DNA from: a virus | Virus record (IMG/VR): IMGVR_UViG_3300021431_000015 | Coordinates: 634 to 64,633 of that record | DNA: 64,000 nucleotides | Direction: 5' to 3' (one strand) | Part shown: one piece after another, positions 1 to 64,000 of the stretch | Numbering within the stretch: the stretch's first letter is position 1 | Layout of the letters: each line of letters opens with the position of its first letter | Notes under the pieces: model-generated | What the model saw: only the letters and a program-made list of their open reading frames with translations | What the model was told of the DNA's origin: nothing | Databases searched by the model: none | Program-made: the position numbers and the translations under genes

Positions 1-41
1 AGTTCGAGTCCTTCTTCATGGGCAAGAAGGAGGAGTCGTGA
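1..41 (+). CDS. 3' end of a CDS running off the left edge (..FESFFMGKKEES*)
   Basis: open frame from window edge to TGA at 39-41; too short to classify. Confidence 0.3.
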   Translation, partial: FESFFMGKKEES

Positions 42-229
42 AATACGAGTACCTCTACGTCTGCGACGGCCATGTGCCGGAATGCAAGAAGACCCATTGC
101 CACTACAACGGCACCGGAAGGTGCAGGCACACCCAGGACGAATCCCATGCGCTCTACCCCGCCCCGCACGAGTGGGCGTGGGAATCGAAGGACGCCAAGA
201 CGCACACGTTCTGCGAGGCGGTGAGGTAG
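38..229 (+). CDS. small Cys/His-rich protein (63 aa)
   Basis: GTG start inside GTGA overlap with upstream stop, AAGGAGGAG just upstream; CDGHVPECKKTHCH...C motif. Confidence 0.45.
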   Translation: MKYEYLYVCDGHVPECKKTHCHYNGTGRCRHTQDESHALYPAPHEWAWESKDAKTHTFCEAVR

Positions 230-379
230 ATGGAGAAGACCTGCGACAACTGCAAGCACAAGGCCGCCGAGTCCAGGGACGAGGACGGCAAGCGCATAGT
301 CGACTGCGACATCAACTTCCGCCAGATGTACTCGCCGTGGGCCGACGAATGCAAGCACTGGGAGCGCGATGACGATTAA
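230..379 (+). CDS. small CxxC zinc-binding protein (49 aa)
   Basis: ATG directly after TAG of previous gene; CDNCKH..C..C pattern; 3' end overlaps terL start by 11 nt. Confidence 0.4.
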   Translation: MEKTCDNCKHKAAESRDEDGKRIVDCDINFRQMYSPWADECKHWERDDD

Positions 380-2054
380 GCCCGAGTGCGCAGAATACTA
401 CGAGCAGGTGCTCGACAACAAGATTGTCGCATGCAGGCGACTCAAACAGCTCGCGGAAATCATGCTCGAGCGAATTGACCGCACGTACAAGGACTGGCAT
501 TTCGACTACGAGTACGCGAACCGCCCATGCCGCTTCATCGAGCACTTCTGCTACCTCCCCTCCGGGAAGATAGGCCGCCCGTTCGTGCTGGAGCCGTTCC
601 AGAAGGCGGCGATTCAGGTCATGTACGGCTTCGTGGACGACAACGGGTTCAGGCAGTTCCACGAGTCCCTGTGGGAGCTCGGGCGCAAGAACGGCAAGAC
701 CTCGCTCTCGTCCGCCCTCCTGCTCTACTCGCTCATGGCCGACGGCGAGGGTGCGCCGCAATGCTACACGAGCGCGACCTCACGCGCCCAGGCGTCCCTG
801 GCATACGGCGCCGTGCTCAAGATGATGAGGCAGTCCAAGATGCTGTCCAAGCGGCTCAGGAAGGGCACGGTCCCGGAGCGCGGCGAGGACGGCATCATCT
901 TCGATGCCAACATGGGTTACATCACGCCGCTGACCAACCAGACCCGCCACCTCGACGGCCTGGACGTCCACTTCTGCCTGTTCGACGAGCTGGCCGCCTG
1001 CACGAACCGCGACCAGTACGACCTCCTGAAGCAGGGCATGTCCGCACGCGATCAGCCCATGATGCTGTGCATCACCACCAACGGCTTCGAGCGCGGCAAC
1101 ATCTTCGATGACCGTTACGAATACGGGTGCCGCATCCTGGACGGCGAGGTCGACGACGACCGCTTCCTGCCCATCATCTACGAGCTGGACTCCCGCGACG
1201 AGTGGCAGGACGAGACCTGCTGGGTCAAGGCGAACCCAGGGCTGGGCACAATCAAGAAGTGGTCGACGCTGCGCGACTACGTCTCGGAGGCGCAGCAGAA
1301 CCCCGGATTCCTCCCAACCGTCCTCACCAAGGACTTCAACATCCCCGAGAACCGCGCAGCCGCATGGCTCAACTACGAGGAGGCCGTCTGCGACGAGACG
1401 TTCGACATATCGGAGATGGGCTTCCGCTACGGCATCGCAGGCTTCGACGCGTCCGACACGACCGACATCTCGTCGGCCACGATGATGATGATGCGCCCAG
1501 GCGACGACCATATCTACGAGTTGCAGATGAACTGGCTCCCGGAGGCGTCTCTCCGGGACGACGGCCTGCGCTCCGAGCGCGACGACGTGCCCTACCGCCT
1601 GTGGGAGAAGCGCGGGCTCCTGCGCATCGTGGAGGGCAACAAGGTGCCAAAGCAGGTGTTCCTGGATTGGCTTGAGGAAATCAAGGAGCAGTACGACGTG
1701 TGGGCCTACGCCGTGGGCTACGACCCGTGGCACATCATCGGCACCGACGAGACCAACTTGCAGCAGTACGTGGGCAAGGACAGGGCGGACGTGGTTCGCC
1801 AGGGCGTGAAGACGCTCTCCGACCCCATGAAGCAGATCAGGGCCGACTTCGCGGCCAACCGCATCGTCAACAACGGGAACCCCATGACGCAATGGGCGCG
1901 TATGAACGTATCCGTCAAGACCGACGTGAACGCCAACATCCAGCCCGTCAAGCTGGGCGGCAAGGCCAAGAACCGCATCGACCCGTTCATGTCGGAGCTG
2001 TTCGCCTACATCGCCCTGCTCAGGCATTACGACGAGTACCAGAACATCATCTAG
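369..2054 (+). CDS. terL: terminase large subunit
   Basis: 561 aa; 'GRKNGKT' P-loop, ATPase-nuclease arrangement and overall match to phage TerL family. Confidence 0.9.
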   Translation: MTIKPECAEYYEQVLDNKIVACRRLKQLAEIMLERIDRTYKDWHFDYEYANRPCRFIEHFCYLPSGKIGRPFVLEPFQKAAIQVMYGFVDDNGFRQFHESLWELGRKNGKTSLSSALLLYSLMADGEGAPQCYTSATSRAQASLAYGAVLKMMRQSKMLSKRLRKGTVPERGEDGIIFDANMGYITPLTNQTRHLDGLDVHFCLFDELAACTNRDQYDLLKQGMSARDQPMMLCITTNGFERGNIFDDRYEYGCRILDGEVDDDRFLPIIYELDSRDEWQDETCWVKANPGLGTIKKWSTLRDYVSEAQQNPGFLPTVLTKDFNIPENRAAAWLNYEEAVCDETFDISEMGFRYGIAGFDASDTTDISSATMMMMRPGDDHIYELQMNWLPEASLRDDGLRSERDDVPYRLWEKRGLLRIVEGNKVPKQVFLDWLEEIKEQYDVWAYAVGYDPWHIIGTDETNLQQYVGKDRADVVRQGVKTLSDPMKQIRADFAANRIVNNGNPMTQWARMNVSVKTDVNANIQPVKLGGKAKNRIDPFMSELFAYIALLRHYDEYQNII

Positions 2055-2062
2055 GAGGCACG

Positions 2063-2296
2063 ATGGAAAAGGGCATGCGCAAGCGCATGATGCTCACCGA
2101 GGGCGACTGGGAGCGCGAGACGCTCATCGAGATGAGGGAGATGCTCGTCGGCGACAACGCCTGCGAGGCTTGCGCTAACTCATATCTGCGCAAGGCTAAG
2201 AACGGCAGGGTGCGCCGCTACTGCAAAATCCAGCATCGCGGCGTGGATTACGAGTTCGGTCAGGAATGCTTCGAGGCGAGGGAGTTCGAGCTGTGA
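2063..2296 (+). CDS. hypothetical protein (77 aa)
   Basis: AGGAGG 6 nt upstream of ATG; basic, CxxC-containing. Confidence 0.55.
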   Translation: MEKGMRKRMMLTEGDWERETLIEMREMLVGDNACEACANSYLRKAKNGRVRRYCKIQHRGVDYEFGQECFEAREFEL

Positions 2297-2502
2297 TTGA
2301 GTTTTCGGTCGAAGAGGTCATTTGGTCTGACGAAGTCCAACGGGCATTAGCTTCAGACATACCGAAAACGGGCCTCCTGAAGCGTCTCATGGACTCGCCT
2401 GAGCCTGTTTGCGACCAGGGTTCATGCGAGGTGGATGAAGTGTCGGAGGTTCTCGAGGAAGCCGTCAGGAAGGTTCTGTTCGGGAGGGTGCTGAATGGCT
2501 AA
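2293..2502 (+). CDS. hypothetical protein (69 aa)
   Basis: GTG start in GTGA overlap with upstream stop; continuous frame into HNH gene overlap. Confidence 0.45.
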   Translation: MIEFSVEEVIWSDEVQRALASDIPKTGLLKRLMDSPEPVCDQGSCEVDEVSEVLEEAVRKVLFGRVLNG

Positions 2503-2839
2503 GGAATGGGCGAAGCCGTTCTACAAGTCGGCGGCATGGGAGAAGGTCAGGGACGCTGCGCTGTGGAGGTCTCACTCGCTGTGCGTGCGCTGCAAGGAGC
2601 GCGGCAAGCTGACGCCAGCCAGGGTCGTGCATCACATGGTTCCGCTGACGCCGGAGAACATCGACGACCCGGCAATCTCGCTGAACCTGGACTTGCTGAT
2701 GCCGCTGTGCCACGAGTGCCACGGCATCGTCCATGACGAGCTGGGCGTGGGAGCGCCGTTCGTGCGAAGCAAGGCCGACCGCGAGCTGGACGAGCCGAGG
2801 GTCGGGTTCGATGCGATGGGCAACGTCGTGAAGCTGTAG
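2495..2839 (+). CDS. HNH endonuclease
   Basis: CVRCKERGK..VVHHMVPL..N...LMPLCHECHGIVH: canonical HNH C..C/HH/N/H..H motifs; position next to terminase. Confidence 0.85.
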   Translation: MAKEWAKPFYKSAAWEKVRDAALWRSHSLCVRCKERGKLTPARVVHHMVPLTPENIDDPAISLNLDLLMPLCHECHGIVHDELGVGAPFVRSKADRELDEPRVGFDAMGNVVKL

Positions 2840-2919
2840 CTGTACCGTTTATCGGACATGTGGTATGATGCGGCCTGCTCGCGGATGCGAATCTACCTCC
2901 CTTCTCCGTGAGTATCGAG

Positions 2920-2955
2920 CCTGGGACGCTGCAACGTCCTGGGCTTTCTTTTTGG
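2920..2955 (+). terminator. putative rho-independent terminator after terL-HNH
   Basis: imperfect hairpin cctgggacg..cgtcctggg followed by ctttctttttgg. Confidence 0.4.
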
Positions 2956-3388
2956 CTGCATACAGGGTGGCGTGCGGGGAGTTTTCGGGGTATCTGAATC
3001 CTGGGCCGACGCTTTCGGATGGCTGCGGCGGGCTTAGCGCGAAAACCGGCAGGCGAAGGGCTGGATGTTTTGTCGCCTGAGCTGGGCTTCGCGTGCGATA
3101 TTTTGCGCATGCGATATGTATGTATGTGCACGTAATTAAGCGTGCGGATTAAGCGCAGGCATGTATATATTTCGGCAGAGTTGGAAAAATTCCGCGCTCC
3201 TATTGCCGTCTCCCGCGCCGGACCCCTCGCCTGACCTGGTTTTTTATATAATATGGGGGATATGTCTAAATTGTGGTCGATAGCGTCGCCAGTCGGCCGC
3301 TATCGGCGCGTTTGCGCAGGTCAATCGCTGTTTTTCCATCCCATACCCATACTATATCTATACATATAATCATTATTGTATGGTTGTT

Positions 3389-3423
3389 GTCTCCGTCTCC
3401 GCTGTGTCTCCGTCTCCGCTGTG
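3389..3423. repeat. tandem direct repeat (gtctccgtctccgctgtg x2)
   Basis: seen directly in sequence in low-GC intergenic island. Confidence 0.5.
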
Positions 3424-3443
3424 GCTTAAACACTATGCAAAAA

Positions 3444-3494
3444 CGCATACCGCATAGGCTATTTCCCCTATTCAAATAGCCTATTCGGTATGCG
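3444..3494. promoter_or_regulatory. 21-bp imperfect inverted repeat (cgcataccgcataggctattt / aaatagcctattcggtatgcg), possible operator or structured site
   Basis: one mismatch between arms, 9-bp spacer; AT-rich surroundings. Confidence 0.35.
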
Positions 3495-3627
3495 CTTCAA
3501 CATATTCATATATGTAATGGGTCAATCCTTGCGCGTAAACGCACTGCCAAACGGTATCTAATACCAAAAATCCAGCGGCATAGTTAGGCATACCTAACTT
3601 TCGTGTTCGCCTGGTAAACGCTTGTGC

Positions 3628-3864
3628 CTATTCCCCTGCGTCAATCTGTATCGCGGTATCCGGCAACGTCTCGTTGTCCGGTATGGCGTACAAGCCATAA
3701 CCGCAAACCCCTAGCATCCTTGCAGTTGTATCCGTTTTGGGCGTGCTGCCGCGCGTCAATATCTTGTTTACGTAGTTGTCCGCATTGCCCATAGCGCGGC
3801 CTATGTGCGTTAACGGTGTACCGCTTGCGTATGCCGCTTGTTTAACCGCACTCATTGTGTCCAT
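3628..3864 (-). CDS. small HTH-like DNA-binding protein (78 aa)
   Basis: GTPLTHIGRAMGNADNYVNKIL resembles XRE-type helix-turn-helix; lies in lower-GC island. Confidence 0.45.
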   Translation of the reverse strand: MDTMSAVKQAAYASGTPLTHIGRAMGNADNYVNKILTRGSTPKTDTTARMLGVCGYGLYAIPDNETLPDTAIQIDAGE

Positions 3865-4105
3865 TATTCCCCCATTTATCAGGCGCTTTATTGTTTTTTG
3901 TCCATCAATCTTAACTCATTATTCCCCAGATGCCTATTACCCAGTTGTGTAGGGTTTATGTAGAACAACATTACCCACTTGCGTATGCATACCCAGTTGG
4001 GTATGTTTAATGCGCACCTTGAAAACGATAAACGCCTTACCCGCTAGGGTTTGGCGCTTGTCGCGTCAAGCGTGCAGCACCTTGAAAATCGAATATCGCT
4101 AAAGC

Positions 4106-4629
4106 GTTCCTTATGTTGGGTACCCGTTTACAACGGTTACATATCAACATGGAAGGAAACAGATTATGGCTACTATCACTTTCAAGAATGGCGCAACTGC
4201 AACTATCAATATGGACGAACTTAAGACCCTGTTGGGGCTTGAGGGTATCGCCACCGAGAACGTATTCGATACTATCGTTATTAGTAAGCCGCTCGATACG
4301 CGCAAGGTTGACAAGGTTGCAAGCGGCGAAAACCGCGAACCTGTCCCCTACGCTAAGTTTGGCAAGCGTGCCAAGGGTATCGCCGACAATGCACGCAAGC
4401 ACGCCCCTAGCGCGGCGTGTGTCATCCAGTACCCCGCCAAGGGCGACAAGGGCAATGGCTGGATTTGGCTGGACAATAACGGTCAATTTGTTGAGGGCTT
4501 GTCCCCCAACTGGAAGTGGTCTAAGCGTCGCAAGATGCACTATTACGACCTTAACCCCAAACCCGCTAAGAAAAGCGGAAACAAGTAGGTATCATCGGGT
4601 ACCCAACACGGGTACCCAACATAAGGAAC
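4106..4629. repeat. single-gene cassette bounded by perfect 20-bp inverted repeats (gttccttatgttgggtaccc ... gggtacccaacataaggaac)
   Basis: IR arms at 4106-4125 and 4610-4629; 12-bp tandem duplication gggtacccaaca next to right arm; direct repeats caccttgaaaa(c/t)cga at about 4019 and 4081. Confidence 0.6.
4166..4588 (+). CDS. hypothetical protein (140 aa) carried inside IR-flanked cassette
   Basis: GGAAGG RBS 9 nt upstream; lower GC than surrounding phage genes. Confidence 0.6.
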   Translation: MATITFKNGATATINMDELKTLLGLEGIATENVFDTIVISKPLDTRKVDKVASGENREPVPYAKFGKRAKGIADNARKHAPSAACVIQYPAKGDKGNGWIWLDNNGQFVEGLSPNWKWSKRRKMHYYDLNPKPAKKSGNK

Positions 4630-4639
4630 ACTCACAAGC

Positions 4640-5395
4640 GATATTCGAACCCGGCGCGTGTTTCAGGTTGCTAGTACTCAATAGAACAACTTCAAGCGCC
4701 TACACGCCACGTCGCATAGCGGGGATAAGTACCCGTGTAGGGACGTGGTAGCCGGGATGCCTACGGTACCCGTTTGGGCGTGGCGTGGCTTGCTTGTCCA
4801 TCGCCACGCCCTAGGGATAGGGATATTTACCCGTAATCACTGCAAAACATAGGGTAACTGGGTCTGCACCGAAGGGCGGGCGATTCGTCGCCTGAATCCG
4901 GCGCAAGGGATTCATGCCAGATGCAGGTCTGGACCCGGCAACACGCTGTCGATCCAAGGGAGAGGTATATAGCCATGCCCCTCCGGCGGTAGGCGTGACT
5001 CCGAACCGCGCTGCGGCGCGGCTAGGGAACGTGTGCCGTAACCGATGCGTAGCGGTGAAACCGTAGGAATACAAATCCGGGAACCATGCATCCAAGGCGG
5101 AGCCATGCCCACAGCCCGATACCTCCGGAGACGGAGCGGGGAGTAATCCCGCTGGTTATAGGCGGAGCTGTGCACGGCGGATAAGAACCCTGCGATACGT
5201 AGCAGGCCGACGGTGCATGAAACCGGTACGTCCGAGGTGTCAAGGACGTCAACCAGAGCCCCCGCTCAGGGCTCGACTCCGGGGCACAGCCATGCCCCGG
5301 CTATCAGCTGAGCTGATACGGGCGGAGCACTCCGAGGTGAGAAGCGGAGTGCCGAGCCACGTGGCAGCTCGCCACGCAGAGAAACCCTCCCCTGA
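4640..5395. ncRNA. candidate large structured non-coding RNA (GC-rich, ORF-poor, hairpin-dense)
   Basis: about 750 bp of high-GC sequence with no ORF >95 aa in any frame; several perfect local hairpins (ccgggg..ccccgg, gcactccg..cggagtgc, tatcagc..gctgata, agcggg..cccgct); strand undetermined. Confidence 0.3.
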
Positions 5396-5406
5396 AAGGA
5401 GCAACC

Positions 5407-5652
5407 ATGCTGCACGACCACGATTTCACCCCTGAGCAGTTCGAGTCCTTCGAGGAACTCGCGGCCTACGACGGCTGGGACATCCCCGAGCGTCCCCTCG
5501 TCGATGAAATCGACGAGCTCGCCGAGTTCGCCGCCCTCGCCGAGGACGAGTACCGCACGGCCCTCTGGGCCGAGTCCCTGCCCTACGTGGAGCACGTCGA
5601 GCTGGTCGACCGAGACGAGCAGCTCCGAGTCCACGACGGCATCTTCTCGTAA
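5407..5652 (+). CDS. very acidic small protein (81 aa), DNA-mimic-like
   Basis: GAAAGGAG RBS; D/E-rich composition. Confidence 0.6.
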   Translation: MLHDHDFTPEQFESFEELAAYDGWDIPERPLVDEIDELAEFAALAEDEYRTALWAESLPYVEHVELVDRDEQLRVHDGIFS

Positions 5653-5691
5653 GAGCCGAGCCGAGCAACCCCATCCGAGAAAGGAGCCACC

Positions 5692-5889
5692 ATGAAGGCC
5701 ATCAAAATCATGAAGTCCCGTTCCATCGTATCCATCGACGAGTCCCTCGCCGAGCTTATCCGCCTCTCCGAGACGAGCGAGGTCGCAGCCGTCGTCTGCC
5801 TCACGGAGACGACGAGCCGAGGCTACCACACCGCCTTCAGGGATGGCCGAGCCGCCCAGTACTCCCCCGCCGAGGGACGCTTCATCTAG
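5692..5889 (+). CDS. hypothetical acidic protein (65 aa)
   Basis: GAAAGGAG RBS. Confidence 0.55.
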   Translation: MKAIKIMKSRSIVSIDESLAELIRLSETSEVAAVVCLTETTSRGYHTAFRDGRAAQYSPAEGRFI

Positions 5890-5931
5890 GACAACGAGCC
5901 GTGGCCGAGCCACGGAGAAAGGAGCCGAGCA

Positions 5932-6117
5932 ATGCCGAACGCCGTATGGACGAGCCATGACCTCGATGGCATCGCCGAGATGACACTCCGGGAGGTCTAC
6001 GAGTTCTACGAGTCCGAGGTCAACCACGCCGAGTATCCGAGCTTCGCGGGCTGGCTGTGGGACATGGAGAGGTCGGCGGTTCTGTACCGCCACAAGACGA
6101 GCGTCAACGGACGCTAG
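5932..6117 (+). CDS. hypothetical protein (61 aa)
   Basis: GAAAGGAG RBS. Confidence 0.55.
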   Translation: MPNAVWTSHDLDGIAEMTLREVYEFYESEVNHAEYPSFAGWLWDMERSAVLYRHKTSVNGR

Positions 6118-6130
6118 AGAGAGGAGCCGA

Positions 6131-6506
6131 GATGGGCAAGCACTACAAGCAGACGAGCATGGTCGAGGAGCTGCTGCTCGACCCGAAGATGCGCTGCTAC
6201 TGCGGCTACAAGGCCGAGACGATGGCTTTCACGAAGGCCAAGTATCGCCGCCGCGAGAGGGCTGCGCTCAAGCGCAACCTCGCCGCCGAGGTCGAGGTCG
6301 AGTTGGTCGAGATGGCCGAAGCCGAGGCCGAAGCTGCCAAGAAGGCCGCCTACGAAGCCTACAAGACCGAGAGCATCTCGTACTGGCTGGACGAGAGCAT
6401 CGACGCGATGACGGACATCGAGTGCCTCAAGCACGAGCTGGAGAAAGCCGAGGAGCGGCTCTACGAAGCCGAGTTGATGCTGAGCTACTTGGAAGAGGAG
6501 GAGTAA
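6131..6506 (+). CDS. hypothetical coiled-coil/acidic protein (125 aa)
   Basis: GAGAGGAG RBS; C-terminal EAEAEA..LEEEE. Confidence 0.6.
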
Positions 6507-6508
6507 CC

Positions 6509-6865
6509 ATGATTAAAGCCAACCGAGTATCCAACCTAATCGCCCTCGTCCTGAGCGCGAGCCTGCTGTTCCCTACGAGCGCCCTGGCCGTGTCACTCCC
6601 CTACGTCGATGACGTGAACGAGTGGGGCAACGGCAAGAGCATCCTGACGCTCTACGCCTGCGGCAAGGAGAAGACGAAGCAGTTCCGAGTCACCGACACC
6701 AAGAGCCATAAGAGCGTGAAGGTCAAGAACCTGCACCGCTGGGAGAAGACGGGATACGTCGGAACGGTCGTGGTCAAGAACGGCCACGAGTACAAGATAA
6801 GCGTCCGAGCCAAGTCCCGCGGCAAGTGGGGCAAGTGGAAGAGCATCGGATACCGGGTCTACTGA
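6509..6865 (+). CDS. secreted Lys-rich protein with signal peptide (118 aa)
   Basis: N-terminal hydrophobic signal ..LLFPTSALA; RBS GGAGGAG. Confidence 0.65.
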   Translation: MIKANRVSNLIALVLSASLLFPTSALAVSLPYVDDVNEWGNGKSILTLYACGKEKTKQFRVTDTKSHKSVKVKNLHRWEKTGYVGTVVVKNGHEYKISVRAKSRGKWGKWKSIGYRVY

Positions 6866-6876
6866 GAGGAGGAGCC

Positions 6877-6981
6877 ATGTACGACCTGTACACCGAGTTC
6901 GGGCTGTTCTGGGGAACTGTCCGAGGGCTTGAGGAAGCCCTGAAGGCGTGCCGAGCCTATGGATTGAGTATCAAATGGTGA
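6877..6981 (+). CDS. mini-ORF (34 aa)
   Basis: GAGGAGG RBS 5 nt upstream; stop overlaps next start (ATGGTGA). Confidence 0.35.
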   Translation: MYDLYTEFGLFWGTVRGLEEALKACRAYGLSIKW

Positions 6982-7175
6982 CGAAGTTCGTTAAGCGTGG
7001 CGCCATCGCCACCATCGAGGAGCTTCCGGACGGTTGGTTTCTGGTGAGAGTCACGTGGAGCCCACGGCCACGGACTCGCTATGTGTGCAGCACAGCCGCG
7101 AAAACCAAACGGGAAGCGTTTGAGCGTCTCCCTGAAAACGGCTACGGCTGGAAACGAGTATCGAGAAAGGGGTGA
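6975..7175 (+). CDS. hypothetical basic protein (66 aa)
   Basis: ATG overlapping upstream stop. Confidence 0.45.
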   Translation: MVTKFVKRGAIATIEELPDGWFLVRVTWSPRPRTRYVCSTAAKTKREAFERLPENGYGWKRVSRKG

Positions 7176-7249
7176 TGCGAGTGGAGAAGCTGTTCTCCCT
7201 GCTCCTGGCAGCGAGCGTGCTGCTGGGATACATCGGAATGTTGAGCTAA
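7175..7249 (+). CDS. possible 24-aa hydrophobic peptide
   Basis: ATG in TGATG overlap; single TM-like segment. Confidence 0.25.
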   Translation: MRVEKLFSLLLAASVLLGYIGMLS

Positions 7250-7263
7250 CGAGAGGAGCAAGC

Positions 7264-7500
7264 ATGGTAGGCGAGCTGACAATCGAAAACATCACCCTGG
7301 AGGTCTACTGCTTCAGTACCGACGAGACGCTGTACTGCGGGCCTATTCCGTCCGAGCCGTTCGACACGCCCTGGGCGGAATGGATGACCGAACCCGCCGA
7401 CGACCCCTACATCGGCGAGGACGGACGCCTGTACTACGAAGGCGACGGACGATGGACGCTCCGCGTCTACGTCACGAAACCCTACAAACACGAGGAGTAA
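7264..7500 (+). CDS. hypothetical protein (78 aa)
   Basis: GAGAGGAG RBS. Confidence 0.55.
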   Translation: MVGELTIENITLEVYCFSTDETLYCGPIPSEPFDTPWAEWMTEPADDPYIGEDGRLYYEGDGRWTLRVYVTKPYKHEE

Positions 7501-7592
7501 ACGACCCGGTTCTTACGAGCCGGGTCACCTGTAAACCGGGCGGTTCTGAGCCTAGGAAACCTGAGCCGCCCACGAAACGAGAGGAGCGTACC

Positions 7593-9182
7593 ATGAGTAA
7601 CGCCCAACTGCAAGCTGTCCATGCCAACTACGCCCACGGCCTCATCGCCACCTTCGAGTGGCAGCGCCTCGTGGCGGAACTGACCTCCACCGCCGAGGAA
7701 ACCTCCACCGAGCCCGTCTGGCGCTGCGCCATCTGCGAGGAACCGGGCGAATGGCCGGACGGATGCATCGAGGATTCCAAGATCGAGATTGACGGCAAGC
7801 TCTACTGCTCCGAGGACTGCGCCGAGGAAGCTGGGTACCGCCTCTGCGCCTCATGCGATGAATGGCATGACGAACATTACGGGGTCGAGGCCGGTGACGA
7901 GTGGTTCTGCTGCTCTGACTGCGCCATGTTCGCAGGATACCACTGCTGCGAGCGTTGCGGAGATTGGCACGGCGACGAGGACGCGGTCGAGGCCGGCGGC
8001 TATTGGTACTGCTCGACCGATTGCGCCCATGAGGACGGCTTGGAGTGCTGCGCGTATTGCGGCGAGTGGCACTGCGAGGACGATTCAATCGTCGCGGATA
8101 ACGATTCCTGCGGGTGCTACTGCTCCGAGGAGTGCGCCCGGAACGACGGGCTGTTCTACTGCGACCACTGCAACGAGTGGTACAGGGAGACTAGGCAGGT
8201 CGGACAATACGAGGTTCGCCACTATGGCGAGTTTGAAACCTGGTGCGAGTATTGCCACAGAAACGATTCATTCTATTGCGAGGGCTGTGACGAAACCGTA
8301 AGCGCAGCAGATTACGGCCACGACGGGCGCTGCGAGGATTGCTGCGAGGACGACGCCCTCCACGAGTACGGCTGGACTCCGGTCTTGTGCTTCTACGGCG
8401 GCGATTCGTACCAGAGGGACACGCCCTTCCTGGGAATCGAGCTCGAGACGGACTCCGGCTCCGACCGCAGAGGCTACGTCGAAGAGCTTGCCGAGCTCCC
8501 GAATTTCACCCAGCACTTCTGGATGACTAAGGATTCGAGCCTCGACAACGGGGTCGAGATTACCGGCCATCCGACGACGCTCGCCTATCACGAGCGAATC
8601 ATGAAGGTGTACGAGGGAATCAGGGACACGGCGATACGGTTCGGATACGTGAGCCACAACAGCGGCAACTGCGGCCTGCACATCCACGTGAACAGGAACT
8701 TCTTCGGGAGGAACAAGTTCATGCAGGATGCGTGCGGATACAAGATGATGCGGGCTTTGCAGAGGTTCGAGCACCAGTTCACGGTTTTCTCGAGGCGCAC
8801 GGACGGCAACTACTGGTGCCACTACAACTACTGCGGAGATTACTCCATGCCGAAGAAAAACGGCAAGGTTCAATACTCCATGCGCGAGTTCCGCAACAAG
8901 GTATCGGACGCGAACTGCGACCGCAACCACACCCAAGCGCTGAACTTCCAGCACTACGGCACCTTCGAGTTCCGCATCTTCCGAGGGACGCTCAAGCTCG
9001 AGACGCTGTTCGCGAGCATGGGGTTGGTCAACGGCCTATGCCACCTCGCCAAGAAGCGCGGCTCGATGTTCTTCGAGACGTGCGACTGGTACACGCTCAT
9101 CCAGCAGATTGTCGAGAACGTGGACACCGAGTACGCCAAGCAATGCCTGGTCGCCTACCTGGAAGAGCGCGGGCTCAACTAA
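7593..9182 (+). CDS. Amidoligase_2 (GCS2/glutamine-synthetase-like) enzyme with N-terminal array of about 4 C4 zinc-ribbon repeats
   Basis: C-terminal half has FLGIELE..GVEITGHP..CGLHIHVN..FEFRIFRGT motifs typical of Pfam Amidoligase_2; N-terminal 230 aa is C..C(D/G)EWH..VEAG..W(Y/F)C..DCA repeats; RBS GAGAGGAG. Confidence 0.85.
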   Translation: MSNAQLQAVHANYAHGLIATFEWQRLVAELTSTAEETSTEPVWRCAICEEPGEWPDGCIEDSKIEIDGKLYCSEDCAEEAGYRLCASCDEWHDEHYGVEAGDEWFCCSDCAMFAGYHCCERCGDWHGDEDAVEAGGYWYCSTDCAHEDGLECCAYCGEWHCEDDSIVADNDSCGCYCSEECARNDGLFYCDHCNEWYRETRQVGQYEVRHYGEFETWCEYCHRNDSFYCEGCDETVSAADYGHDGRCEDCCEDDALHEYGWTPVLCFYGGDSYQRDTPFLGIELETDSGSDRRGYVEELAELPNFTQHFWMTKDSSLDNGVEITGHPTTLAYHERIMKVYEGIRDTAIRFGYVSHNSGNCGLHIHVNRNFFGRNKFMQDACGYKMMRALQRFEHQFTVFSRRTDGNYWCHYNYCGDYSMPKKNGKVQYSMREFRNKVSDANCDRNHTQALNFQHYGTFEFRIFRGTLKLETLFASMGLVNGLCHLAKKRGSMFFETCDWYTLIQQIVENVDTEYAKQCLVAYLEERGLN

Positions 9183-9246
9183 CCCAACCACAACCGAATG
9201 CAAAACGAGGGCGCTGCGGCGCCTTCATGATTGAAAGGAGATGCCT

Positions 9247-10086
9247 ATGTGCATCATCGTAGCCAAGCCCATGGACGTGGAAATGCCCGACACCGACACC
9301 CTGTTCAGCTGCTTCGAGTCCAACCCGGACGGAGCCGGGTTCATGTGGGCGGACGGCAAGAGCGTCCACATCCGCAAGGGATTCATGACCTGGGAGAATT
9401 TCGAGGAGGCGCTCGATGCCGAGATTCCCGAGCAGAAGCGCAAGGAACTGGCAATCGTCATGCACTTCCGAATCGCGACCCACGGCAAGGTGCAGCCGAT
9501 GTGCTGCCACCCCTTCCCCATCAGCTCGAGCCTCGAGGATTTGCAGAGGACGCGCTGCGAGTCGAGGTTCGGCATCGCCCATAACGGAGTCATCCAGGGG
9601 CGGACGACGAACGACAAGCGGAGCGACACGATGGACTTCGTGATGAAGGTCGTGGCCCCGCTTGCGAAGATGAACGCCAACTTCATGAGGAACTCGCACG
9701 CCCTTGACCTGCTGGAAGGAGCTTGCGGCTCCAAGCTGGCAATCCTGGAGAACTCCGGCGAGCTGGTAACCGTGGGCGACTTCGTGGAGGACGAGGGAAT
9801 CCTCTACTCCAACACGAGCTACCTCACGTGGAGCAAGCGCTATTCGAGCTACGGGAGCCTGTTCTCCGGGACTGGATACACGGAGGCCTACGGCGAGTAC
9901 CTGGACGACTTCATCGACATGCTGCCCTGGATGGCGTGCAAGGACTGTGCGAACGCCGAGTTCTGCGCCATGGATTACCCGGAGTGCGAGAGCGAGAACA
10001 TCGCTCACAAGATGAGCGCCTACATGAACGGCTGGGATGACGAGTGGATTGTCGAGGACGAGGAAACGGCGGTGTTGGTCGGCTAA
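9247..10086 (+). CDS. class-II (Ntn) glutamine amidotransferase-like protein
   Basis: starts MCIIVAKP (Cys2 nucleophile after Met removal), HFRIATHGK and GIAHNGVIQG motifs; RBS AAAGGAG positioned for the second ATG. Confidence 0.85.
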   Translation: MCIIVAKPMDVEMPDTDTLFSCFESNPDGAGFMWADGKSVHIRKGFMTWENFEEALDAEIPEQKRKELAIVMHFRIATHGKVQPMCCHPFPISSSLEDLQRTRCESRFGIAHNGVIQGRTTNDKRSDTMDFVMKVVAPLAKMNANFMRNSHALDLLEGACGSKLAILENSGELVTVGDFVEDEGILYSNTSYLTWSKRYSSYGSLFSGTGYTEAYGEYLDDFIDMLPWMACKDCANAEFCAMDYPECESENIAHKMSAYMNGWDDEWIVEDEETAVLVG

Positions 10087-10397
10087 TGGGCAAGGTCAGG
10101 TACAACCAGGCAGGCTATGTCGGCTGCTCCATGTCGGAGCGAGCCGTCATGGCCTACGAATCGGGCGAGATGCCCAAGTCGAAGTGGACGAAACGAGCCA
10201 TGCTCACGGCAATCGAGGACTACTGCGACGAGTTTTCCATCCCCTACGACGGGCGGCTGTCGTCGCTCAAGAAGGCGGAGATATTCGAGCGGTTCTTCGA
10301 GTGGAAATCATGGCACCACACCGGGAAGTACGCCAACGTGACGGACTTCTACGGGTTGGACGAGGAAGCGGTTTGCGAGTTGGGAGGAATGGAATGA
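10086..10397 (+). CDS. hypothetical protein (103 aa)
   Basis: TAATG overlap with upstream gene. Confidence 0.55.
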   Translation: MGKVRYNQAGYVGCSMSERAVMAYESGEMPKSKWTKRAMLTAIEDYCDEFSIPYDGRLSSLKKAEIFERFFEWKSWHHTGKYANVTDFYGLDEEAVCELGGME

Positions 10398-10624
10398 GCA
10401 AGTTCAACATCGGGCAAGAGCCGACCGACGAGGAATGGAGCGTGTACTTCAAGTGCAGGAACTACCTGAAGCGCGAAACGGTCGCCGGGTACCTCGAATG
10501 CAGAGGGCTTGACGCCACACAGGAGCAGTTCGACGGCATGTATGCCGCTTACGAGAAGTTCATGTCTTACGACGACGGAGACGAGGAGACGATGCTCCGT
10601 CTGGCATGGGAAGAAGTTCGATAG
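10394..10624 (+). CDS. hypothetical protein (76 aa)
   Basis: ATGA overlap. Confidence 0.55.
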   Translation: MSKFNIGQEPTDEEWSVYFKCRNYLKRETVAGYLECRGLDATQEQFDGMYAAYEKFMSYDDGDEETMLRLAWEEVR

Positions 10625-10632
10625 GAGGAAAC

Positions 10633-11733
10633 ATGAAGTACATGGGTTTCGAGGTTCTGCAAGCACTCAAGACGAAGAACGCAATCAAGCGGGCCAACCC
10701 GAACAGGTTGCTCGAGTTCCACTTGAGGAACATCAACGTCAACGGGCAGAAGCGGGGATGCTCCGGGCACATCCTGGACATTGACACCGGAGTCTGCGTG
10801 TACATCAACACCGAGCGGTCGGTGCAGGTGCCGCACGACATGCTGTACCGGGAAGCCAAGGGCGTGGGCGACTTCAGCAGCCTGGGCATCCTGAACAACT
10901 TTGCGAGCACGTTGGAGGAGCTTGTCGAGGGAGTATCCCGGCTGCTCGACGTGCCGGTGAGGAAGAAGGCGGAGAAGGAGGAAGCCGTGGCAAAGAAGCA
11001 GACGAAGAAGGCAGAGGTCAAGGAGGAAAGCATGGCTAAGAACACGGTCAAGTTCGAGAAGGCGAAGGTCTGGGTCGCCCCCACCAAGGACACCGTCGAG
11101 GAGCGCGACGGCTACAGGTTCGCCGACAAGATCGGCGAGGTCGAGCTGTACGTGGGGCTCGTGAAGGAGAACGGCGGCTGGGTGATGGTCGACACCTACA
11201 CCGGGACGAGCCTGGGCGGCCTCACCTACTCGACGAGGGACAAGGCGGCGAGACACTACTTCGACACGGTGAAGGCCGCATACGAGAAGGTGTTCATGAC
11301 GGAGATGCACGAAGCGAAGGCGTCGGACTTCTCCAAGAAGTGCCTGCACGCCAAGGGAGTCGAGACGAAGGGAGAGCAGATGAAGAGACAAGAGAAGGAG
11401 CTGGCGAAGAAGGCCGAAGCTGCCGCCAAGGCCAAGCCGAAGCGCAAGCGCACCGTCAAGAAGCAGGAGCCGGTGCCGGTGCCTGAGACGGTCGAAACCA
11501 CGGCGGTCGAGACGCTGAGCTTCATCGACGGCGACGCCGAGAGCGCGGAGAAGGTCATCGAAGCGCTCCGGGAGCTGATGAAGGACGGCAACGTGGTCGT
11601 CCGCTGGAAGGGCAAGCCGATGGCCCCCATCCGGGTCGAGGGCGACACCAAGCCCTACCAGGAAGCGCTGAAGGAGCGCGGACTTCGCTGGGCACGCAAG
11701 GGCTTCTGGTACTTGAAGCCGACGATGGCCTAG
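10633..11733 (+). CDS. hypothetical protein (366 aa) with Lys-rich central linker
   Basis: ATAGGAGGAA RBS; long ORF, phage codon usage. Confidence 0.7.
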   Translation: MKYMGFEVLQALKTKNAIKRANPNRLLEFHLRNINVNGQKRGCSGHILDIDTGVCVYINTERSVQVPHDMLYREAKGVGDFSSLGILNNFASTLEELVEGVSRLLDVPVRKKAEKEEAVAKKQTKKAEVKEESMAKNTVKFEKAKVWVAPTKDTVEERDGYRFADKIGEVELYVGLVKENGGWVMVDTYTGTSLGGLTYSTRDKAARHYFDTVKAAYEKVFMTEMHEAKASDFSKKCLHAKGVETKGEQMKRQEKELAKKAEAAAKAKPKRKRTVKKQEPVPVPETVETTAVETLSFIDGDAESAEKVIEALRELMKDGNVVVRWKGKPMAPIRVEGDTKPYQEALKERGLRWARKGFWYLKPTMA

Positions 11734-11803
11734 CCGCTGGCGACAACTGAATATTCCGAGGATGGAGGGCGCGACGGGCGCCCTCCCGGTTTAAGGAGGA
11801 CTT

Positions 11804-12013
11804 ATGCGCGAGGTTGTCATTTTAAGCGTGAGCGAGGACGACATCGTTGAACTCTTCGGCGACGAGGTGCGCGAAGAGCTGGAAGCAAAGGGCTTGATTC
11901 AAGACGTCCTTGAAGAAGCGGCGGTGTCCATCGGCACCTACATCGACGAGGGCGAGAGCTTCACCGAGTTCCTCGGTTATGCGATTGACGAAGCCCTTGG
12001 TCACGAGGAATAG
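11804..12013 (+). CDS. acidic hypothetical protein (69 aa)
   Basis: AAGGAGGA RBS; preceded by GC hairpin. Confidence 0.6.
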   Translation: MREVVILSVSEDDIVELFGDEVREELEAKGLIQDVLEEAAVSIGTYIDEGESFTEFLGYAIDEALGHEE

Positions 12014-12022
12014 GAGGAAAGC

Positions 12023-12490
12023 ATGGGTCTGGATATGTATCTCTACACCAACAGCAAGAAGGTCTGCAAGGCCGCGAACGAGGCAACCGATGCCGAGCCT
12101 TGGCATTACCAGTACGGCACGGCCATCTACTGGCGGAAGGCGAACGCAATCCACCAGTGGTTCGTCGAGAACGTGCAATACGGCGAGGATGATTGCAGCC
12201 TCTATGTAGTCGAGGTCGAGCAGCTCCAAAAGCTGCTGGAAGTGTGCGAGGAGGTCCTGGCCGACCACTCCAAGGCGGAGGAACTCTTGCCAACGCAGGC
12301 CGGGTTCTTCTTCGGGAGCCTCGAATACGACGAGTGGTACTGGGGTGACGTGGAGTGCACCGCCGCCGGATTGATGGCAATCCTCGACAACGTGGAGCCG
12401 TTCGAAACCGGGCGTCCCTGGACGTCCTGGCGGGAGAAGGGCGACCCCGATGAATGGGAGGTGAGGTTCTACTACCGCTCTAGCTGGTAA
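12023..12490 (+). CDS. hypothetical protein (155 aa, MGLDMYLY..)
   Basis: GGAGGAAAG RBS. Confidence 0.7.
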   Translation: MGLDMYLYTNSKKVCKAANEATDAEPWHYQYGTAIYWRKANAIHQWFVENVQYGEDDCSLYVVEVEQLQKLLEVCEEVLADHSKAEELLPTQAGFFFGSLEYDEWYWGDVECTAAGLMAILDNVEPFETGRPWTSWREKGDPDEWEVRFYYRSSW

Positions 12491-12568
12491 CCGCAAGCAT
12501 CCATTAGGAAGCAAGGGAGGGTGCGCTGGTAACGAAGCCCTCCCCCACCAACGAGGAAAGGATAGCAC

Positions 12569-13186
12569 ATGGGAAACAGAGCTGTCATCACTGACAAGGA
12601 CAAGCAAATCGGTATCTACCTGCATTGGAACGGTGGCCGAGACTCCGTCGAGGGTTTCCTGACGTACTGCAAGCTGAGGGGGTTCCGTTTTGACAGCTAC
12701 GGCAGGGCGCGTTTCTGCCAGGTTGTCGGCAACTTCTTCGGAGGGGGCTTGAGCCTGGGAATCGACCTCTACGAACGATGCGACACCGACAACTGGGACA
12801 ACGGCGTATACGTCGTAGACAACTGGGAGATTGTCGAGCGCCTCTACTCGCACGGAGAGCAGATGGAATACCCACTCGACGAGATGCTCAGGGCTATCGA
12901 CGATGCTCAACCAGAAAGCGAACGGCTGGGAGAATATCTCGACTCTATCGAAATCCCTACTTCCGAGCTGAGAATCGGAGACAAGGTATGGTTCCCCGGC
13001 ATTCGCGAGGGCGGCACTTACGAGCTGCATGAGATTGTTGGATTCGGGACGCAGGACGCCGTCAACGGTCGTGGGTATCTCGGACGCCCATATGCTGCGA
13101 TATACGGCGACAAAAAGCGCGGATACGAGTGGAACTGCAACAACTACGTCAGAACCGAGACTTGCAGGATTGAACCACGGCAATAA
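12569..13186 (+). CDS. hypothetical protein (205 aa)
   Basis: RBS AGGAAAGG; followed by hairpin gggagggcttcggccctccc. Confidence 0.7.
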   Translation: MGNRAVITDKDKQIGIYLHWNGGRDSVEGFLTYCKLRGFRFDSYGRARFCQVVGNFFGGGLSLGIDLYERCDTDNWDNGVYVVDNWEIVERLYSHGEQMEYPLDEMLRAIDDAQPESERLGEYLDSIEIPTSELRIGDKVWFPGIREGGTYELHEIVGFGTQDAVNGRGYLGRPYAAIYGDKKRGYEWNCNNYVRTETCRIEPRQ

Positions 13187-13233
13187 CCGGAAACTGGGAG
13201 GGCTTCGGCCCTCCCCCACGTTAGGAGGAAAGC

Positions 13234-13389
13234 ATGAAGACACTGATAATCGACGAAGGTCGCAAGTTAACCCACGAGGAATGCGTTGCGATAGCCAAGG
13301 AGCACGGCATTACGGTCGTGCTTATGGTTGAGAGCACGGATGCGCTTGTTGGCGAAACCTGCACAGAATACAAGGTCACGGGCTGGTAA
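13234..13389 (+). CDS. mini-protein (51 aa)
   Basis: GGAGGAAAGC-ATG. Confidence 0.4.
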   Translation: MKTLIIDEGRKLTHEECVAIAKEHGITVVLMVESTDALVGETCTEYKVTGW

Positions 13390-13399
13390 GGAGGAAAGC

Positions 13400-13576
13400 A
13401 TGAAATACAGCAAGCAAGAATGCCCGAAATGCGGCGAATACAACAACGTGGAGGCCGGTCATGTCCAGGCAGACGGCGATACGGCGTGGCACACGACCAC
13501 ATGCCTTGAATGCGGCTGCGAATACGTCGAGGTTTACCGCTTCGATTGCGTGGAGTTTGATGGTGAGGAGGACTAA
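13400..13576 (+). CDS. zinc-ribbon protein (58 aa)
   Basis: CPKCG..C.ECGC; GGAGGAAAGC-ATG. Confidence 0.6.
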   Translation: MKYSKQECPKCGEYNNVEAGHVQADGDTAWHTTTCLECGCEYVEVYRFDCVEFDGEED

Positions 13577-13792
13577 ATGAGCACGAGATTCAGATGCCCG
13601 AAGTGCGGAAACGACGAGACATTTTACGCAAACTGCTACGTCGAGCACCACGAAGCAATCATCGACAACACGGGAATGTGGATTGGCGACAGCGAATGCT
13701 ACGACAGCGGTTTCGAGGATGGCCGACTCATCACGTGCCCAAAATGCTACTTCCAAGGCGATGACGAAGCGTTTGAGATTGAGGAGGACTAA
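13577..13792 (+). CDS. zinc-ribbon protein (71 aa)
   Basis: CPKCG...CPKC; TAAATG junction. Confidence 0.6.
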   Translation: MSTRFRCPKCGNDETFYANCYVEHHEAIIDNTGMWIGDSECYDSGFEDGRLITCPKCYFQGDDEAFEIEED

Positions 13793-13990
13793 ATGAGCAG
13801 ATTCGCATTCATCTTCGACGATGACGAACAGGTCGGGGACGTCACGTTCTTCGACGACGGCAGGGCCACGGTGATGAACCTGTGGTCCGGCATACAGCAA
13901 TGGTTCGATAACCAGGAGACGGGGCATGCGGACGCAATCCGCTACATCAGGACGCGCATGGCGCCTGATTTCAAGCTGGTCGAGGTTTAA
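13793..13990 (+). CDS. hypothetical protein (65 aa)
   Basis: TAAATG junction identical to previous gene pair. Confidence 0.55.
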   Translation: MSRFAFIFDDDEQVGDVTFFDDGRATVMNLWSGIQQWFDNQETGHADAIRYIRTRMAPDFKLVEV

Positions 13991-14001
13991 GGAGGAACGA
14001 C

Positions 14002-14331
14002 ATGTTCAACAAGGAAATGACAGAGAGCATCATCGAGGATTGCCTGCTCCGCATGAGCCTGTTCAACGACAGCCACAACGGCAGAGCCAGGAACATGCTG
14101 GTGAGGATATGCGTCGCCGGTGTCGACGGCGGCGGCCTGAGCACCTACGGGAAGTCGGCGGTCATCGGCCCTGACGACCATTACGAGTGCCATAGGGGTT
14201 ATCTCTACGTCTACCGAAAGCGCACCGAGCAGGAATCCCGCCACGACCACAAAAAGGAGGTCGAGAGCGTGGCTTTCATCCCCTACGAGAGCATCATTGC
14301 CATCGAATGCGCACCGTGCGCTTACGTTTAA
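14002..14331 (+). CDS. hypothetical protein (109 aa)
   Basis: AAGGAGGAA RBS. Confidence 0.6.
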   Translation: MFNKEMTESIIEDCLLRMSLFNDSHNGRARNMLVRICVAGVDGGGLSTYGKSAVIGPDDHYECHRGYLYVYRKRTEQESRHDHKKEVESVAFIPYESIIAIECAPCAYV

Positions 14332-14341
14332 GGAGGAACCC

Positions 14342-14581
14342 ATGAGCGAGAAACGCCTTATCGAGCAGGTCAACGCAGCCGAAAGTGTGGTCGACGCCAA
14401 GCTCGACTGCCCGGAGTGCGGCAAGCGGCTCGTATGGGATGGAGCTTGCCCTGACGAGGAATACCGTGACGGCGAGTTCTGGTCGATTGAAACATACGAG
14501 TGCGAGGATTGCCGACTGTATGTCAATGTGACGCAGGTTTACCGGGCCGCTGAACGCAGGGTGTCAGTCGAAGAACTATAA
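14342..14581 (+). CDS. zinc-ribbon protein (79 aa)
   Basis: CPECG..C.DC; AAGGAGGAA RBS. Confidence 0.6.
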   Translation: MSEKRLIEQVNAAESVVDAKLDCPECGKRLVWDGACPDEEYRDGEFWSIETYECEDCRLYVNVTQVYRAAERRVSVEEL

Positions 14582-14591
14582 GGAGGAACAC

Positions 14592-14789
14592 ATGAGCGAA
14601 ATCATGGACAAGCTGAACATGGAACCCGGCCGCTGCGCATGGTGCGGCAGCCCCGCCACGAAGCTGGTGCGGATGGAGCGCGACGTGAACGTCCTGCTCT
14701 GGTTCGAGTGCTTCGATTGCGGCGGCGAGCACATCGAGTGCTACAGCATGGACTCGAAGGGCATCCTGCCGAGCAAGGAGGAAGAATGA
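14592..14789 (+). CDS. zinc-finger protein (65 aa)
   Basis: CAWCG..CFDCG; AAGGAGGAA RBS. Confidence 0.55.
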   Translation: MSEIMDKLNMEPGRCAWCGSPATKLVRMERDVNVLLWFECFDCGGEHIECYSMDSKGILPSKEEE

Positions 14790-15010
14790 GATACCAAGAA
14801 CCCCTGCATGACAAGAGGACGCTCGAGCTTCTATGGGAAGCCTTCGGCGACTGCTGCTGCGACGACATGGGAATCATGGACAGCCCGTTCTGCGGATGGC
14901 CCGCAGGAACCGACCGCGAGGAGGTCTGGCATTGGTTCGACGGGCAGTATGCGAGATGGGGCGGCGTGCATGCGCTGATGTTCCCGGACGAGCATCCCGA
15001 ATGCCGCTGA
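14786..15010 (+). CDS. Cys-rich hypothetical protein (74 aa)
   Basis: ATGA overlap. Confidence 0.55.
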   Translation: MRYQEPLHDKRTLELLWEAFGDCCCDDMGIMDSPFCGWPAGTDREEVWHWFDGQYARWGGVHALMFPDEHPECR

Positions 15011-15074
15011 TCCGCACCACATATTACCGTACATGGAGGACCTTCGGGTCCTCCGCCATTTTAAGGAGGAAAAC

Positions 15075-15383
15075 ATGGAACTGTTCTTTGAAAGTGACAA
15101 CGGGCATGATTTCAAAGCTGTTTGTGACCTACCCGACTGCCTGAAAGCGCTCGACCCAGATGGAGAGCGTGGCGGCTATGTCTGCTTCCAGGCTTTTGAC
15201 ACGTCGTTTGACACAGATTACCCAATCGACCGATTGCTCCTCGAAAATGGATTCGAGTTCGACTGTGAAGTTCTCATCTGGTTCGACAATGGAGACGGCA
15301 TTTCCCTGTATGACTTCGCGGCTCATGACAGGCGGGAAGCAGAGCGTCTGCTCCAAGTCGCAGCCGACGCCCTTTACCGATAG
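15075..15383 (+). CDS. hypothetical protein (102 aa)
   Basis: AAGGAGGAAAAC-ATG; preceded by hairpin ggaggaccttcgggtcctcc. Confidence 0.6.
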   Translation: MELFFESDNGHDFKAVCDLPDCLKALDPDGERGGYVCFQAFDTSFDTDYPIDRLLLENGFEFDCEVLIWFDNGDGISLYDFAAHDRREAERLLQVAADALYR

Positions 15384-15392
15384 GAGAAAAAC

Positions 15393-15677
15393 ATGTCCTA
15401 CTACAACAGCGACAACACGACAATCCTGGCGACCCATGACCAGAAGCACCTGAATGAAACCAACACCCGGATGCTGTTGCTCCACAAATGCGAGAACGGG
15501 AGGCGCGAGTTCGTCATCGGCTCGTATTTCACGCAGACAACCGAAGTCAGCAGTTGCCAGGAATACGAGCGCACTGATTACTCCTGGGACTGGGGCCACT
15601 ACTTCGAGAAGTTCGAGTCGGCTGCATCTTATTGGTTCGAGGAAGTGCTTGGAAAGCACATCGGAGAGGAGCGCTGA
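15393..15677 (+). CDS. hypothetical protein (94 aa)
   Basis: AGGAGAAAAAC-ATG. Confidence 0.6.
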   Translation: MSYYNSDNTTILATHDQKHLNETNTRMLLLHKCENGRREFVIGSYFTQTTEVSSCQEYERTDYSWDWGHYFEKFESAASYWFEEVLGKHIGEER

Positions 15678-16045
15678 TGGGCAAATACGTTACCGACGCC
15701 GGAAGCCGTTACATCGTCAAGGACGAGCGGCTCGAGGAAGCCTACGCATGGCTCGAGGACGCTGGCGAGTTCGCCTTCGTCGTCGGACATGGCAACGGCA
15801 CGACCCACCTGGGAGCAAATGGCTATGAGGAGATGTTCTGCGGCGAGATGGCCGACGATTTCCACTTGGCCGTCGAGGCATTCATGGCGCTGTTTTGCGA
15901 GCCTGGCAGCTATGCGTGCTTCTGCTACGACAACCACGGGCCGATTCACATGCTCATCTGGAAGGACGAGCTTATCCACAACCAGGCTATCGGCTCAAAC
16001 AACCCGTTCGCAAGCAAGATAGCCGACTTCGAGAGGAGACTGTAA
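15677..16045 (+). CDS. hypothetical protein (122 aa)
   Basis: ATGA overlap. Confidence 0.6.
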   Translation: MGKYVTDAGSRYIVKDERLEEAYAWLEDAGEFAFVVGHGNGTTHLGANGYEEMFCGEMADDFHLAVEAFMALFCEPGSYACFCYDNHGPIHMLIWKDELIHNQAIGSNNPFASKIADFERRL

Positions 16046-16311
16046 TGGCTACTTTCAACATCCTGGGCGCCACGCCCAAGCAGCAATGGCTGAACGCCAT
16101 AACGATTTTCGAGCTGTGCATCAGCGGCAACGCGAGGAACGTGCGCGACGGTCTGTGCGATATGTGCTCGCCCAGTTTCTCCGAGGAGGTCCACCTCGGT
16201 GACGGAGTTGACGAGTGCGACGCGAAGCACTCGCTCGACGTGGTCATCGATCAGACGACGGTGTTCGCCGACGAGATGCGCCGTCTAGTGGAGGGAGTGT
16301 TCGATGGTTAG
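16045..16311 (+). CDS. hypothetical protein (88 aa)
   Basis: TAATG overlap. Confidence 0.55.
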   Translation: MATFNILGATPKQQWLNAITIFELCISGNARNVRDGLCDMCSPSFSEEVHLGDGVDECDAKHSLDVVIDQTTVFADEMRRLVEGVFDG

Positions 16312-16516
16312 CTTCAACGACATCCTGGAATACACGATGTTCCAGGGTCCGCTTTGCGTGTACGCCATCTCGTTCGACGGCCACCCCTCAGTCGCCTACG
16401 AGGGCGAGGGTGAAGACGTTCCCCGCGACGAGCTTTGGGGCGAGGGCTATGTGTCGCATGTTTACTACGATGCGACGTTCAAATGCATCACGGTCGAAAT
16501 CGAGGAGGAGGAATAA
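16304..16516 (+). CDS. hypothetical acidic protein (70 aa)
   Basis: 8-nt overlap with upstream gene. Confidence 0.5.
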   Translation: MVSFNDILEYTMFQGPLCVYAISFDGHPSVAYEGEGEDVPRDELWGEGYVSHVYYDATFKCITVEIEEEE

Positions 16517-16517
16517 A

Positions 16518-16769
16518 ATGGCAGAACGCATTGAAATCCCGTGCGCATACGGCACGCTGGTGGCCGAGGTCGCAGGCGACCCCGGCATCTACGACGAGAT
16601 TGAGGTCGACCTCGTGCGTCCCGACGGCAAGCTGATGCAGCTCTGCGTCGTGGGGACGGAGATGTTCGAGGGCGGGCCGCGTGGGCTGCACGTGTACGTC
16701 TGGGACGGCTCCGACGAGTCCCCGACCGTGGAGGTCAGGCCCAACATGGAAACCGCAACCTGGTATTAG
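16518..16769 (+). CDS. hypothetical protein (83 aa)
   Basis: GAGGAGGAATAAA-ATG. Confidence 0.55.
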   Translation: MAERIEIPCAYGTLVAEVAGDPGIYDEIEVDLVRPDGKLMQLCVVGTEMFEGGPRGLHVYVWDGSDESPTVEVRPNMETATWY

Positions 16770-16779
16770 GAGGAAACAT

Positions 16780-17040
16780 ATGGCAACAGACGGCATGTGG
16801 ATTATGAACGAGGACTACGAGTTCGAGCTGGCACCGGAGTACCAGAAGCAGCTCATGGAATGCAGGCTGCTGGCGACGAAGGCTTGGAGGGATGCAATCC
16901 TGGACTACCTGGAACCAAGGACCATCTACACCAGGCAGCAGTTGAAGGACTCGCTCATGGACAAGAACGACAAGACCGACATGCACCCCACCGACAGGGT
17001 GACGGAGTTCATCTTGGAGGCTCTAGGTGGCGACCTTTAA
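16780..17040 (+). CDS. hypothetical protein (86 aa)
   Basis: AGGAGGAAACAT-ATG. Confidence 0.6.
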   Translation: MATDGMWIMNEDYEFELAPEYQKQLMECRLLATKAWRDAILDYLEPRTIYTRQQLKDSLMDKNDKTDMHPTDRVTEFILEALGGDL

Positions 17041-17100
17041 ACGCAGGAACATACAGGTTGTTAGAGGGCGCTGCGGCGCCCTTCTTGTTAGGAGGGGCTC

Positions 17101-17289
17101 ATGAAGCTGAACGACAGGATTTGCAAGATGCCGCCGTGGACGATGGGCAAGATTGCGCGTGAGCTGTACGACGCCATGAACGCCATGGGAATCGGCGAGA
17201 GGACACGCGACAAGCTGCACTACCAGGTGATGGGCGGAAGCCTGAAGGACGCCGCCAAGTTCATCGACGTCAGGCAGTATCTCGGCTAG
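17101..17289 (+). CDS. hypothetical protein (62 aa)
   Basis: TAGGAGGGGCTC-ATG; preceded by hairpin agggcgctgcggcgccct. Confidence 0.55.
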   Translation: MKLNDRICKMPPWTMGKIARELYDAMNAMGIGERTRDKLHYQVMGGSLKDAAKFIDVRQYLG

Positions 17290-17297
17290 GAGGGCGG

Positions 17298-17573
17298 ATG
17301 TACTACGCGATGTACAAGCCTTACGGCATAAGGACCATGAGCTTCGGGGACATGCTCCTGAAGTTCCGCACCAAGAAGGAGCGTGACGATTACGTCTATC
17401 AGGAGGAATTGGACGGCTCCGACTACCACAGGATAAACGTCGACCGGGACGCGGCGAGGACATGGTTCCCCGCCGCGTTTGGTTTGCAGGAGTCCCTCGG
17501 CTTCTGGGCCTCGCTCGACGGCCATGAGATTTGGACGGCAAGCCCCACCGGCGGTGGCTACCGGTACATGTGA
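17298..17573 (+). CDS. hypothetical protein (91 aa)
   Basis: GGAGGGCGG-ATG. Confidence 0.55.
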   Translation: MYYAMYKPYGIRTMSFGDMLLKFRTKKERDDYVYQEELDGSDYHRINVDRDAARTWFPAAFGLQESLGFWASLDGHEIWTASPTGGGYRYM

Positions 17574-17582
17574 GGAGGGGAA

Positions 17583-17813
17583 ATGGTTTTGGAAGCGGTC
17601 ATGCACGCATGGAACGAGGGCAATTCGTTCCGCGTGCGGCTGGGTGATTTCGCCACGGAAAAGGACGCGCAGGACGCCGCGCTCCGCTTCCGCAAGCGAT
17701 TCGCCGACAGCATCGATGCGGTGATTCTCTACAAAGACGAGGAGGAAGTGTATGGCAAGGAAACGGGAGCTCACGGTGGAGCGATGGTCGGAGAATCTCG
17801 CAACGGAGCGTGA
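17583..17813 (+). CDS. hypothetical protein (76 aa); overlaps next gene by about 60 nt
   Basis: GAGGAGGGGAA-ATG. Confidence 0.45.
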   Translation: MVLEAVMHAWNEGNSFRVRLGDFATEKDAQDAALRFRKRFADSIDAVILYKDEEEVYGKETGAHGGAMVGESRNGA

Positions 17814-18645
17814 GCTAATCAGGCAGATGGACGATGCCACCGTCTGGCAGCTCTTGAAGTACCACGTCGATGCGGGGCACGATTTGAAGGACGTGGTGTT
17901 CGAGCAGCAGATGGCGTTGCTCTGGAAGGAATGCGGCATGCAGGTATACGACTTCGACCCGGATTTCACGCAGTCCATCCTGAACGAGAACTGGGTCGAC
18001 TTGCTGCCGGACTGCATAGGCAACAGGCCATACGACTGCTTCTACATGAAGCTGCCCTGCGGCAAGCAGAACGAGGGCGTCGTGGTGTTCGTCGTCGGCA
18101 CCGACCGGATTGACGGCTTCAGGCCGGACTGGTTCCCCGGTGCGCTTGACGCGAAGGGCGTCTACGTCGGCGGCAACGGGGAGGAGCGTACCATCGTCAA
18201 CACGGGTGAGGAGACGCTCTGCCTGTGCTACTTCGCCATATCGAAGACGATTGACCTGATGTTCGACGACACGCCGCTCGAACGATACCCGAACTCGCTG
18301 GTCGCGAACGGCGTGGCCTACCTGTGCTCGCTCAATGCGGACATAACGCCCGTGTACAAGCCGCAGCCCAGTCTCAGGCGCAACAACGCCAAGCGCCGCA
18401 GCAACGCCACATGGTACGATGTCGGGGCCAGGGTCGGCTCCGAACTCAGGGCCTACACGCACGTGAAGTCCGGCCACAAGCCGCATCAGGGCGGCACGGT
18501 CAGGCCGCACATGCGCAGGGCGCATTGGCACCACTTCTGGACTGGCCCAAGGGACGGGGCGCGGAACCTCGTCCTCAAATGGCTCCCGCCGACAATCGTG
18601 GGCGCCGGGAAGCCGGACTCCCCCACTTTGCACAAGGTCGGGTAA
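17752..18645 (+). CDS. hypothetical protein (297 aa) with His/Trp-rich C-terminal motif RAHWHHFWTG
   Basis: GAGGAGGAAGTGT-ATG; no family recognised by eye. Confidence 0.7.
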   Translation: MARKRELTVERWSENLATERELIRQMDDATVWQLLKYHVDAGHDLKDVVFEQQMALLWKECGMQVYDFDPDFTQSILNENWVDLLPDCIGNRPYDCFYMKLPCGKQNEGVVVFVVGTDRIDGFRPDWFPGALDAKGVYVGGNGEERTIVNTGEETLCLCYFAISKTIDLMFDDTPLERYPNSLVANGVAYLCSLNADITPVYKPQPSLRRNNAKRRSNATWYDVGARVGSELRAYTHVKSGHKPHQGGTVRPHMRRAHWHHFWTGPRDGARNLVLKWLPPTIVGAGKPDSPTLHKVG

Positions 18646-18663
18646 TGCTCTACACTCTGGCCC

Positions 18664-19293
18664 ATGGATTACAGGGTGCATGGATTCAGGCATGGGGATT
18701 ATCTAATCCGCAACGTAGACGAGTACCGGCCTTACTGGTCGGAGGTCAGGGACGTGCTCGATTCCATCACCGAATCGCGGATAATCGCCCATTTCCAGGA
18801 TAACTATGAGGGTAGGAAGAAATCCATCTCGCTGTCCCTCAACGCGCTCCTGAAGGAGGAGTTCGTGGCACGTGGATGGAATGCGGAGTCGCAAATCTTC
18901 TCCGAAGCAGAATACGCCGACAACCAGAGCATTTTCAGGCTCGATTTCGCCAAGGGGATAGTCTCCATCGAAGTCGCGTTCAACCACGGCAACGACGCGC
19001 CCTGGAACCTCCTGAAGCCCACCCTGGCAAGCGAGTTGAACCACGTGGAGAAGGCCATCCAGACGGAAATCGGCATCATCATCACCGCCACCGACGAGAT
19101 GAAGGCCAGCGGCGGTTTCGACGCCGCAGTCGGCTCATACGAGAAGTACATCCGCTTCCTGCGCCCCATGGGCATGCTGTTGACCGCCCCGCTCGTGATA
19201 ATCGGGCTCGAAGCCCCGAAGACGTTCCATGTGGAGCATGAATCCCGGAACGGCAAGAAGCTGGGGCATATCGTCCGCGATTTGAACGTTTGA
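18664..19293 (+). CDS. type II restriction endonuclease, BglII/BamHI-like fold (predicted)
   Basis: GIVSIEVAFNHGNDAPWNLLK and EIGIIITATDE align with BglII ..TLVEVQFSNYPFLLNN.. and ..KVAIIITKG.. catalytic core; directly upstream of a C5-MTase. Confidence 0.65.
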   Translation: MDYRVHGFRHGDYLIRNVDEYRPYWSEVRDVLDSITESRIIAHFQDNYEGRKKSISLSLNALLKEEFVARGWNAESQIFSEAEYADNQSIFRLDFAKGIVSIEVAFNHGNDAPWNLLKPTLASELNHVEKAIQTEIGIIITATDEMKASGGFDAAVGSYEKYIRFLRPMGMLLTAPLVIIGLEAPKTFHVEHESRNGKKLGHIVRDLNV

Positions 19294-19349
19294 TCCGAAG
19301 CGGACTATCTGATACCATCGAAAACCGAATAAGACGAAGGGAGTAACGC

Positions 19350-20642
19350 ATGATTCGCGTCGCTGAGATGTTTGCCGGAGTCGGCGGGTTCCGCCTGGGC
19401 CTGGAGGGCTATGGAAAGCCCGGTGACAAGCTCTACAAGCCGCCTGCTGGCAATTTCAAGACCGTCTGGGCCAACCAGTGGGAACCGCCGGGAACTCCGG
19501 CCCGCCAGTTCGCCTGGAAATGCTACGAAAGCCGCTTCGGCGAGGGTTCCTGCGTCAACGAGGACATCGAGAAGGTCTTGGACGACTATGAGGCCGGGAA
19601 ATGCGAGATTCCCGACTTCGATATGCTCGTAGGCGGGTTCCCGTGCCAGGACTACTCAGTTTCCAAGCCAGCTCGCCTTGCGGAAGGCATAGAGGGCAAG
19701 AAGGGCGTGCTGTGGTGGTCAATCCAGCGAATGCTCAGGCTCAAAAGGCCGAAGTACGTCCTCCTGGAGAACGTGGACAGGCTCCTGAAGTCCCCGACCG
19801 GAAAGAGGGGCCGCGATTTCGCAATCATGCTCTCCTGCCTGGCCCAGTTGGGCTATTCAGCCGAATGGCGCGTCATAAACGCCGCAGACTACGGGATGCC
19901 ACAGCGGAGAAGGCGCGTCTATATCTTCGCAAAGCTCGGAGAGCCAATCTCCAACCCAAAAAGCGCGCACAAAGGAGTTTTCGCAAGGCTCATGGCGCCG
20001 CCCTTCGACCCCGAGAACGTGATTCTGCGCAACGGAATCTTCGCAAGGGCCTTCCCTATCACCGATACCGTCGAAATCAGCAGCTTTCCCATCCCGAAAG
20101 ACCCGTATCAGGCTTCTGAGGACTTCGGCGAGCCGAAGGCGTCGCCTTTCGGCACGGCAGGATGCATGTTCGGCTGCAACGTGTGGACCTGCGCCATCCA
20201 ACCGGCCTACGAAGGCTCGAAAACCGTCCTCGGGGACATCCTCGAACCCGATTCCATCGTACCGGAGGAGTTTTTCATCGCCGATGACGCCCTGGAACGT
20301 TGGAAATACCTCAAAGGGGCGAAGAAGGAACCCAGAACGGCCAGGAACGGCTTCGAGTACATGTACTCGGAGGGTCCAGTGGCCTTCCCCGACCCATTGG
20401 ACAAGCCATCGCGCACGATTTTGACCTCGGAGGGCGGGAAATCGCCGTCCAGGATGAAGACCGTCGTGCGTGGAAGCTCTGGAAGACTCCGTAGGCTCGT
20501 CCCCGACGAATTGGACGCCCTTCAGATGTTCCCGAAGGGCTGGACCGAGGGCATGACGGACGGCCATCGGGCGTTCTGCATGGGAAATGCGCTCGTTGTG
20601 GGTATTCCGCACAGGATTGGGGCTGAAGTCGCTCGACTATAG
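19350..20642 (+). CDS. DNA (cytosine-5)-methyltransferase
   Basis: motif I FAGVGGF, motif IV GFPCQDYS, motif VI ENV(DRLL), motif VIII QRRRRVYIF, motif X GNALVVG. Confidence 0.9.
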   Translation: MIRVAEMFAGVGGFRLGLEGYGKPGDKLYKPPAGNFKTVWANQWEPPGTPARQFAWKCYESRFGEGSCVNEDIEKVLDDYEAGKCEIPDFDMLVGGFPCQDYSVSKPARLAEGIEGKKGVLWWSIQRMLRLKRPKYVLLENVDRLLKSPTGKRGRDFAIMLSCLAQLGYSAEWRVINAADYGMPQRRRRVYIFAKLGEPISNPKSAHKGVFARLMAPPFDPENVILRNGIFARAFPITDTVEISSFPIPKDPYQASEDFGEPKASPFGTAGCMFGCNVWTCAIQPAYEGSKTVLGDILEPDSIVPEEFFIADDALERWKYLKGAKKEPRTARNGFEYMYSEGPVAFPDPLDKPSRTILTSEGGKSPSRMKTVVRGSSGRLRRLVPDELDALQMFPKGWTEGMTDGHRAFCMGNALVVGIPHRIGAEVARL

Positions 20643-20672
20643 TAAAAAAGCCCTCCATCTGGAGGGCTTTTC
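20643..20672. terminator. bidirectional rho-independent terminator at the convergence of the + block and the - early operon
   Basis: aaaaa-agccctcc-atct-ggagggct-ttt: perfect 8-bp GC stem flanked by A-run and T-run. Confidence 0.6.
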
Positions 20673-20675
20673 CTT

Positions 20676-20888
20676 CTATTCGGTCTCTACGTCTATAATC
20701 TCAGGCTCATTCTTCTCGAACGCAGCCTTCATGCCATCGTCAATCATCTGCTTCGCAGCATGGTACACGCTCCTGGTCACATGCATTCGCTCGAGCATGG
20801 TCAGCTCAAGCTCGTCCATGGCCGCGCAGACGGCATGGATGCCAGCTTCGACCCTGGCGTGGCTGAAAACATCCTTTTCCTCGTCCAT
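20676..20888 (-). CDS. small acidic protein (70 aa)
   Basis: AGGAGGGGAC-ATG on - strand; last gene of early operon. Confidence 0.55.
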   Translation of the reverse strand: MDEEKDVFSHARVEAGIHAVCAAMDELELTMLERMHVTRSVYHAAKQMIDDGMKAAFEKNEPEIIDVETE

Positions 20889-20896
20889 GTCCCCTC

Positions 20897-21793
20897 CTAA
20901 TGCGGTATTCCGCAGTAATCCAAGACCTCTCCGATTCCCAGCTTGTCCATGCAATAGCGGTACTGGGCCGGGTAGTCGTCCTTCATCCGCTGGAACCTGT
21001 TCGGCTCGGGCTCCAGCTGCACACCGAACATGCAGAACATGCATCCAGTGCGGTCAAGCCCAGTTGACCAGGTGAAGCCGTAGCCTTCCTTTATCTCGCC
21101 ATAACATGACGCATACTCGATGCCCGTCTGCTTGATGTAGTCGAGCACGTCCTTTTCCGTCCAGAACGCCATCGGCATGGAGATCGGCCTCCGCCCACCG
21201 AAGATGTTGCAGCCATGCCGCATGTACTGCCCGGCTCTCTGGTTGCTCTCGCAGGCCATGGTGCCGACCATGCCCTTGCGGCCGGTCTGGCGCTCGTACC
21301 GCCTGAACGGTTCTTTCTTCATCACGTCGCAACACTTGTCGCTGACCTCGAATGGCGCATCGAGCAACGGCAACCACTTCTTGTTAATGGCGAACCTGCC
21401 ATGAATCCTGGCATTGCGCAGCTTCTCGCTCTTGGTGTGCTTGTATTCGCGTATCCTCTGGGCCTGCTCCTTTGACGGAAACGGGTAACCATGCTCCTGG
21501 ATTACTCTCTTGAAGTTCATCTTTGGCTTCAGCACGGCGTCTGCGTATTTAATGCCCATCTTCCTGACCTCCGGGTATTCCAGCCCCGTATCGCAGAAGA
21601 CGGCGGGGATGTCTGGGTACATCCCCTTCGCCACATGCCTGAGAACCGTAGAGTCCTTGCCGCCGCTGAAGCTAACGTATACGTTTCCATCGAAATGCTC
21701 GTACCAAGCCCGGATTCTGGTCTCGGTCATGCGCACCTTGGCTTCCAACGGCAATTTCTGGCGCTGCTTGAGCGTCTCCCTGGAGACCTCCAT
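20897..21793 (-). CDS. PP-loop ATP pyrophosphatase of the PAPS-reductase/DndC-like phage family
   Basis: SFSGGKDS PP-loop motif near N-terminus; Cys-rich C-terminal half typical of phage PAPS_reduct+DUF3440 proteins. Confidence 0.8.
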   Translation of the reverse strand: MEVSRETLKQRQKLPLEAKVRMTETRIRAWYEHFDGNVYVSFSGGKDSTVLRHVAKGMYPDIPAVFCDTGLEYPEVRKMGIKYADAVLKPKMNFKRVIQEHGYPFPSKEQAQRIREYKHTKSEKLRNARIHGRFAINKKWLPLLDAPFEVSDKCCDVMKKEPFRRYERQTGRKGMVGTMACESNQRAGQYMRHGCNIFGGRRPISMPMAFWTEKDVLDYIKQTGIEYASCYGEIKEGYGFTWSTGLDRTGCMFCMFGVQLEPEPNRFQRMKDDYPAQYRYCMDKLGIGEVLDYCGIPH

Positions 21794-22213
21794 CTATTCC
21801 CCTTGGAAAACAACGTCGCCGAACAGCTTCTTGTAGCGCGACCTCGGGCCGTACAGCTTCTTCATGGCCGCAGCCCAGATGCCCTTCTCCACGTCCGGTT
21901 CGTCGCCGTCGGAGCACCTGACGATGGTCTTGTCCCCGTCATTCCAGATGACGACCGTCACCTTCTTGTCCTCGGAGACGTAGATGCGCTTGGGCTCCGG
22001 GGCTCCCGTCTTGAACACAATCCCGCCATCCGCGCTGATTCTCAAGGCGGTGTCGATTGGCAACGTGGCCTTGACGATACACCCCGCCGGGTACATGCGC
22101 CGCTGGCGGATGCATCTCATGATTTCGGCCATGTCCAAGCCTATGTCTTTCAGCTCGCCCTCGTCCACAGTGAGGATGTTCTTGTTCGTCAGGAAATTGT
22201 TTTCTAGCTGCAT
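21794..22213 (-). CDS. hypothetical protein (139 aa)
   Basis: ATG chosen 15 nt inside ORF because of GGAGG at proper spacing. Confidence 0.5.
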   Translation of the reverse strand: MQLENNFLTNKNILTVDEGELKDIGLDMAEIMRCIRQRRMYPAGCIVKATLPIDTALRISADGGIVFKTGAPEPKRIYVSEDKKVTVVIWNDGDKTIVRCSDGDEPDVEKGIWAAAMKKLYGPRSRYKKLFGDVVFQGE

Positions 22214-22232
22214 GTGGAACCCCTCCAATTTA

Positions 22233-22832
22233 TTACCTCCCCCATTGGGTTGCCATGGCTTCCGCTATTCCCGGAAACGTCCGGCTCCTGTAGATTCTCC
22301 TCAGTTCGTTCTTGATTCCACCGGCGTCATGCCAATCGGGGAAGCTCTTGCCAGTTGTCGTCTCCATGCGCTCTCCAGGAGTGACCACGTTTGTCGGCTC
22401 CAGCTTCGGAAGTCCTTTCAGCCACAGGCATGTCGCCTTCGTAGTCGGTTCTCCAAACATCCACGGCTGGATAATCTGGTCTGGCTTGCGATAGAGGTTC
22501 GACATTATTCCCGGTGGGTTCTCTATTGCCACCTTCGGAACATGATCGAGCGCGGTGAACCCAAGAAATAGGCCGATGCCGGTTTGCTGCCTTCCGTCCC
22601 TGCGCTTCTGCTCGAACCACTTTGCTCCTGAGTTCGCAAGATGCGTGCAAGGAGGAAAGGCGATTACCATATCCCAATCCATCTTTGCTATTTCCAGCGC
22701 ATCACCTTGAATGTGGTATTCGGGATGATTGCCTATCGTCGGCAGCAGGTCGCAGCTATACGCCTCGATGCCACCCCTGCGCAGCCGCCAAGTAACCTCC
22801 TGCGTCATCTCGCAAGCAACGAGCACCCTCAT
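22233..22832 (-). CDS. truncated C5-cytosine-methyltransferase-like protein lacking the SAM-binding Gly motif and the target-recognition domain (about 199 aa)
   Basis: MRVLVACEMTQEV..LRRGGIEAYSCDL aligns to MTase motif I region but FxGxGG is replaced by ACEMTQ; AFPPCTHLANSGAK in place of GFPCQxFSxAG (motif IV, Cys kept); PKVAIENPPG in place of ENV (motif VI); GKSFPDW resembling motif IX; no variable/TRD region. Confidence 0.55.
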   Translation of the reverse strand: MRVLVACEMTQEVTWRLRRGGIEAYSCDLLPTIGNHPEYHIQGDALEIAKMDWDMVIAFPPCTHLANSGAKWFEQKRRDGRQQTGIGLFLGFTALDHVPKVAIENPPGIMSNLYRKPDQIIQPWMFGEPTTKATCLWLKGLPKLEPTNVVTPGERMETTTGKSFPDWHDAGGIKNELRRIYRSRTFPGIAEAMATQWGR

Positions 22833-22854
22833 TCGGCACCGCCTACCATCGTTC

Positions 22855-23100
22855 TCATTTTCGGCTCCTCTCAACACCGTTATTCGCCGCCAGCTCGTCG
22901 GCTTCAGCATCAAGCTCCTCGACCTCGAGCTGCTTGATGCAGAACGCATGGTAGATTTCGTCAACGGCGTGGAAGACCTCGTCATTATGGTGCTCTTCAT
23001 CGAAAAGCAGGTACTCCATCGCCATGTTGAACTCGTCTCTCAGGCTGAGGCTTTCGTATTTGTGGGTCCTGTACCATTCGTCGTACTTGTAATAGGGCAT
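22855..23100 (-). CDS. hypothetical protein (81 aa)
   Basis: GGAGAAG RBS; start moved to internal ATG of longer ORF. Confidence 0.5.
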   Translation of the reverse strand: MPYYKYDEWYRTHKYESLSLRDEFNMAMEYLLFDEEHHNDEVFHAVDEIYHAFCIKQLEVEELDAEADELAANNGVERSRK

Positions 23101-23119
23101 GCCTGCTTCTCCCTTCGTA

Positions 23120-23530
23120 CTACTCTCCTGTGCTGCCAAACCCTGCATCGCCACGCGGGGTGGAGTCCAGCGCGTCAACCAGCTCGAACCCGACGTATTC
23201 AACGGGAATCACCACCAGCTGCGTCACCTTGGAACCGCTCGCCAGCGTGCATGGGACGTCGGAATGGTTGTACAGCTTCGCCACGATAGACCCCGTGTAG
23301 CCCTCGTCGACCACGCCTTCCGACGTGATGCCGTGCTTGACGTTCAGGCCGGACTTGCTCTTGAGCATGCCCACCGTGTTCGGCGGCAATTCCACGTGAA
23401 CCCCGGTGTCGATGACCGCGCTCCCGTGGGCGGGAACCGTCACGTCGACCGGCGTGCGGAGGTCCGCCCCCGCATCGGTCGCGTGCGCACGGGTCGGCAT
23501 ATACGCCCCATAGTCCAGGACTACTCGCAT
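23120..23530 (-). CDS. dut: dUTP diphosphatase (dUTPase)
   Basis: ATDAGADL, GMLKSKSGL, VVDEGYTGS and C-terminal RGDAGFGSTG dUTPase motifs; GGAGGAAGC-ATG. Confidence 0.85.
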   Translation of the reverse strand: MRVVLDYGAYMPTRAHATDAGADLRTPVDVTVPAHGSAVIDTGVHVELPPNTVGMLKSKSGLNVKHGITSEGVVDEGYTGSIVAKLYNHSDVPCTLASGSKVTQLVVIPVEYVGFELVDALDSTPRGDAGFGSTGE

Positions 23531-23904
23531 GCTTCCTCCTTCATGGCTTCCTCGAACTGTGCGCAGATGGCGTCGTAATCGTCTCCGGGAACCGCCCGGA
23601 AGTAATGGTCGCGGTACGTGCAGTCGAACGAATCGTCCATGCCCTCGATGAACGTGTCGTGGGACTCCTCCCACTTGTCGGCATCGAAGAACTCGTAGTT
23701 GCCGCCGCCGCAACGGGTGTGGATGTAGACCACGTCCTCGCCGCAATGCCTTGCGAACATCCGCTCCTGCTCGTTTACCGGGTCGTCGAGCGTCTCGTGC
23801 TTCATGAAGCGCACGCCCCGGAACCTCGGGATGGGGCCGTAGTGCTCCTCCACGTATGTCTTGATGGACTCGACTTCGCCGAGCATGTATGCGTATAGGT
23901 CCAT
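23521..23904 (-). CDS. hypothetical protein (127 aa)
   Basis: long ORF, AGGAGG RBS. Confidence 0.6.
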   Translation of the reverse strand: MDLYAYMLGEVESIKTYVEEHYGPIPRFRGVRFMKHETLDDPVNEQERMFARHCGEDVVYIHTRCGGGNYEFFDADKWEESHDTFIEGMDDSFDCTYRDHYFRAVPGDDYDAICAQFEEAMKEEACE

Positions 23905-24113
23905 TATTCTTTCCTCCTCGCCGCCCTATGGCAGAAGCCGTTGGGCCTGGTCTTGACTTCCAGCAGCTCGCACCAGCTCGTACCTGGCCGCTCCCCGTCC
24001 GGGTCGGCCAGAAGGCTGTACGCTATGCAATCCCGGCACCTGACTATCGGCTCCGGCGTGCACGTGGAACCGTGGTCCAGCGTGACTATGGCCTCAATCA
24101 CAGCAGCCTCCAT
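23904..24113 (-). CDS. small CxxC zinc-finger protein (69 aa)
   Basis: CTPEPIVRCRDC...C; internal ATG chosen; overlaps upstream gene by 16 nt. Confidence 0.45.
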   Translation of the reverse strand: MEAAVIEAIVTLDHGSTCTPEPIVRCRDCIAYSLLADPDGERPGTSWCELLEVKTRPNGFCHRAARRKE

Positions 24114-24406
24114 CTCTCGGGCAGGTCGCCCAGCTCGGTTTTGTCCATCGGCACGGACAGGATGACGTCGCGCATGTCCCTGACCAATTCCAGCAGCTCG
24201 TAGTAATCGGGGGCCTTCTCCCATGAGTGCCCGTAGGACGTTCCACGCAGCTTGCGTGCCGCCATCCTTATGTTCGTGGCAACGGAGTTTCGCTGCCCCC
24301 TTTCGGGGTGCAAGACCCCCCACTCCCTCATCGTGGCATCGGCGGCGTCAATCGAGCTTGCATATACCATCCCGTCATCCCGCCTTACTGGCTGCGCCAC
24401 GCTCAT
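24098..24406 (-). CDS. hypothetical protein (102 aa)
   Basis: protein-like composition; ATGA overlap with upstream mini-ORF. Confidence 0.55.
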   Translation of the reverse strand: MSVAQPVRRDDGMVYASSIDAADATMREWGVLHPERGQRNSVATNIRMAARKLRGTSYGHSWEKAPDYYELLELVRDMRDVILSVPMDKTELGDLPERWRLL

Positions 24407-24495
24407 TTATCGCTCCCCGCCTTGCATACCGCGATGGCCGCGAACGCCACCATCCCGCCGACAATCATCCCGGCGATAAACCAACCCGCTTCCAT
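24403..24495 (-). CDS. possible 30-aa membrane peptide (MEAGWFIAGMIVGGMVAFAAIAVCKAGSDK)
   Basis: single TM helix, ATGA-coupled to downstream gene. Confidence 0.3.
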   Translation of the reverse strand: MEAGWFIAGMIVGGMVAFAAIAVCKAGSDK

Positions 24496-24587
24496 GCAAT
24501 TCCCCCAATCTGGGCGCACTCTGCCACCGCCTGACAGCCGCAGGCGCTCCCATCCGATAAGTTGTCCATCTGACTTGAGAACGGGGC

Positions 24588-26960
24588 TTAGAAAGGCGCT
24601 CCGTGGACCTTCATGTGTAATTCGCGGTTCTCGGCCTTGAGGCGTGCGTTCTCAGCCGACAGCATTTCGGCCTCGTCGCGCATCGCCACATAGTCTGCGG
24701 CCTTCGCGTCCGCCAGCAGCTTCTCCATCTTGCGGAACGACTCGCGTTGCACGTCGCACACGTGCTGCTTCTCGTCCAGCTTGTCGCGCAGCTCGTCGCG
24801 CTCGGCTTCGAGGTTGTTGACGTAAGCAACAAGGCTCGGGCAATCGGCGGTTCCGCACTTCGGACCCATGCGGTTGAGGAAGTCGCGAGCCCATCCGTTC
24901 TCCGACTTCTCGAACTCAAGCTCATCCCGCAATTCGTCGCGCTCGGCGATCAGCTCGTCAATCTTCGCAATCACCATGCTGGATACATCAGCAGGAACCG
25001 CGTATTCATTGTGTGGATAGAAGCGCCTGTAAATACTTACAGCCTGGTCAATCCAATGAGCACGACCTTCAAGCAACTCGCCGTTACGCTCTTCAAGCTC
25101 CTTTGTTATGCGCCGCAAGTCGTCGCGCTCGGTAGTCATGTCAATCAGCTTGTTCATCAGCTTGTCGCCAGCATTGTTGGCCTTGTCCAGCTCGGCGGTC
25201 AACTCGGCAATGTCATCCTCGTACCTGTCGCGTGACACATACCATGCCTTGTTCAGCACGCCGCGCTCCGCGTCATTCGCGCGTTTACGCTGGGCTTCGA
25301 CTTCGGCTTTCAAATCGTCCACATGGTTTTGCAGCCGCGCCACCTCGCTCTGGCAGAACTCGCATTCGCCGTCGAACTCGCGCCGCGTTATCGCCGCTTG
25401 GCGGTCAAGTAGGTGCATGATGACTGTCGCTAGCACGTGGCCGTCATAGTTCGTGGTCACGATGTCCTCGCGCACATCCAGTCCACGCTCGTAAAGGTAG
25501 TGTTTCTGGGCATCGTTCCTGTAGAAGTCGTATCCCCAGCATATCTCGCGAACGTCCTCTTCGAGCCGTTCCCGGCTGTCGTGTTTGTCAGCTAACTTAT
25601 GCTTTTCGCCAATTGCTATAACTTGCGGCCTGGAATCGTCGGCCAACTTATAGTTTTCGGCGTTTTTTATAACTTGCGGCTCGTAATTCTCGTCCAGCAC
25701 GTTGACCGCGCTGCAATATGGGCAGCGCGGATATGTGCCGTTGACGTGCTCGCATGTCCTGCCGCACTCGCTGCATTCGAGGACGTGGACAGTGAGCCGC
25801 GTGGCGTATAGCTTCGGTTCAGCCGTGTCGAACCGCCTGCATTCGTAGCTCTCGGTTTCCTCCAGCTCGCATGTCCGTTTCGGTGCATCGTCGGCGCGTG
25901 TGTCGCACATGCCCTCGAAGCGCAGCTTCCATTCGTCGCGCTCGGCGCGTACCCGTTCCAGTTCTTCTTCGAGCGCATCGTGGGAGTAGCACCATTCACT
26001 CGATGTGATTGCTTCTTGGCGGTCGAGCCACGTATGCACCCTCGACCGCAGCACGTCGCGCATCTGCTCTGGCAGGTCAACGGCTGAGAACCCCTCGTAT
26101 ACATCGGCTCTCAACCGTTCCCGGCTGTCCGCATCGAAGTCGCGCATATTCACCTTTGCTGCATCGGTTTCGGCTGTTTCGGCGGTTTCCGGTGCAGCGG
26201 ATTTGCTGATTCGTTCATTCAATGCGTCGTTCTCGAATTGCAGGTTATTGCGTTCCCGCTTCACTTTCTCAGCCAATTCGCCGTTGTAGTCGACTCTACG
26301 CGCCAGTTCTTCCCGCTCACGCGCTGCTTCGTCGAGCAAGTCATGAAGCTCTCCAAGCCGCTGGCGGTGTTCCTCCCGGCATTCATTCTTCGTGATGGCC
26401 TCCTGGCGGTCGAGCCAGCGTCTAATCTCTGGCATCGAACCCGGTTCAACTGAATCTGCGAACACCTCATAAAGCGGATTGCCCTGCAAGTCACGTGTAA
26501 GCCAGTCGCATATGTCCGCTTCGAGCCGCTCCCGGCTGTCCGCTTGCGCGTTATCCACGGGGTGTTCAGGCACATCGTCGGCGCGGGTGTTCCAGGCGGC
26601 TATGGCTGATTCCTTGGTGTAATAAGCACCCATCGTATAGCCGCATTCATAGCACCCGGCGACATAGAAGAAACCGTCGCTGACGATTCTCGGCTCGCCG
26701 CCGTCCTCGCAATAATTGCATGGCTTGAGTCCGGGTGTGTTCGGGTCAGGCTCCAGCCCGTCATGTGCGACCTGCTCCTCGACCATGAGGTTCCATGCAT
26801 CGATGGCGCTGGCTTTCGTGCAGAGGGGCGCGGTTCTCATGTGCCGCTCGCACTCGCTGTCGAAGCATTCGGCGTACCAGGTGCCATCCTTGATTATGTT
26901 CGTCAGCACAGGCGGGTACTTGCAATACGGGCAAGCCTTCACGCTTATCGTTTCGCTCAT
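24588..26960 (-). CDS. Lar-like double zinc-ribbon N-terminus fused to a roughly 700-aa coiled-coil protein (Ea22-like)
   Basis: two tandem ACPYCKY..ECFDSECERH.. / CNYCEDGG..CYECGY Lar-family ribbons (..SAIAAWNTRA) followed by long heptad-rich E/R/L segments; GGGAGG RBS. Confidence 0.75.
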   Translation of the reverse strand: MSETISVKACPYCKYPPVLTNIIKDGTWYAECFDSECERHMRTAPLCTKASAIDAWNLMVEEQVAHDGLEPDPNTPGLKPCNYCEDGGEPRIVSDGFFYVAGCYECGYTMGAYYTKESAIAAWNTRADDVPEHPVDNAQADSRERLEADICDWLTRDLQGNPLYEVFADSVEPGSMPEIRRWLDRQEAITKNECREEHRQRLGELHDLLDEAAREREELARRVDYNGELAEKVKRERNNLQFENDALNERISKSAAPETAETAETDAAKVNMRDFDADSRERLRADVYEGFSAVDLPEQMRDVLRSRVHTWLDRQEAITSSEWCYSHDALEEELERVRAERDEWKLRFEGMCDTRADDAPKRTCELEETESYECRRFDTAEPKLYATRLTVHVLECSECGRTCEHVNGTYPRCPYCSAVNVLDENYEPQVIKNAENYKLADDSRPQVIAIGEKHKLADKHDSRERLEEDVREICWGYDFYRNDAQKHYLYERGLDVREDIVTTNYDGHVLATVIMHLLDRQAAITRREFDGECEFCQSEVARLQNHVDDLKAEVEAQRKRANDAERGVLNKAWYVSRDRYEDDIAELTAELDKANNAGDKLMNKLIDMTTERDDLRRITKELEERNGELLEGRAHWIDQAVSIYRRFYPHNEYAVPADVSSMVIAKIDELIAERDELRDELEFEKSENGWARDFLNRMGPKCGTADCPSLVAYVNNLEAERDELRDKLDEKQHVCDVQRESFRKMEKLLADAKAADYVAMRDEAEMLSAENARLKAENRELHMKVHGAPF

Positions 26961-27160
26961 CGTCCAACCTCCCAACTCAGGCACAGCTCGTGCGGCTCCT
27001 GCTCGCCGTTGATTGCCAGCTTGTCGGCGATTGGAGCAGCCGTCTCGCCGCCGTATTCGGGCGGCGCATAGTCCAGGCACATGAAATGCCCCGCGCCGTC
27101 GCCGTCTGCCCACTTGCAGGTATCGCAGAGGTAGTGCCACGTGTATAGCTTTTCGCTCAT
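26957..27160 (-). CDS. small Cys-containing protein (67 aa)
   Basis: AAGGAG RBS; ATGA overlap. Confidence 0.5.
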   Translation of the reverse strand: MSEKLYTWHYLCDTCKWADGDGAGHFMCLDYAPPEYGGETAAPIADKLAINGEQEPHELCLSWEVGR

Positions 27161-27363
27161 TCGTCCGCTCCTTCCCCGCTCAGCTCTGCCCACGCGCGTT
27201 TCGCTTCGTCGCTCATCTGGCTATATGTCTGGCAATGGCTCATGTCCTCATATACGTACTCGTGCAGCCAGCTCGATTCCGTGTTGCCGCATATGCCGTA
27301 GGAGCACTCCCCGCACGGGCATGGATAGAAGAAGCGGCAGCTCGCGCAAATCGGCTCTTTCAT
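27157..27363 (-). CDS. Cys-rich zinc-finger mini-protein (68 aa)
   Basis: CASCRFFYPCPCGEC..C; junction motif AGGGGTGATGCGGAATG upstream. Confidence 0.55.
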   Translation of the reverse strand: MKEPICASCRFFYPCPCGECSYGICGNTESSWLHEYVYEDMSHCQTYSQMSDEAKRAWAELSGEGADE

Positions 27364-27587
27364 TCCGCATCACCCCTTCGCTTGCCCCACGCGCAGAACC
27401 CGTATGGCGGCACCATGTCGCGACCAGATTCGTTGCACATCATCGGCCATCCTGGGTCTATCGGCTGCGGGTCTTCGACGTAGAACCTGCAATCGCGGCA
27501 TCGCACGAGCGGCTCGGCTGGCTTGGTCAATCGGTGCCACCCATCGGGGTCTGCTTCGTCTCGAATCGAGATGATGTACTCGCTCAT
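27360..27587 (-). CDS. CxxC mini-protein (75 aa) ending RGDAE
   Basis: ATGA-coupled chain; internal ATG start. Confidence 0.5.
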   Translation of the reverse strand: MSEYIISIRDEADPDGWHRLTKPAEPLVRCRDCRFYVEDPQPIDPGWPMMCNESGRDMVPPYGFCAWGKRRGDAE

Positions 27588-27787
27588 CCCACCACCATCT
27601 TCTTTCGCGGCCCGCATGTGATTACATCACCCAGTTGCACGCGCATGTTCCAAGACGTCGCAACCTCGCCGTTGACCCTGATGGCTCCTGCGTCGACCAA
27701 CCGCCGCACCTCCGCGTAGCCGCTCGTGAAGCCCCTGTCGCATAGCTCTGCGGCCAGGATTCTGCCGTTCCTCACGAATTCGCCCAT
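27584..27787 (-). CDS. S4-domain RNA-binding-like protein (67 aa)
   Basis: ILAAELCDRGFTSGYAEVRRLVDAGAIRVNGEVATSWNMRVQLGDVI matches the S4 fold consensus. Confidence 0.6.
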   Translation of the reverse strand: MGEFVRNGRILAAELCDRGFTSGYAEVRRLVDAGAIRVNGEVATSWNMRVQLGDVITCGPRKKMVVG

Positions 27788-28008
27788 GGCTTCACCTTCC
27801 CGAAGTGGCCGACGATGATTCCGGCTCCCAAGTTGTCCGAGAACTCGCCGGTGTCAACATCCTCGGCTGTCCACGCATCGCCGCCGTACCAGTTGAGCAC
27901 GCTCACGCGCAGGCGCTCGCCGTCGTTCCATTCGAGCACATCGTCAATACGTATCGGCCTGCCAGTGCGGTCTGTCGGCAACTTGACCTTGCGCTTTTTC
28001 TTTTTCAT
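27772..28008 (-). CDS. hypothetical protein with poly-Lys N-terminus (78 aa)
   Basis: internal ATG (MKKKKRK..). Confidence 0.45.
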   Translation of the reverse strand: MKKKKRKVKLPTDRTGRPIRIDDVLEWNDGERLRVSVLNWYGGDAWTAEDVDTGEFSDNLGAGIIVGHFGKVKPWANS

Positions 28009-28343
28009 CGCCCCGCCTTCCACGCGTATTGCCGCCATAGCCAATGGCATCTAGTGAGCCGGTCGAGGCTCCACCTGTCCGAGCAGTACCACACATCGGC
28101 GCGGAAGCATTCGAGCCATTCTTCGACTGTCCGTTCCTTTTCCGCATCGGTCTGGTGCAGGTGTTCCCAATTGCCCTGCGCCAGGTTCTTCCACATGTAG
28201 TCGATTGCCTTGCGGGTGAAGCTCTCGCGGATTAGCACAGCCTCGAACGCTTGCCGCCATAGCTTCTCGACCTCGGCTAACGAGCAGTCGGGCGTCCTGA
28301 TGTAGCGACACAACGCCATGCTGCGTTCGTAGGCGTCGCTCAT
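28005..28343 (-). CDS. hypothetical protein (112 aa)
   Basis: ATGA coupling; junction motif upstream. Confidence 0.55.
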   Translation of the reverse strand: MSDAYERSMALCRYIRTPDCSLAEVEKLWRQAFEAVLIRESFTRKAIDYMWKNLAQGNWEHLHQTDAEKERTVEEWLECFRADVWYCSDRWSLDRLTRCHWLWRQYAWKAGR

Positions 28344-28564
28344 TCCGCATCACCCCTCAGCTCGCGTCCGCACATCGGGCAGTTGTTGATCACGAAGTGG
28401 TCGTCAATCTCGATTTCTGTTGAGAAAACAGCATCGCTCGCTTCGTACTTCAAAATCGGCTGTTTTTGCGTCTCGCCGTCGCGCCTGCGCAAAGTGCGTG
28501 TGCCTATGTAGAAATAGCCGTCACCACCGAAAATCGGCTTGCCATGCTCGCAGTATTCGCACAT
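28340..28564 (-). CDS. zinc-ribbon mini-protein (74 aa) ending NCPMCGRELRGDAE
   Basis: CEYCEHG..CPMCG. Confidence 0.55.
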   Translation of the reverse strand: MCEYCEHGKPIFGGDGYFYIGTRTLRRRDGETQKQPILKYEASDAVFSTEIEIDDHFVINNCPMCGRELRGDAE

Positions 28565-29103
28565 CACGCATCACCCCGCAGCCCAGCGAGCTTGCGGAAG
28601 TGTCCCTTCACAAGTTCCGCAACCTTCGCGCTGTCCTCTTCATCGAATGTAAGTTTCTGCCCCTCGAAAATGACGCTCGTGCGCGGTACGGGGCAGATGG
28701 AGCCTTCTTCCAGGGGGCGAATGTAACTTCCGGGTAACATTCCCCCATCGGCGAGGTCGCGCCCCATTCGCCGCCCATACTCCAATGCCGTGATGTGTTC
28801 GGCGATTGCGGCGCATTCGCGCACGTCGAGCGCGGGTATGTCGCGCATGTACCACGTCCCCTTGCCAGCCGTGTCGTCGCGGTTCGGGTTGAAGCCCATA
28901 GGGATGAACACGTTCGGGTCGTCGTTGCGCTCGAAGTGCTGCCAGAAGCACTCGACTGTCCATGCGCCGCCGTGGATGGTGTCGAACAGCAAGTGATGCT
29001 TGTCATAGCCGTTGCTGAACTCCTTCTCCCACGTCTCTGACGGGTACTCGCCATCGAAGCTGCGAACGAGTTTGTAGCCCAAGTCTTGCAGCATGATACC
29101 CAT
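28564..29103 (-). CDS. hypothetical protein (179 aa) ending LRGDA
   Basis: TGATG junction both ends. Confidence 0.6.
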   Translation of the reverse strand: MGIMLQDLGYKLVRSFDGEYPSETWEKEFSNGYDKHHLLFDTIHGGAWTVECFWQHFERNDDPNVFIPMGFNPNRDDTAGKGTWYMRDIPALDVRECAAIAEHITALEYGRRMGRDLADGGMLPGSYIRPLEEGSICPVPRTSVIFEGQKLTFDEEDSAKVAELVKGHFRKLAGLRGDA

Positions 29104-29363
29104 CACGCATCACCCCTCAACCATTCGAGCAGCGCGTAGTAATCGCCGCAAACTCCATCGGGCGTGTTGAAGAACGGGCAACCGGGGCACTTGTCCGCAA
29201 GGTCGCACATGTCAGTCACAATCCGTGCCGCCCGCTCTGGCGTGCCGAACAGCCGCTCGTAGTTCGTCTCGGATTTCGGCGTGTAATGTGAGCAGCCCAG
29301 AACCGTGTCGCTGCGCCAGGGACAGCCTGCCGTTTCGCACAAGGCGCATATCACATCGCTCAT
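29103..29363 (-). CDS. Cys-rich mini-protein (86 aa) ending LRGDA
   Basis: CALCETAGCP..CPGCP. Confidence 0.55.
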   Translation of the reverse strand: MSDVICALCETAGCPWRSDTVLGCSHYTPKSETNYERLFGTPERAARIVTDMCDLADKCPGCPFFNTPDGVCGDYYALLEWLRGDA

Positions 29364-29815
29364 TCCGCACCATCCTTAATCTCGCGTCCGCATTTCGGGC
29401 AGTACGCCCAGCGGTAATCTCCCAAACCGTACCCGCAAACGGAGCAACGGTAGCGCGGCGTGCCGTCCGGTTTGGTTCCGTGCTTCACTCGCTCGCATTC
29501 TCCACGTTCAAACTTCGCGCTCAGCTCGTCGGCGATTGCCTGGAAGTCAGCCCTCCATACAGCTCCATGACGCCCGAAGTCGAATGTCGGTCTTGCATCC
29601 AGATGAGGCGCTATTAGCTCGCGCACCTGCTCGGCTGTCAGCTTCCCGCCGCCCAGCGTCGCGGCGATGGCCTGAGCCGATTCCTCGCGGATGCGCTCGT
29701 AGGCTTCGCGCACATCTTTGTCCTTGGCTTTCGTCTCGGTCGCTTCGACGCGCAGCGTGAAGCACTCATGCTCGAACTCGTCCAGCAAGCGCAGCAGCTC
29801 GTCCGTCGCGGTCAT
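29360..29815 (-). CDS. hypothetical protein (151 aa) with C-terminal zinc ribbon ..CSVCGY..CPKCGREIKDGAE
   Basis: ATGA coupling. Confidence 0.6.
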   Translation of the reverse strand: MTATDELLRLLDEFEHECFTLRVEATETKAKDKDVREAYERIREESAQAIAATLGGGKLTAEQVRELIAPHLDARPTFDFGRHGAVWRADFQAIADELSAKFERGECERVKHGTKPDGTPRYRCSVCGYGLGDYRWAYCPKCGREIKDGAE

Positions 29816-30006
29816 TTTGCACCGCCTTTCACTGGTTCAAAATCTTCGCACGGGCAGTTATCGTCATAGTCGCACGCAAGCGCGAACGCCCTTCGCGGGT
29901 CGCCTGTCTTGCAAGCGTCATGCAGGCATATGCATGACTCGTCTGTTGTCACGTGGTTTTCCCAGTAGCACCACCTGCAATCGAGTGGCGTGAAATCGTC
30001 GCTCAT
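29812..30006 (-). CDS. Cys-rich mini-protein (64 aa)
   Basis: CRWCYW..CIC..C..CPC. Confidence 0.5.
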   Translation of the reverse strand: MSDDFTPLDCRWCYWENHVTTDESCICLHDACKTGDPRRAFALACDYDDNCPCEDFEPVKGGAK

Positions 30007-30272
30007 TTCACATCACCCCTCAGCTCGCAGGCGTCGAGCACGGCCCTTGCGCCATTGTCCTCGTAGCCGTAAATCTTCTGGCCGCATGCGCACCTGCGCT
30101 GGTAGCCGCGAAGCTCAGCGCCACAGAGGATGCAGTGGTAACGCTCTCCATCCCACGGTACGAGCGGCACGTACACGATGCCGCCTATCCGGTGGGGTTC
30201 TTCCGGGTTCTCACGCACCTGTTGGACCCTGAACGGCATCAATTCTGGTGCCGTGTAATCGAAGTCAATCAT
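30003..30272 (-). CDS. zinc-finger mini-protein (89 aa) ending LRGDVK
   Basis: CILCGA..CACG. Confidence 0.55.
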   Translation of the reverse strand: MIDFDYTAPELMPFRVQQVRENPEEPHRIGGIVYVPLVPWDGERYHCILCGAELRGYQRRCACGQKIYGYEDNGARAVLDACELRGDVK

Positions 30273-30532
30273 TCAGCACCGCCTTCCCCGAGCTGCGTCA
30301 TGAAGTACCAGAAACTCTCGTTAATCGGGTTAAGGCATTCATGGTTCGTCCATTCCCAGAATGCATCGACGTTCGGCTCGCATTCGCCGCAGGCGTAGCG
30401 CCTGTACGGTTCGTGGTCCCAAACGCCGTGCTCGCACAGCACGACACTCCCATTCGGTATGGTGGCGTTGCAATACGCGCACCGATGGTCTTTGCGCGTC
30501 CGTAGGTGCATCTTGTGGTGAACGTCGCTCAT
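30269..30532 (-). CDS. zinc-finger mini-protein (87 aa)
   Basis: CAYCN..CEHG..CGEC. Confidence 0.55.
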   Translation of the reverse strand: MSDVHHKMHLRTRKDHRCAYCNATIPNGSVVLCEHGVWDHEPYRRYACGECEPNVDAFWEWTNHECLNPINESFWYFMTQLGEGGAE

Positions 30533-30548
30533 TCCGCACCGCCTTTCT

Positions 30549-30743
30549 CTAGCCCAACCAGAGGTCGATAACGACCAGGACAGTCACGAGGATGAGCGCG
30601 AACAGGATGCTTCCCCATATCGGCGAAAGCACGATCCACCATTCCCAATCGACCACGCCACATAGCTTCAGCGCGATGAAGAGAATGCCGAGCGCACCGA
30701 AGAAGCCGATGCCGCCGTTGCGTGCATTGTTGTTGTCGCTCAT
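30549..30743 (-). CDS. small membrane protein, 2 predicted TM helices (64 aa)
   Basis: GIGFFGALGILFIALKL and WGSILFALILVTVLVVI hydrophobic spans. Confidence 0.5.
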   Translation of the reverse strand: MSDNNNARNGGIGFFGALGILFIALKLCGVVDWEWWIVLSPIWGSILFALILVTVLVVIDLWLG

Positions 30744-31006
30744 CGCTTCACCGCCTTGCACATGTAGCAGCATTCATCGTCGCGGCTAGGGCAGGTCTCA
30801 TCGAATCGGTAGTAGCCGATTCCAACGGGCGCTCGCTCGATTTCGTCGGCGGTCGCGGGCCGCAGGTATTCGAGCGGCGTCGATGCCGCCGTGCACCCCG
30901 TGTGGTAGCACACGTGCGCGGTGCGGAAGCCGCATTCGGTGACGCGCCCAATTTCCTGCTTGTAGCCGGGGTCGTACACAACCCAGTCGCCAAACTCAAA
31001 CATCAT
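30740..31006 (-). CDS. Cys-rich hypothetical protein (88 aa)
   Basis: internal ATG; CGF..C.H.GC...CCYMC. Confidence 0.5.
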   Translation of the reverse strand: MMFEFGDWVVYDPGYKQEIGRVTECGFRTAHVCYHTGCTAASTPLEYLRPATADEIERAPVGIGYYRFDETCPSRDDECCYMCKAVKR

Positions 31007-31284
31007 GCGTCCACCGCCTTCGGCTTGAAATGCCTGCACTCGCCGCGCCCGGCCATGGCAATCAGCTCCGCATACTTCCCATCCGCACACTCGCGGCACT
31101 CGCTCGGCGCATCGCCGTGCAACCACCTGTCAACCTGCTCGCAGAATGGGATGTCGCACGTGCCGCCGTCCATCCTCGCGCTCGCGGGAATCTCCACGGG
31201 CTCGCCCGTGGCTGCATGCCTGTGCGTCCCCGGCGTGAGCGCGATGTTGGGGTAATCGCCGGACTTCTTTAGTGCTTCATCCAT
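31003..31284 (-). CDS. Cys-rich hypothetical protein (93 aa)
   Basis: CDIPFCE..CREC..C. Confidence 0.5.
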   Translation of the reverse strand: MDEALKKSGDYPNIALTPGTHRHAATGEPVEIPASARMDGGTCDIPFCEQVDRWLHGDAPSECRECADGKYAELIAMAGRGECRHFKPKAVDA

Positions 31285-31496
31285 TACTGCTCACCATCCC
31301 ATCTTCCGTGAAGCGCGAGGGACTTGTTCGCCCACATCACGCACTCCTCGAGCTTCGTCATCGCGAGCGACTTCTCGCGGCTCGGCTTGCAGCGCAGCGC
31401 GATAATCCCTTCCAGCTCTTCGGCGGCATTGCGGATGCTGTCGCTATCCTCGATTTCATCGTCGCCCATGTAATGACGCTTGAATATCTCGCTCAT
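31284..31496 (-). CDS. hypothetical protein (about 70 aa)
   Basis: second ATG preferred for RBS spacing; alternative start 31505. Confidence 0.45.
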   Translation of the reverse strand: MSEIFKRHYMGDDEIEDSDSIRNAAEELEGIIALRCKPSREKSLAMTKLEECVMWANKSLALHGRWDGEQ

Positions 31497-31511
31497 TGTC
31501 TGCATCTCCCG

Positions 31512-32486
31512 TTACTTCGATTTCCCGACGTTACCGACTATCGGTGTAGCGCCCTCCGGCACGACCACGAGGTTGCCCTTCTCGCCGATGGATTCCAGCG
31601 CCTCGATGTAGTGCTGGCTTATGACCTCCGGTGACAGGGACTCGGCCAGAACCTTGTTGGCATCCGCCTCGCCCTTCGCCTCGATTACCTTCGTCTCGGC
31701 CTTGACCTTCGCGGCCTCCTGCTCGTTGAGGGCCTTCTGCTTGGCGATCTCGGCTTCCTGCGCCTCGGAGTAGCGCTTGGTTATGTCGCCCGAATAGCGG
31801 ACGTCCTGGACGCTCACCTGCTCGACATGCAGCCCCATGGACTCCCACTTCTTGGCAAGGGCATCCCTCAAGCCCCCGGTGAACTCGCCACGGTTGGTGA
31901 GCATCGTGATGGTGTCGTACTTCCCGGCCACCTCGCGTGCGGTCGCCCTCACGTCGTTCTGGATGACCGTTGAGGTGAAGTTCTGCTGCGTGCCGTAGTC
32001 GATGTAGAGCTGCGTGGCGGCATCCGGGTCCAGGCTGTAGACCACCTGGAGGTCGATGTCCGCCGACGCGCCGCCCTTGTCGTTGACCGTGACGCAAGAA
32101 CCCTCGGCCTTGCCGCCGTCGTAGGCGTATTCGGCATCGCGGTAGAGGTTGACGAGGTTGTTCCTCACGTCGTAGCGGACTGTCGATTGCCACGGCGCCT
32201 TTGCGTGGAATCCGGCCTCCTCCGTGTATCCCGCGAGCGAGCCGCCCCAGTTCTTCAGCACCACGACCTCTCCAGCATCCTGCGCATAGACCATGGACAG
32301 CACGAGTATCGCGATAGCCAGTCCTCCGGGTATCGACACCCACGCGGGGTTTATCATCCGTCTCTGGTTGTAATAGCGGTCGCCCAGCTCCTCCCGGCGC
32401 TTAGTCTCAGCCAGGTTAGCGGCCTTGATGTAGAAAAATCCAGCGACCGCGACCACGGCCAATATCAGTGAAAAGACAAATGCCAT
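31512..32486 (-). CDS. SPFH/band-7 (stomatin-prohibitin-HflK/C-like) membrane protein
   Basis: N-terminal TM helix then SPFH-like core and long EAKQKALNEQEAAKVKAE coiled-coil tail; GGAGGA RBS. Confidence 0.75.
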   Translation of the reverse strand: MAFVFSLILAVVAVAGFFYIKAANLAETKRREELGDRYYNQRRMINPAWVSIPGGLAIAILVLSMVYAQDAGEVVVLKNWGGSLAGYTEEAGFHAKAPWQSTVRYDVRNNLVNLYRDAEYAYDGGKAEGSCVTVNDKGGASADIDLQVVYSLDPDAATQLYIDYGTQQNFTSTVIQNDVRATAREVAGKYDTITMLTNRGEFTGGLRDALAKKWESMGLHVEQVSVQDVRYSGDITKRYSEAQEAEIAKQKALNEQEAAKVKAETKVIEAKGEADANKVLAESLSPEVISQHYIEALESIGEKGNLVVVPEGATPIVGNVGKSK

Positions 32487-32720
32487 CTATTCCTCCAATC
32501 CCAGCAGCCACCCGGCGCTCACGCCCAAATCGCCGCTCAACCTAGCAAGCGTCTCGATGCTCGGGACGCTGGCCCCGTTTCGGTACTTGTGGACCTGCCG
32601 CCCGTAGTAGCCGTGCAGCTCGGACCACCTGGTCAGGTTGTCCACCCCGTTCATCGCGAGGGCCTCGCCCAGGCGAACCCTGAACCTGGCCCTCACGTCA
32701 TTCGCATTGCTCGTCGTCAT
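32487..32720 (-). CDS. XRE-family helix-turn-helix regulator (77 aa)
   Basis: LTRWSELHGYYGRQVHKYRNGASVPSIETLARLSGDLGVSAGWLLG; immediately upstream of SPFH gene. Confidence 0.6.
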   Translation of the reverse strand: MTTSNANDVRARFRVRLGEALAMNGVDNLTRWSELHGYYGRQVHKYRNGASVPSIETLARLSGDLGVSAGWLLGLEE

Positions 32721-32874
32721 CCCTGCTCCATTCATCCCAGCGCGAGCACCATCCGACGGACTCGTGGCCGGGAATCGGGCACCGGTAGAAGAACTCGCAT
32801 GAGCCGCAGGTCGGCGCATCCTCGACGAGTGGGTCGTCCAGCTCGTCGAAGCGCTCCCTGATTTCCTCTTTCAT
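32698..32874 (-). CDS. small zinc-finger protein (58 aa)
   Basis: CGSCEFFYRCP...C; GGGAGG RBS; ATGA coupling. Confidence 0.5.
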   Translation of the reverse strand: MKEEIRERFDELDDPLVEDAPTCGSCEFFYRCPIPGHESVGWCSRWDEWSRDDDEQCE

Positions 32875-33239
32875 GATTTCCTCCCGAACACAATCGGCTC
32901 GGGCCCGATTTCGAGCGGGCGCCAGCCGTCCTCCGACTGCCACGCCTCCCAGTGGCTCACGGGCTCGCCAGTCTCCTTGACCTCCCAGCCGTCGTTCCAC
33001 CGTGCATGGAGGTAGCCCTTGTGGAACTTGCCGTGGCAACCGTCGACGTTGCCGTTGCCGCAGAGCAGCCACAAGGGTATCCTCCGCTCGAGCGACGCGG
33101 GGCGACCGCCCATGCCCTTCTGAATGACATGGTGCTTGTTGGTCGCGCCCCACCTGCCGCACACGACGCACACGGGGTCGTCCGGGATTACGCTGGGCTT
33201 GTCAAGCATGTGAATCTCGTAGGTGGTCATCCCGTTCAC
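32871..33239 (-). CDS. HNH endonuclease-like protein
   Basis: CVVCGRWGATNKHHVIQKGMGGR...LLCGNGNVDGCHGKFH. Confidence 0.7.
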   Translation of the reverse strand: MNGMTTYEIHMLDKPSVIPDDPVCVVCGRWGATNKHHVIQKGMGGRPASLERRIPLWLLCGNGNVDGCHGKFHKGYLHARWNDGWEVKETGEPVSHWEAWQSEDGWRPLEIGPEPIVFGRKS

Positions 33240-33889
33240 GACAGCCTCCTGTCCGGGCCGTCGAAGTCGATCACGCCGTATTGGCTCAGACGCGAGACGA
33301 TGGCCTTCGCCGTGTCTGCGTTGCCCTGCACCACGAGCCTGGATGCCAGGTTCTCGTACTGCGTCGTGATAATCGTCCGGCGCTTCGAAGCGTGGCGCTT
33401 GTCAATCACGGCGAACACGATGGGCAGCGCCCATTCCGTCATGTTCTCCTTGCCGAAATCGTCAATCGCCAACAGCGGGACGCCGGTGTAGCGGTCGATA
33501 ATCTCCCGCTCAGTCCCCTGGCCCGAGAACGTCGCCCTGCATTCGCGCAGGATGTCCCCGAAGGTGGCGAACTTGACGCCGTGCTCCTTGATGGCCTCGT
33601 TGAGCATCGCGCAGGCCGTATGGGTCTTGCCCCTGCCGACCCTGCCGCGCAGGATGATTCCCGGCGACTCCTTGGCCGACATGAGCCACGACCTCGCGGC
33701 TGGCGTGCAAGTGTCGAGCCTCGCATCAAGGAAGAGGGCGGGGATGTCAGCCCTCGCCCTCCGCTCCGCGATTATCCTCTCGCGCTCCATCTGCTCCCAC
33801 TGGCGCGACCGCTCATCCATGGCTGCAAGCTCGCTGGCCGTGAAGGCGGGTGCCCTGAAGCTAGATGCCGTATGCCGCAAGCTCCTCAT
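33236..33889 (-). CDS. DnaC/IstB-like AAA+ helicase loader
   Basis: Walker A GRVGRGKTH, Walker B LLAIDDFG. Confidence 0.85.
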   Translation of the reverse strand: MRSLRHTASSFRAPAFTASELAAMDERSRQWEQMERERIIAERRARADIPALFLDARLDTCTPAARSWLMSAKESPGIILRGRVGRGKTHTACAMLNEAIKEHGVKFATFGDILRECRATFSGQGTEREIIDRYTGVPLLAIDDFGKENMTEWALPIVFAVIDKRHASKRRTIITTQYENLASRLVVQGNADTAKAIVSRLSQYGVIDFDGPDRRLS

Positions 33890-34574
33890 CTACGTATCTC
33901 CCCCTTCCGCTACGCCGCTCGTTGAGGTATCCCTCGAACTTGGACGCGCAGAACAGGGTCTCCGGGCGCAGGTACTTGCACATCCTGGGGTCCCTGCCCC
34001 AGTCGGCAACCTTGTTGTCTATGACGCGCTTGAAGTCCTCGAGGGTGAAGCCGTCAGCGAACCTGGCATGTATCAGCTTCCTCGTCTGCTTGCTCTGATG
34101 CCGGTAGTTCGTACCGGCCCTGGAGTTGAGGTAGTCGATGATTTCCTCGTAGGGCAAGTCGGACGATATATTATTTTCTTTATCCGTACTTTGTTCTTCA
34201 GTATTTAGTAGGGGCCAAACTTCAAGGCCTTGAACTTCAAGGGGTTGAAAACCACCACCTTGTTTGACCTGGGGTTTTGGCGTTTCGAAGATGTTATACA
34301 CATATTCGATGCGCCCAGAAGCGCTCTCACCTGGGAAAATCTTGTCGACGATAACGTATCCTGCATCGGTGAGCTCCTCTAGGGCGGATTTGATTGCCCC
34401 TTCCCCCTCCTTGTTGATTGCCGCAAGGCCGGAGATGCTGTACTTCCAGTCGTCTGGGAGCGACAGGATGACCGAGAGAAGGCCCTTCGCCTTCAGCGAA
34501 AGGCCTTTGTCCCTCAGATGTACGTTGCTCATGACTGTGAAGTCCCCGGTCTTGTTGACTCTGAAGACAGCCAT
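33861..34574 (-). CDS. phage replisome organizer / replication initiator (DnaD-like C-terminal domain)
   Basis: N-terminal winged-helix FTVMSNVHLRDKGLSLKAKGLLSVILSLPDDWKYSISGLA; C-terminal ..IHARFADGFTLEDFKRVIDNKVADW..; contains low-GC iteron-like patch. Confidence 0.8.
   Translation of the reverse strand: MAVFRVNKTGDFTVMSNVHLRDKGLSLKAKGLLSVILSLPDDWKYSISGLAAINKEGEGAIKSALEELTDAGYVIVDKIFPGESASGRIEYVYNIFETPKPQVKQGGGFQPLEVQGLEVWPLLNTEEQSTDKENNISSDLPYEEIIDYLNSRAGTNYRHQSKQTRKLIHARFADGFTLEDFKRVIDNKVADWGRDPRMCKYLRPETLFCASKFEGYLNERRSGRGRYVDEELAAYGI
34190..34270. promoter_or_regulatory. putative origin-like iteron patch inside replication gene (aacttcaagg x2, ggggttgaaaacc / ggggttttggcg)
   Basis: AT-rich island with short direct and inverted repeats embedded in an otherwise GC-rich gene. 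Confidence 0.3.
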
Positions 34575-34583
34575 CTACAGCGC

Positions 34584-35009
34584 CTAAGCGAACGGGATGT
34601 CGTCGTCGTACATGGCGGCGCCGGAATCGTACCCGCCGCTCGAATAGCCCTGGTTGTCATACGAACCGGACTGGCTGTCCCTGCGCTGGCTCATGAACTC
34701 CAGCTCGTCGACGATGACCTCGAGCTTGGAGCGCTTCTGGCCGTCGCGCTCCCAAGAGCTGTAATGCAGGCTCCCGTGGATGGCTACCTTCGCGCCCTTC
34801 GTGACGTACGGAGCGACCGCCTGGGCACGCTTGCCGAACATGGTGCAATCGACCCAGTTCGCATAATCCTCCCACTCGCCCGTCTGGGCGTTCTTGCGGC
34901 GCTCGTTGACCGCGAGGCCGAAACCAAGCACCGAGGCGCCTGATGCGGTCTGCCGCAGCTCTGCATCCCTCGTGCAATTGCCCGACAGCGTAACCGAATT
35001 GATGCTCAT
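34584..35009 (-). CDS. ssb: single-stranded DNA-binding protein
   Basis: OB-fold core and acidic C-terminal tail ..MYDDDIPFA. Confidence 0.85.
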   Translation of the reverse strand: MSINSVTLSGNCTRDAELRQTASGASVLGFGLAVNERRKNAQTGEWEDYANWVDCTMFGKRAQAVAPYVTKGAKVAIHGSLHYSSWERDGQKRSKLEVIVDELEFMSQRRDSQSGSYDNQGYSSGGYDSGAAMYDDDIPFA

Positions 35010-35010
35010 A

Positions 35011-35271
35011 TCACTCACCCTTCAAAATGTCCTCGGCCTGGCGCACCGCGTCGGCCTCTTCCTGCTGCATGAGCGCATTGCCGAGAATGGCAACCCCGTC
35101 ATCGCCGATGATTCCTTGCAGCATCACCAGCGCCTTGATGGAGTCCATCGCCCTGGCGATGCCGTACAGCCCGTAGAGCCTCGGAATCCCAAGCTCATCG
35201 GCCTTTGCGTAGACGGCATCTAATGCGGCGTGCGCCAACAGCGCCTTCTGCTCGTTGGTCGGCTGGTCCAT
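35011..35271 (-). CDS. hypothetical protein (86 aa)
   Basis: GGAGGGGA RBS before internal ATG. Confidence 0.5.
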   Translation of the reverse strand: MDQPTNEQKALLAHAALDAVYAKADELGIPRLYGLYGIARAMDSIKALVMLQGIIGDDGVAILGNALMQQEEADAVRQAEDILKGE

Positions 35272-35272
35272 G

Positions 35273-35734
35273 TCACTCCCCTCCAGGCCCCACGAACCGG
35301 AGCCTTGCAATCTCTTCGGGCGTCATCACATCTATGCCGAGCTGCTCGCATTCCCACCTGATGCCGTCGATCAGCTTGGTGAATTCGCCCGTGTCCATCT
35401 TCGAGCTGCCCTTGTAGGCCATGACCTGGCGGTAGACGCCCTCCTCCATGGCAACGGTGCGGTAATCCGCGTCCCAATGCTCGAAGTAATCGGCGGGGTC
35501 TATCTCGATGCGCAGCAGCATCGGCTCGCAGACCCCGTATTCCCTCAGCATCTTCTCGTGGACTTCCGAATCGGACAGTCCCACGGCACGCGCAAGCTCG
35601 TTCACCAGCACCCAGTAGTAGGCGTTCTGCGTGAGCGTGCGGCGCCGCCGTTTCAGCTTGCACTCGTACCGGGCATCGGTCGGCTGGGATAGCAGCCAAC
35701 CGATTACCTCGTCCCTCAAGCCGGTGAAGCTCAT
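35273..35734 (-). CDS. NinB/Orf-family recombination mediator
   Basis: RTLTQNAYYWVLVNELA matches lambda Orf RSLDQNRKLWACLGDVS signature. Confidence 0.65.
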   Translation of the reverse strand: MSFTGLRDEVIGWLLSQPTDARYECKLKRRRRTLTQNAYYWVLVNELARAVGLSDSEVHEKMLREYGVCEPMLLRIEIDPADYFEHWDADYRTVAMEEGVYRQVMAYKGSSKMDTGEFTKLIDGIRWECEQLGIDVMTPEEIARLRFVGPGGE

Positions 35735-36465
35735 TGCATCGACCGGTACATGTCGGCACGCTCGAGCCAGAAGGCCGGGTCTTGCGCCCTGCCCTCGGAC
35801 TTGGCCTTCTCGACCTCGGTCGACCAGATGCCCTCGGGCGACCCGCCACGGCGTCCGCAGAAGCCGACGAGCGCATCCTTGAGCACGTTGCGGGCATCTT
35901 CAAGCGCTGGGTCGGCAGCGGGCTTCTTGGCGGGCTTAGACGGCTTCTCGTTGGCTGCTGGCGGGTCTTCCCGCCCCGGCTTCATGGCCTCCGCCCTCTC
36001 GGACTTGCTCCAAAGGTACGTCGCCACGCCGAAGCGCATGGCACCGTTGCGGATGGCGTCGCCGATAGCCTCCTTGACCGCGTTCGGCCCGGTCTTGCCC
36101 TGCGAGTCCCCGTAGCACATCCTCTTGATGCCGAGAATCGTTATCCAGCACCAGAGCCCGCCGTTGCCGTCGAAGCACGGCAACCCCGCCGCGTTGTACG
36201 CCATCGGCTCGATGTGCCAGAAGGGGTCGACCTCGTTCAGCCGGTCGGTGATTCCCGCATGGCCGACGTAATCCAGGTGCACGGCAGGGAGCGGGTGCCG
36301 CTTGCCGCATTCCGGGCAGTTGCCGTAGGCGTTCTTGGGGACACGACCGTTCTGGTCTTTCTTCCCGCAATACTTTGGCAGCTTCTCGATTTGGTCGTCG
36401 TCGAACGGCCTCTTGAGAAGCTCGAGCCTCTTCTGAAGCTCCTCCTCAGAATAGGTGGCTTCCAT
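35731..36465 (-). CDS. Rad52-family single-strand annealing protein
   Basis: YVGHAGITDRLNEVDPFWHIE and GDSQGKTGPNAVKEAIGDAIRNGAMRFG align to the Rad52/Sak core (YIEGHRVINLANEMFG..GW ; ..KEAVTDGLKRALRSFG). Confidence 0.7.
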   Translation of the reverse strand: MEATYSEEELQKRLELLKRPFDDDQIEKLPKYCGKKDQNGRVPKNAYGNCPECGKRHPLPAVHLDYVGHAGITDRLNEVDPFWHIEPMAYNAAGLPCFDGNGGLWCWITILGIKRMCYGDSQGKTGPNAVKEAIGDAIRNGAMRFGVATYLWSKSERAEAMKPGREDPPAANEKPSKPAKKPAADPALEDARNVLKDALVGFCGRRGGSPEGIWSTEVEKAKSEGRAQDPAFWLERADMYRSMQ

Positions 36466-36951
36466 CTACTCACCCTCCTCAAGTCTGAACAGCTCGTTCC
36501 AGGGCAGGCCGTCAGCGGCCTTGGCGACCTTCTCCGGGTCTATCCTCAGCGTGACGGTCGGCTCCTTCGGCTCAGGCGTGGTGGTGACCATGTCGCATCC
36601 GGGCGGCATCTCGCCCGTGCGGTGGAACCAGAACTCCGCGAACTCCGGGAGGTTTGCCACGACGAACATCTGGAACCCGTCCTCAGCCGTCGTGTACCAG
36701 TCCTCCAGGGCATCGAAGTCGGTGACCTCGAACGTCGTCTTTGGCTTCGGCTCGTCGGGCTTCACGGTGACGGAGCCGACCTTCGAGCCGCTTATGAGCG
36801 CGTCGTAGGACTTGGCCCCCGTCTCGCGGTAGCGGTCGCGGTAGCGCCTGTCGAACTCTCCGCGCATGTTCCCCGGCGTGTTGGTCTTGACCTCAGCCGA
36901 GATCGCCTTGTAGATGCCCTGCGCGAGGAACATCCTCTCGTCGCTATTCAT
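36466..36951 (-). CDS. hypothetical protein, possibly Gp157-like (161 aa)
   Basis: position directly upstream of the annealing protein; GGAGG RBS before internal ATG. Confidence 0.5.
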   Translation of the reverse strand: MNSDERMFLAQGIYKAISAEVKTNTPGNMRGEFDRRYRDRYRETGAKSYDALISGSKVGSVTVKPDEPKPKTTFEVTDFDALEDWYTTAEDGFQMFVVANLPEFAEFWFHRTGEMPPGCDMVTTTPEPKEPTVTLRIDPEKVAKAADGLPWNELFRLEEGE

Positions 36952-37207
36952 CGCGGCCTCCGAGATGCTCAGCTTCGGCGCGTAGCATTTCCTCGACCCA
37001 GTCGGCATACCTTCCTTCTTCGGCGAAGTCTTCGACCACGCCGTCTTCGATGAAGTTCTTGACGAAAAAGGCCATAATGCTGATTCCGCGTGCAAACCCG
37101 GTTAGCGCAGCTTCGCCTACCTCGTCGTTCGACACAATCCTGAATGACAGCGCGGCTTTGCTGAAGCCCTCGCAAATGTTCTTGACTTCATTCAGCTTCT
37201 TGCCCAT
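36944..37207 (-). CDS. hypothetical acidic protein (87 aa)
   Basis: clean ATG, operon context. Confidence 0.55.
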   Translation of the reverse strand: MGKKLNEVKNICEGFSKAALSFRIVSNDEVGEAALTGFARGISIMAFFVKNFIEDGVVEDFAEEGRYADWVEEMLRAEAEHLGGRDE

Positions 37208-37550
37208 CTCTACTCCCTTCAGGCTCCCAGTCCACCATCGGCTGGCGCTTCCTGGAGCCGTCTTTCCTTCCTGTTATCCTGTGGTACTTGATGCCCCTCG
37301 TGGCCTTCTCCGCCATGACGGGCGTGGCGTCCCACTCCTCGCAGTAGTCGACGAACTTGTTCCACTCGTCGGGCCCGAGCGACCCGCCGGTCTTGCATTG
37401 GATGAACACGGCGTCATGCGCCCTCGTGAAGCAATGCACGTCGGTGGGCGACTTGGAACCCGGCGTCCTCAGCGCGAGGTAACCGTGGGCCTCCATGTCC
37501 TTCTTGACCCTGCGCTCGAAATCGGCGCCCCTCTGGTACTGGGTGACCAT
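37188..37550 (-). CDS. Hjc-like PD-(D/E)xK Holliday-junction resolvase
   Basis: GADFERRV..GYLALRTPGSKSPTDVHCF..VFIQCK. Confidence 0.65.
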   Translation of the reverse strand: MVTQYQRGADFERRVKKDMEAHGYLALRTPGSKSPTDVHCFTRAHDAVFIQCKTGGSLGPDEWNKFVDYCEEWDATPVMAEKATRGIKYHRITGRKDGSRKRQPMVDWEPEGSRDGQEAE

Positions 37551-37858
37551 CACTCGGGCTTCCTGGTGAGGAACACGATGGTCCCCGCGTACCCGTACTT
37601 GCGCCTGAAATCATCCGGTATCCTCTGGGATGCCAGGTTCTTGGTCTTGACCACGACCTTGCGCGTCAGCCCGTATTGCCTGAGCAGGCTGACAATCGTC
37701 TGCGTCGACACGTCGAAGTCGGGCAGCTCCAGCACAGCCGCCTCCATATCGGACGCGGCGAACTCCTCGATTGCCTGCTTCGCGAAATCGTCGTGCGGCT
37801 TCCCCTGCTTCATGCCAGGGATGTCCACCATGCTAATCGGCGTCATCTTGATTTCCAT
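37550..37858 (-). CDS. hypothetical protein (102 aa)
   Basis: TGATG coupling. Confidence 0.55.
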   Translation of the reverse strand: MEIKMTPISMVDIPGMKQGKPHDDFAKQAIEEFAASDMEAAVLELPDFDVSTQTIVSLLRQYGLTRKVVVKTKNLASQRIPDDFRRKYGYAGTIVFLTRKPE

Positions 37859-38232
37859 TAGTCCAACCTCGCATCCACGAACCCGTCCGAACTCGAACGG
37901 GCGACCCTGAACTTGAGTTCAGGGTCCTGTTCCATAGCCACCCGAGCCAGCGCTGGCGAGATGGCGTTGTTCACCGATGTGCATAGCTTCTGGCTGAATA
38001 CCAGCGTCCCGTTCAAGACGTCCAGCCCGCCGCGCATCTGCTCGCGGACTGAGTTGGGGCTCGCCTTGTGGTCTGTGGAGTGCTTGGCCTGGTGCCTTGC
38101 CAGCCGCTTGTACCGCTCGAACGCCTCTGGGTTCTCGTGAACCCACAGCCGCGCCCTCTGCACCAGCTTGTCCCCCTTCGAGCCGAGCTGAAGCTCGGAC
38201 TGGTTGCTCGGGGGTGGCCCATAGTCAATCAC
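37858..38232 (-). CDS. hypothetical protein (124 aa), GTG start
   Basis: junction motif AGGGGTGATGCGAA-GTG upstream. Confidence 0.5.
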   Translation of the reverse strand: MIDYGPPPSNQSELQLGSKGDKLVQRARLWVHENPEAFERYKRLARHQAKHSTDHKASPNSVREQMRGGLDVLNGTLVFSQKLCTSVNNAISPALARVAMEQDPELKFRVARSSSDGFVDARLD

Positions 38233-38639
38233 TTCGCATCACCCCTAACGGCCTTGCGGATCGCTTCCGCAACCGGCGCGGAGGTACTGCCACCCTTCGG
38301 GTCGATGTTGACCGCGACCGCCAACGCGATGGCCTTGAGCAGCCTGTTCTGCTCCTCAACATAGGACAGGAGCATGTCAACCCTGTCCGACAGCTCCATG
38401 ACGGCGAGCGCCAGGTCGTCGGAGCTCCCGGCCTTCTCGGGCTCGGCGACACGCTCTGGTTCAGGCTCGGGCTCTGGTTCCGGCTTCGGGTCGTAATACC
38501 CGGTGAGGATTCTGCCGACCGTCGCCCTGGACACGTCGGCTAGCTTTCCGATGCGCTCGTAATCCATGTCCGGGAACTCGGCCTTCAGCTCCTTGACCTC
38601 TGCAACCTTTTCCGGCGTTACTGTCTTTCCCCTAGCCAT
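38229..38639 (-). CDS. HTH DNA-binding protein with (PE)n linker, ends RGDAK
   Basis: DYERIGKLADVSRATVGRIL helix-turn-helix; PEPEPEPEPE linker. Confidence 0.6.
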   Translation of the reverse strand: MARGKTVTPEKVAEVKELKAEFPDMDYERIGKLADVSRATVGRILTGYYDPKPEPEPEPEPERVAEPEKAGSSDDLALAVMELSDRVDMLLSYVEEQNRLLKAIALAVAVNIDPKGGSTSAPVAEAIRKAVRGDAK

Positions 38640-38640
38640 G

Positions 38641-38940
38641 TCACCACCCCATCATGTCGGCATAGGAATCGAAACCCATGCAGAAGACGTGGACGAGCAG
38701 GGCCATGAAGCCGATGACGGCTGCGATAATCGCGCACTCCCCGATGGAGAGGCCGTGCGCGAAGTACTTCCTCTTATCGGATGCTGGTATAATCAGGCGC
38801 GTTAGGAATCCCTGCTCGCCGTACCTATAAAGCGAATGCGCGTTCGTGCGGCGCGGCGGTTCCTCAATCCCCCACAGGGGGTAATAAGTCTGGCGCGGCG
38901 GTGCTTGGCGGCTCGTGCCGCGCCTAATGCTTCTCTCCAT
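38641..38940 (-). CDS. membrane-anchored hypothetical protein (99 aa)
   Basis: GGAGGAAGGA RBS before internal ATG; C-terminal TM IIAAVIGFMALLVHVF. Confidence 0.55.
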   Translation of the reverse strand: MERSIRRGTSRQAPPRQTYYPLWGIEEPPRRTNAHSLYRYGEQGFLTRLIIPASDKRKYFAHGLSIGECAIIAAVIGFMALLVHVFCMGFDSYADMMGW

Positions 38941-39145
38941 TCCTTCCTCCAATCTGCGCGTTGCGCATGAACCATTCGGTCATCTCGTCGACGGCCACTA
39001 TCCCGTGCTTTCGGTTCCAGGGTGGAATCCTCACGGGGAAGGGGTCGTCTTCCCTCGACGCCCATTCCCTGAGCGTCTCGGGCTTGGTATGCATCTCCCT
39101 GGCGGCTTCGGGCACGCTTAGGAAATGCCTCGGCGTGTAATCCAT
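38924..39145 (-). CDS. excisionase-like HTH protein (73 aa)
   Basis: FLSVPEAAREMHTKPETLREWA..PFPVRIPPWNRKHGIVAVDEMTEWF resembles Xis/MerR-type HTH_17; AAGGAG RBS before internal ATG. Confidence 0.55.
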   Translation of the reverse strand: MDYTPRHFLSVPEAAREMHTKPETLREWASREDDPFPVRIPPWNRKHGIVAVDEMTEWFMRNAQIGGRNGEKH

Positions 39146-39162
39146 CGCCGCTCCTTGCAATC

Positions 39163-39239
39163 TGGTGCCCACGCCCGGACTCAAACCGGGAACCTGCCGC
39201 TTAGGAGGCGGCTACTCTGTTCAGTTGAGCTACGTGGGC
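39163..39239 (-). tRNA. tRNA-Arg (anticodon CCT)
   Basis: cloverleaf folded by hand: acceptor GCCCACG/CGTGGGC, D-arm GCTC/GAGT, anticodon arm GCCGC-CTCCTAA-GCGGC, T-arm CCCGG-TTTGAGT-CCGGG, encoded CCA. Confidence 0.8.
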
Positions 39240-39242
39240 TTG

Positions 39243-39317
39243 TGGTACGCGGTGGTGGAATCGAACCACCATCTGACGGTTATAAGCCGCCTGCTCTGAC
39301 CTTTGAGCTAACCGCGC
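39243..39317 (-). tRNA. tRNA-Ile (anticodon TAT, reads AUA)
   Basis: acceptor GCGCGGT/ACCGCGT, D-arm GCTC/GAGC, anticodon arm GGCGG-CTTATAA-CCGTC, T-arm GGTGG-TTCGATT-CCACC, encoded CCA; 3 nt after previous tRNA. Confidence 0.75.
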
Positions 39318-39796
39318 TTTCATCGGCCCCCTGCATGGGGATTGCACCGGGATTGTTGCTACACCTTATGAAGGAAGGAATTTCATGGCTGAGAGGGGCG
39401 CCCGAAAAAAGTTCGTAAAGCGGGCGCTTGCCTGGTTGTTGCGGAGACTCGGCGGCTCCGCCCGGTGCAGCCCCCATGCAAGGGGCCGTAATCTTGATAG
39501 CGATTTCTCGCGGCCACTTCCGCCCTACTTGCATCCCGCTATGCCGAATCCGATTCGCTGCTCGCCCCCTTGCGTCAGGGGGGTCATCGCACGGCAGTGA
39601 CGGCGTTCAACGTACTGGCGTCGGTGGGTATGAGGTTTTCAAGGTGCGGCGGGCGGACCGGCGTTGCTTTGAAGAGAAGGTCGATTTCCCTTGACCGGCC
39701 CGAGGAACCCGCCCGGAAGACTGCACGGCGGTTAACAAGCAAACGTTACGAAACAAACCAATGGGTCATGCCGTGCAGCCTTCCGGGGAGGTTCCC

Positions 39797-39991
39797 CTAG
39801 TCGCCAGACATAAACTTTTCGTAGGGAACCTCAAGGAAATCGCAGATACGCGCATACTCTTCGGCGGTCAGCGTGCGGTTTCCATTAAGCGTCTCGCTGA
39901 GCGCGACCTTCGACATTCCGATGGCGTTCGCGATTGCGGTTTGCTTTATGCCACGCTCCGTGACATATCGCTTGATACGTTTTGCTATCAT
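39797..39991 (-). CDS. Cro-like XRE-family HTH regulator (64 aa)
   Basis: IKQTAIANAIGMSKVALSETLNGNRTLTAEEYARICDFLEV; first gene of - strand early operon, divergent from int-side regulator. Confidence 0.7.
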   Translation of the reverse strand: MIAKRIKRYVTERGIKQTAIANAIGMSKVALSETLNGNRTLTAEEYARICDFLEVPYEKFMSGD

Positions 39992-40007
39992 GTACTCTCC
40001 CTTCTAG

Positions 40008-40027
40008 CAGTTCACCAGTGGTGAACT
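40008..40027. promoter_or_regulatory. operator palindrome agttcacca-g-tggtgaact in the divergent promoter region
   Basis: perfect 9-bp arms; AT-rich 130-bp spacer between divergent HTH genes; related half-site gttcac about 50 bp downstream. Confidence 0.5.
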
Positions 40028-40127
40028 CTTTAGTTATAGTAATTCATTGGTTCTGAACTCGCAAGCGCAAATTTTGAAATTTTTGTTCACTATTGCTAAA
40101 CTTCTGCACACGACGGAAGGTGGCGCA

Positions 40128-40478
40128 ATGGAATCAATCAAAGAGGGCATAAGAAGGAACTTGGTTGAGCTGTTGGCAAACAGCGACAAGAAGAAGAGCG
40201 ACCTCGCCAGGTCATGCGGCGTCGGTAGGTCCGCTGTCACGAACTGGATTAACGGCTCGTCGTCGATTGATATAGAGCGGATACCTGCCATATGCGACTT
40301 TTTTGAAGTTAGCGTCGATGAGTTCTTCGGCAGGTCAAAAATCGAATCGTCGGTGAGAGCGGCCAGCCAGCAGGAAATCGAAATGCTGGCCCTTTATAGG
40401 TCTATGCCCGCACACGAAAGAGAGTTATTGTTGGAGACGGCAAGAACGTTTGCGCAAATGTCCGGGGGTTCAAAATGA
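40128..40478 (+). CDS. CI-like XRE-family repressor candidate (116 aa), co-transcribed with integrase
   Basis: LARSCGVGRSAVTNWINGSSSIDIERIPAICDFFEV HTH; GGAAGGTGG RBS; ATGA overlap with int. Confidence 0.65.
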   Translation: MESIKEGIRRNLVELLANSDKKKSDLARSCGVGRSAVTNWINGSSSIDIERIPAICDFFEVSVDEFFGRSKIESSVRAASQQEIEMLALYRSMPAHERELLLETARTFAQMSGGSK

Positions 40479-41593
40479 GGTCGTCCCTCGGCCAGATACA
40501 GCGCCTCGGCCCCGACTACTACCGCGTGTGGGTAGAGGGTGAAAGGGACTCCAACGGCAAGAGGACGCGTCCGAGCGAGGTCGTTAGGGGAACCAGGCAG
40601 GACGCGGAAATCGCCCTCGCGAAGCTGCTCCTCGCCAACGGCAAGCCAGCCGGAGACGCATCCGGCATGAAGCTGTCGGAAGCCTGGGACGTGTACTACC
40701 GCCCCACCCTCCCCGCAAGGCTCAAGCGGGACACCATCAAGCACATAGACTCGACCTACAAGGCGCACATAGAGCCGCTGTTCGGGGACATGAAGATGGC
40801 CTCCCTCACGACCCGTGGCATAGAGCAGAAGATACTCACCGTCGAGAAGCCGTATGCACGCGACCACACCTTCCGCGTCATGAGGGCTTTCGTCAACCAG
40901 CTGTGGAACTGGGACCTGCTGGACTCGAACCCCTTCGACAAGAAGATGAGGGTCAAGCCACCGAGGAAGGCCGAGCAGCCCGTCATGGGCGCCGGGGAAC
41001 TCGCGGAGTGGACAAGGGCCATGGAGGGCTTCATCCACGAGGCCGCTATCCTGCTGTACCCCTACGCGGGACTCAGGCGCGGCGAGGCGTGCGCCCTCAA
41101 GACGGATGACTTGAGGTTCATGGAAACCGATTCGGGGCTGCTGCTGTTCGCCGACGTCCACGGCGAGGTGCTGGACGACGGCACATACGACGACTCCAAG
41201 ACCGAGCGCAGCGATAGGACGGTCGTGGTGGCCGGATACCCGGCTGCGCAAATCCGGTACGTGGTGGCCGGGATGGAACCGGGCTGGCTCGTCAGGATGG
41301 AGGACGGCAGGAGGGCCACGCCCCACACCTTCTCCAGGAGGTACAAGGAATGGTGCGCCAGGAGGGGCATCCCATACTATTCGATCCGGCAGCTCCGCAC
41401 CACATACGCGACGCTCTCGCAGGCGTCCGGGGTCGATGCCACCGTGACATCGAGGGCCTTGGGGCACACGAAACTCTCGATGGACTACGCCCACTACTTC
41501 ATGGCGAACATGCCCTCGCAGGTGGCCGCAGCCCAGGCAATCTCGAATGCAATCTCCTCCGAGTTGCAACACGATGCAACACGCCTAAAATGA
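40475..41593 (+). CDS. int: tyrosine site-specific integrase
   Basis: 372 aa; core-binding N-domain, R..H.R..Y catalytic signature (..RTTYATLSQ..HTKLSMD..Y). Confidence 0.85.
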   Translation: MRSSLGQIQRLGPDYYRVWVEGERDSNGKRTRPSEVVRGTRQDAEIALAKLLLANGKPAGDASGMKLSEAWDVYYRPTLPARLKRDTIKHIDSTYKAHIEPLFGDMKMASLTTRGIEQKILTVEKPYARDHTFRVMRAFVNQLWNWDLLDSNPFDKKMRVKPPRKAEQPVMGAGELAEWTRAMEGFIHEAAILLYPYAGLRRGEACALKTDDLRFMETDSGLLLFADVHGEVLDDGTYDDSKTERSDRTVVVAGYPAAQIRYVVAGMEPGWLVRMEDGRRATPHTFSRRYKEWCARRGIPYYSIRQLRTTYATLSQASGVDATVTSRALGHTKLSMDYAHYFMANMPSQVAAAQAISNAISSELQHDATRLK

Positions 41594-41595
41594 AA

Positions 41596-41622
41596 AGGTC
41601 AGGGGTGCAAGCCCCTGACCTG
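41596..41622. terminator. bidirectional terminator hairpin between int and late operon
   Basis: ggtcagggg-tgcaa-gcccctgacc, A/T runs on the late-operon side. Confidence 0.5.
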
Positions 41623-41630
41623 GGAATACT

Positions 41631-41675
41631 TGGAGCGGGTGACGGGAATCGAACCCGCGTCAAGAGCTTGGAAGA
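41631..41675 (-). other. attP-like core: 3' half of a tRNA gene (T-arm GCGGG-TTCGATT-CCCGT, acceptor CACCCGC, discriminator, CCA) without a 5' half
   Basis: no matching 5' acceptor strand GCGGGTG upstream, so only the tRNA 3' end is present, as in tRNA-targeting phage attP sites. Confidence 0.5.
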
Positions 41676-41806
41676 GTCTAATCCAACCTTCTGACCTGGG
41701 GTTTTGCAGGATTCCAAAACAGGCGAACCCGCCGAAACACGCTCAAACCAGCCTAAACGCTCCGAGAGTTGCAACACGATGCAACATGCTCACTGTCCCG
41801 TTTATG

Positions 41807-41992
41807 TCACAGCTCGATTACCAGCACCCCGTCCTCGGCATGGATGGACGAAACCTCGTCCTCCGCCCAATCGTAGTCGATGGCCGCGAAGCACCAATCC
41901 GCAACGCCCTCGTAGAGCGTCGCGCCGTGCCTGCATACGCGCACGGGGCCGCTTATCCGTAGCCCTTCGTTCAACAAGTCGTTGATGCACAT
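41807..41992 (-). CDS. hypothetical protein (61 aa), last gene of late operon
   Basis: GGGAGGGG RBS before internal ATG. Confidence 0.45.
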   Translation of the reverse strand: MCINDLLNEGLRISGPVRVCRHGATLYEGVADWCFAAIDYDWAEDEVSSIHAEDGVLVIEL

Positions 41993-42023
41993 GCTATCCC
42001 CTCCCTTCTGGGGAGAGTATAGC

Positions 42024-42767
42024 CTATGCCCTTTTCGCGTATGTGCCCTTGGAGTTCCTGACGCACACAAACCTGCCCTTGTGGTCGCCGGCCGTCACTT
42101 GCGCCCAGACGTTGCCGACCGAGTTGGTCTTGAACGCGCCCAGCTTGATTGTCGCGCCCTTCGCGACAACGCACACGAGCGCGGACGCGCCCTTGCGCTT
42201 CTCGCGGATGTTCAGGTTGGCAGTCGCGGTGTATGTGCCGTCTTTCCATGTGGTCGTCACGGTGTCCGCCTTCCCGTTGTAGTGGAGTATGCCATCCCAA
42301 GGGTAATCGTAGAACGGGTTGACCCTGGACTCGAAGCCGGACTGGTCGCCCCGCTTGTTCCCGTAGGCCCCGTTGTCTCCCCAGGAGAACTCCGAAAGCT
42401 CGTCGGGAACCTGCTGTTGGCACATAGCCACATGGTTCTCCTCATTCAGGTACAAGTCTCCGGGGGACGCGATGAAGGACATCGGCTTCCACTCGAACAA
42501 CCCCGATGCAAGGAAGACGTCCTTCATGTTCCCGGTGTAGGAAGCATCGTCCAGGGCGTGTTCCCATTTAGTCCCCGTGAGGGCCTTCCTCCATGCCGTG
42601 ATGGTCGAGGAGGAGCAGTCGTAATCGCCGACGTTGATGGTGAAGGTCAACCCCTCCACCGTCCACTTCTCGGGTGTGTGTCCCCACCTCTCCTCCCAGG
42701 AGTAGCCGAAGCGCTCGTCCTGGACCATCCTCTTGTGGGTGCTTTTAGCCACTATGTTGCGTTTCAT
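42024..42767 (-). CDS. endolysin: Amidase_5-type peptidoglycan hydrolase with C-terminal SH3b-like wall-binding domain
   Basis: N-terminal ..FGYSWEERWGH..GDYDCSSS (Cys nucleophile) ; C-terminal Gly/Lys-rich beta region; GAGGTGG RBS; position after holin. Confidence 0.7.
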   Translation of the reverse strand: MKRNIVAKSTHKRMVQDERFGYSWEERWGHTPEKWTVEGLTFTINVGDYDCSSSTITAWRKALTGTKWEHALDDASYTGNMKDVFLASGLFEWKPMSFIASPGDLYLNEENHVAMCQQQVPDELSEFSWGDNGAYGNKRGDQSGFESRVNPFYDYPWDGILHYNGKADTVTTTWKDGTYTATANLNIREKRKGASALVCVVAKGATIKLGAFKTNSVGNVWAQVTAGDHKGRFVCVRNSKGTYAKRA

Positions 42768-42775
42768 CTACCACC

Positions 42776-43096
42776 TCACTTGTCGAAAGCCGGGTTGTCC
42801 TCGATTTCATAGAGCCTGTCCCACTTGTCGTTCTGCCCCGGAAGGTCATCGAATGCCATCAGGATGCCGTCCTGGTAGAAGCCCCACTGGCCGTGTACGT
42901 GGTACTCAACCACGTCGGCCTTGGTGGGGAGTCCCCAGGAATGCATCTCGGCGGCGTTCGTGCAATCCAGGTTGAGCGTGTAGGTCGGCTCGGGCTGGGG
43001 TTCAGCCGGGGTCGAGTCGTCGACGATCCCGCACATCGCCAGAATCGCCGCGCAGACCACCAGCAAGACCCCCACTCCCTTCGCGAACCCGTTCAC
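42776..43096 (-). CDS. secreted/membrane-anchored protein in lysis cassette (106 aa)
   Basis: signal/anchor GVGVLLVVCAAILAMCG. Confidence 0.55.
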   Translation of the reverse strand: MNGFAKGVGVLLVVCAAILAMCGIVDDSTPAEPQPEPTYTLNLDCTNAAEMHSWGLPTKADVVEYHVHGQWGFYQDGILMAFDDLPGQNDKWDRLYEIEDNPAFDK

Positions 43097-43365
43097 TAGA
43101 GCGTCACTTCCTTCGGCCAGGGCTTTTCATAGGACAAGGCCCTCTCCGAATCGCCCAATCCCTCGGTCGTGGGGTCCTGCACCACGCCCATCAGGGCCAA
43201 TACGGCGAACAGCGCGTTGATGATTGCGGCCAACTGCTGGTCCAGCACCACGAAATCCCACTGGTAGCCGAACGGCGCCCCGATTGCCTGCACCAGCAGC
43301 AGCAGGGCCGGGATAAGACTCAGCCACCAGGTCTTGTTTGCGATTCGCACCTTCCAATTAAGCAT
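43096..43365 (-). CDS. holin
   Basis: 89 aa, two TM segments (WWLSLIPALLLLV.. and ..AAIINALFAVLALMGVV), charged C-terminus. Confidence 0.7.
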   Translation of the reverse strand: MLNWKVRIANKTWWLSLIPALLLLVQAIGAPFGYQWDFVVLDQQLAAIINALFAVLALMGVVQDPTTEGLGDSERALSYEKPWPKEVTL

Positions 43366-43376
43366 GTCGGGCCTCC

Positions 43377-43676
43377 TTAACCCTCGTGCTGCGACGGCCC
43401 GAAATGCCGCTCGCAGCGTCCTTCAATCCGGTCGATGCGCCGGTATGCGTTGTCCAGCTCGCCTTCGAGCCGCGCGATGCGCACCGAATGGTCATCGATC
43501 TTCCCGTCCAGCTTGCCCAGCGTGTTCTTCACATCGCCGAGCAGGTCGGACTGGTTGTCCAGCTTGTCCTCTATCTTCTGGTCCCTTGCCACTTCGAGCT
43601 TGTTGCTGCGCAGGTAGCTCAGCACCAGCGAGACGATGGCTACGGCGAGCGACCCGAGTGCGACCCATTCATTCAT
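43377..43676 (-). CDS. XhlA-like hemolysin/lysis accessory protein
   Basis: N-terminal TM then DKLD..LGKLDGKIDDHSVRIARLEGEL coiled coil. Confidence 0.55.
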   Translation of the reverse strand: MNEWVALGSLAVAIVSLVLSYLRSNKLEVARDQKIEDKLDNQSDLLGDVKNTLGKLDGKIDDHSVRIARLEGELDNAYRRIDRIEGRCERHFGPSQHEG

Positions 43677-44296
43677 CGCGCCTCCTCCCACCCAGCCGGG
43701 TAATCGGCGGGACTCCAAACGTTTCCGTCAATGGTCGATTCGTATACCGGGTCTTCGATTGTCGGGAAGTGGACCTTGTCGCCGGTGTTGTACGCATCCT
43801 GAGCGCCAGTGGGCTGAACCCAGACGGGAATCTCCCCGGGCTCGCCGATTCGCGTCCAGAGCGCGGGTGTCTTGTCGGGAGTCCAATCCTCCTGGGACTT
43901 GTGGGCCTGGACGCACTTGTAGAGGTATCCATCGGAATACCGCCTGCGGTCGCCAGCCTTGTAGTCCGTGTTGGGCACCCATGCCGGGAACGCGTCGGGA
44001 ACAGTCTCGGCCTGCTCGTCGGTCAGGATTTCCAGCACCTCATCCAACTTCTCCTGCGCGGGGTCTTCATACTCCTTGAACGCCGGTATGGACTGAAGCC
44101 ACTCTTCCGCGTCGGCGAATACGCTATCGGCCTCGAACGCCCTGATGTGCCTCGACTCGCGCACCTTACCCGTGCAATCTTCAAGTTCGTAAGACCTGAC
44201 GTAAACCGACTCCTGGCCTTGTGAAATCGTCACTTCGGCAGCCTCGTGGCTCCGGTAGATTTCCCCAGCCATCATTACCGGCCTGATAAACGCCAT
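43673..44296 (-). CDS. tail-associated protein with C-terminal CBM5/12-like carbohydrate-binding motif
   Basis: YKAGDRRRYSDGYLYKCVQAHKSQEDWTPDKTPALW. Confidence 0.55.
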   Translation of the reverse strand: MAFIRPVMMAGEIYRSHEAAEVTISQGQESVYVRSYELEDCTGKVRESRHIRAFEADSVFADAEEWLQSIPAFKEYEDPAQEKLDEVLEILTDEQAETVPDAFPAWVPNTDYKAGDRRRYSDGYLYKCVQAHKSQEDWTPDKTPALWTRIGEPGEIPVWVQPTGAQDAYNTGDKVHFPTIEDPVYESTIDGNVWSPADYPAGWEEAR

Positions 44297-44305
44297 AAAA
44301 ACCTC

Positions 44306-47300
44306 CTAGTACGTCTTTCCCGTGCAGATGATGAAATTGATTGCGAGCGACGGCTGCATGTTGTTGTGCGCCTGAGTCGCGTTATGTGCTGCAACGGAAA
44401 TCGAGTGCTGACCGCTCCAGGAGCCTCCGCTGCTTGCGACCTGTGACATCTCCCAGCCGGTGCCGCTGATGCCACCTACAGTTTCCGTCGAACGTGTTCC
44501 CTTGTACGTGCTTATGTACCAATTGGCAGCTACAGCGACGCTATGGGCCTGGATACCCGATTGTGGGCCGGTCAGGGTGTGCGTCTCCGCGCCGACCTCT
44601 TCCCCCAGAAAACGGTGGGTGAAATTCGAATCGCCAAGTCCGACTCCAATTGGGGCGCGTCCCCTAAAGTCGGGCAGCCTGAAGTAGCCGTCTGGTATAT
44701 CGTTGTCGTATCGGTTGAAATGCTTGTTCCCGCCCATCGCTTCGTACAGCTCCGGGTAGTCGGAAACCTTCACCAGGTCGCCGTTGCACCACAACCATCC
44801 AACGGGAAGGTTGACTCCCGCGTACATCTGCACGAACCCTGCCATGGAACGAGATATGTATGCGCCGCCGTTCTTGTGTATGACGGCCGAGTTCGACCTT
44901 GCGCTGTCTGTTGTTCCATCGCCGACTATCACCGCATAGTCGTCTTCCGCGTCTTCCAGGTTGTACTCCCCGAACACAGCTTGGCTCTGGCTTGACGAGA
45001 TAAGCTCGTTGCCAACGGCTGTAGACATTGCTGCTGGGTCCACCTGACCGTCTCCGCGAGTGCCGATGGAGTAATACGAGGCTTCGTCGGTCGGCAGGTA
45101 GTACCGGATGTCCGTCACCGTGATGAGCTGTGCTCCTCCGCCATCCTGCAAGTCTGGAAGGATGACCTTCAAGCTGGTGCCGCCGTTGTAGACGATGCCC
45201 TTGAACGTCTGCTCGCTGGAAGAACGGTCTGCAACCGTGAATACATCGAACGACCTTGCGGTTCCTACCGAGAAGACGACCTGCCGGACTGGTGGAATCA
45301 GGGATTTCTGGTTCGACGTTCCTGCTATCGTCTCGTATTGAGCGAGTTCCACGTATCGGCCCGAGCGAAGCGGATCGAAGTACATGACGCGGTAACGCAC
45401 GACGATTTTCGTCCTCACGGCAAGCTGCGGGAGCGTAACCTCGTCAGACTCGACTATCACGTAGTTGCCGGTTGTCAGGTCCGTTGCGTCCTCCTTGACG
45501 CCGACACCGGCCCATGGCCTTGCGATGTACTCGTACCCGGTCTTCGGCGAAACGGCGAACTTGACGGCCCTCGTCGCGACGGTGCCGCTCGACACGACCT
45601 CGAACACGGACGAGCCTTCTGTGCCGATTGCCGAGAAACGGTTGGATTCTATCTCGATGTGCGGGGATTCCTCAACGCCAATCCTCGCGCCTTCTCCGCC
45701 GAACTCCGCCACGCTCGTGTCAGCGTTCGTGAACACCTCCATGCCGTCGGGCGAGAACACGGAATGCCCTGCGGATTCCAGGCCGACGCGCAACTTCGCG
45801 ACGGAGTTCTCCACCCACACCTTGAAGTGCGACAGGCCGTCGCGCCACAGCTCGAACACCTCGCCGATTCGCCACCCTCGCGTGGTGGATGTAGGCTCGT
45901 TGTCGGAGCCTGGACCCAGGTTCTCAGCATGCACCCACGTGTCTCCCGAGCCTTGGCGCGTGATGTAGTTCGTGGCCGTCTTCTTCGCGGCCTCGGCTTC
46001 CCTGAGCGAGACAGGCCCGAACGCGCCGTCCTTGAAGCACCACAGCTCCGAAGTCGAGGTGAACTGGCCGTTCGTCGTGGAATCCCGCAACCGTCCCAGC
46101 GGGAGGTAGCAGTACCCGTCCGCACCATTGGGCACTTTGCACGTGAGGAACGGAGCGGCGGCGATGGTGAACGAGTTGCCAACGACGGTGCCCTTGAGGA
46201 AGACCAGCTCGTGCGCGGTGGCGCTTTCGATGGTCCCGTTGTTGGAGAAGGCGATGTTGACCCTCACCAGGTCGAGGTCGGCCCTCATTGCTCCGGCATT
46301 GTAGGCGGTGTTGTTGTACAGCAGCGGGTAGCCTATGTCGAACGCGGTCCCTGCCGCGATGTTCCTGTAGCCTGCGGACGTGCCGCACACGATTCTTCCC
46401 GCCGTGAGGTTAGCTGCCGCCTTGACGTTCGAGTTGTACAGCGTGCGGTCGTAGGTGTTGGCGTTGTTCGAGGCGTTCTGGCCGTAAGCGCCGATGTAGA
46501 GTTCGGTGAGGCCGTCGTAGTTCGTCGTTCCGGTGCCGTCCATGTTCGCGTACTTCACCGCCGCGTCCAACAGCTGGACGGTGCAGTTCACCTGCTCAAG
46601 CACCTCGACGGTTATCGTTCGGGCATACGTTGCGTTTATAGGGTTCGTGGACGACCTCAATCCGAACCCGAGCGCGTGGCCCTTCCCGGCCGTGATTCCG
46701 GCCTGCTTCGCCCTGTAGAGGTTCAGGTAGCAGATTGCAAGCGCGGAGTTGGACCTGTGCGATACCGCGTCATACGCCATGTATGCGTTCGCCCTGCCGG
46801 ATACCGTCACGTCCACGATTTCCTGGTAGAGCACGGGTTCCGTGACGTTGATGCGCAGCTTCACCTGCCATACGCCGTTGTAGTCATCGGGATGCACTTT
46901 CGCGAAGTAGAAGCTGGCGTCGGCTGCGGTGTTCGCGGTGCCGATGACGCCCGTGTACGTCTTGGACATGAGCGGGTCCACGTCCCTGCGCGTCGCGTAC
47001 AACATCTCGCCGACGTACGGCTTGTACGGTCCCGAGTACTCGCCCTTGTAGAAGCTGATGCGGATATCGCCAGTCCAGGTGGACGATGATTTTGCGGTGA
47101 AGGTTACGTTGGCAAGGCCGTTCCAGGCGTTGTTGCCAGTAGCCGAGCTGACCGTGTAGACGTGGCGCACCTCGCCGTCCCCCGTCTGCGTCGTGATGAA
47201 GGACCAGTTCGCGGGAAGCTGCACGTTGTCCGGATAGTTTCTCGTGTAGAAGTTGGCTCCGCTGCCCGTGTACGACACGTTGCGGTACTCCACGAGCATC

Positions 47301-47593
47301 GTCACCTTATCGCCCGCCTTGAGGGAATTGTCGTAAGGCGGCACGAACTCCTTCTGGGCGGTGTTACATGCCTCAAGGTGGACCCATCCGTCTTCCAGCG
47401 CGGTGAAGCACGAGCGATTGTAAGATTTATCCTGGCTCGGCTGCCAGTATCCACCCGTGCCTCCGTCCGGGTACGTTCCGTCGGCGTTGTGGTTCCCGAA
47501 GAACGGGGTAAGGTTGGGCACCTCGTTCGCAAGAGCAACGTCGTGCGCCGCCTTGGCCGCTATGAAGTCGTAGCTTCCCGTCTGGGTTGCCAT
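44306..47593 (-). CDS. tail fiber / receptor-binding protein with C-terminal phage tail-collar domain
   Basis: 1095 aa; C-terminal ..WLWCNGDLVKVSDYPELYEAMGG..FRLPDFRGR.. collar-fiber signature. Confidence 0.8.
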   Translation of the reverse strand: MATQTGSYDFIAAKAAHDVALANEVPNLTPFFGNHNADGTYPDGGTGGYWQPSQDKSYNRSCFTALEDGWVHLEACNTAQKEFVPPYDNSLKAGDKVTMLVEYRNVSYTGSGANFYTRNYPDNVQLPANWSFITTQTGDGEVRHVYTVSSATGNNAWNGLANVTFTAKSSSTWTGDIRISFYKGEYSGPYKPYVGEMLYATRRDVDPLMSKTYTGVIGTANTAADASFYFAKVHPDDYNGVWQVKLRINVTEPVLYQEIVDVTVSGRANAYMAYDAVSHRSNSALAICYLNLYRAKQAGITAGKGHALGFGLRSSTNPINATYARTITVEVLEQVNCTVQLLDAAVKYANMDGTGTTNYDGLTELYIGAYGQNASNNANTYDRTLYNSNVKAAANLTAGRIVCGTSAGYRNIAAGTAFDIGYPLLYNNTAYNAGAMRADLDLVRVNIAFSNNGTIESATAHELVFLKGTVVGNSFTIAAAPFLTCKVPNGADGYCYLPLGRLRDSTTNGQFTSTSELWCFKDGAFGPVSLREAEAAKKTATNYITRQGSGDTWVHAENLGPGSDNEPTSTTRGWRIGEVFELWRDGLSHFKVWVENSVAKLRVGLESAGHSVFSPDGMEVFTNADTSVAEFGGEGARIGVEESPHIEIESNRFSAIGTEGSSVFEVVSSGTVATRAVKFAVSPKTGYEYIARPWAGVGVKEDATDLTTGNYVIVESDEVTLPQLAVRTKIVVRYRVMYFDPLRSGRYVELAQYETIAGTSNQKSLIPPVRQVVFSVGTARSFDVFTVADRSSSEQTFKGIVYNGGTSLKVILPDLQDGGGAQLITVTDIRYYLPTDEASYYSIGTRGDGQVDPAAMSTAVGNELISSSQSQAVFGEYNLEDAEDDYAVIVGDGTTDSARSNSAVIHKNGGAYISRSMAGFVQMYAGVNLPVGWLWCNGDLVKVSDYPELYEAMGGNKHFNRYDNDIPDGYFRLPDFRGRAPIGVGLGDSNFTHRFLGEEVGAETHTLTGPQSGIQAHSVAVAANWYISTYKGTRSTETVGGISGTGWEMSQVASSGGSWSGQHSISVAAHNATQAHNNMQPSLAINFIICTGKTY

Positions 47594-48235
47594 TTACACC
47601 ACCTCCTGAACGAACCTGAACACGTGGCCGCACCTCACGCGAGGGTCTGCGTAAATCGGCACTCCCGCCGCCTTGCACCTCTCGCAGAAGAACAGGTCTT
47701 CGGAGAGCGTGCCGTGGCCGTCCTCGTAATCGACCCACTTGAACCAGGGCCATTCGAGCTTGTGCAGCACCTCGGTTCTCACCAGGGCGCATCCGAAGCC
47801 GCCGCCGTGGATGCGCAGCCGCTTTATTCCCGCGTCGGCGAAGGCGATGACCTCCTGGGCGCTGTACTCCGATTCGGTCGGGTAATGGTAGTAATCCGAG
47901 CCATCGGGCGCGTCGAGCCTGCAAAGGCACGTGGCGCCCGTGTAAACGTTGTTCCCGTTGCGGTTCGCGTAGGCTCCCAGAAGAACGTCCACGGGCTCTT
48001 CGAGCATGTTCTTGAGCGCGTCGGACGGGAGCACGATGTCGTTGTCAACCATGAGGACGTAATCGCAACCCTCGTCGATGGCCTCCTGGGCTATCCTGTT
48101 CCTCGCCTGGGCGCAATCGTAGCCGCGGAGGAAGTCGAACACGAGCCAGTTCCCGCACGGGTCGAGCCCGTAGATGGACTTGAACGTGTCGGGCGTGATG
48201 TTCTCGAAGGTTGGAACTGCTATTAGAATCTTCAT
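47594..48235 (-). CDS. family-2 glycosyltransferase (GT-A fold)
   Basis: MKILIAVPTFEN.. and DYVLMVDNDIVLP (DxD); sits between two fiber genes. Confidence 0.75.
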   Translation of the reverse strand: MKILIAVPTFENITPDTFKSIYGLDPCGNWLVFDFLRGYDCAQARNRIAQEAIDEGCDYVLMVDNDIVLPSDALKNMLEEPVDVLLGAYANRNGNNVYTGATCLCRLDAPDGSDYYHYPTESEYSAQEVIAFADAGIKRLRIHGGGFGCALVRTEVLHKLEWPWFKWVDYEDGHGTLSEDLFFCERCKAAGVPIYADPRVRCGHVFRFVQEVV

Positions 48236-48243
48236 GTCGCTCC

Positions 48244-52804
<4,561 letters not shown>

Positions 52805-52808
<4 letters not shown>

Positions 52809-55732
52809 TCGGCCTCCTCCGTCAGCGGGATGACGTTGCCGCCGTCGTCGGTGAGGGCCGTGCCGTCCCAGGACCATCCGACCTTCTCTGCACCGGAGCC
52901 GTCGCGCACGACCGCCGTGGATTCGCCGCTCGCCTCGCTCGTCTCGACGACGTAGAGCGTCTGGCCCGAATACCCAGCGAACTGCCAGTTGTCCAGAGGG
53001 AACCTCCCCGTCGCGTCGTAAACATCGCGGTTGTACGCGAACACCGCCCCGCCGTTCCATTCGGGCTTCGCGATGTCGCCGCCCTCGGGCTTGTGCTCGT
53101 CGGTCAGCTCGACCTCCTGGCAATCGAGGGAGACGGAAATCTCCCTGGTCATGTAGGAGCGCGATATGTCACTCGGGACCACGTTCGCGGAGAACGCGGC
53201 ACCCGACGGCGTTCGGACGAACACGGGACCGGCGTGTTGGGCCATTGAGGCGATGGCCTCCTCCTCGTCTGCGGATTGCAGCTTGATGAGGCTGGTCTTG
53301 AGAGAGGACTTCCTGCTGGACGAGCCGTCCCACCAGCCGAGCGTCGCACCGTCGAGCGTGACCTCGCTCGAAAAGCCCTTCTCGTAGCCGGAAGAATCCT
53401 CGATGTTGTACGGGAGCTCCAGGGACTCGTTGCCCCAATCGAACCTGAGCATACCGGCATCGAGCGTGTATTCGATGTCATCCGAGTTGGAGTAATCGCC
53501 GTCAGACGTCCTGGTCACCGCCATGTAGCGCAAGTTGGCGCCCGTTCCGAAGGGTGCGTACCTGTCGGTCACGGACGTGCCGAACGGGAGGTTCTCGGCA
53601 ATCCGCTTCTCGCCGTCGACGGAGACGCGGTAGAGGTCGAACCTGTCCCCGAGGACGTATCCGTCGCCACCGTCTTCGCCTGTCGGTTCCGTGACCGTGA
53701 CCGTGGCGGACAGCGTGCTGGAGTCGACCTCGACCGTCCCGATTGGCACGTCCGCACGATGCGCCCAGTCGACCGTGAACGTCGCGCTCGATTCAGCCGA
53801 GGTTAGGTTCGTAACCGGGTCGTGAAGGCTCGCCGTGACCGTGTAGTCGGCATCCTGCCAGAACCGCTGGCCGTCCGAGAGCTCGCACGTTATCGTCGCC
53901 GTGTACGGCCCCTCGCCCGTCCAGTCGGGCACCGTTTCCGCGCTCCACACGCAATCGCCGTCCATCTGCTCCGCATCGCCGTCCAAACCGGAGCCGGACG
54001 AACCGTGCGACAGGATGTATGCCATGACCGTCGGCGAGTTCGGCGAGTCGGTCGAGACGCTGAACGAGAACGGCAGGACGGTGAGGTCGGACGCCGTGAC
54101 CGCGCACGTCGGCAGGTCGGCGACGACGACCTCGCATTCCTCAGACGTGAACGCGCTGCCACCTGCGACGACCGTGACGGTCACCACGGCCTTGCCTCCA
54201 GAGCACTTCTCGAGGATGGAGCCGGGAACTGTAGCCTTCGCCTCCGCGCCGTCGATTGTAACGGCGACAGAGCCGCCGATGTTGACCTGCGCCTGCTCCT
54301 GGGCCATGTCGGACGAGAACTCCCAGGAGACCTCCATGTCTGCGCCGATGGCGACGTTCTGCGGGACGGTGACGGACACGGTGCCGAAGTCGGAGGACGG
54401 AATCGCCTCGACGGCGTTCGACAGCCCGCCCAGTATTTCCTTTCCGTCGGCATCGGTGTCCACGGCGCACGCCCTGAACCAGTAGCGCTTGCCGTTCTCC
54501 AGGCCCCTGACGTAGACCGTGGCGCGACCCTCGTCGAGCCAGGTCACGTCGAACGACTCGGGCTGCTCCGTGGACGTCCACGCGTCCTCGTAATCCGACC
54601 ACATCATCCTCACGCAGTCGTCGTCCGTCTCGGTGTCGACGATGGAAATCCGGGCCCATCCGTCTCCGGCATCGAGGGCCTGCAAGGTCACGCTGCCAGC
54701 CGACGTGGTCGACTTGCTCACATACACATCGGTGCATTCGAACGGCTCGGAAAACGTGGTCAGGTTGTCCCTGGTCGCGCCGACCCTGTACCAGACGTGC
54801 AGCCCGGCTTGGACGGGAACCGCCGTTGCGGCTGGCTCTGTCAGCGCCTTGACTTCTCCATCGTCGATGCCGCCGTCAACCGGATGCCAGTCGGTGGAAT
54901 TTGCCGCCTCGGCCTTGGTGGTGACGACCGAATGCAGATGGTAGAGCTGCAACGTGTCCACCGGGGTGTCAGGAGTCTGCTTTGAGTCAACGGAGACGAC
55001 CACGGTGCCGGTCTGCCTGCTGTTCCCGTTCAACTTGGCGGAGCCGATAACCGGCACGTTCGGGCGGCAGAACACGTGCTCATCCGTGGCGGGGTCCGAA
55101 TCGCCCGCGTATCCCTGGGCCTTCGCCGTGCATTTGATTCTCACGAACTGGCCCGGCGTGAGCCCGGTGACGCCGGGGGTGTCGTAGTCCTTTGTCTCGA
55201 AGTCGGTGGAGGTGCTGCTTGTCGTTTGCAGGGTCTCGTCTCCGAGCGAGCCGGTGCGCTTGACCTCGTACCACACACTGGCGCACTCGTATTTTCCCGT
55301 GCTTGGGTGGTCCTTCTTTATCTTGAACTTGACCGTCCCGCTGTCGGCGTCTACTTCCGCCTCGACCTCCGGCTTTCCCGGGGCCTTGAGGTCGAAGGAC
55401 TGCACGCCACACCAGGCACCCTTATTGTGCCAGGTCGTCTTTTTGTTCTTCGTGGTGCTGACCCGCCCGATAGCCTTGGCGTGGATGGCATCGATTTTCT
55501 TCTTCGTGTATGGGTAGAAGCTCTTCCTGTTCAGGGTGATGTCGTCGTTCTGGCTCTTGTCCTTCTCCTTGGCGTGGTCGTAGGCGATGCCCGTGCCCAC
55601 GAGGTTCCAGTAGACGCGAGCCTTGTCGATTTTCTTCTGGTCGGCCTTCGTGGTCGAGTGCTTGACGGTGAACTTGTCCCCGCTGCGCGAGATGCTTCCC
55701 AGCTTGACGTACTTATGCGTATTTTTTGCCAT
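52805..55732 (-). CDS. large tail structural protein (975 aa), probable baseplate/distal tail component with Ig/FN3-like repeats
   Basis: size and position between tape measure and fibers. Confidence 0.75.
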
Positions 55733-58700
55733 CTATGCTCCCATCGCCAGGATTGCGTTGAGTTCATTCGCCACGTCCTGAGCCATCTGACGGGCCTCCT
55801 TGGTGGAGTCGTAGGTCAGGCTGACGTTGATGTTGTTGACCACGGAGGTGGAATTGCCCGCGCCCATCTCGCCAGCTACAGCCCGCGCGAACGGGCGCAC
55901 GTAGCGGCGATTGGAGAGCGGAATTACGGCACCGCCCGCATTGCGCATGTGCAGGATTGCCTCGGCCCCGTCTTCGCCGACCCAACCGATGTTGGTGAGC
56001 GTCGGCTTCGCGACGATGCCGTTCAGGGCGCCGGAAGCGTGCGCGGGGATGAGCCCGCCCGATGCGTGCTCCGGGATGATGGGGCCTGTGGAGATGGCGC
56101 CCGTCGCGCTTCCGCCAAGCGCCTTCGCTGCGGCCTTGAGCGCTGTGCTCGAACCTTTGGCTACGATGTTCACGACATAGGTGCCGAGGGTACCGCCGCC
56201 GCTGTATTTGCTTATCTTGCTGGAGGCATCGGAGTCGTTGGCCGTGATTTTGAACGAGCGGTCCTTGACCGTCTTGCTGTTCAGCTTGTCGATTTTCTTC
56301 TCGACCTTGCTGATGGTTTCGTTGTCCCCAACCTTGAACAGCTTGTCGACGAGCTTCTTGTTGTTGAGGTCACCTATCCTCTCCTCCCCATCGTAAATCG
56401 AACCGTCGTCTGTGACCATGTAGTGCTTGTCTCCGACCTTGACCGAGCGCACACCTTGCAGTTTGGCGATTTCGCCTTCTGCGGTACCGTCCGATGACAC
56501 GATATACGTCTTGTCGCCAAGCCTGACGGCCTTGAGGTTGTCAAGGTTCTTCTTGCTGCTCTTGACCGTGCCCTTGTCATCAACGTAGTAGGTCTTGTTG
56601 CCGATCTTGAGTTCCTCGAACTCCTGGACCCGCCCATACTCGTCATAGATGGTGCCGTTGTCGGTGAGGTAGAATTCGATTCCGCCAATTTCCTCGTGCT
56701 TGAGGTCTTCAATCTTGAGCCCGTACTCGTTCATGAGGGGCCTGATGGACTCCATGTTCCCCTGCCACGCATTTGCAAGCGCGACCACCTGGTCGGGAGT
56801 TAGCTCCTGGGCTTTCTTGCCCATGCTGTTAAGCGCGTCGGTGAACGACGTGAGGCTCTGGTAGTCGCTATGCAGCGCGGCGGCGACTTCGGGGGTCTCC
56901 GCCACAACCTTGTCAAGCGCCGTTGCGCCATCCTCCTGAGCCTTGGCGAATAGGTTCATCTGCTCGGCTGCCTGGTTCTCCTGCGACTGAAGCGCCCCGA
57001 GCCTGTCGGTCATGTCGTCGATTTGCGGACCGAGTTCCCTCGTCGCCATGTATGCTGCGTGAATTTCCTCCGTACTGTATTGGTCCTGGTTGTTGAGGAC
57101 GTTCACGGCGTCATCGTATTTCTGCTGCGCGGCGGCAAGCTGGTTGGTGAGGTCTATGCGGGCCTTATACGACTCGGCGAACTCGTCCGAGAAATACTGT
57201 TGCATCGCCGCATACTTCTTCTTGTTGGCTAGTTCCATGAAGGCATCGCCCGTCTTGATGGCTTGCCCCTCGGAGTCCGCCAACGCCCCCTTTTCCGCGT
57301 TGGTGACGGTGATGCTCTCCCCCGTCGCGTCGTTATAGCCCTTCACCGCTGCGGCAAGCTCTGCCTGCTTCTCCGCCGTCAGGATGCCGTCCGGGTTCTC
57401 CTTCATCAGGTCGAGGATGTCCTGTATCTGGGCGGCGTAGTGCTCGATCAGCGAACTATTCGCGAAAGTGTCGTCTGCCTTCTGCTGCAACGTGTCGTAT
57501 GTCGCGCCCAGGTCGTCAATCCACTTCTGGTAATCTCTGACGGACGATTCCCAGTCGATTTTAGGCACGAGGTTCTTGTTCGCATCGGACACCTTCTGCG
57601 CCGCGTTGCTGGATGCGCGATTGATACGCTCATACATGTTCTCCGACGCTTTCGCGGCTGCTTGGGCCCGCTCGTCCATCTCCTGGTAATGCGAGACAAT
57701 CGCGGAAATGGCAGCCACGGCAAGGCCGACGCCTATCGCGCCGATTGCCAGCTTCGCGACTCCCGCCGCTTTCGCGGCTTCACCGAGCTTGAGGCCCATC
57801 GTCTCGATAGCCGAGGCGGCTTTCGACGAATCGCCCGTCATGAACCTGAAGCCGCTCGACAGCTTTCCGGCGACGTCGACGAGCGCATCGCCAGTCTTCA
57901 CTCCCATCGTCACCTTGGCCCAGGCCGTCGGAAACTTGCTGATATGCTTAATCATCTCCGAACCGGCGGTTCCGATGGAGCCGATGCCGACCATGGCCGG
58001 GCCTGCGGCGGCGGCCAGCAGGGCCATCGCCGATATGGCCGTCTTCGTCTCGTCGGGGAGGTCGGACAGCCACTTCGTCGCCTCCTGGAAAGCCTCGCTC
58101 GCTATTTTCATCAGCGGCACGAGCCCTTCGGACAGCTCAAGCGCTGCGGCGATGGCGTTGTTCCTCAATTTGCCAAGCTCGCCGGAAAAGCCTTCGGATT
58201 TCCTTTCGGCTTCTCGCGCCGCGTCTCCAGCTTGTTCTATGGAGCCGTCATCCATTGTCGAAGACAGATGATGATAGGCCTCGTCGGACATCTTCAAGGC
58301 TTTAGCGAGGATTTGCCCGCTGTCGCCTGTATTCGCCATCTGCTGTGCAAGGCCTTCGAGAAGCTGCTTGTCTCGTACGTTTCCAAACTTCAGCATTCCG
58401 AGTATCTGGTTGACGGACTTCCCTTTGCCTTGGAGGTCCGCAAGACCCTGAATGAACGCATAAAGCGCCTGGCTGGCGTTTGTCTCGAAAGTCTTCTTAA
58501 AATCTTCGCTCGTCATGTCCGCGACTGCGGCGAATCCATCAAGCGCATCGCCACCCTCGACAACGGCTGACTCCACCTTCGAAATGAACCTCTGCATCGC
58601 GGAACCGGCGGCTTCGGCTCTCTGGCCTGTCGCGATGCCTGCTGCGGACCAGGCGAGCATCTCGTCGGCGCTCATGCCAACGACCTTGCCCATGCCCATG

Positions 58701-60568
58701 TAGCGGGTTGTCATGTTCATTATGTCGCCTTCCATGACCGGAAGGTTGTTGCCGAGGCGGACTAGCGCATCGCCAAATTCGTCGTATTCGTCGACGTTTA
58801 TGTTCATGACGGAAGCCATCTTGCCGAGGGACTCGGCGATGTCCTCCGCCTCCATGTTCGTCGCGATGTCCAGGTTGGACACCGTATGCGCGAATGCCTC
58901 GAGGTTTTCGACGGAGATACCGAGCTGACCGCCCATGGCCTCGATTTCGAGCATGGTCTCGGCGGAGGTGACATGGGTCCGCGAGAAGTCGACGGCGGCA
59001 TCCTTCAGATGCTCGAACTGCTCCTCGGTGCCGTTGACCGTCTTGCGCATGTCGCGGTAGGCGGAGTCGACGTCCTCTGCGGCCTGCACGGCATAGCGCC
59101 CGGCAATCATAATCGCGGGAGTGACCGTCGAGTAAATGCCGTAACCGGCGGTCCTGATAGACCTCGCGAAGTCGCCGAACATGTGGGTGTGGGTGGACAG
59201 GTCGTTGAGCCTAACGATTTCGGCGTTGAGCGCACGGGCCTCCGAACGGGCCTCCCTGAACTCAGCGGCCATCGACTGCGACCTCAAGCGCTTCTCAGCC
59301 TCAGCCAGCTTGGACTCGTATTTGCTGACTTCCGCCGTCGCCCTCGTCAGGTTCGCCTCGATTTTCCTAATCTGCTCTGCGGACGCCTTGCCATGCTGCT
59401 TGGTCTGGCTAAGCTCCGAGTTGAAATCATCCATTCGAGCCTTCGCCATGGAGAGGCTGTACTTGATGTCGGAGACCTCGCCCTCCGTCTTCGCGAGGTT
59501 GGCGAAGACCTTCTCGGACGATGCCGCCATCTTGTCGAATCCATCGGCGCTTGAAATCGCCCGAATCTTCTCGTTGACGGCGGACAGCTTCGCCCGGACC
59601 GTCTCGGTCTCGGTCTTGATGGCCCTCATCCTGGCGTTTGCAGCTTCGAGGTTGTGGGGCATCGCCTTGGAAGACTCGATTGCCCTCTCGGTGTTGGCCC
59701 TCGCCCGCTCGATGTTCTCGTCGTATCGGCGGATGCTCCGGGAAGCCTTTTCGAAGGCGTCGTTTATGCCGCCGCTGGAATGGAATTTCGCAGCCATCCG
59801 CGCATAATCGTCCGCCGCGCCACGAAGCTCCGCCCTTGTCGCCCGTATCGCGGTCTGGGCCTTCTTGAAGTCCTCGACCTGGTTGAGGTTCTTCTGGTCG
59901 CGCTTGTACTGCTGCGATGCCTCGTGAAGATTCCACCAGCCCTGCTTCAAACCCTCCAAGTCGCCCTTGGAGTAGCCGAGAATCATCTTCAAGCCTTGCC
60001 CGCCGTCGGCCTTGCGCTTCATGCCGAGGTCGAGCAGGCGCTCCACTTCCTCACGCGCCTTCTTCGCAGACTCGCCGCCACGCGCCAGCTGGCCCTGTAG
60101 CTTCTGGACATACTTGATGGAATCGCCCTTGCTGAGGTTCTTCTCCTTGCCAACGATTTGCTTCAGCTTGTCGTAGACGGTCTCGAGCTGCTCATCCGTG
60201 CGGCGGATTTCGGAGCGGATGCGCTGGGATTCCGAGTAGATGTCCTTATACCTAGCAGCCGCCTGCCTGACGGTTCCCTCGAACTTTCCCATCGACGTGC
60301 TGAATTCCACGGACTTCCCGGCAGCTTGCCCTGCGGCGCGTGCGAGCGTCCTCATCTCCGTCGCCGAATGCCTCGCCTTGTCACCCATGAGGTCGAGGCT
60401 CTTCTGCATGACCCGCACATTGGACGGGTCCATGTTCAGGGCTTTCTTCAGCCTATTGAGGTCAGACTGGACCTTGCCAGTGCTGGCCTTGATAGACTGA
60501 AGCGCGGAGTTGAGCGGGCGTGCGTCAGCGCCGATTCGTATTGTCAGGCCCTTATACGCGTCGCCCAT
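55733..60568 (-). CDS. tail tape measure protein
   Basis: 1611 aa, long coiled coils, central TMP core region. Confidence 0.9.
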   Translation of the reverse strand: MGDAYKGLTIRIGADARPLNSALQSIKASTGKVQSDLNRLKKALNMDPSNVRVMQKSLDLMGDKARHSATEMRTLARAAGQAAGKSVEFSTSMGKFEGTVRQAAARYKDIYSESQRIRSEIRRTDEQLETVYDKLKQIVGKEKNLSKGDSIKYVQKLQGQLARGGESAKKAREEVERLLDLGMKRKADGGQGLKMILGYSKGDLEGLKQGWWNLHEASQQYKRDQKNLNQVEDFKKAQTAIRATRAELRGAADDYARMAAKFHSSGGINDAFEKASRSIRRYDENIERARANTERAIESSKAMPHNLEAANARMRAIKTETETVRAKLSAVNEKIRAISSADGFDKMAASSEKVFANLAKTEGEVSDIKYSLSMAKARMDDFNSELSQTKQHGKASAEQIRKIEANLTRATAEVSKYESKLAEAEKRLRSQSMAAEFREARSEARALNAEIVRLNDLSTHTHMFGDFARSIRTAGYGIYSTVTPAIMIAGRYAVQAAEDVDSAYRDMRKTVNGTEEQFEHLKDAAVDFSRTHVTSAETMLEIEAMGGQLGISVENLEAFAHTVSNLDIATNMEAEDIAESLGKMASVMNINVDEYDEFGDALVRLGNNLPVMEGDIMNMTTRYMGMGKVVGMSADEMLAWSAAGIATGQRAEAAGSAMQRFISKVESAVVEGGDALDGFAAVADMTSEDFKKTFETNASQALYAFIQGLADLQGKGKSVNQILGMLKFGNVRDKQLLEGLAQQMANTGDSGQILAKALKMSDEAYHHLSSTMDDGSIEQAGDAAREAERKSEGFSGELGKLRNNAIAAALELSEGLVPLMKIASEAFQEATKWLSDLPDETKTAISAMALLAAAAGPAMVGIGSIGTAGSEMIKHISKFPTAWAKVTMGVKTGDALVDVAGKLSSGFRFMTGDSSKAASAIETMGLKLGEAAKAAGVAKLAIGAIGVGLAVAAISAIVSHYQEMDERAQAAAKASENMYERINRASSNAAQKVSDANKNLVPKIDWESSVRDYQKWIDDLGATYDTLQQKADDTFANSSLIEHYAAQIQDILDLMKENPDGILTAEKQAELAAAVKGYNDATGESITVTNAEKGALADSEGQAIKTGDAFMELANKKKYAAMQQYFSDEFAESYKARIDLTNQLAAAQQKYDDAVNVLNNQDQYSTEEIHAAYMATRELGPQIDDMTDRLGALQSQENQAAEQMNLFAKAQEDGATALDKVVAETPEVAAALHSDYQSLTSFTDALNSMGKKAQELTPDQVVALANAWQGNMESIRPLMNEYGLKIEDLKHEEIGGIEFYLTDNGTIYDEYGRVQEFEELKIGNKTYYVDDKGTVKSSKKNLDNLKAVRLGDKTYIVSSDGTAEGEIAKLQGVRSVKVGDKHYMVTDDGSIYDGEERIGDLNNKKLVDKLFKVGDNETISKVEKKIDKLNSKTVKDRSFKITANDSDASSKISKYSGGGTLGTYVVNIVAKGSSTALKAAAKALGGSATGAISTGPIIPEHASGGLIPAHASGALNGIVAKPTLTNIGWVGEDGAEAILHMRNAGGAVIPLSNRRYVRPFARAVAGEMGAGNSTSVVNNINVSLTYDSTKEARQMAQDVANELNAILAMGA

Positions 60569-60577
60569 CGCAACTCC

Positions 60578-60844
60578 TTAGATTTTCGTGAGGGCTCGGA
60601 CGTCAGACGGCGTCGCATCCCTCGTCTCATCTGCTTCCGCACCATGCATGTCATCCCATTCCCATAGGAGCAGCATCAGGTGCGTGTACTTCATGCGGCG
60701 CATATCGCGCCAAGAGAGGCCAGCGGACAGGCCGTTCAGCCCCATCCGCATGTACGGCCTCTCGGTGGTCGATTCGTTTTCCTTACGCTTATTCCGGCTC
60801 TCCCTCTTCGGCAGCTTCGGAACGAAAGAAGCACTCGGACGCAT
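60578..60844 (-). CDS. tail assembly chaperone frameshift extension (T-like), overlapping the G frame by 56 nt
   Basis: open frame starts inside the 3' end of the G gene in the +1/-2 register; T-rich C-TTC-TTT-CGT in the overlap. Confidence 0.4.
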   Translation of the reverse strand: MRPSASFVPKLPKRESRNKRKENESTTERPYMRMGLNGLSAGLSWRDMRRMKYTHLMLLLWEWDDMHGAEADETRDATPSDVRALTKI

Positions 60845-61160
60845 CTTCGATGAGGGACTCCCGAAGGTCCCAGAAGTTCACGCCCCTGGCCTTCTTCATC
60901 CACGCCGTATAAGACGGGATGGATGCGTCCTTGGTCTTGAGGGCAGCCCACGTCGCCTTGGCGATGGACAGCCAGCTGACCTTCGTGAAGTCGATCTCGG
61001 CGAGGTCGCTACCGTTGAACGAGAAGGGATTCCTGTCCTGGCCCTGCACGCCGAAGAGGTCGGCGATGATGTCCGAGGAGAACTCGGCTTCGTACAGCAG
61101 GGCGGTATAGAACGTGACTTCGGCCTCCTGCTCTTTTCCACCAATGACGACGTTGAACAT
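60789..61160 (-). CDS. tail assembly chaperone (G-like)
   Basis: 123 aa acidic protein between major tail and TMP. Confidence 0.7.
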   Translation of the reverse strand: MFNVVIGGKEQEAEVTFYTALLYEAEFSSDIIADLFGVQGQDRNPFSFNGSDLAEIDFTKVSWLSIAKATWAALKTKDASIPSYTAWMKKARGVNFWDLRESLIEDASECFFRSEAAEEGEPE

Positions 61161-61171
61161 CCAAGCCTCCT

Positions 61172-61759
61172 TTAAGCGCCTGCGCCGGGGATGACGACGC
61201 CCTGGAAAAACGCGGCGTACTTGGCTGCGTTTTCAGCGGTCTTCTCGATGTGGCCCTGGACGACACCCTTCTTCACGCCGCCGATGGTGAAGTCCTGCGC
61301 GGCGATGCGGAGGCTCAGGGTATCGGTGTCAACATCCGGGGAGTCGTTCTTGGTATTCGCATTCAACTCGGGGCGGGACGCCTTGCAGTTGTAGAACACG
61401 AAGCCGATGGGGCCGGAGTCGCCCTGCATCTCGGTGATGAGCGCGAACTGGGGCGGCTCGGCGTCGGTCGTCTCGTACTGGACGCCGGAGGTCTCGTCGA
61501 CGACCTCGCCGAGGAGGTCGACGCGCATTTCGTCGGTGATGCGGGCGATTTCGAAGTCGCCGGAGTAGCCGCCATTGGTGCCTGCAAAGGTGAAGTAGAC
61601 GCCGTTGTCCGCGTAGAAGTCGGAGCTGTCGCCGCCCTCGCGGGACAGGGACAGGGAGACCGCGCCGGGAGCGGCCTTGGGTGCGGCGTAAGTGCCTTCG
61701 GCAGCGTTGTAGATAGCGTACTTGGTATTAGCCAAGCCGTAGCGTACTTTGTTAGCCAT
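61172..61759 (-). CDS. major tail protein
   Basis: 195 aa, position and composition typical of siphovirus major tail subunits. Confidence 0.75.
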   Translation of the reverse strand: MANKVRYGLANTKYAIYNAAEGTYAAPKAAPGAVSLSLSREGGDSSDFYADNGVYFTFAGTNGGYSGDFEIARITDEMRVDLLGEVVDETSGVQYETTDAEPPQFALITEMQGDSGPIGFVFYNCKASRPELNANTKNDSPDVDTDTLSLRIAAQDFTIGGVKKGVVQGHIEKTAENAAKYAAFFQGVVIPGAGA

Positions 61760-62087
61760 CGAATTCTCCTTCGATTTGGTAGAACGTGAATCTCACTTGG
61801 AGCATGTTGTCGGACTCGACCCAAGATTCGTCCCTGCTCACAGGTCCGAAAGCCTCCCTCAACGCATCAGCAACGGCCTTCTCGAGCTCCGCATCCCTAC
61901 GCGTTTCATACAGCTCGACGGTCCATCGGTGCCTCACGGCGATCTGCACGTCGCCAGCGGCGATGGGCGTGTCGTCGCCCTCGTAGACCGCCCACGGCAG
62001 GGCGGGCGCAGAATCAACGGGCCACTCCATGTGCCTTATCGGGACAATCGGCGAGACGGCTTTGTAGACATCTGCATGCGACATCAC
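61752..62087 (-). CDS. tail-completion / head-tail joining component (111 aa)
   Basis: synteny. Confidence 0.6.
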   Translation of the reverse strand: MMSHADVYKAVSPIVPIRHMEWPVDSAPALPWAVYEGDDTPIAAGDVQIAVRHRWTVELYETRRDAELEKAVADALREAFGPVSRDESWVESDNMLQVRFTFYQIEGEFDG

Positions 62088-62494
62088 ATCACCAGGCCGT
62101 TCTCCACCGCAATCGCGAGGCGTTCCCGCAGGTCTTCCTCCACGAATTCCCTGGTTGGCTCCATGTGGGGGAAAGCTCTCGTGCGACCGCCATTCAACGT
62201 CGCATGGCCGTGCTCGAGAAGGTGCACGAGACCGGGCTTGTTCTTGTTGCCTATCTCGCCCTTGGATATGTCTCCACCATGGGACACGTGCCCTTGGAAA
62301 CCTTCCGTGTACTCCTTGGACCAGGGATGGACACCTATGCCGGAAGCCGCGTTTTCGCGGGCTTTCTTAGCCCCAACCCTGGTGGATGCGGCGACGGCTT
62401 TCGATGTGTTCTTCTTGGCACCCTCGAGCGAGGTGGAGACGAGGAGCGTGAGCGACACCGCAAACTCATCGATATCTGCTGTAATCTCACGCAT
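62084..62494 (-). CDS. HK97 gp10-like tail component (136 aa)
   Basis: internal ATG; synteny. Confidence 0.55.
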   Translation of the reverse strand: MREITADIDEFAVSLTLLVSTSLEGAKKNTSKAVAASTRVGAKKARENAASGIGVHPWSKEYTEGFQGHVSHGGDISKGEIGNKNKPGLVHLLEHGHATLNGGRTRAFPHMEPTREFVEEDLRERLAIAVENGLVM

Positions 62495-62810
62495 GGTCGT
62501 ACCCCTTGTCCGATTTTTGGCGCTGGATGAGGAGCCGGGTGAAGTCGCCCTGCTCCATGCGCTGGAACACCGAGTAGGCCTTGCCACGGTAGACCACGTC
62601 GGTCTCGCCGTGGTAGTCGCACGTCCTGAGCTGGATTTCGTCGTCGGCCTCGTAGTTCGCCATCTTCGCCGTCGACCACGCCTGGGTGGCGACCGTGTAG
62701 GAGTTGCAGTACGCCTTGAAGCGCTTGACCGTCTCCTGCGGCACGCCCTCGTCGTCGACCTCGTAGGTCTTCGTCAGCAGCTCGACCGTCTCGTGGTAGC
62801 GGGTCATCAC
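62487..62810 (-). CDS. head-tail adaptor / head closure protein (107 aa)
   Basis: synteny. Confidence 0.6.
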   Translation of the reverse strand: MMTRYHETVELLTKTYEVDDEGVPQETVKRFKAYCNSYTVATQAWSTAKMANYEADDEIQLRTCDYHGETDVVYRGKAYSVFQRMEQGDFTRLLIQRQKSDKGYDHA

Positions 62811-63388
62811 TCACCCACAATCCTGAAGGTGGCCCTCGCCACGCCGCCATAGGAGCCGGTGCCCTCGATGTAGCAGGTCGCGGTGCCGACCTCCACGTTA
62901 TCCGCGTAGCGGACCAGGAAGTCCCCGTTTGCCTCCAGGGACTCCCCGTCGAACGTGACCTCCGGAACCGGGCGCACGGTATGGCCCGTGTACGCCTGGT
63001 CCGGGATGTCGGCGATGACGCAATCCCGCATCGAGGTGCGCCAGCAGGCGATGTTCGCGGAGGAGTTCAGCAGGTCGATGACCGTGCGGTTGTACGCCTC
63101 CACGAACTGCGGGCGCTCGCTGTTGTCGTAGCCGAAGTGGGCCTTGGCGTAGAGTGCCACGGCCTGCTTGACGAGCGGCGCCGGGTTCTCCGCGTCCAGC
63201 AGGGACGGGACGATGCCCACCCTGGTCAGGTCGGCGAAGGCGGCGTCGATGAGGAGCTGAATCTCCACGTCGAAGTCGCTCGAGTACGTCGGCTCCCAGC
63301 CCTCGTCCTCCGGCTGCAAGCCGGAAGCGTCGGGCATGGGAATCGGCGATACCCTCACCAGCGTCCTGATGTCGTCAAGCAATGCCAT
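62807..63388 (-). CDS. head-tail connector (gp6-like) protein (193 aa)
   Basis: synteny and size. Confidence 0.6.
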   Translation of the reverse strand: MALLDDIRTLVRVSPIPMPDASGLQPEDEGWEPTYSSDFDVEIQLLIDAAFADLTRVGIVPSLLDAENPAPLVKQAVALYAKAHFGYDNSERPQFVEAYNRTVIDLLNSSANIACWRTSMRDCVIADIPDQAYTGHTVRPVPEVTFDGESLEANGDFLVRYADNVEVGTATCYIEGTGSYGGVARATFRIVGE

Positions 63389-63556
63389 CTACTCAGCCTT
63401 CTTGGTCGTGCGGCGCTTGGCCGGGGCCTTCGCGGCGCGGGTCTCGGGGGTCTGCTTCTTGGCGACCTCGACGAGCACGGAGCCCTCGGGCTGCTCGCCC
63501 TCGCGGTACTGGCGGGTCGTGCCGTCAAGCAGCTTGTAAATCCTGAGCGGTCCCAT
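63389..63556 (-). CDS. small basic protein (55 aa) between capsid and connector genes
   Basis: perfect AAGGAG RBS 6 nt before ATG; not in ORF track because <60 aa. Confidence 0.5.
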   Translation of the reverse strand: MGPLRIYKLLDGTTRQYREGEQPEGSVLVEVAKKQTPETRAAKAPAKRRTTKKAE

Positions 63557-63571
63557 CAACATCTCCTTGGG

Positions 63572-64000
63572 TTAGCCGATCGTGTACTTGCAGAATGCAG
63601 CCGGGTACTCGACGGCCAGCGCGAGGCGCTGATAGGCGCGGAAGCTCACGCGGCCATGGCTGAAGTCGTCGCCGTCGTAGCCGGTGTCGAAGCGGCGTCC
63701 GGTCACATGCTCGTAGACCGTCGCGCCAGCCTTGAACGCGCCAAGGATGGACGTGCCGGACTCGAGGGCCGGGGTCGGGACGATGCGGATGGTGCGCCAC
63801 AGGATGTCGCCAACGGTGACGTTGTTGCCGTACACCAGGCCGACGGGGCCACCGAGCACGTACTGGTCGGACTCGTTCTTGAGCACCTGGAGGGTGTCGT
63901 AGTCCTCGTCAGCGACGAGCAGGGTGTCGACGACGAAGTTCGGGGTGGCCTTGCGAATCCTGGTCTTCTGGACGAGCAGGTCCTCGATGAACTTCAGGTC
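63572..64000 (-). CDS. major capsid protein, C-terminal part (gene continues beyond right edge)
   Basis: frame open to window edge with no stop; position upstream of connector genes. Confidence 0.6.
   Translation of the reverse strand, partial: DLKFIEDLLVQKTRIRKATPNFVVDTLLVADEDYDTLQVLKNESDQYVLGGPVGLVYGNNVTVGDILWRTIRIVPTPALESGTSILGAFKAGATVYEHVTGRRFDTGYDGDDFSHGRVSFRAYQRLALAVEYPAAFCKYTIG

Follow-up and report, generated by a model that had tools for sequence, protein, structure and literature searches.

A large structured RNA, probably of a new family, linked to a small basic protein gene in a narrow clade of temperate tailed phages

Background

Only about a dozen classes of bacterial and phage RNA are known that exceed 500 nt and adopt elaborate conserved folds, and each of these is a ribozyme or a ribonucleoprotein machine, or still a prominent puzzle. 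GOLLD is a large RNA (over 700 nt) of phages and prophages with an intricate fold, in which the 3' region is conserved and the 5' region variable (PMC12286853). ROOL, an ornate RNA of 500-700 nt that also occurs in phages and prophages, has no known protein partner or function (PMC12286853). The large structured OLE RNA functions as a ribonucleoprotein, and its gene is linked to that of a small partner protein (PMC12286853). GOLLD, ROOL and OLE have all been found to form RNA-only cages and dimers (PMC12286853). GOLLD is often encoded beside tRNA genes, and OLE differs from the phage RNAs in being chromosomal, in extremophilic Firmicutes, with a membrane protein as its partner.

Precedents also exist for the liberation of functional RNAs from longer transcripts. 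RNase III cleaves stems with at least 20 bp that surround rRNAs or occur in the early transcripts of T7 and lambda, and the DicF sRNA is excised from the dicBF prophage operon. In these systems sequences on either side of a functional unit within a polycistronic transcript form a long, near-perfect dsRNA stem, and a non-coding RNA acquires its ends by cleavage, not from a promoter and terminator of its own. At the DNA level, the Frpo/ssi elements of plasmids precede anti-defence islands and are hairpin-rich, non-coding segments ahead of restriction-related or anti-restriction-type genes, the Frpo elements spanning 50-350 bp and carrying -35/-10 boxes (PMC11541004). Each is in essence a single long hairpin, folded so as to imitate a duplex promoter, and acts on the transferred ssDNA of plasmid leading regions.

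Here we analyse a 64,000-nucleotide stretch of an IMG/VR virus record (hereafter the window), in which a first-pass annotation had singled out a GC-rich, hairpin-dense segment as a candidate large structured RNA, with a packaging (cos/pac) or origin structure as the fallback. We present evidence that positions ~4650-5373 almost certainly constitute a real, conserved, multi-domain structured RNA of ~730 nt, with ~200 base pairs and ~30 helices. The fuller statement, that this is a new structured RNA family co-transcribed with a small upstream gene (gene X) and probably excised from the common transcript, appears to us reasonably probable.

Results and discussion

A non-coding gap in a phage operon

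The phage is temperate and tailed, with ~67 kb of DNA. The ORF-free segment reported at first pass (~750 bp, 4640-5395) is real, its extent having been understated: the gap runs from the stop of the 140-aa gene X at 4588 to the next ATG at 5407, i.e. 4589-5406 or 818 nt, with 94 aa as the length of the longest ORF that either strand contains. Its described surroundings were borne out, with a GC content of 0.58-0.64 in the gap, an adjoining low-GC block (3150-4600, GC 0.43-0.54), and small acidic genes on the other side, where an 81-aa product has a pI of 4.05. All neighbouring genes lie on the + strand, and a long + strand operon (about 5.4-23.6 kb) extends 3' of the element.

Substitutions between homologs showed no protein-like third-position conservation, the counts by position modulo 3 being 47/39/51 and 69/69/69, as against 32/26/69 in the neighbouring gene. 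Indels in the element comprise either 1-2 nt or entire hairpins, and those of 1, 2, 10, 20, 21 and 32 nt disrupt every frame. A decayed or recoded protein-coding region, such as a - strand gene reading TGA as a sense codon, could be imagined from the fact that frame -1 of 4560-5440 holds five stops, TGA in every case, and that ORFs of 131-184 aa occur somewhere in the gap of other lineages. However, substitution periodicity is absent whatever the frame, and the indels leave no frame intact. The loci L014 and L024 are 95% identical in nucleotides and their longest ORFs just 73% identical as proteins, with no ORF conserved in frame. The flanking genes follow the standard code and end in TAG or TAA, and translation of the region gives much Arg, Pro, Ser and Gly, as random GC-rich sequence would. 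The aperiodic substitutions, disrupted frames and poor ORF protein identity effectively refute an alternative genetic code or a pseudogene, and we attach practically no probability to a coding origin.

Homologs and their distribution

Homologs were obtained only via flanking proteins, from ENA and Logan assemblies. The source samples include ENA ERZ12302815, ERZ27291648/50 and ERZ28613383, and SRA SRR873597, ERR12328426-33, ERR12764815 and SRR31717434. They fall into four lineages, with about six distinct sequences, all from closely related phages: A (the window), B (L014 and L024), C (L021) and D (L018). Between lineages A-C the element is 73-83% identical, with 70% in the adjacent gene; for the window and L014 the values are 82.7% in the element, 70.0% in gene X and 56% in the upstream spacer. 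The element is conserved on par with the better-conserved genes of the same block. Between lineages A and B, window positions 4072-5409, from the left arm of an inverted repeat to the downstream start codon, form a single homology segment, after which the next gene is swapped. Lineage D is alignable only from about window 4930 on, its 5' half being unrelated, so that the conserved core consists of the 3' ~450 nt, from 4930 to 5373, and the 5' ~300 nt differs among lineages.

Further relatives were sought widely. BLAST returned no match, whether the spacer or the first 20 kb was queried against GenBank phages or the RNA against plasmids. Nor were there any hits in IMG/VR for the flanking proteins of 140, 81 and 529 aa or for exact-block scans with four conserved blocks, or in JGI metagenomes for a 20-mer and for a gapped probe of 25 bases that all four lineages share. 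GTDB genomes yielded nothing with the gapped probe, or with TerL as a query for prophage relatives. TerL relatives in IMG/VR (L006-L011) stop about 1.2 kb short of the element or do not carry it (L009), and a domain II model (see below) found no copy in L009, L012 or L013, nor elsewhere in the window. Querying the HTH and 118-aa genes for exact protein matches recovered the same phage only. All copies recovered so far belong to a small clade of temperate tailed phages that has come to light in metagenome assemblies.

Fold stability, covariation and strand

The whole gap folds on the + strand at -359.7 kcal/mol (z = -6.5). A separate calibration gave z-scores of -6.15 (+) and -5.94 (-), with an energy 41 kcal/mol under that of its own shuffles; 64 other 818-nt segment-strands of the genome have a mean z of -0.89 (sd 1.33, minimum -3.53). 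Taken singly, 160-nt pieces of the gap reach no more than moderate stability (z -1.2 to -2.4), hence the excess stability is a property of the whole architecture. In lineage D the excess is absent from the 5' half (z = -0.4) and modest in the 3' half (z = -1.9).

The consensus fold contains 212 pairs, with 96.3% of the cells paired. Of these pairs, 33 show compensatory double changes, a count reached by none of 500 shuffles, as against 1-4 in slid controls; helices with spans of 50-300 nt are among those that covary. When the pairs were taken from the window MFE alone, doubly changed pairs were kept or broken in ratios of 12/5 (L014) and 25/5 (L021), the slid controls giving 1-7 kept and 7-12 broken (10-12 broken for L021). 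A covariance model of domain II built from lineages A-C only (R1) matched L018 at 2480-2589 with 21.8 bits (E 0.0037), the outer helix being re-coded; with L018 added, 11 of the 40 pairs in this domain show compensatory changes, six of them in the outer helix, as against 0-2 in slid controls. Together with the lack of a third-position pattern, the 33 compensated pairs support the original claim of a large structured non-coding RNA.

The evidence on strand is of moderate weight, and favours the + strand without proving it. The consensus energy is -281 kcal/mol on the + strand and -256 on the - strand, the covariation term is 8.8 versus 4.7, and the helices common to both strand folds contain 10 G-U cells versus 6 A-C cells. 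Mismatches in the helix that brackets gene X, read from the arm sequences, are split 3:3 between the strands.

Architecture of the RNA

The features of the locus are collected in Table 1. All four local stem-loops named at first pass are present in the window, and three of them are conserved across lineages with compensatory changes. The fourth, TATCAGC/GCTGATA, is not kept in lineage C, and in its place the alignment favours the longer helix 5310-5323/5356-5370, which has two compensated pairs.

Table 1. Features of the gene X-RNA locus, in window coordinates.
Feature	Position	Strand	Remarks
Left arm of bracket helix, CGAATATCGC..GCGTTCCTTATGTTGGGTACCCGT	4090..4129	+	Inverted repeat with 4608-4647
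Gene X, 140-aa basic orphan protein, pI 9.8	4166..4588	+	Always directly 5' of the RNA
Local hairpin GGGTACCC/GGGTACCC, 8 bp	4597..4617	+	Just 3' of gene X stop
Right arm of bracket helix	4608..4647	+	Inverted repeat with 4090-4129
5' domain, two hairpins (4658-4705, 4707-4748)	4653..4748	+	Common to lineages A-C, unrecognisable in D
Domain I, multi-branch, closed by CCTACGG/CCGTAGG (4760-4766/5061-5067)	4760..5067	+	
Domain II, three-way branched, 13-bp closing helix 5084-5098/5206-5220	5084..5220	+	Part of the core of all four lineages
Hairpin AGCGGG/CCCGCT	5135-5153		Named at first pass, present
Hairpin with loop region GAGGUGUCAAGG	5229..5248	+	Loop invariant in four lineages
Hairpin GAGCCC/GGGCTC	5256..5274	+	Lineage A-specific; paired in window MFE
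Hairpin CCGGGGCA/TGCCCCGG, conserved CAGCC loop	5279..5300	+	Two compensated pairs; named at first pass
Hairpin TATCAGC/GCTGATA	5302-5318		In window, not kept in lineage C
Terminal 3' stem-loop domain, 13-bp helix 5310-5323/5356-5370 around hairpin 5327-5352	5310..5373	+	
Hairpin GCACTCCG/CGGAGTGC	5327-5352		Named at first pass, present
Linker, less conserved, unpaired, with RBS AAAGGAG for next gene, no terminator	5374..5406	+	

Within the 5' domain, four compensated pairs lie in helix 4707-4713/4742-4748 and one in 4665-4672/4695-4701, and L014 and L024 carry an extra 21 nt that itself forms a hairpin. Domain I has an interior closing helix (4837-4843/5052-5058) plus seven hairpins, including an invariant UUCG-capped one at 4878-4893 and one with a UAGCCA loop at 4959-4984; it aligns to L018 from about 4930 on. 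Its compensated pairs are distributed over the interior closing helix (two, across a 215-nt span), the 4776-4811 hairpin (two), 4852-4868/4922-4936 (one), 4942-4947/4992-4997 (two), 4959-4968/4975-4984 (three) and 5006-5010/5017-5021 (three). Domain II displays the invariant loop GAUACGUA in its hairpin 5190-5205, and the palindrome UACGUA of an invariant loop at 5196-5201 is a candidate for kissing interactions.

Further 3', the GAGCCC/GGGCTC hairpin is missing as a unit in lineages B and D and replaced in C, with a 20-nt deletion in L014 and L024. The 5279-5300 hairpin is re-coded as CCAGGGCA/TGCCCTGG in lineage B, CAGGGTA/TACCCTG in L021, and CCGGAG/CTCCGG with an ACAGCC loop in L018. In the terminal 3' domain, where 100% of cells are paired, there are 2 + 3 compensated pairs, and the loop GGUGAG of hairpin 5327-5352 is invariant. 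Since L018 and L021 are 97% identical from L018 ~2678 (window ~5308) onward, this terminal stem-loop behaves as a separable module that moves with the downstream genes.

Gene X and the bracketing helix

Homologs of gene X are 70% (L014), 68% (L024) and 48% (L021, C-terminal part) identical to the window protein, and that of L018 is a 152-aa protein with 29% identity (E 2e-5). The protein is basic across lineages (pI 9.2-9.8), and gene X and the RNA have the same lineage order of divergence. Searches against Pfam, PHROG and PDB gave no match, the AlphaFold2 model has a mean pLDDT of 45, and a single 50%-identity cluster was found among 1.84 billion representatives. Residues 73-112 weakly resemble the Big_5 Ig-like repeats of giant proteins, a likeness that we regard as uninformative.

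The whole of gene X is enclosed by a long predicted helix, the left arm of which lies 37-76 nt 5' of its start codon. In the window the duplex has an energy of -57.9 kcal/mol, and the MFE includes 41 long-range pairs whose mean pair probability is 0.91; across four loci from three lineages, 35-41 pairs are predicted, at -54 to -61 kcal/mol and with pair probabilities of 0.88-0.96. The geometry is constant in the window, L015, L014, L024 and L018, the arm sequence being unrelated in L018, and paired changes such as TTATG/CATAA (window), TCATG/CATGA (L014) and CCATG/CATGG (L024) are seen. The left arm is missing in L003, a short scaffold which could be a recombinant or a chimera. Just 3' of gene X, the local hairpin at 4597-4617 has two compensated pairs (GGGTATCC/GGATACCC in L014, GGGCAACC/GGTTGCCC in L021). 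Since the 3' arm of this hairpin shares positions with the right arm of the bracket, only one of the two pairings can form at a time; the hairpin's energy is about -16 kcal/mol versus -54 to -61 for the bracket helix.

The predicted bracket helix would form near-continuous dsRNA of about 20 bp or more within one transcript, as do stems recognised by RNase III, and its right arm is a candidate processing site that would probably make the 5' end of the large RNA. What sets it apart from the stems of rRNAs, T7 and lambda is that a protein-coding gene sits within this one, with the large RNA outside and 3' of the stem.

Inverted repeats and a hairpin-rich, non-coding region downstream of the terminase and HNH genes might also suggest a DNA-level element: an origin, a packaging site, an Frpo/ssi-type ssDNA promoter, or an invertible or mobile gene X cassette. 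Recombining inverted repeats can keep their arms matched as well, the block 3' of the element contains restriction-related genes, with ArdA in L018, and the short words AGCCATGCCC and GGATAAGNACCC are each repeated three times. Yet the covarying, nested helices of up to 300 nt and their multi-branch junctions need a single strand and are impossible in dsDNA, which is what this terminase-packaged tailed phage carries. The fallback to a cos/pac or origin structure is accordingly unsupported: no AT-rich segment or iteron array was detected in the gap region, and the replication genes lie at 33-35 kb, about 30 kb away. An iteron reading of AGCCATGCCC and other short direct repeats was set aside, one copy only being invariant and the copies lying in hairpin loops or arms; the repeated words are not all kept between lineages. 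In contrast to the Frpo elements with their -35/-10 boxes (PMC11541004), no sigma-70-like boxes were found in 2000-8000, and the element is ~730 nt and multi-branched. As for a cassette, gene X has the same orientation in every two-arm assembly (the window, L001/L004, L002/L005, L015, L014, L024 and L018, a small sample), no recombinase adjoins its repeat (the integrase is at 40.5 kb), and the unrelated arm sequences of L018 misfit a shared protein-recognition site. A DNA-level function therefore strikes us as highly improbable, and we return to the reading as a structured RNA.

Relation to known RNA families

The Rfam/Infernal scan suggested at first pass, run with the 4227 covariance models of Rfam 15, gave no family match. 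What hits there were are at chance level, to snoRNA and miRNA models (E 0.009-6.4), with none recurring between lineages. GOLLD (RF01998) and ROOL (RF03087) had no match in the window at the gathering score, nor, for the window region, L014, L021, L019 and L018, at E up to 10 with permissive filters. OLE, the HEARO/IscB omega RNA, raiA and the other large bacterial RNAs in Rfam 15, as well as the group I and group II intron models, likewise gave none. A self-splicing intron was rejected, since each flanking gene is a complete, independent ORF with stop and start codons of its own and the downstream gene is swapped between lineages. ARAGORN found no tRNA or tmRNA structure in the element.

In its size, its phage setting and its conserved 3' and variable 5' regions the element recalls GOLLD (PMC12286853), a resemblance that is not diagnostic. 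A highly diverged GOLLD or ROOL beyond the reach of the Rfam models would nonetheless surprise us, with no match at this permissive threshold in any of the four lineages, and with the only two tRNAs of the phage (39163-39317, ARAGORN) 34 kb away. Unlike GOLLD, the element lies inside an operon behind a small protein gene, appears to lack a promoter and terminator of its own and has a very narrow distribution. Unlike ROOL, it has no tRNA island nearby, a different predicted architecture and a co-inherited upstream protein gene. OLE offers a parallel in its gene linkage, but here the RNA is phage-borne and protein X an unrelated basic orphan, whose binding to the RNA is a conjecture. With no Rfam match, the element would be another large phage RNA, as the first-pass annotation had surmised, and we consider it very likely to represent a new structured RNA family.

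Possible modes of action

The scenario that we favour has the following steps: 1) The element, which would have no promoter or terminator of its own, would be co-transcribed with gene X from a start upstream of 4090. 2) Host RNase III would cut the 35-41-bp stem (4090-4129/4608-4647), a type of substrate that it cleaves. 3) This cut would free the gene X message and set the 5' end of the large RNA. 4) The 21-bp terminal stem-loop (5310-5373) may set the other boundary. 5) The freed product would be a stable folded RNA by analogy with GOLLD, ROOL and OLE, rather than a gene-specific switch, and might team up with protein X in a particle. We put the chances of the processing and free-RNA steps at a little short of even.

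The main competitor is a giant cis-acting leader, in which the RNA stays on the downstream message and controls the + strand operon. This could proceed through transcript stabilisation, processive antitermination as by the HK022 put or EAR elements, or control of ribosome loading. The conserved fold extends as far as the next gene's RBS, and the window, L014 and L018 showed no + strand terminator-like site within the element or 3' of it, nor any promoter-like site inside; this arrangement fits a leader equally well. Linker and RBS stay with the RNA where the next gene is swapped, and in L018 and L021 the terminal stem-loop moves with the downstream genes. Two conserved apical loops contain the Shine-Dalgarno-like GGUG, with GAGGTG present twice versus 0.27 expected; however, Shine-Dalgarno-like 5-mers are not enriched overall (10 versus 7.5, P = 0.25), and we give little weight to ribosome binding via these loops. 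The first downstream gene varies by lineage (81 aa versus 52 aa), which argues against a gene-specific regulator, there is no conserved RBS-sequestering structure, and the upstream processing stem would be superfluous. To our knowledge, all described phage antitermination and leader elements are roughly ten times smaller than an RNA of ~730 nt and ~30 helices. We regard a leader function as unlikely.

Taken a step further, the excised-RNA scenario raises the possibility that stem, gene X and RNA constitute a new phage ribonucleoprotein system. Host RNase III would here excise the RNA from an early or accessory operon. The RNA would act jointly with protein X, perhaps by assembling itself into a scaffold or cage, perhaps by decoying a host defence or the translation machinery, and neither its fold nor its activity would be related to those of GOLLD, ROOL or OLE. 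We offer this as a rather doubtful extension.

Conclusions

The element described here adds a further example, unrelated to GOLLD, ROOL and OLE, to the large structured RNAs. The genomic module in which it is embedded, with its co-inherited small basic protein and probable processing stem, offers footholds that are missing for GOLLD and ROOL: a candidate partner protein and a prediction of the RNA ends. It also indicates that giant RNAs can be confined to tiny phage clades without a match in IMG/VR, GenBank phages or Rfam, and therefore more such RNAs may hide in bulk metagenome assemblies.

The gap and its genomic setting

The window belongs to a ~67-kb temperate tailed phage, whose large terminase (TerL) has its nearest GenBank neighbours in Paenibacillus and Clostridioides phages (47-49% identity). 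Between the stop codon (4588) of a 140-aa orphan gene, here termed gene X, and the ATG (5407) of an 81-aa acidic gene lies an 818-nt gap with a GC content of 0.58-0.64; it is preceded by a low-GC block (3150-4600), and every neighbouring gene from 4166 to ~23.6 kb is carried by the + strand. The first-pass annotation had described this segment as ORF-free and rich in hairpins, and both points were borne out: ORFs reach no more than 94 aa on either strand, and every listed hairpin is present. One of these, TATCAGC/GCTGATA, is present but not conserved in one lineage of homologs (C), and the alignment instead favours a helix formed by 5310-5323 and 5356-5370.

Most genes of the operon downstream of the gap have no family match, the annotated exceptions being an amidoligase-like protein, a BglII-like endonuclease and a C5 methylase, the latter two constituting an apparent restriction-modification pair. 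The corresponding block of the related locus L018 contains ArdA and DUF4313 genes, and anti-restriction functions may abound in this region.

Upstream, the segment 3361-3520 contains a near-perfect palindrome and folds with z ~ -7 on both strands. Three independent IMG/VR contigs with 94% identical TerL (L006, L007 and L011) all end within ~200 nt of the equivalent position; the palindrome may act as a bidirectional terminator, mark a genome end, or be no more than a variable junction or a hairpin that breaks assemblies. Another, overlapping palindrome is a candidate operator in the 300-nt spacer between gene X and a divergent HTH-like gene, and the segment 4001-4160 has z = -5.6. Five further 160-nt windows with z < -5 on at least one strand (10081-10240, 20641-20800, 25601-25760, 39681-39840 and 58721-58880) are probably terminators or regulatory hairpins.

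Relatives and lineages

Nucleotide and protein searches of GenBank phages, IMG/VR, JGI metagenomes, plasmids and GTDB genomes returned no copy of the element occupying the gap; the TerL relatives in IMG/VR end ~1.2 kb before it or, in the case of L009, lack it. All copies were recovered through their flanking proteins in the ENA/Logan protein index, and four lineages can be distinguished among them: A (the window with two identical assemblies, plus L003/L015-L017, which show 5 differences), B (L014, L024 and L025; ~79% identical to A), C (L021, L019, L020 and L022; ~73% identical to A and B) and D (L018), in which the 3' ~450 nt alone are recognisable (nhmmer E = 4e-28). The lineage D gap measures 952 nt, and its homologous 3' half is modestly stable (z = -1.9); since its 5' ~450 nt neither align nor show excess stability (z = -0.4), the conserved core is placed at ~4930-5373.

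A recombination breakpoint falls inside the RNA, at ~2678 in L018 (window ~5308) and ~1026 in L021, and the element itself is thus mosaic. Upstream of this point the two loci are highly diverged, whereas downstream, beginning with the terminal stem-loop domain and including an identical 65-aa gene, their identity is 97%. The jump in identity coincides exactly with the domain's 5' edge, so this domain recombines along with the downstream genes.

Conservation without coding

The window and L014 are 82.7% identical across the gap, as against 70.0% in gene X and 56% in the intergenic DNA upstream of gene X; over the longer relatives, the element's conservation is on a par with that of the better-conserved genes in the same block. 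Gene X differs between these loci at 32/26/69 first, second and third codon positions. The protein-like third-position conservation that the first-pass annotation had set against its own proposal is not seen in the gap, where substitutions are without three-base periodicity relative to either L014 (47/39/51) or L021 (69/69/69). Insertions and deletions are of 1-2 nt or of 10-32 nt, the long class adding or removing complete hairpins, and the gap holds no in-frame conserved ORF; between L014 and L024, which are 95% identical in nucleotides, the longest ORF is merely 73% identical as protein. A decayed or recoded gene, including a - strand frame with TGA-only stops, is ruled out by the lack of periodicity, the indels and the want of an in-frame ORF, and a coding explanation of any kind is most improbable.

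Folding stability and covariation

The whole gap folds at -359.7 kcal/mol (z = -6.5). When identical shuffling was applied to 64 other 818-nt segment-strands of the same genome, these gave a mean z of -0.89 (sd 1.33, minimum -3.53), and the gap, at -6.15 and -5.94 and 41 kcal/mol under its shuffles, is a clear outlier. Separate 160-nt pieces of it are unremarkable (z -1.2 to -2.4).

An RNAalifold consensus of six sequences from lineages A-C comprises 212 pairs, with 96.3% of cells paired and compensatory double changes in 33 pairs, as against 34-38% and 1-4 pairs in register-shifted controls; none of 500 column shuffles attained the observed values, these counts being made across closely related lineages. 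As the consensus came from the tested alignment itself, pairs predicted from the window sequence alone served as an unbiased test: where both partners had changed, pairing was kept in 12 and broken in 5 cases relative to L014, and kept in 25 and broken in 5 relative to L021, compared with 1-7 kept and 7-12 broken in shifted controls. Compensated pairs support the long-span helices 4837-4843/5052-5058 (2), 5110-5118/5163-5172 (4) and 5310-5323/5356-5370 (2). A covariance model of domain II (5080-5225), built with lineage D left out, matches L018 2480-2589 (E = 0.0037), where the outer helix is re-coded as CCGCUCUUC...GGAGAGCGG instead of CCAUGCAUC...GGUGCAUG; 11 of 40 pairs are compensated with L018 included, in an alignment fitted to the model, against 0-2 in shifted controls.

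Excess stability, covariation and the lack of a coding signal thus support the large structured non-coding RNA that had been proposed. A role of the element at the DNA level is very unlikely, because its nested, multi-branched long-range pairing needs a single strand. Reading from the + strand is moderately favoured by the consensus energy (-281.0 vs -255.9 kcal/mol for the - strand), the covariation term (8.8 vs 4.7), the G-U against A-C cells in helices shared by both strand folds (10 vs 6) and the strand of the neighbouring genes.

Anatomy of the element

Features of the phage and of the element (window coordinates)
Feature	Position	Remarks
Large terminase	369-2054	
HNH gene	near 2495-2839	
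Strong near-perfect palindrome	3434-3504	31-nt arms, 9-nt loop; start of low-GC block
HTH-like gene, 78 aa	3628-3864	- strand
Overlapping palindrome	3972-4003	TACCCACTTGCGTATGCAT/ATGCATACCCAGTTGGGTA
5' domain	4653-4748	two hairpins
Domain I	4760-5067	closing helix CCTACGG/CCGTAGG; seven internal hairpins
Domain II	5084-5220	
Hairpin	5229-5248	loop region GAGGUGUCAAGG invariant in all four lineages
Hairpin	5256-5274	lineage A only
Hairpin	5279-5300	conserved CAGCC loop
Terminal stem-loop domain	5310-5373	invariant loop GGUGAG
Unpaired 33-nt linker	3' of terminal domain	ribosome-binding site of next gene
529-aa protein	7593-9182	N-terminal half with many CxxC zinc-ribbon-like repeats; C-terminal half weakly amidoligase-like (PF12224 below threshold here, on record for L018 homolog)
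BglII-like endonuclease, then C5 cytosine methylase	18664-20642	+ strand accessory block
850-aa protein	24588-27140	- strand; Lar (restriction alleviation) domain at residues 138-187
DnaC-like and replication-initiator genes	33.2-34.6 kb	
tRNA Arg(CCU) and Ile(UAU)	39163-39317	- strand; adjacent to each other, distant from the element
Integrase	40475-41593	
Endolysin-like gene	42.0-42.8 kb	
Long tail genes		- strand

A hairpin at 5190-5205, absent from lineage D, bears an 8-nt loop, GAUACGUA, that is invariant in lineages A-C and includes the self-complementary hexamer UACGUA (5196-5201); loops of this type mediate kissing-loop dimerisation in other RNAs. The motif AGCCATGCCC(C) occurs three times (4971-4981, 5101-5111 and 5288-5298), and two of the copies supply the loop and the 3' arm in hairpins that resemble each other, pointing to duplicated modules. 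Across lineages, conservation of the repeats is limited to the CAGCC/UAGCC loop core.

Gene X and the enclosing stem

Sequence upstream of gene X returns as its inverted complement at the beginning of the gap, such that 4090-4129 pairs with 4608-4647. Wherever this bracket occurs its arms lie 467-510 nt apart, with the whole gene X ORF inside. The arms are identical to the window in L015, carry paired substitutions in L014 and L024 (the centre reading TTATG/CATAA in the window, TCATG/CATGA in L014 and CCATG/CATGG in L024), and are completely different in sequence in L018. As RNA, the bracket is predicted to form a 35-41-bp helix of -54 to -61 kcal/mol, with a pair probability of 0.88-0.96 in the folded ~580-nt segment; a covarying local hairpin (4597-4617, ~ -16 kcal/mol) competes for part of the right arm. 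The 1.7-kb scaffold L003 lacks the left arm, its first 92 nt (1-92) being unrelated AT-rich sequence in place of all that lies upstream of window 4137; natural recombination or a chimeric assembly may account for this.

Protein X is basic (pI 9.2-9.8, and ~10 over its conserved last 80 residues). Searches of Pfam, PHROG and PDB returned no match, no usable AlphaFold model was obtained, and the protein forms a single 50%-identity cluster among 1.84 billion representatives. Its residues 73-112 match a repeat unit present in a few Big_5 Ig-like repeat proteins of giant size (~2,000 aa), the best E value being 1e-13 when 7 repeats are summed. Compared with the window copy, gene X is 70% identical in B, 48% in C and 29% in D, and the identity of the RNA declines in the same order. 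Between lineages A and B, 4072-5409, from the left arm to the downstream start codon, forms one homology block, beyond which the next gene is swapped. This shared order of divergence and single block indicate that gene X, the stem and the RNA behave as one module.

Comparison with known RNA families

At the gathering threshold, the covariance models of Rfam 15 matched two tRNAs at 39.2 kb and nothing else; tRNA Arg(CCU) and Ile(UAU) read codons that are rare in many bacteria. Allowing E values up to 10 brought up no relevant or recurrent match in lineages A-D, so the element cannot be recognised as a GOLLD, ROOL, OLE, HEARO, intron, RNase P, tmRNA or riboswitch. Its size and its residence in phages are shared with GOLLD and ROOL, as is the lack of a known function, and the combination of a conserved 3' with a variable 5' region is shared with GOLLD (PMC12286853). 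It differs from GOLLD and ROOL in matching neither model, in lacking neighbouring tRNAs, in its intra-operon location and in its co-inherited protein gene, and remote membership in either family is highly improbable. Frpo-type single-strand-DNA promoters, located ahead of anti-defence islands on plasmids, are duplex mimics of 50-350 bp that carry -35/-10 boxes (PMC11541004); the element, in contrast, is larger, multi-branched and without promoter boxes.

Transcription signals and a proposed mechanism

Simple consensus scans found no sigma-70-like promoter sites in 2000-8000; in the window, L014 and L018 they also found no + strand terminator-like sites inside the element or directly behind it. 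At face value, this makes the RNA part of a transcription unit whose start lies upstream of gene X and which runs into the small genes past 5407. The main rival reading is that the RNA stays attached to these genes as an unusually large leader of the downstream operon, which we regard as possible and rather unlikely. There is little support for binding of the conserved GGUG-containing loops to the 3' end of 16S rRNA, Shine-Dalgarno-like words showing no overall enrichment in the element (P = 0.25).

RNase III cuts stems around rRNAs and in the early RNAs of T7 and lambda. On balance we favour, as the most likely reading, a released RNA: it would be synthesised within the gene X transcript, host RNase III would cleave the bracket stem, and the freed large RNA, possibly trimmed at the terminal stem-loop, would persist folded and work in trans, perhaps alongside protein X. 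The comparisons establish that the element is conserved, non-coding and extensively base-paired, that its conserved core lies towards the 3' end, and that a long stem with covarying arms surrounds gene X. The element represents a genuine and hitherto uncatalogued family of large structured RNAs, narrow in distribution and part of an unusual co-inherited module.

Follow-up and report, generated by a model that had tools for sequence, protein, structure and literature searches.

A predicted phage amidoligase fused to an acidic array of FCS/TRASH-type Cys4 fingers and paired with a divergent class-II glutamine amidotransferase-type protein

In this work, we describe two neighbouring genes of a temperate siphovirus-like phage that encode a predicted ATP-dependent amide-bond-forming ligase of the Amidoligase_2 type, carrying an N-terminal array of very acidic Cys4 fingers (protein A), and a stand-alone, Ntn class-II glutamine amidotransferase (GAT)-type protein (protein B). 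Sequence comparisons indicate that the two form a conserved gene unit and that the fusion of fingers and ligase is the norm across a large family; we tentatively propose that they act together as a γ-glutamyl-type ligase and an amidohydrolase on a basic macromolecule. Coordinates refer to the window, that is, the whole 64,000-nucleotide stretch of viral DNA that was analysed, and the features of the locus are as follows.

7580–7586, + strand: Shine–Dalgarno-like AGAGGAG, 6 nt before the gene A ATG at 7593 (read from the sequence)
7593–9182, + strand: gene A, finger-array/Amidoligase_2 fusion, 529 aa (single uninterrupted ORF)
7593–7718, + strand: A residues 1–42, two short N-terminal helices, H3–14 and H20–37 (AF2 secondary structure)
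7719–8153, + strand: A residues 43–187, four predicted tandem FCS/TRASH-type Cys4 fingers, u1–u4 (shuffles, HMM, PDB and Pfam profiles, model)
8154–8366, + strand: A residues 188–258, two divergent predicted Cys4 fingers, u5 and u6 (conserved Cys)
8367–9179, + strand: A residues 259–529, GS-fold carboxylate–amine ligase domain, Amidoligase_2 (Pfam, PHROG, Foldseek, invariant residues)
9235–9240, + strand: Shine–Dalgarno-like AAGGAG, 6 nt before the ATG at 9247 (read from the sequence)
9247–10086, + strand: gene B, stand-alone class-II (Ntn, Cys1) GAT-type protein, 279 aa (MCIIV start)
9832–10083, + strand: B residues 196–279, acidic helical tail with an invariant Cys4 motif (invariant columns)

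The frame around gene A is open without interruption from 7380 to 9182 (+ strand), the closest homologue of A is a 530-aa protein (86% identity, 100% coverage), and the contig that encodes this homologue is syntenic with the window. Thus, the Cys repeats and the catalytic half belong to one ORF, and the prospect that the repeats might lie in a separate upstream ORF is ruled out. The start of gene B is most likely ATG 9247 rather than 9241, which would place a Cys immediately after the initiator Met. Terminator-like and promoter-like sites were looked for on the + strand between A and B and none was found, and the two neighbouring genes are apparently co-transcribed. Elsewhere in the window the phage encodes an integrase (40475–41593) and an ordinary C5 methyltransferase with a BglII-like nuclease.

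The ligase domain and its amidotransferase-type partner

Both window proteins score under the Pfam gathering cut-offs, A with 17.5 bits against PF12224 (Amidoligase_2; E 0.0039, residues 319–468, cut-off 22) and B with 14.6 bits against GATase_4 (cut-off 23), so their family assignments rest on homologue matches, conserved residues and predicted folds. The HMM search that the preliminary description had proposed as a check therefore falls short for the window proteins themselves and succeeds for their homologues.

For A, 70 of the 78 aligned homologues match PF12224 (E ≤ 0.01, best 6.8e-11), many of the matches to A carry it as a precomputed domain, and PHROG 7469 (‘amidoligase enzyme’) matches A at E 1.8e-5. 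The motifs from which an Amidoligase_2-type ligase had originally been proposed (FLGIELE, GVEITGHP, CGLHIHVN and FEFRIFRGT) are all present in the 529-aa protein and fall on invariant columns of the 78-sequence alignment. Invariant residues there include G281, E283, E285, G320, E322, C360, G361, H363, R401, R402, E459 and R461, with H365 at least 90% conserved. This set (ExE, E, HxH, R and ExR) presumably corresponds to the metal- and ATP-binding residues on the barrel strands of glutamine synthetase (GS), and by alignment none of the conserved active-site residues (acidic, His and Arg) is missing from A. The AF2 model of A (pLDDT 88.7) matches GmaS (9qur), YbdK (1r8g and 1tt4), several GS and, ranked below GmaS and YbdK, PafA/Dop (4bjr and 4b0r), with probability 1.0 and E down to 2e-5, together with many viral ‘Amidoligase enzyme’ models. 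Family-level matches, conserved residues and AlphaFold/Foldseek comparisons establish a glutamine-synthetase/YbdK fold for the catalytic half and support its predicted activity as an ATP-dependent ligase. Residues 1–42 have no match in a Pfam scan, and neither the A nor the B model has a visible signal peptide or membrane segment.

B has 1117 homologues, and none of the 120 listed carries a precomputed Pfam domain. Among 70 family members, 50 match GATase_4 and 10 match GATase_6 (E ≤ 0.1), which places B in what appears from sequence to be a divergent class-II GAT subfamily outside Pfam model membership. M1 and C2 are at least 90% conserved in the 70 sequences, N26, G29 and G31 are conserved or invariant, and H73, F74, R75, I76, T78, G80, H112, N113, G114, S126 and D127 are invariant; the H-x-R-x-A-T-x-G and hNG motifs of the preliminary description are found as HFRIATHG and AHNG, and neither varies. 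We assign roles to these residues by assumed analogy with GlmS R73, N98-G99 and D123, whereby B would retain the Cys1 nucleophile, an oxyanion hole formed by Asn-Gly, and the Arg and Asp with which GlmS and PurF hold the α-carboxylate and α-amino group of a γ-glutamyl moiety. The AF2 model of B (pLDDT 88.4) matches the glutaminase domains of GFAT (6svq), GlmS (3ooj and 1xff) and PurF (1ao0 and 1ecb) with probability 1.0, and its TM score against GlmS (3ooj/1xff) is 0.50–0.52 on the isolated domain. Family-level matches, conserved residues and AlphaFold/Foldseek comparisons establish a GlmS/PurF-type Ntn glutaminase fold, and the identification of the next gene as a class-II GAT stands. The acidic tail (residues 196–279) has no match in a Pfam scan; its motif, C231-x2-C234-x5-C240-x6-C247 (nt 9937–9987), lies in a segment modelled at a pLDDT of about 90 (residues 220–260) and is a probable metal site.

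An acidic array of treble-clef-like fingers

The N-terminal repeats had been described as about four zinc ribbons of roughly 30 residues and left without a family assignment. Four clear copies of about 34 residues are indeed present (u1–u4, residues 43–82, 83–116, 117–150 and 151–187), and they are followed by two divergent C4 units that the earlier count did not include (u5 and u6, residues 188–226 and 227–258). Pairwise alignments of the clear copies reach z = 4.6–9.8 over composition-preserving shuffles, that of u5 with u6 reaches z = 4.7, and an HMM of the unit (family consensus xxCxxCGEWxxxDDxxxxxxxxFCSxxCAxxxGY) finds four copies in the window, all in this array. The 216 residues of the array include 32 Cys, compared to 9 in the other 313 residues of A. 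In the 78-sequence alignment C190, C193, C247 and C250 are invariant and C153, C156, C177, C181, C218, C221, C229 and C232 are at least 90% conserved; the Cys of u4–u6, nearest the catalytic domain, are kept family-wide, including in relatives of about 365 aa.

An alignment of 35 units has C3, C6, C24, C28, A29 and G33 invariant, and u1–u4 follow the ligand pattern C-x2-C, 17–21 residues, (F/Y)C(S/C)-x2-C-A. The best solved match to the unit profile, over the full unit, is the FCS finger of PHC1 (2l8e, E 7.7e-4). In Pfam, the 35 units match zf-FCS (6), zf-FLZ (5), Arc_trans_TRASH (5), zf-FCS_1 (4) and the DUF2116 treble clef (3), with single units also matching TRASH_HVO_1752_C; these matches are marginal one by one and consistent taken together, and a Pfam scan of the window A itself gave no significant finger match. 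As read from AF2 secondary structure assignments rather than coordinates, the fourth Cys of each unit sits in a short helix (residues 74–79, 108–113, 142–147 and 179–184) that comes after hairpin strands. The pLDDT of the array ranges from 58 to 95 and is mostly about 90, with an average of about 60 for residues 91–130, a stretch that spans the larger part of u2 and the beginning of u3. Profiles and model together thus assign u1–u4 to the FCS/TRASH-type treble-clef fingers, so that the repeats can be assigned after all, and A carries six predicted zinc sites.

Two other finger types were considered and rejected. Zinc ribbons hold both ligand pairs on β-hairpin knuckles of a three-stranded sheet without a helix, and the modelled helix with the fourth Cys rules out this earlier label; zinc-ribbon Pfam families match only 1–2 homologues or units. 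A LIM domain does not fit either, as the array has no PF00412 match at E ≤ 10 and its fingers are Cys-only and about 8 residues apart, rather than C2HC plus C4 with a two-residue linker; 6 of the 78 homologues match LIM, and the family profile reaches LIM domains of the PDB at only E 0.004.

Whereas PHC1 (2l8e), plant FLZ and archaeal TRASH proteins share the ligand pattern of u1–u4 with other fingers of the FCS/MYM/TRASH group, the A family carries its units in tandem (2 to 8 among relatives), in phage proteins, with a charge of about −7 each, and keeps GEW after the first knuckle and a terminal G(Y/W/F/L). The array has a net charge of −47 over its 216 residues, and the mean for 72 units from 56 proteins is −6.9 each. 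This acidity argues against DNA binding, an option raised in the preliminary description that is thus unlikely, and for a basic partner, although it names no protein target, as polyamines and metal ions are basic ligands too. The array is under purifying selection (dN/dS 0.31), and identity to the closest relative is 78% in the Cys-rich half against 94% in the catalytic half. An unrelated family of phage proteins, with an SCMSG...RHFIRIY domain, carries this repeat too, and the repeat is also found alone, which suggests that the array is a portable binding module.

Gene pairing and comparable systems

The A family comprises 478 protein matches, many of 450–550 aa and with 75–100% coverage. Among bacterial species representatives it occupies at least 497 loci, mostly in Oscillospiraceae of the gut and rumen, whose genomes often hold several; it extends to cluster-S mycobacteriophages. 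The fusion is real, as was claimed, but it is a standard family architecture and not a peculiarity of this phage. A GAT-II gene directly follows the ligase gene in L001, L003, L009, L086 and Mycobacterium phage Marvin, and in 63 loci in all, including 61 of 80 bacterial-genome loci, nearly all of which have a different GAT-II subfamily that starts with MC(A/S/C)(L/I)FG. Around A, related phages have only B and one secreted protein in common, and no A–B fusion was found among 200 family members. By this conservation of gene order we regard A and B as a two-gene unit.

Phage pairs of Amidoligase_2 and class-II GAT go back to a computational prediction by Iyer et al. 2009, and the literature searched reports neither a substrate for them, as the preliminary description had it, nor a phenotype. 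The same adjacency is found in the early or accessory region of LUZ24-like Pseudomonas phages, phiEco32, OM43 phages and Marvin, in which gp105 has N-terminal CxxC pairs as in A and gp106, a detectable B homologue (29% identity), has a C-terminal Cys cluster placed as in B. LUZ24-type clusters add a COOH-NH2 ligase, an ATP-grasp enzyme and a γ-glutamyl cyclotransferase (PMC3890496), none of which was found by Pfam and PHROGs in the ten proteins neighbouring A and B (6132–20642). Their GAT has 486 aa and matches GATase_6, whereas B has 279 aa and belongs to a subfamily without a precomputed Pfam domain, and what sets the present ligase apart from LUZ24/phiEco32-type clusters is its six fingers.

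Three kinds of characterised pairs invite comparison. EgtA/EgtC of ergothioneine synthesis and PuuA/PuuD each combine a GS/GCS2-fold γ-glutamyl ligase with a GAT-type de-glutamylating hydrolase. YbdK/GCS2 is among the best fold matches of A, and GATase_4, to which EgtC presumably belongs, is the best Pfam family of B. The similarity is at the level of the fold only; HMMER searches against solved structures gave no match, and both systems are small-molecule pathways with intervening enzymes and without zinc-finger arrays. PafA and Dop, also encoded together, make and break the isopeptide between a Glu γ-carboxylate and a protein Lys; both are GS-fold enzymes, whereas the hydrolase of the present pair would be an Ntn class-II GAT, and no Pup-like tag gene was recognised near A and B. 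MurT/GatD is a two-gene ligase and glutaminase that amidates a glutamate carboxylate, and MurT carries a Cys4 zinc site; MurT has the fold of the Mur ligases and GatD belongs to the class-I (triad) GATs, and neither fold matches A or B.

Possible roles of the pair

The reading that we favour, with a probability of roughly 0.38, goes beyond the domain assignments and is modelled on the logic of EgtA/EgtC, PuuA/PuuD and PafA/Dop. A would activate a glutamate-type carboxylate with ATP as an acyl phosphate and join it to an amine; the γ-glutamyl-type amide would form on a basic macromolecule recruited by the acidic fingers, in all likelihood a protein of the host or of the phage. B would be the cognate γ-glutamyl-amide hydrolase (or deamidase) and would prepare, trim or remove the adduct, and the module would work in the cytoplasm, during infection or lysogeny, in host takeover or counter-defence.

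GS-like γ-glutamylating enzymes are typically encoded beside GAT-like γ-glutamyl hydrolases, and all characterised GS-fold ligases known to us activate the glutamate γ-carboxylate. We take GATase_4 to be a stand-alone family of the YafJ/EgtC type, and a hydrolase is favoured over an ammonia donor because matches to it are commoner in the B family than matches to GATase_6; moreover, every ammonia-donating class-II GAT known to us is fused to its synthase. The macromolecular, basic nature of the target is suggested by the charge of the array, its dN/dS and the portability of the repeat, and the γ-glutamyl cyclotransferase added in related phage and prophage clusters (PMC3890496; PMC11318856) points to γ-glutamyl adducts. 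Solved EgtC structures are absent from the top 50 Foldseek matches of B, where the true amidotransferases GlmS and PurF are present, and the γ-glutamyl-binding residues of B would bind free glutamine equally well. A two-gene write-and-erase pair also seems futile unless a host enzyme intervenes or the two steps occur at different times, in different places or on different targets.

The main rival to this γ-glutamyl ligase/hydrolase reading is glutamine-dependent amidation, which we consider possible, if doubtful: B would hydrolyse glutamine and deliver the ammonia to A, and A would activate a target carboxylate (for example that of a Glu side chain, of a protein C-terminus or of a precursor of the cell wall) with ATP and turn it into a carboxamide, as in the amidation of peptidoglycan iso-glutamate by MurT/GatD. 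Such chemistry requires two activities, in keeping with two genes conserved together; B has the full GlmS/PurF set for glutamine binding and catalysis and its best fold matches are amidotransferase domains, and the use of two GAT-II subfamilies as partners of the ligase fits a generic ammonia supply. Nevertheless, we know of no GS-fold ligase that draws ammonia from a GAT partner, the fusion usual for class-II donors is not seen among the 200 family members, and amidation leaves the cyclotransferases of related clusters unexplained.

The pair is unlikely to make or modify a small molecule or cell-envelope precursor (a peptide-like metabolite, for instance, or a building block of peptidoglycan or teichoic acid) so as to change the surface and exclude superinfecting phages. 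Such a role is what has been predicted for phage amidoligase/GAT genes, as PMC10580990 and PMC11318856 summarise, and the hypothesis for phiEco32-type clusters is attributed to Iyer et al. 2009. The integrase of this temperate phage makes lysogenic conversion plausible, and relatives are present in many Oscillospiraceae genomes, often several in each. Against this stand the COOH-NH2 ligase, ATP-grasp enzyme and cyclotransferase missing near A and B, a portable acidic six-finger array more typical of macromolecular recognition, and models of both proteins without a signal peptide or membrane segment.

A long shot is that the array serves phages as a portable targeting module, possibly by mimicking nucleic acid, and docks different enzymes (the amidoligase A and the unrelated family with the SCMSG...RHFIRIY domain) onto basic proteins of the host that bind nucleic acids, for instance nucleoid proteins or defence nucleases; A would γ-glutamylate or amidate the bound protein to neutralise it, and B would control or reverse the mark.

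It is improbable that the pair attaches an amide-linked group to a modified base, with the fingers anchoring the enzyme to DNA. FCS fingers of Polycomb-group proteins do bind nucleic acids. In some viral contigs (PMC8989533), amidoligase/amidotransferase genes are also found together with genes for thymidine hypermodification, but no hypermodification family (5-hmdU kinase, aGPT-pyrophosphorylase, dUMP hydroxymethylase or TET/JBP) was matched in about 30 scanned window proteins, which include the small ORFs only in part, a charge of −47 is unsuited to DNA, and the methyltransferase of this phage is an ordinary C5 enzyme with a BglII-like nuclease. Finally, that the Cys-rich half is a chance, composition-biased or decaying region without a function of its own, as its faster evolution and variable repeat number might suggest, is already contradicted by its twelve invariant or at least 90% conserved Cys columns, its dN/dS, repeats that are significant against shuffles, a model that is mostly confident outside residues 91–130, and the recurrence of the repeat in other protein families.

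Amidoligase/GAT-II pairs have been predicted since 2009 and have become a routine annotation of phage and prophage genomes; to this known enzyme pair, the newly described addition is the zinc-finger array. Discrete, conserved and very acidic, it should bind a target and could be used as bait, and its repeat on an unrelated phage family suggests a common recognition device. If the array does dock enzymes onto basic host proteins, the module would represent a new enzymatic class of phage host takeover or counter-defence through isopeptide modification; more generally, should a host protein prove to be the target, the known phage modifications of host proteins would gain an ATP-driven chemistry of isopeptide formation or amidation.

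Gene structure and the two predicted enzymes

Genes A and B adjoin each other on the forward strand, with a small gene upstream:

6506-6865, +, small protein with a signal-peptide-like N-terminus
7503-7526, 7-bp GC-rich hairpin (GACCCGG...CCGGGTC, 10-nt loop) without a T-run
7593-9182, +, gene A, 529 aa: Cys4 finger array (residues 43-258) and Amidoligase_2 domain (259-529)
9247-10086, +, gene B, 279 aa: protein of the class-II glutamine amidotransferase (GAT) type

Gene A occupies one uninterrupted ORF in the six-frame list (7380-9182, +), and its start at ATG 7593, 6 nt 3' of an AGAGGAG, gives a 529-aa product. The cysteine repeats and the catalytic half thus belong to a single protein, which refutes the possibility, left open in the preliminary description, that the repeats come from a separate upstream ORF. 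The closest database relative has 530 aa (86% identity, 100% coverage of A), and its contig shares with the window a run of genes for 530, 279, 104, 72, 369, 156 and 205 aa. The second forward-strand ORF spans 9241-10086, and because the AAGGAG at 9235-9240 is spaced to suit ATG 9247 and not ATG 9241, we take B to be the 279-aa protein starting MCIIVAKP, with the N-terminal cysteine proposed for it earlier; its relatives are of the same length, 279 aa, and at least 90% of the family alignment keeps M1-C2. A GC3 of roughly 0.8-0.9 in both frames marks them as real coding frames. We found no terminator-like or promoter-like site between A and B on the forward strand, no promoter or terminator signal above chance in 5000-12000, and, in an Rfam scan, no RNA family other than two tRNAs. 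The hairpin at 7503-7526, between the small upstream gene and gene A, may be an RNA structure.

Protein A itself stays below the Pfam cut-off for Amidoligase_2 (17.5 bits, E 0.0039, against 22 bits). Despite this, we assign it to the ligases because it matches PHROG 16683 (6.6e-43) and a PHROG annotated 'amidoligase enzyme' (1.8e-5), PF12224 is found in 70 of 78 aligned homologues (best 6.8e-11), and the structural model and its fold matches agree. The AlphaFold2 model, built on the 78-homologue alignment, has a pLDDT of 88.7, and its best solved-structure matches in a fold search, all at probability 1.0, are gamma-glutamyl-methylamide synthetase, YbdK/GCS2, glutamine synthetases (GS), 1-naphthylamine GS, PafA and Dop, with TM-scores that are low (0.3-0.4) because the query also includes the finger array. 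The fold search was needed since PDB sequences, searched with profiles of A and B, yielded no enzyme, just weak LIM/PHD matches on the Cys region. Residues E283, E285, E322, H363, R401, R402, E459 and R461 are invariant in the family and H365 is at least 90% conserved, a set that, compared by residue pattern and not by superposition, would reproduce the ExE / E / HxH / R / ExR of the GS active site. A is thus predicted, from alignment and model, to be a catalytically intact GS-fold carboxylate-amine ligase. The window region 7000-11000 has no DNA similarity to isolated phages, and tblastn matches of A to phages are confined to the catalytic half.

Searches detect 1117 homologues of protein B, and the 120 listed all lack a precomputed Pfam domain. 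B scores 14.6 bits against GATase_4 (cut-off 23), a profile matched by 50 of 70 family members, with GATase_6 matched by 10 of 70. Both predicted Pfam assignments, Amidoligase_2 and GATase, therefore rest on matches of family members, the two window proteins themselves falling below the cut-offs. Conserved or invariant columns comprise C2 (at least 90%), N26, G29, G31, H73, F74, R75, I76, T78, G80, H112, N113, G114, S126 and D127, presumably equivalent to the GlmS/PurF nucleophile, HxRxATxG arginine, Asn-Gly oxyanion hole and aspartate. Fold search with the model of B (pLDDT 88.4) pairs it at probability 1.0 with the GFAT, GlmS and PurF glutaminase domains; TM to the isolated GlmS domain is 0.50-0.52. 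These data support the class-II motifs first read from the sequence; every motif quoted then, for A and B alike, is present and lies on invariant alignment columns. B is accordingly predicted to be a divergent yet complete class-II Ntn glutaminase-type enzyme. It also has an acidic, helical C-terminal tail that the preliminary description did not mention (residues 196-279; window 9832-10083), with four invariant cysteines in the motif C231-x2-C234-x5-C240-x6-C247 (window 9937-9987). Gp106 of Mycobacterium phage Marvin has a Cys cluster at the same place.

An acidic and portable array of predicted treble-clef fingers

Residues 43-258 of A contain 32 cysteines among 216 residues. The "about 4 copies" counted earlier correspond to true repeats, units u1-u4 (residues 43-82, 83-116, 117-150 and 151-187; pairwise z = 4.6-9.8 over composition-preserving shuffles), and the count omitted two divergent C4 units that follow, u5 (188-226) and u6 (227-258), which are related to each other (z = 4.7). 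Searched with a unit HMM (72 units, 56 proteins), the window yields four copies, all in A. Relatives of A have 2 to 8 units; because u4, u5 and u6 keep their cysteines in at least 90% of the A-family alignment or throughout it, and relatives of ~365 aa retain about three units, the family core is three fingers adjoining the catalytic domain, with u1-u3 an expansion.

The unit was formerly called a zinc ribbon assignable to no known family, and neither description survives. Although the window array alone has no significant match to Pfam finger families, a 35-unit profile (family consensus xxCxxCGEWxxxDDxxxxxxxxFCSxxCAxxxGY) aligns end to end with the PHC1 FCS zinc finger (2l8e; E 7.7e-4), and single units match zf-FCS, zf-FLZ, zf-FCS_1, Arc_trans_TRASH, TRASH_HVO_1752_C and the 'probable treble clef' DUF2116. 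The model of A places each unit's fourth Cys in a short helix following a hairpin, which argues for a treble clef and not a zinc ribbon. We thus assign the fingers, by profile and model, to a predicted FCS/TRASH treble-clef class, distinct from LIM domains proper, the label that some relatives of A have in databases.

The array has a net charge of -47 (D+E 27%, K+R 5%) and the mean unit charge across the 56 proteins is -6.9; the catalytic domain is neutral. So acidic an array is unlikely to bind DNA or RNA electrostatically; a partner of basic character is the more plausible one. Identity to the closest relative is 78% in the array (dN/dS 0.31) and 94% in the catalytic domain (dN/dS 0.28), and between the window and the relative's locus (L086) dS differs three-fold, 0.41 in the array (7719-8366) against 0.13 in the catalytic domain. 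The array is thus constrained, yet evolves or recombines faster than the catalytic domain; the dS difference suggests that it was swapped by recombination or has a different history.

A first homologue search with the array alone found no match, although one database protein (P0001) is 78% identical to it in this part. Exhaustive phmmer with the same query retrieved 88 proteins, and 48 of 80 new array proteins lack an amidoligase domain. Many, including P0243, P0245, P0249 and P0251, combine an unrelated ~300-aa N-domain (SCMSGxG...GEQVGRCIMYEYNGxRHFIRIY) with 2-6 fingers of the type repeated in A, and others consist of a free-standing array alone (72-270 aa). The N-domain has no match in Pfam, PHROG or PDB, and we rejected it as a hidden amidoligase or GAT (hhalign probability <1% against A's catalytic domain and B). 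One such array gene belongs to the early region of a phage contig of 52 kb (L087 6001-8297), and the gene after it encodes an M20/M28/M42-like peptidase with a single FCS finger at its end; this adds one further 'enzyme plus array, then hydrolase plus finger' arrangement and is suggestive only. A recognition module that delivers different enzymes to a common kind of partner would be expected to be distributed in this way. Of the "targeting or DNA/protein-binding module" originally proposed, the targeting part agrees with the portability of the repeat, and the DNA part is opposed by its charge.

Distribution, pairing and genomic setting

A has 478 matches in the protein collection. Among genomes scanned at one per species there are at least 497 relatives, of which the top 80 are almost all from Oscillospiraceae/Ruminococcus, often several per genome. 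Many matches of A and of B lie on contigs of equal length, and adjacency of the two genes was confirmed in three compared loci (L001, L003 and L086). A class-II GAT N-terminus begins the next gene at 63 loci in all, including 61 of the 80 best genome loci, where nearly all partners are proteins of ~320 aa starting MC(A/S/C)(L/I)FG, too divergent for tblastn with B to detect. The order of ligase then class-II GAT is thus kept while the GAT subfamily changes. In the MCALFG-type partners of Oscillospiraceae, a YGxDxEDVELLLxYGY motif takes the place of B's Cys tail motif. B-type partners occur in the window's own clade, at one Christensenellaceae locus and in phage Marvin (gp105/gp106), whose ligase, gp105, has N-terminal CxxC pairs. 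Some Ruminococcus/Oscillospiraceae loci (L045, L053, L083) have two finger-amidoligase genes in tandem, and R. flavefaciens genomes hold several separate copies.

Among predicted viral structures, those closest to A bear the annotation 'Amidoligase enzyme' or 'LIM domain containing protein'. Since the top matches align over 390-470 columns, fingers included, the architecture is already present in public databases; we found no paper describing it in the literature searched.

Near A, related phages share just B and the small secreted protein at 6506-6865, which is kept near the amidoligase in L001 and L003 (37-38% identity). The ten proteins neighbouring A gave no match to COOH-NH2 ligase, ATP-grasp or GGCT, and a weak match of the 6132-6506 product to Ribonuc_red_sm was rejected as below the cut-off. 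The window is a temperate siphovirus-like genome with genes for a large terminase, tape measure, tail proteins, integrase, SSB, single-strand annealing protein, replication initiator and endolysin-like protein, and two tRNAs. Its other features include:

18664-19293, +, BglII-like restriction endonuclease (Pfam E 5e-8)
19350-20642, +, C5 cytosine DNA methyltransferase (E 2.5e-57)
20897-21793, -, PAPS-reductase-domain protein, early region (Pfam E 3.6e-16; PHROG 424)
24588-27140, -, 850-aa protein, recognisable only in a Lar restriction-alleviation domain (residues 138-187)
39163-39317, -, adjacent tRNA-Arg(CCT) and tRNA-Ile(TAT)

As the BglII-like gene, also found downstream in L001, adjoins the methyltransferase, the phage has its own restriction-modification pair. 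Phage PAPS-reductase-domain proteins are commonly annotated as auxiliary metabolic genes, and tRNA-Ile(TAT) reads AUA directly, without lysidine modification. In the region 2840-5400, ORFs with the high GC3 typical of real genes are few and GC is lower (0.54 in 2001-4000); it contains an inverted repeat of 25 nt (4103-4127/4608-4632, 96% complementary) whose arms enclose 480 nt, and 17 nt are perfectly duplicated in tandem at 3388-3421.

Candidate activities of the pair

Phage Amidoligase_2/GAT-II systems were reportedly first predicted by Iyer et al. in 2009, and the A/B module belongs with these and works like them. It is not of the larger LUZ24/phiEco32 type, because the additional enzymes of those clusters are absent around A.

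Conservation and modelling show a pair of intact predicted enzymes, a ligase and a glutamine or gamma-glutamyl amidohydrolase, kept together. To our knowledge, the characterised GS-fold ligases activate a glutamate gamma-carboxylate, free or at the Pup C-terminus, and couple it to ammonia or an amine. In several cases (EgtA/EgtC, PuuA/PuuD and similar pairs) a neighbouring gene codes for a GAT-type hydrolase, which takes the glutamyl group off again at a later step, and PafA/Dop is the protein-modifying counterpart of this logic. Related phage and prophage clusters also carry a gamma-glutamyl cyclotransferase (PMC3890496, PMC11318856), which points to gamma-glutamyl adducts. By analogy with these precedents, the array would hold a basic macromolecule, A would join a glutamyl-type group to an amine on it, and B would prepare, trim or remove that group. 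We tentatively favour this sequence, at less than even odds, for the ligase/hydrolase precedents, the cyclotransferase in related clusters and the fusion habit of the GATs that bears on its main rival.

In that rival reading the pair would be a two-subunit enzyme, comparable to MurT/GatD, that amidates a carboxylate in a glutamine-dependent reaction; the reading requires exactly the two activities conserved here and fits the GlmS/PurF-like structure of B. We consider it rather doubtful, as no GS-fold ligase is known to us to take its ammonia from a GAT, the ammonia-delivering class-II GATs known to us are all fused to their synthase, and A-B fusions, sought as a sign of a complex, were not found among 200 family members. 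A role in the cell envelope or in superinfection exclusion, an idea already published, seems improbable to us. DNA hypermodification we reject as very improbable, since no pathway genes were found among the scanned window proteins and the strongly acidic array is unsuited to it.

Compared with the literature searched, the new elements are the finger-array architecture of a large amidoligase branch, the extreme acidity and portability of the array, the Cys4 tail of B and the swap of GAT-II subfamily beside the ligase. The finger-array amidoligase module is unsurprising in kind, yet it provides a tangible way into a problem of long standing.

Follow-up and report, generated by a model that had tools for sequence, protein, structure and literature searches.

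A compact C5-cytosine-methyltransferase-fold protein of the PHROG 757 family in a phage early operon

The locus and its gene calls

The window analysed here is a 64,000-nucleotide stretch of viral DNA (positions 634 to 64,633 of IMG/VR record IMGVR_UViG_3300021431_000015). The locus under study comprises five genes:

20897..21793, minus strand: PAPS-reductase-like PP-loop protein, 298 aa (PF01507 E=3.6e-16; PHROG 424 E=3e-50)
21794..22213, minus strand: orf139, a 139-aa protein between the PAPS-reductase-like and methyltransferase-like genes (gene call)
22233..22832, minus strand: compact C5-cytosine-methyltransferase-fold protein, 199 aa, PHROG 757 family, the subject of this report
22855..23100, minus strand: 81-aa protein without family match (gene call)
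23120..23530, minus strand: dUTPase, 136 aa (PF00692 E=2.6e-27; PHROG 135 E=2.1e-44)

Gene calls agree with the initial annotation on the PP-loop, methyltransferase-like and dUTPase coding sequences, all three at these coordinates and on the minus strand. The 199-aa coding sequence starts at the ATG at 22832 in gene calls on two independent assemblies; an extended ORF of 255 aa, reaching to 23000, was rejected because the methionine of MRVLVACE is where homologues begin, and 22832 is the start picked by gene callers. The dUTPase domain is full-length, with PF00692 profile positions 4-129 of 129 on residues 10-135. Neither orf139 nor the 81-aa protein has any match in Pfam, PHROG, NCBIfam or PADLOC, and the latter also has no homologue in 163 related loci. 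Weak homologues of orf139 lie upstream of the methyltransferase-like gene in one related locus (L173) and downstream of it in another (L192). A separate C5-methyltransferase (C5-MTase) at 19350..20642 (PF00145 E=2.5e-57) adjoins a BglII-like endonuclease, and the methyltransferase-like gene is, as originally stated, distinct from this canonical restriction-modification methylase of the phage. The 3-kb region had no megablast match among phage genomes. Throughout, residue conservation is counted over 79 homologues, motif patterns and lengths over 270 homologues, and neighbourhoods over 163 loci (80 viral and 83 genomic).

Family membership, fold and motifs

The 199-aa protein is a typical representative of a very large protein family, most members of which are carried by phages and prophages. 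The PHROG 757 ‘DNA methyltransferase’ profile matches residues 1-198 with profile positions 15-219 of 247 (E=1.5e-58, 198.8 bits), and the family extends to more than 8000 matches, all of about 200 aa, forming 4525 clusters at 50% identity, with members in 1109 phage records and across many bacterial phyla; among viral contigs, 582 of 600 candidate stretches were confirmed as relatives. Identity to annotated phage proteins of PHROG 757, for example those of Desulfofustis phage LS06-2018-MD01 (WBK39767.1), Rhizobium phage Pasto and Arthrobacter phage Anjali (gp1), is 40-56%, and these proteins are of equal length, share the PPCT, ENP, K-x-T-x-LW and RSxTF elements and stand alone in early or replication regions. 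Nothing essential sets the present copy apart from them, its CEMTQ loop differing from the prevailing CE-x-S-G/Q with a T for S as in 6/79 homologues. More distant is bas11_0049 of Escherichia phage JohannLBurckhardt; the coliphage branch has about 30% identity over residues 41-193 and retains an FxGxG-like MFDGSGY loop.

The 270 homologues have a median length of 206 aa, all are about 200 aa long, and none carries FxGxG at the motif I position or a target-recognition domain (TRD). Since the family is uniformly of this size, the 199-aa copy is not a decayed fragment. Absence of the C5-MTase fold, or homologues with an intact FxGxGG motif and TRD, had been named as outcomes that would overturn the initial annotation; neither applies, because the compact family shares the fold and lacks both features. 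Longer homologues (266-468 aa) were searched for fused domains and yielded no Pfam domain. The family already carries the putative name ‘DNA methyltransferase / Dcm-like’, which in the papers searched derives from homology alone: literature on TRD-less or minimal C5-methyltransferases, phage Dcm-like enzymes and phage PAPS reductases contained no experimental characterisation of any member and the literature searched no experimental report of methylation activity, and papers on Thanatos, S144, KL1/AH2 and Danish wastewater phages had no bearing on the family.

The protein has a C5-cytosine-methyltransferase fold, that is, a class I methyltransferase fold with C5-MTase topology, together with the catalytic Cys and Glu, which bears out the fold originally proposed. 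In profile-profile comparison with hhalign, the family profile gave a local match to a 57-sequence alignment of C5-methyltransferases from viral contigs that is weak and covers motifs III-VI only (E=0.003) and yet recovers the correct motif alignment; in global mode, motifs I-VI of the same alignment were aligned, and single sequences (M.HhaI and the window's own C5-MTase) produced only meaningless short matches. The protein itself has no sequence match in Pfam, NCBIfam, PADLOC or the PDB, the last searched with both the single sequence and the family profile; PF00145 gives no match at E<=1 and remains below the Pfam gathering threshold, and the PADLOC models MTase_II, DrmMII, DruM and oMTase do not match. 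PF00145 is the commonest weak Pfam match among the family members (4/79, best E=0.0017). Sister compact clades with the common ENP/K-x-T-x-LW core retain FxGxG (MFDGSGY; DLFSGKEGW), and one such FxGxG-bearing clade passes the PF00145 gathering score with 29.1 bits. The elements recognised by alignment and in the structure model are the following:

22800..22814, minus strand: CEMTQ loop, residues 7-11, after strand 1, in place of motif I (FxGxG); C7-Q11 on M.HhaI F18-G22 (hhalign)
22749..22757, minus strand: SCD, residues 26-28, end of strand 2 (motif II); D28 aligned with the SAM-ribose-binding Glu40 of M.HhaI
22698..22706, minus strand: GDA, residues 43-45, on M.HhaI motif III G59-D60-I61 (adenine contact) in both hhalign runs
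22644..22655, minus strand: PPCT, residues 60-63, motif IV with putative nucleophile Cys62, on M.HhaI P80-C81-Q82 (hhalign)
22515..22523, minus strand: ENP, residues 104-106, motif VI, on M.HhaI E119-N120-V121, Glu104 being the equivalent of Glu119
22422..22454, minus strand: GEPTTKATCLW, residues 127-137, motif VIII-like, with K-x-T replacing R-x-R; putatively equivalent to QxRxR by position
22302..22400, minus strand: variable insert with a small beta-hairpin, residues 145-177, the sole candidate target-recognition element (alignment and model)
22242..22289, minus strand: C-terminal element and final helix, residues 182-197, RSRTFPGIAEAMATQW, at the position of motifs IX/X, without the GN dipeptide

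The catalytic elements are strictly conserved. PPCT and ENP are both present as first described: P61 and C62 occur in 79/79 homologues, and PPCT in 255 of the 264 regex matches among the 270, so the conservation check proposed for the Cys gives an invariant residue; in ENP, E104 is equally invariant, N105 is found in 78/79 and P106 in 77/79, the third residue being Pro versus Val. The motif I loop reads C (77/79)-E (78/79)-x-S (73) or T (6)-G (43) or Q (34) across the family, and FxGxG occupies the motif I position in 0/270 homologues, regex matches upstream of PPC being spurious and located away from it. The reported absence of FxGxGG thus holds family-wide. The accompanying claim of ‘no obvious SAM site’ was overstated, as D28 (79/79, like S26) and D44 (70/79, followed by V, A or I) align with E40 and D60 of M.HhaI, so that the motif II acidic residue and the motif III Asp, which make the adenosine contacts, are present by alignment as putative SAM contacts. 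Judging from the cofactor contacts of M.HhaI and CmoX (PMC12783734), D28 would contact the SAM ribose. A metal site formed by C7, C27, H40 and E8/D28 in place of the SAM pocket was considered and discarded, because C27 is V, A or N in 6/79 homologues, 5 of which retain C7, and because H40 is also found in a sister clade with canonical FxGxG.

In the C-terminal half, the motif VIII-like element is marked by G127 and K132 (both 79/79), T134 (77/79) and W137 (78/79), and its K-x-T-x-LW is also found in sister compact clades. The C-terminal consensus is R182-S-x-T-F-P-G-I-A-x-A-M-A-x-Q-W (R182 76/79, T185 75/79, G188 76/79, A190 78/79, A192 79/79, Q196 76/79, W197 74/79), with the final helix spanning residues 187-198 in the structure model. 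Neither Q-x-R-x-R of motif VIII nor GN of motif X is found; K132-x-T134, and R-S-x-T-F-P-G before the last helix, stand at what by position would be their equivalents. A TRD between motifs VIII and IX is likewise missing, as claimed before: the 33-residue insert is all that is found here, and in the family the motif VIII-like element and RSxTF are a median of 45 aa apart (5-95% range 32-52). The insert spreads over 106 alignment columns, is mostly non-conserved and has the lowest pLDDT of the model (80-83). The ‘motif IX-like GKSFPDW’ of the initial annotation (residues 161-167; 22332..22352) falls inside this most variable, gap-rich and lowest-pLDDT part and does not hold up as a motif, only G161 (67/79) and K/R162 being semi-conserved and F164, P165 and D166 not conserved.

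In comparison with canonical type II C5-methyltransferases (PF00145; M.HhaI, M.HaeIII), the protein is about 130 residues shorter and below the Pfam threshold, the TRD of about 100 aa is replaced by an insert of 32-52 aa, FxGxG is replaced by C-E-x-S-G/Q, Q-x-R-x-R by x-x-K-x-T, ENV by ENP and PCQ by PCT, and GN is missing. Several of these differences count against a methyltransferase reading, namely the loss of the FxGxG glycines (both in the 199-aa protein, at least the first across the whole family), the change from R-x-R to K-x-T, the unidentifiable GN of motif X and the absence, in the structure model, of the helix between strands 5 and 6 of M.HhaI; the missing database matches and the weak profile-profile score given above count against it as well. 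The catalytic domains of DNMT3A and DNMT3B, at 12-17% sequence identity, differ in retaining FxGxG, R-x-R and GN and in acting as oligomers with partner domains.

Gene neighbourhood

The PP-loop, methyltransferase-like and dUTPase genes had been described as a cluster, which is physically real and not conserved. A PAPS reductase lies within 6 kb of the gene in 2/163 related loci (0/80 viral, 2/83 genomic) and a dUTPase in 3/163 (1/80 viral, 2/83 genomic). Three relatives at 71-72% identity, in which prophage settings are seen for the family genes, have neither near the gene, no neighbour family recurs in more than 5/75 loci, and the 80 viral loci contain no SGGKDS-bearing ORF. These observations do not support the three genes as a functional unit, and the flanking PAPS-reductase-like gene and dUTPase are best regarded as co-transcribed neighbours without a conserved functional link. 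As for the PP-loop protein, previously labelled ‘PAPS-reductase/DndC-like’, the first half of the label stands, a PAPS_reduct domain with an SFSGGKDS loop being present. The second half does not: PADLOC returned weak N-terminal PP-loop matches only, to BrxP (2.6e-12, residues 21-94) and SspD (2.8e-8, residues 40-109), with no DndC match, and no DndA/B/D/E or SspA-C partner domains occur among the called neighbour genes.

Cooperation of the three proteins in a single, new pathway of DNA or nucleotide modification is thus very improbable, and largely refuted because co-occurrence is lacking. In its favour, the genes all run in the same direction and either overlap or are separated by 19-22 nt, the order methyltransferase-like, orf139-like, PAPS reductase is seen in one Atopobiaceae locus (L192), and one Lachnospiraceae locus (L181) has a PAPS reductase gene immediately upstream; however, genes in phage early operons are normally packed this tightly. 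In the three close relatives examined, the gene closes the replication module and precedes the terminase, and in the window it is downstream of genes for SSB, a replication initiator and a DnaC-like loader. Lar restriction-alleviation domains recur near the gene. The gene at 22233..22832 is a further copy of an accessory gene that is common in phages, and the clustering that drew notice to it is coincidental.

Proposed function and alternative readings

Our preferred reading, held with a little more confidence than doubt and drawn from sequence comparison, is that of a stand-alone, single-domain orphan enzyme in a phage early operon, probably a SAM-dependent DNA cytosine-5 methyltransferase of short specificity. 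In the proposed model, the enzyme would bind duplex DNA and flip out a cytosine, Cys62 of PPCT would attack C6 and Glu104 of ENP would protonate N3. The methyl donor would be SAM, its ribose and adenine held by the conserved Asp28 and Asp44 and its methionine end by the atypical C-E-x-S-G/Q loop that replaces FxGxG. The variable hairpin of 32-52 residues that follows the motif VIII-like element and precedes the C-terminal helices would be all that is left of the recognition domain, so the enzyme is expected to have a very short or a relaxed specificity. Located at the distal end of the early/replication operon, this orphan modification gene would probably protect phage DNA from host restriction; against this, in the BASEL study phage methyltransferase genes were not linked in any simple way to resistance to restriction (PMC8594841). 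The residual value of the finding lies with the family and not with the locus: proteins of about 200 residues with a C5-methyltransferase fold, whose recognition insert is tiny and whose cofactor loop is not the glycine-rich one, are extremely common in phages. If active, these proteins would rank among the smallest cytosine-modifying enzymes, and their specificity might be relaxed or reach no further than a dinucleotide. They would then help in understanding phage anti-restriction and could serve as a compact module for epigenome editing.

The donor cannot be read off the fold, because a C5-MTase homologue that uses carboxy-SAM exists, the phage DNA cytosine C5-carboxymethyltransferase CmoX (PDB 8yf3; PMC12783734). 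It is unlikely, but conceivable, that the same fold and Cys-C6 chemistry lead to another outcome on DNA cytosine, with another SAM-derived donor (carboxy-SAM, as in CmoX) or none (deamination, aldehyde addition), the rebuilt C-E-x-S-G/Q loop altering cofactor selectivity. The family-wide exchange of motif I for a strictly conserved non-glycine loop with Glu8 (78/79) points that way, as does the absence of the motif X GN together with a conserved Arg182 near the start of the last helix, an Arg being what selects the carboxy group in CmoX (PMC12783734); however, no alignment equates Arg182 with that residue, the conserved adenosine-binding residues are those expected for ordinary SAM, and sister clades have the canonical FxGxG. 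CmoX also differs in its 333 aa, its normal TRD with GC specificity and its co-occurrence with CmoA and an amide ligase, partners that are not found near PHROG 757 genes, and neither these nor a TET/JBP, glycosyltransferase or other recurrent partner adjoins the gene in the 163 loci. The SAM-independent, non-methyl chemistry of the initial annotation was drawn from the missing glycines only, against which stand the conserved motif II and III adenosine determinants and the compact sister clades that retain FxGxG, including the one above the PF00145 cut-off; nothing in the analysis positively supports it. Quite unlikely, in our view, is a broader version in which the PHROG 757 clade is a natural ‘minimal’ C5-pyrimidine-modifying enzyme whose C-E-x-S-G/Q loop, missing GN and change from R-x-R to K-x-T would imply a product other than ordinary 5-methylcytosine. 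It would use another donor or none, or act nearly independently of sequence, and leave a phage DNA mark that has so far been overlooked. Were the enzyme SAM-independent, it would reveal a new DNA mark.

A substrate other than double-stranded DNA, such as tRNA or other RNA (as for DNMT2), single-stranded DNA or free dCMP/dCTP, would explain the small size and the missing TRD, and in Pseudomonas phage PSA11 the homologue is flanked by ThyX/glutaredoxin and ribonucleotide reductase genes, while in the window a dUTPase is near. We consider this improbable, as nucleotide-metabolism neighbours are rare (the dUTPase figure above) and replication or recombination genes are the usual context, the PPCT-x-L-x-x-SG-x-R/K catalytic-loop segment aligns with the DNA-contacting loop of M.HhaI, and the DNA methyltransferases DNMT3B and M.HhaI outscore DNMT2/TRDMT1, the tRNA cytosine-38 enzyme, which itself has about 320-330 aa, a TRD with a CFT motif and canonical motifs I, VIII and X. 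Similarly improbable is a catalytically dead relic that acts by binding, either as a regulatory partner like DNMT3L or as a decoy for host restriction or defence proteins. The lost SAM-loop glycines and altered motifs VIII and X would fit such a role, no methylation phenotype has been reported (context in PMC8594841), and some phage C5-methyltransferases with disrupted motifs VIII-X are inactive in E. coli (PMC8256090). Against it, Cys62, Glu104, Asp28 and Lys132 are invariant in homologues down to about 42% identity, in a family of thousands of clusters, which argues for a working active-site signature and not a scaffold.

Fold, motifs and integrity of the 199-aa protein

Along its full length the 199-aa protein matches PHROG 757 ('DNA methyltransferase'; E=1.5e-58), and searches of Pfam, NCBIfam, PADLOC and PDB sequences with it return no match. 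With 79 diverse homologues as input, AlphaFold2 models it at very high confidence (pLDDT 95.7, pTM 0.91), and the top Foldseek matches in the PDB are exclusively C5-cytosine methyltransferases, namely DNMT3A/3B, M.HaeIII, DNMT1, M.HhaI and DNMT2, all with probability 1.0. The C5-methyltransferase (C5-MTase) fold proposed in the initial annotation is therefore confirmed. The closest solved structures are the catalytic domains of the DNMT3 enzymes, whose recognition domains are, to our knowledge, the smallest among C5-MTases. When the family profile is aligned to a 57-sequence C5-MTase alignment built from viral contigs, the local alignment scores weakly (E=0.003) and spans motifs III-VI; the global one agrees with the fold and pairs the residues listed below with those of M.HhaI (sequence identical to PDB 10mh_A).

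Residues of the 199-aa protein and their M.HhaI counterparts in the global alignment
C7-E8-M9-T10-Q11: F18-A19-G20-L21-G22
D28: E40
G43-D44-A45: G59-D60-I61
P61-C62-T63: P80-C81-Q82
E104-N105-P106: E119-N120-V121

Among 79 sequences with 42-73% identity to the protein, C62, E104, D28, S26, H40, G127 and K132 are invariant, T134 is kept in 77, R182 in 76, and D44 is Asp in 70. The motif I loop reads C(77)-E(78)-x-S(73)/T(6)-G(43)/Q(34). The PPCT and ENP motifs described initially are thus present, with P-C and E-N at the catalytic positions invariant or nearly so, and FxGxGG is missing as described, a family-wide trait and no local defect. The GKSFPDW stretch put forward as motif IX does not hold up: of its residues only G161 and K/R162 are semi-conserved, and it falls within residues 145-177, a variable stretch that occupies 106 alignment columns and shows the lowest pLDDT of the model. 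The conserved C-terminal element is R-S-x-T-F-P-G-I-A-x-A-M-A-x-Q-W. A variable hairpin occupies the position of the target-recognition domain (TRD), the PPCT-x-L-x-x-SG-x-R/K segment aligns with the DNA-contacting catalytic loop of M.HhaI, and conserved basic residues are numerous in the family alignment.

Gene calls on two contigs, one from ENA (67 kb) and one from Logan (9.7 kb), give the identical 199-aa protein. A 255-aa ORF (22233..23000, minus strand) with a Ser/Arg-rich 56-aa N-terminal extension, unsupported by homologues or gene callers, was rejected because homologues start at the same MRVLVACE methionine and an AGG-rich stretch lies upstream of the ATG.

A large and uniform family

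A word-index search gives at least 8000 matches, the listed proteins being 193-226 aa long, and an exhaustive search puts the number of representative clusters at 4525 for E<=1e-3 and at 453 for E<=1e-30. Homologues have a median length of 206 aa (5-95%: 183-253; 270 sequences), and RSxTF follows the motif VIII-like element after a median of 45 aa. None of these 270 carries FxGxG at the motif I position or a TRD, so the suggestion that the window copy might be a decayed relative of intact enzymes fails; from its sequence, the protein is judged to be no pseudogene but a member of a very large and uniform family. By tblastn, the family occurs in 1109 phage records, whose matching features carry the label 'DNA methyltransferase' or 'Dcm-like C5 cytosine methyltransferase' or are listed as hypothetical proteins. 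Bacterial genomes with family members come from Actinomycetota, Bacillota, Bacteroidota, Pseudomonadota and CPR bacteria, and a small number of archaeal MAG contigs also carry one; the relatives nearest to the window protein (66-72% identity) are in Eggerthellaceae and Atopobiaceae genomes.

The protein has all tested features of PHROG 757. With canonical PF00145 enzymes it shares the fold and motifs II, III, IV and VI, but it is without motifs I, VIII and X and the TRD and scores below the Pfam threshold; judging from sequence, it probably works like these enzymes while falling short of several of their defining features. Databases and phage annotations already list proteins of this kind, one example being an HHpred-based annotation in Pectobacterium phage CB7 (PMC7344957), and the window locus therefore belongs to a known kind. 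Its interest lies in the predicted chemistry of the family and in nothing specific to this locus. In two phage proteins of 1126 and 1397 aa (BFVD A0A6J5NPY6_2 and A0A6J5SE15_1), one of them annotated Helicase/UvrB N-terminal, this same compact methyltransferase-like domain forms one segment (23-26% identity, TM 0.67-0.71), an architecture reminiscent of phages' large polyvalent anti-restriction proteins.

Genomic setting

The window comes from a tailed phage or prophage, has a G+C content of ~60% and encodes a large terminase, a tape-measure protein, SSB, a replication initiator and a DnaC-like loader. A single long, tightly packed early operon runs on the minus strand from ~35000 down to 20676. 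At its distal end lie, in order, a Lar-domain protein (790 aa), small ORFs, orf127, dUTPase, orf81, the 199-aa protein, orf139, the PAPS-reductase-like protein and orf70, with gaps of 19-22 nt or overlapping genes. A type II restriction-modification (R-M) pair is convergent to this operon.

Principal features of the locus
18664..19293, plus strand, BglII-like endonuclease of the R-M pair (PF09195, E=5e-8)
19350..20642, plus strand, 430-aa C5-methyltransferase of the R-M pair (PF00145, E=2.5e-57; PADLOC MTase_II, E=4e-159)
20897..21793, minus strand, PAPS-reductase-like protein (PAPS_reduct, E=3.6e-16)
22233..22832, minus strand, 199-aa protein (PHROG 757)
23120..23530, minus strand, dUTPase (E=2.6e-27)

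The identities assigned initially to the PAPS-reductase-like and dUTPase neighbours stand; the functional cluster they were proposed to form with the methyltransferase-like gene appears incidental. For 80 viral homologues (43-60% identity), a phmmer search of the 6 kb on either side finds PAPS reductase at none and dUTPase at one, and no SGGKDS-loop ORF was found there. Across the same span at 83 genomic loci each occurs twice, giving 2/163 and 3/163 overall, and three Coriobacteriia-prophage relatives (71-72% identity) have neither. An obligate functional link of the 199-aa protein to either neighbour is thus almost certainly absent. The similarity of the PAPS-reductase-like protein to BrxP and SspD is confined to the PP-loop region, PADLOC returned no DndC match for it, and we know of no established function for PHROG 424, the phage PAPS-reductase family. 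The two PAPS reductase loci are a Lachnospiraceae MAG (L181:4713-5822), with the gene just upstream of the methyltransferase-like gene, and an Atopobiaceae MAG (L192:7332-9241), with an orf139-like and PAPS-reductase-like pair downstream, as in window 20897..22213 (minus strand).

When three genes per side were clustered at 75 loci, no neighbour family occurred in more than 5; recurrent neighbours, judged by eye, resemble replicative helicase, primase and other early-region proteins. In those three prophage relatives the gene ends the replication/recombination module, shortly upstream of terminase. Lar restriction-alleviation domains are often close to the gene in relatives, which hints at an anti-restriction neighbourhood. 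Small Lar-domain genes lie 0-5 genes downstream at related loci L168/L169 and L170/L171, and the 790-aa window protein (24588..26960, minus strand), Glu/Arg-rich and probably coiled-coil, carries such a domain (PF14354, E=1.9e-8). The window also encodes an SPFH/Band-7 protein with an N-terminal hydrophobic segment in the early region (31512..32486, minus strand; PF01145, E=1.9e-28) and, immediately upstream of the R-M pair (region 17752..20642, plus strand), a 297-aa protein with a precomputed AcrVA2-like Pfam match. In Pseudomonas phage PSA11 (MZ089731.1 26235..26795), a homologue of 40% identity, recorded as a 'hypothetical protein', lies within a nucleotide-metabolism block (ThyX, PhoH-like ATPase, glutaredoxin, ribonucleotide reductase), with amidoligase and ATP-grasp genes upstream.

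Likely activity

The 199-aa protein is very probably an active enzyme of the C5-MTase fold acting on a nucleic-acid pyrimidine. As to its chemistry, for which a non-methylating reaction on cytosine had been proposed, we lean towards an orphan SAM-dependent DNA cytosine-5 methyltransferase with a minimal recognition module: SAM would still be the donor, DNA cytosine the substrate, and specificity may be short or relaxed. Strand 2 ends in an invariant acidic residue, and strand 3 is followed by an Asp that is largely conserved; the equivalent positions hold the SAM ribose and adenine in M.HhaI and in the phage C5-MTase homologue CmoX (PMC12783734). Two sister clades share the compact core with ENP and K-x-T-x-LW, supporting a probable SAM-using ancestry; their members include coliphage Bas11_0049, with an MFDGSGY loop, and a 236-aa viral protein (L003:4494-5204) with DLFSGKEGW, SPPCQSFS, IENP and KPTDLW, above the PF00145 cut-off at 29 bits. 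Against SAM-dependent methylation stand the loss of both FxGxG glycines, K-x-T in place of R-x-R, the absence of GN, and CmoX itself, proof that an enzyme of this fold can take carboxy-SAM as its donor (PMC12783734). The literature searched contains no biochemical characterisation of family members.

On the 194-kb viral contig L003, the 236-aa compact C5-MTase lies two genes upstream of a PHROG-757-type gene and a canonical C5-MTase ~3 kb downstream, placing three cytosine-methyltransferase-fold genes within ~6.5 kb.
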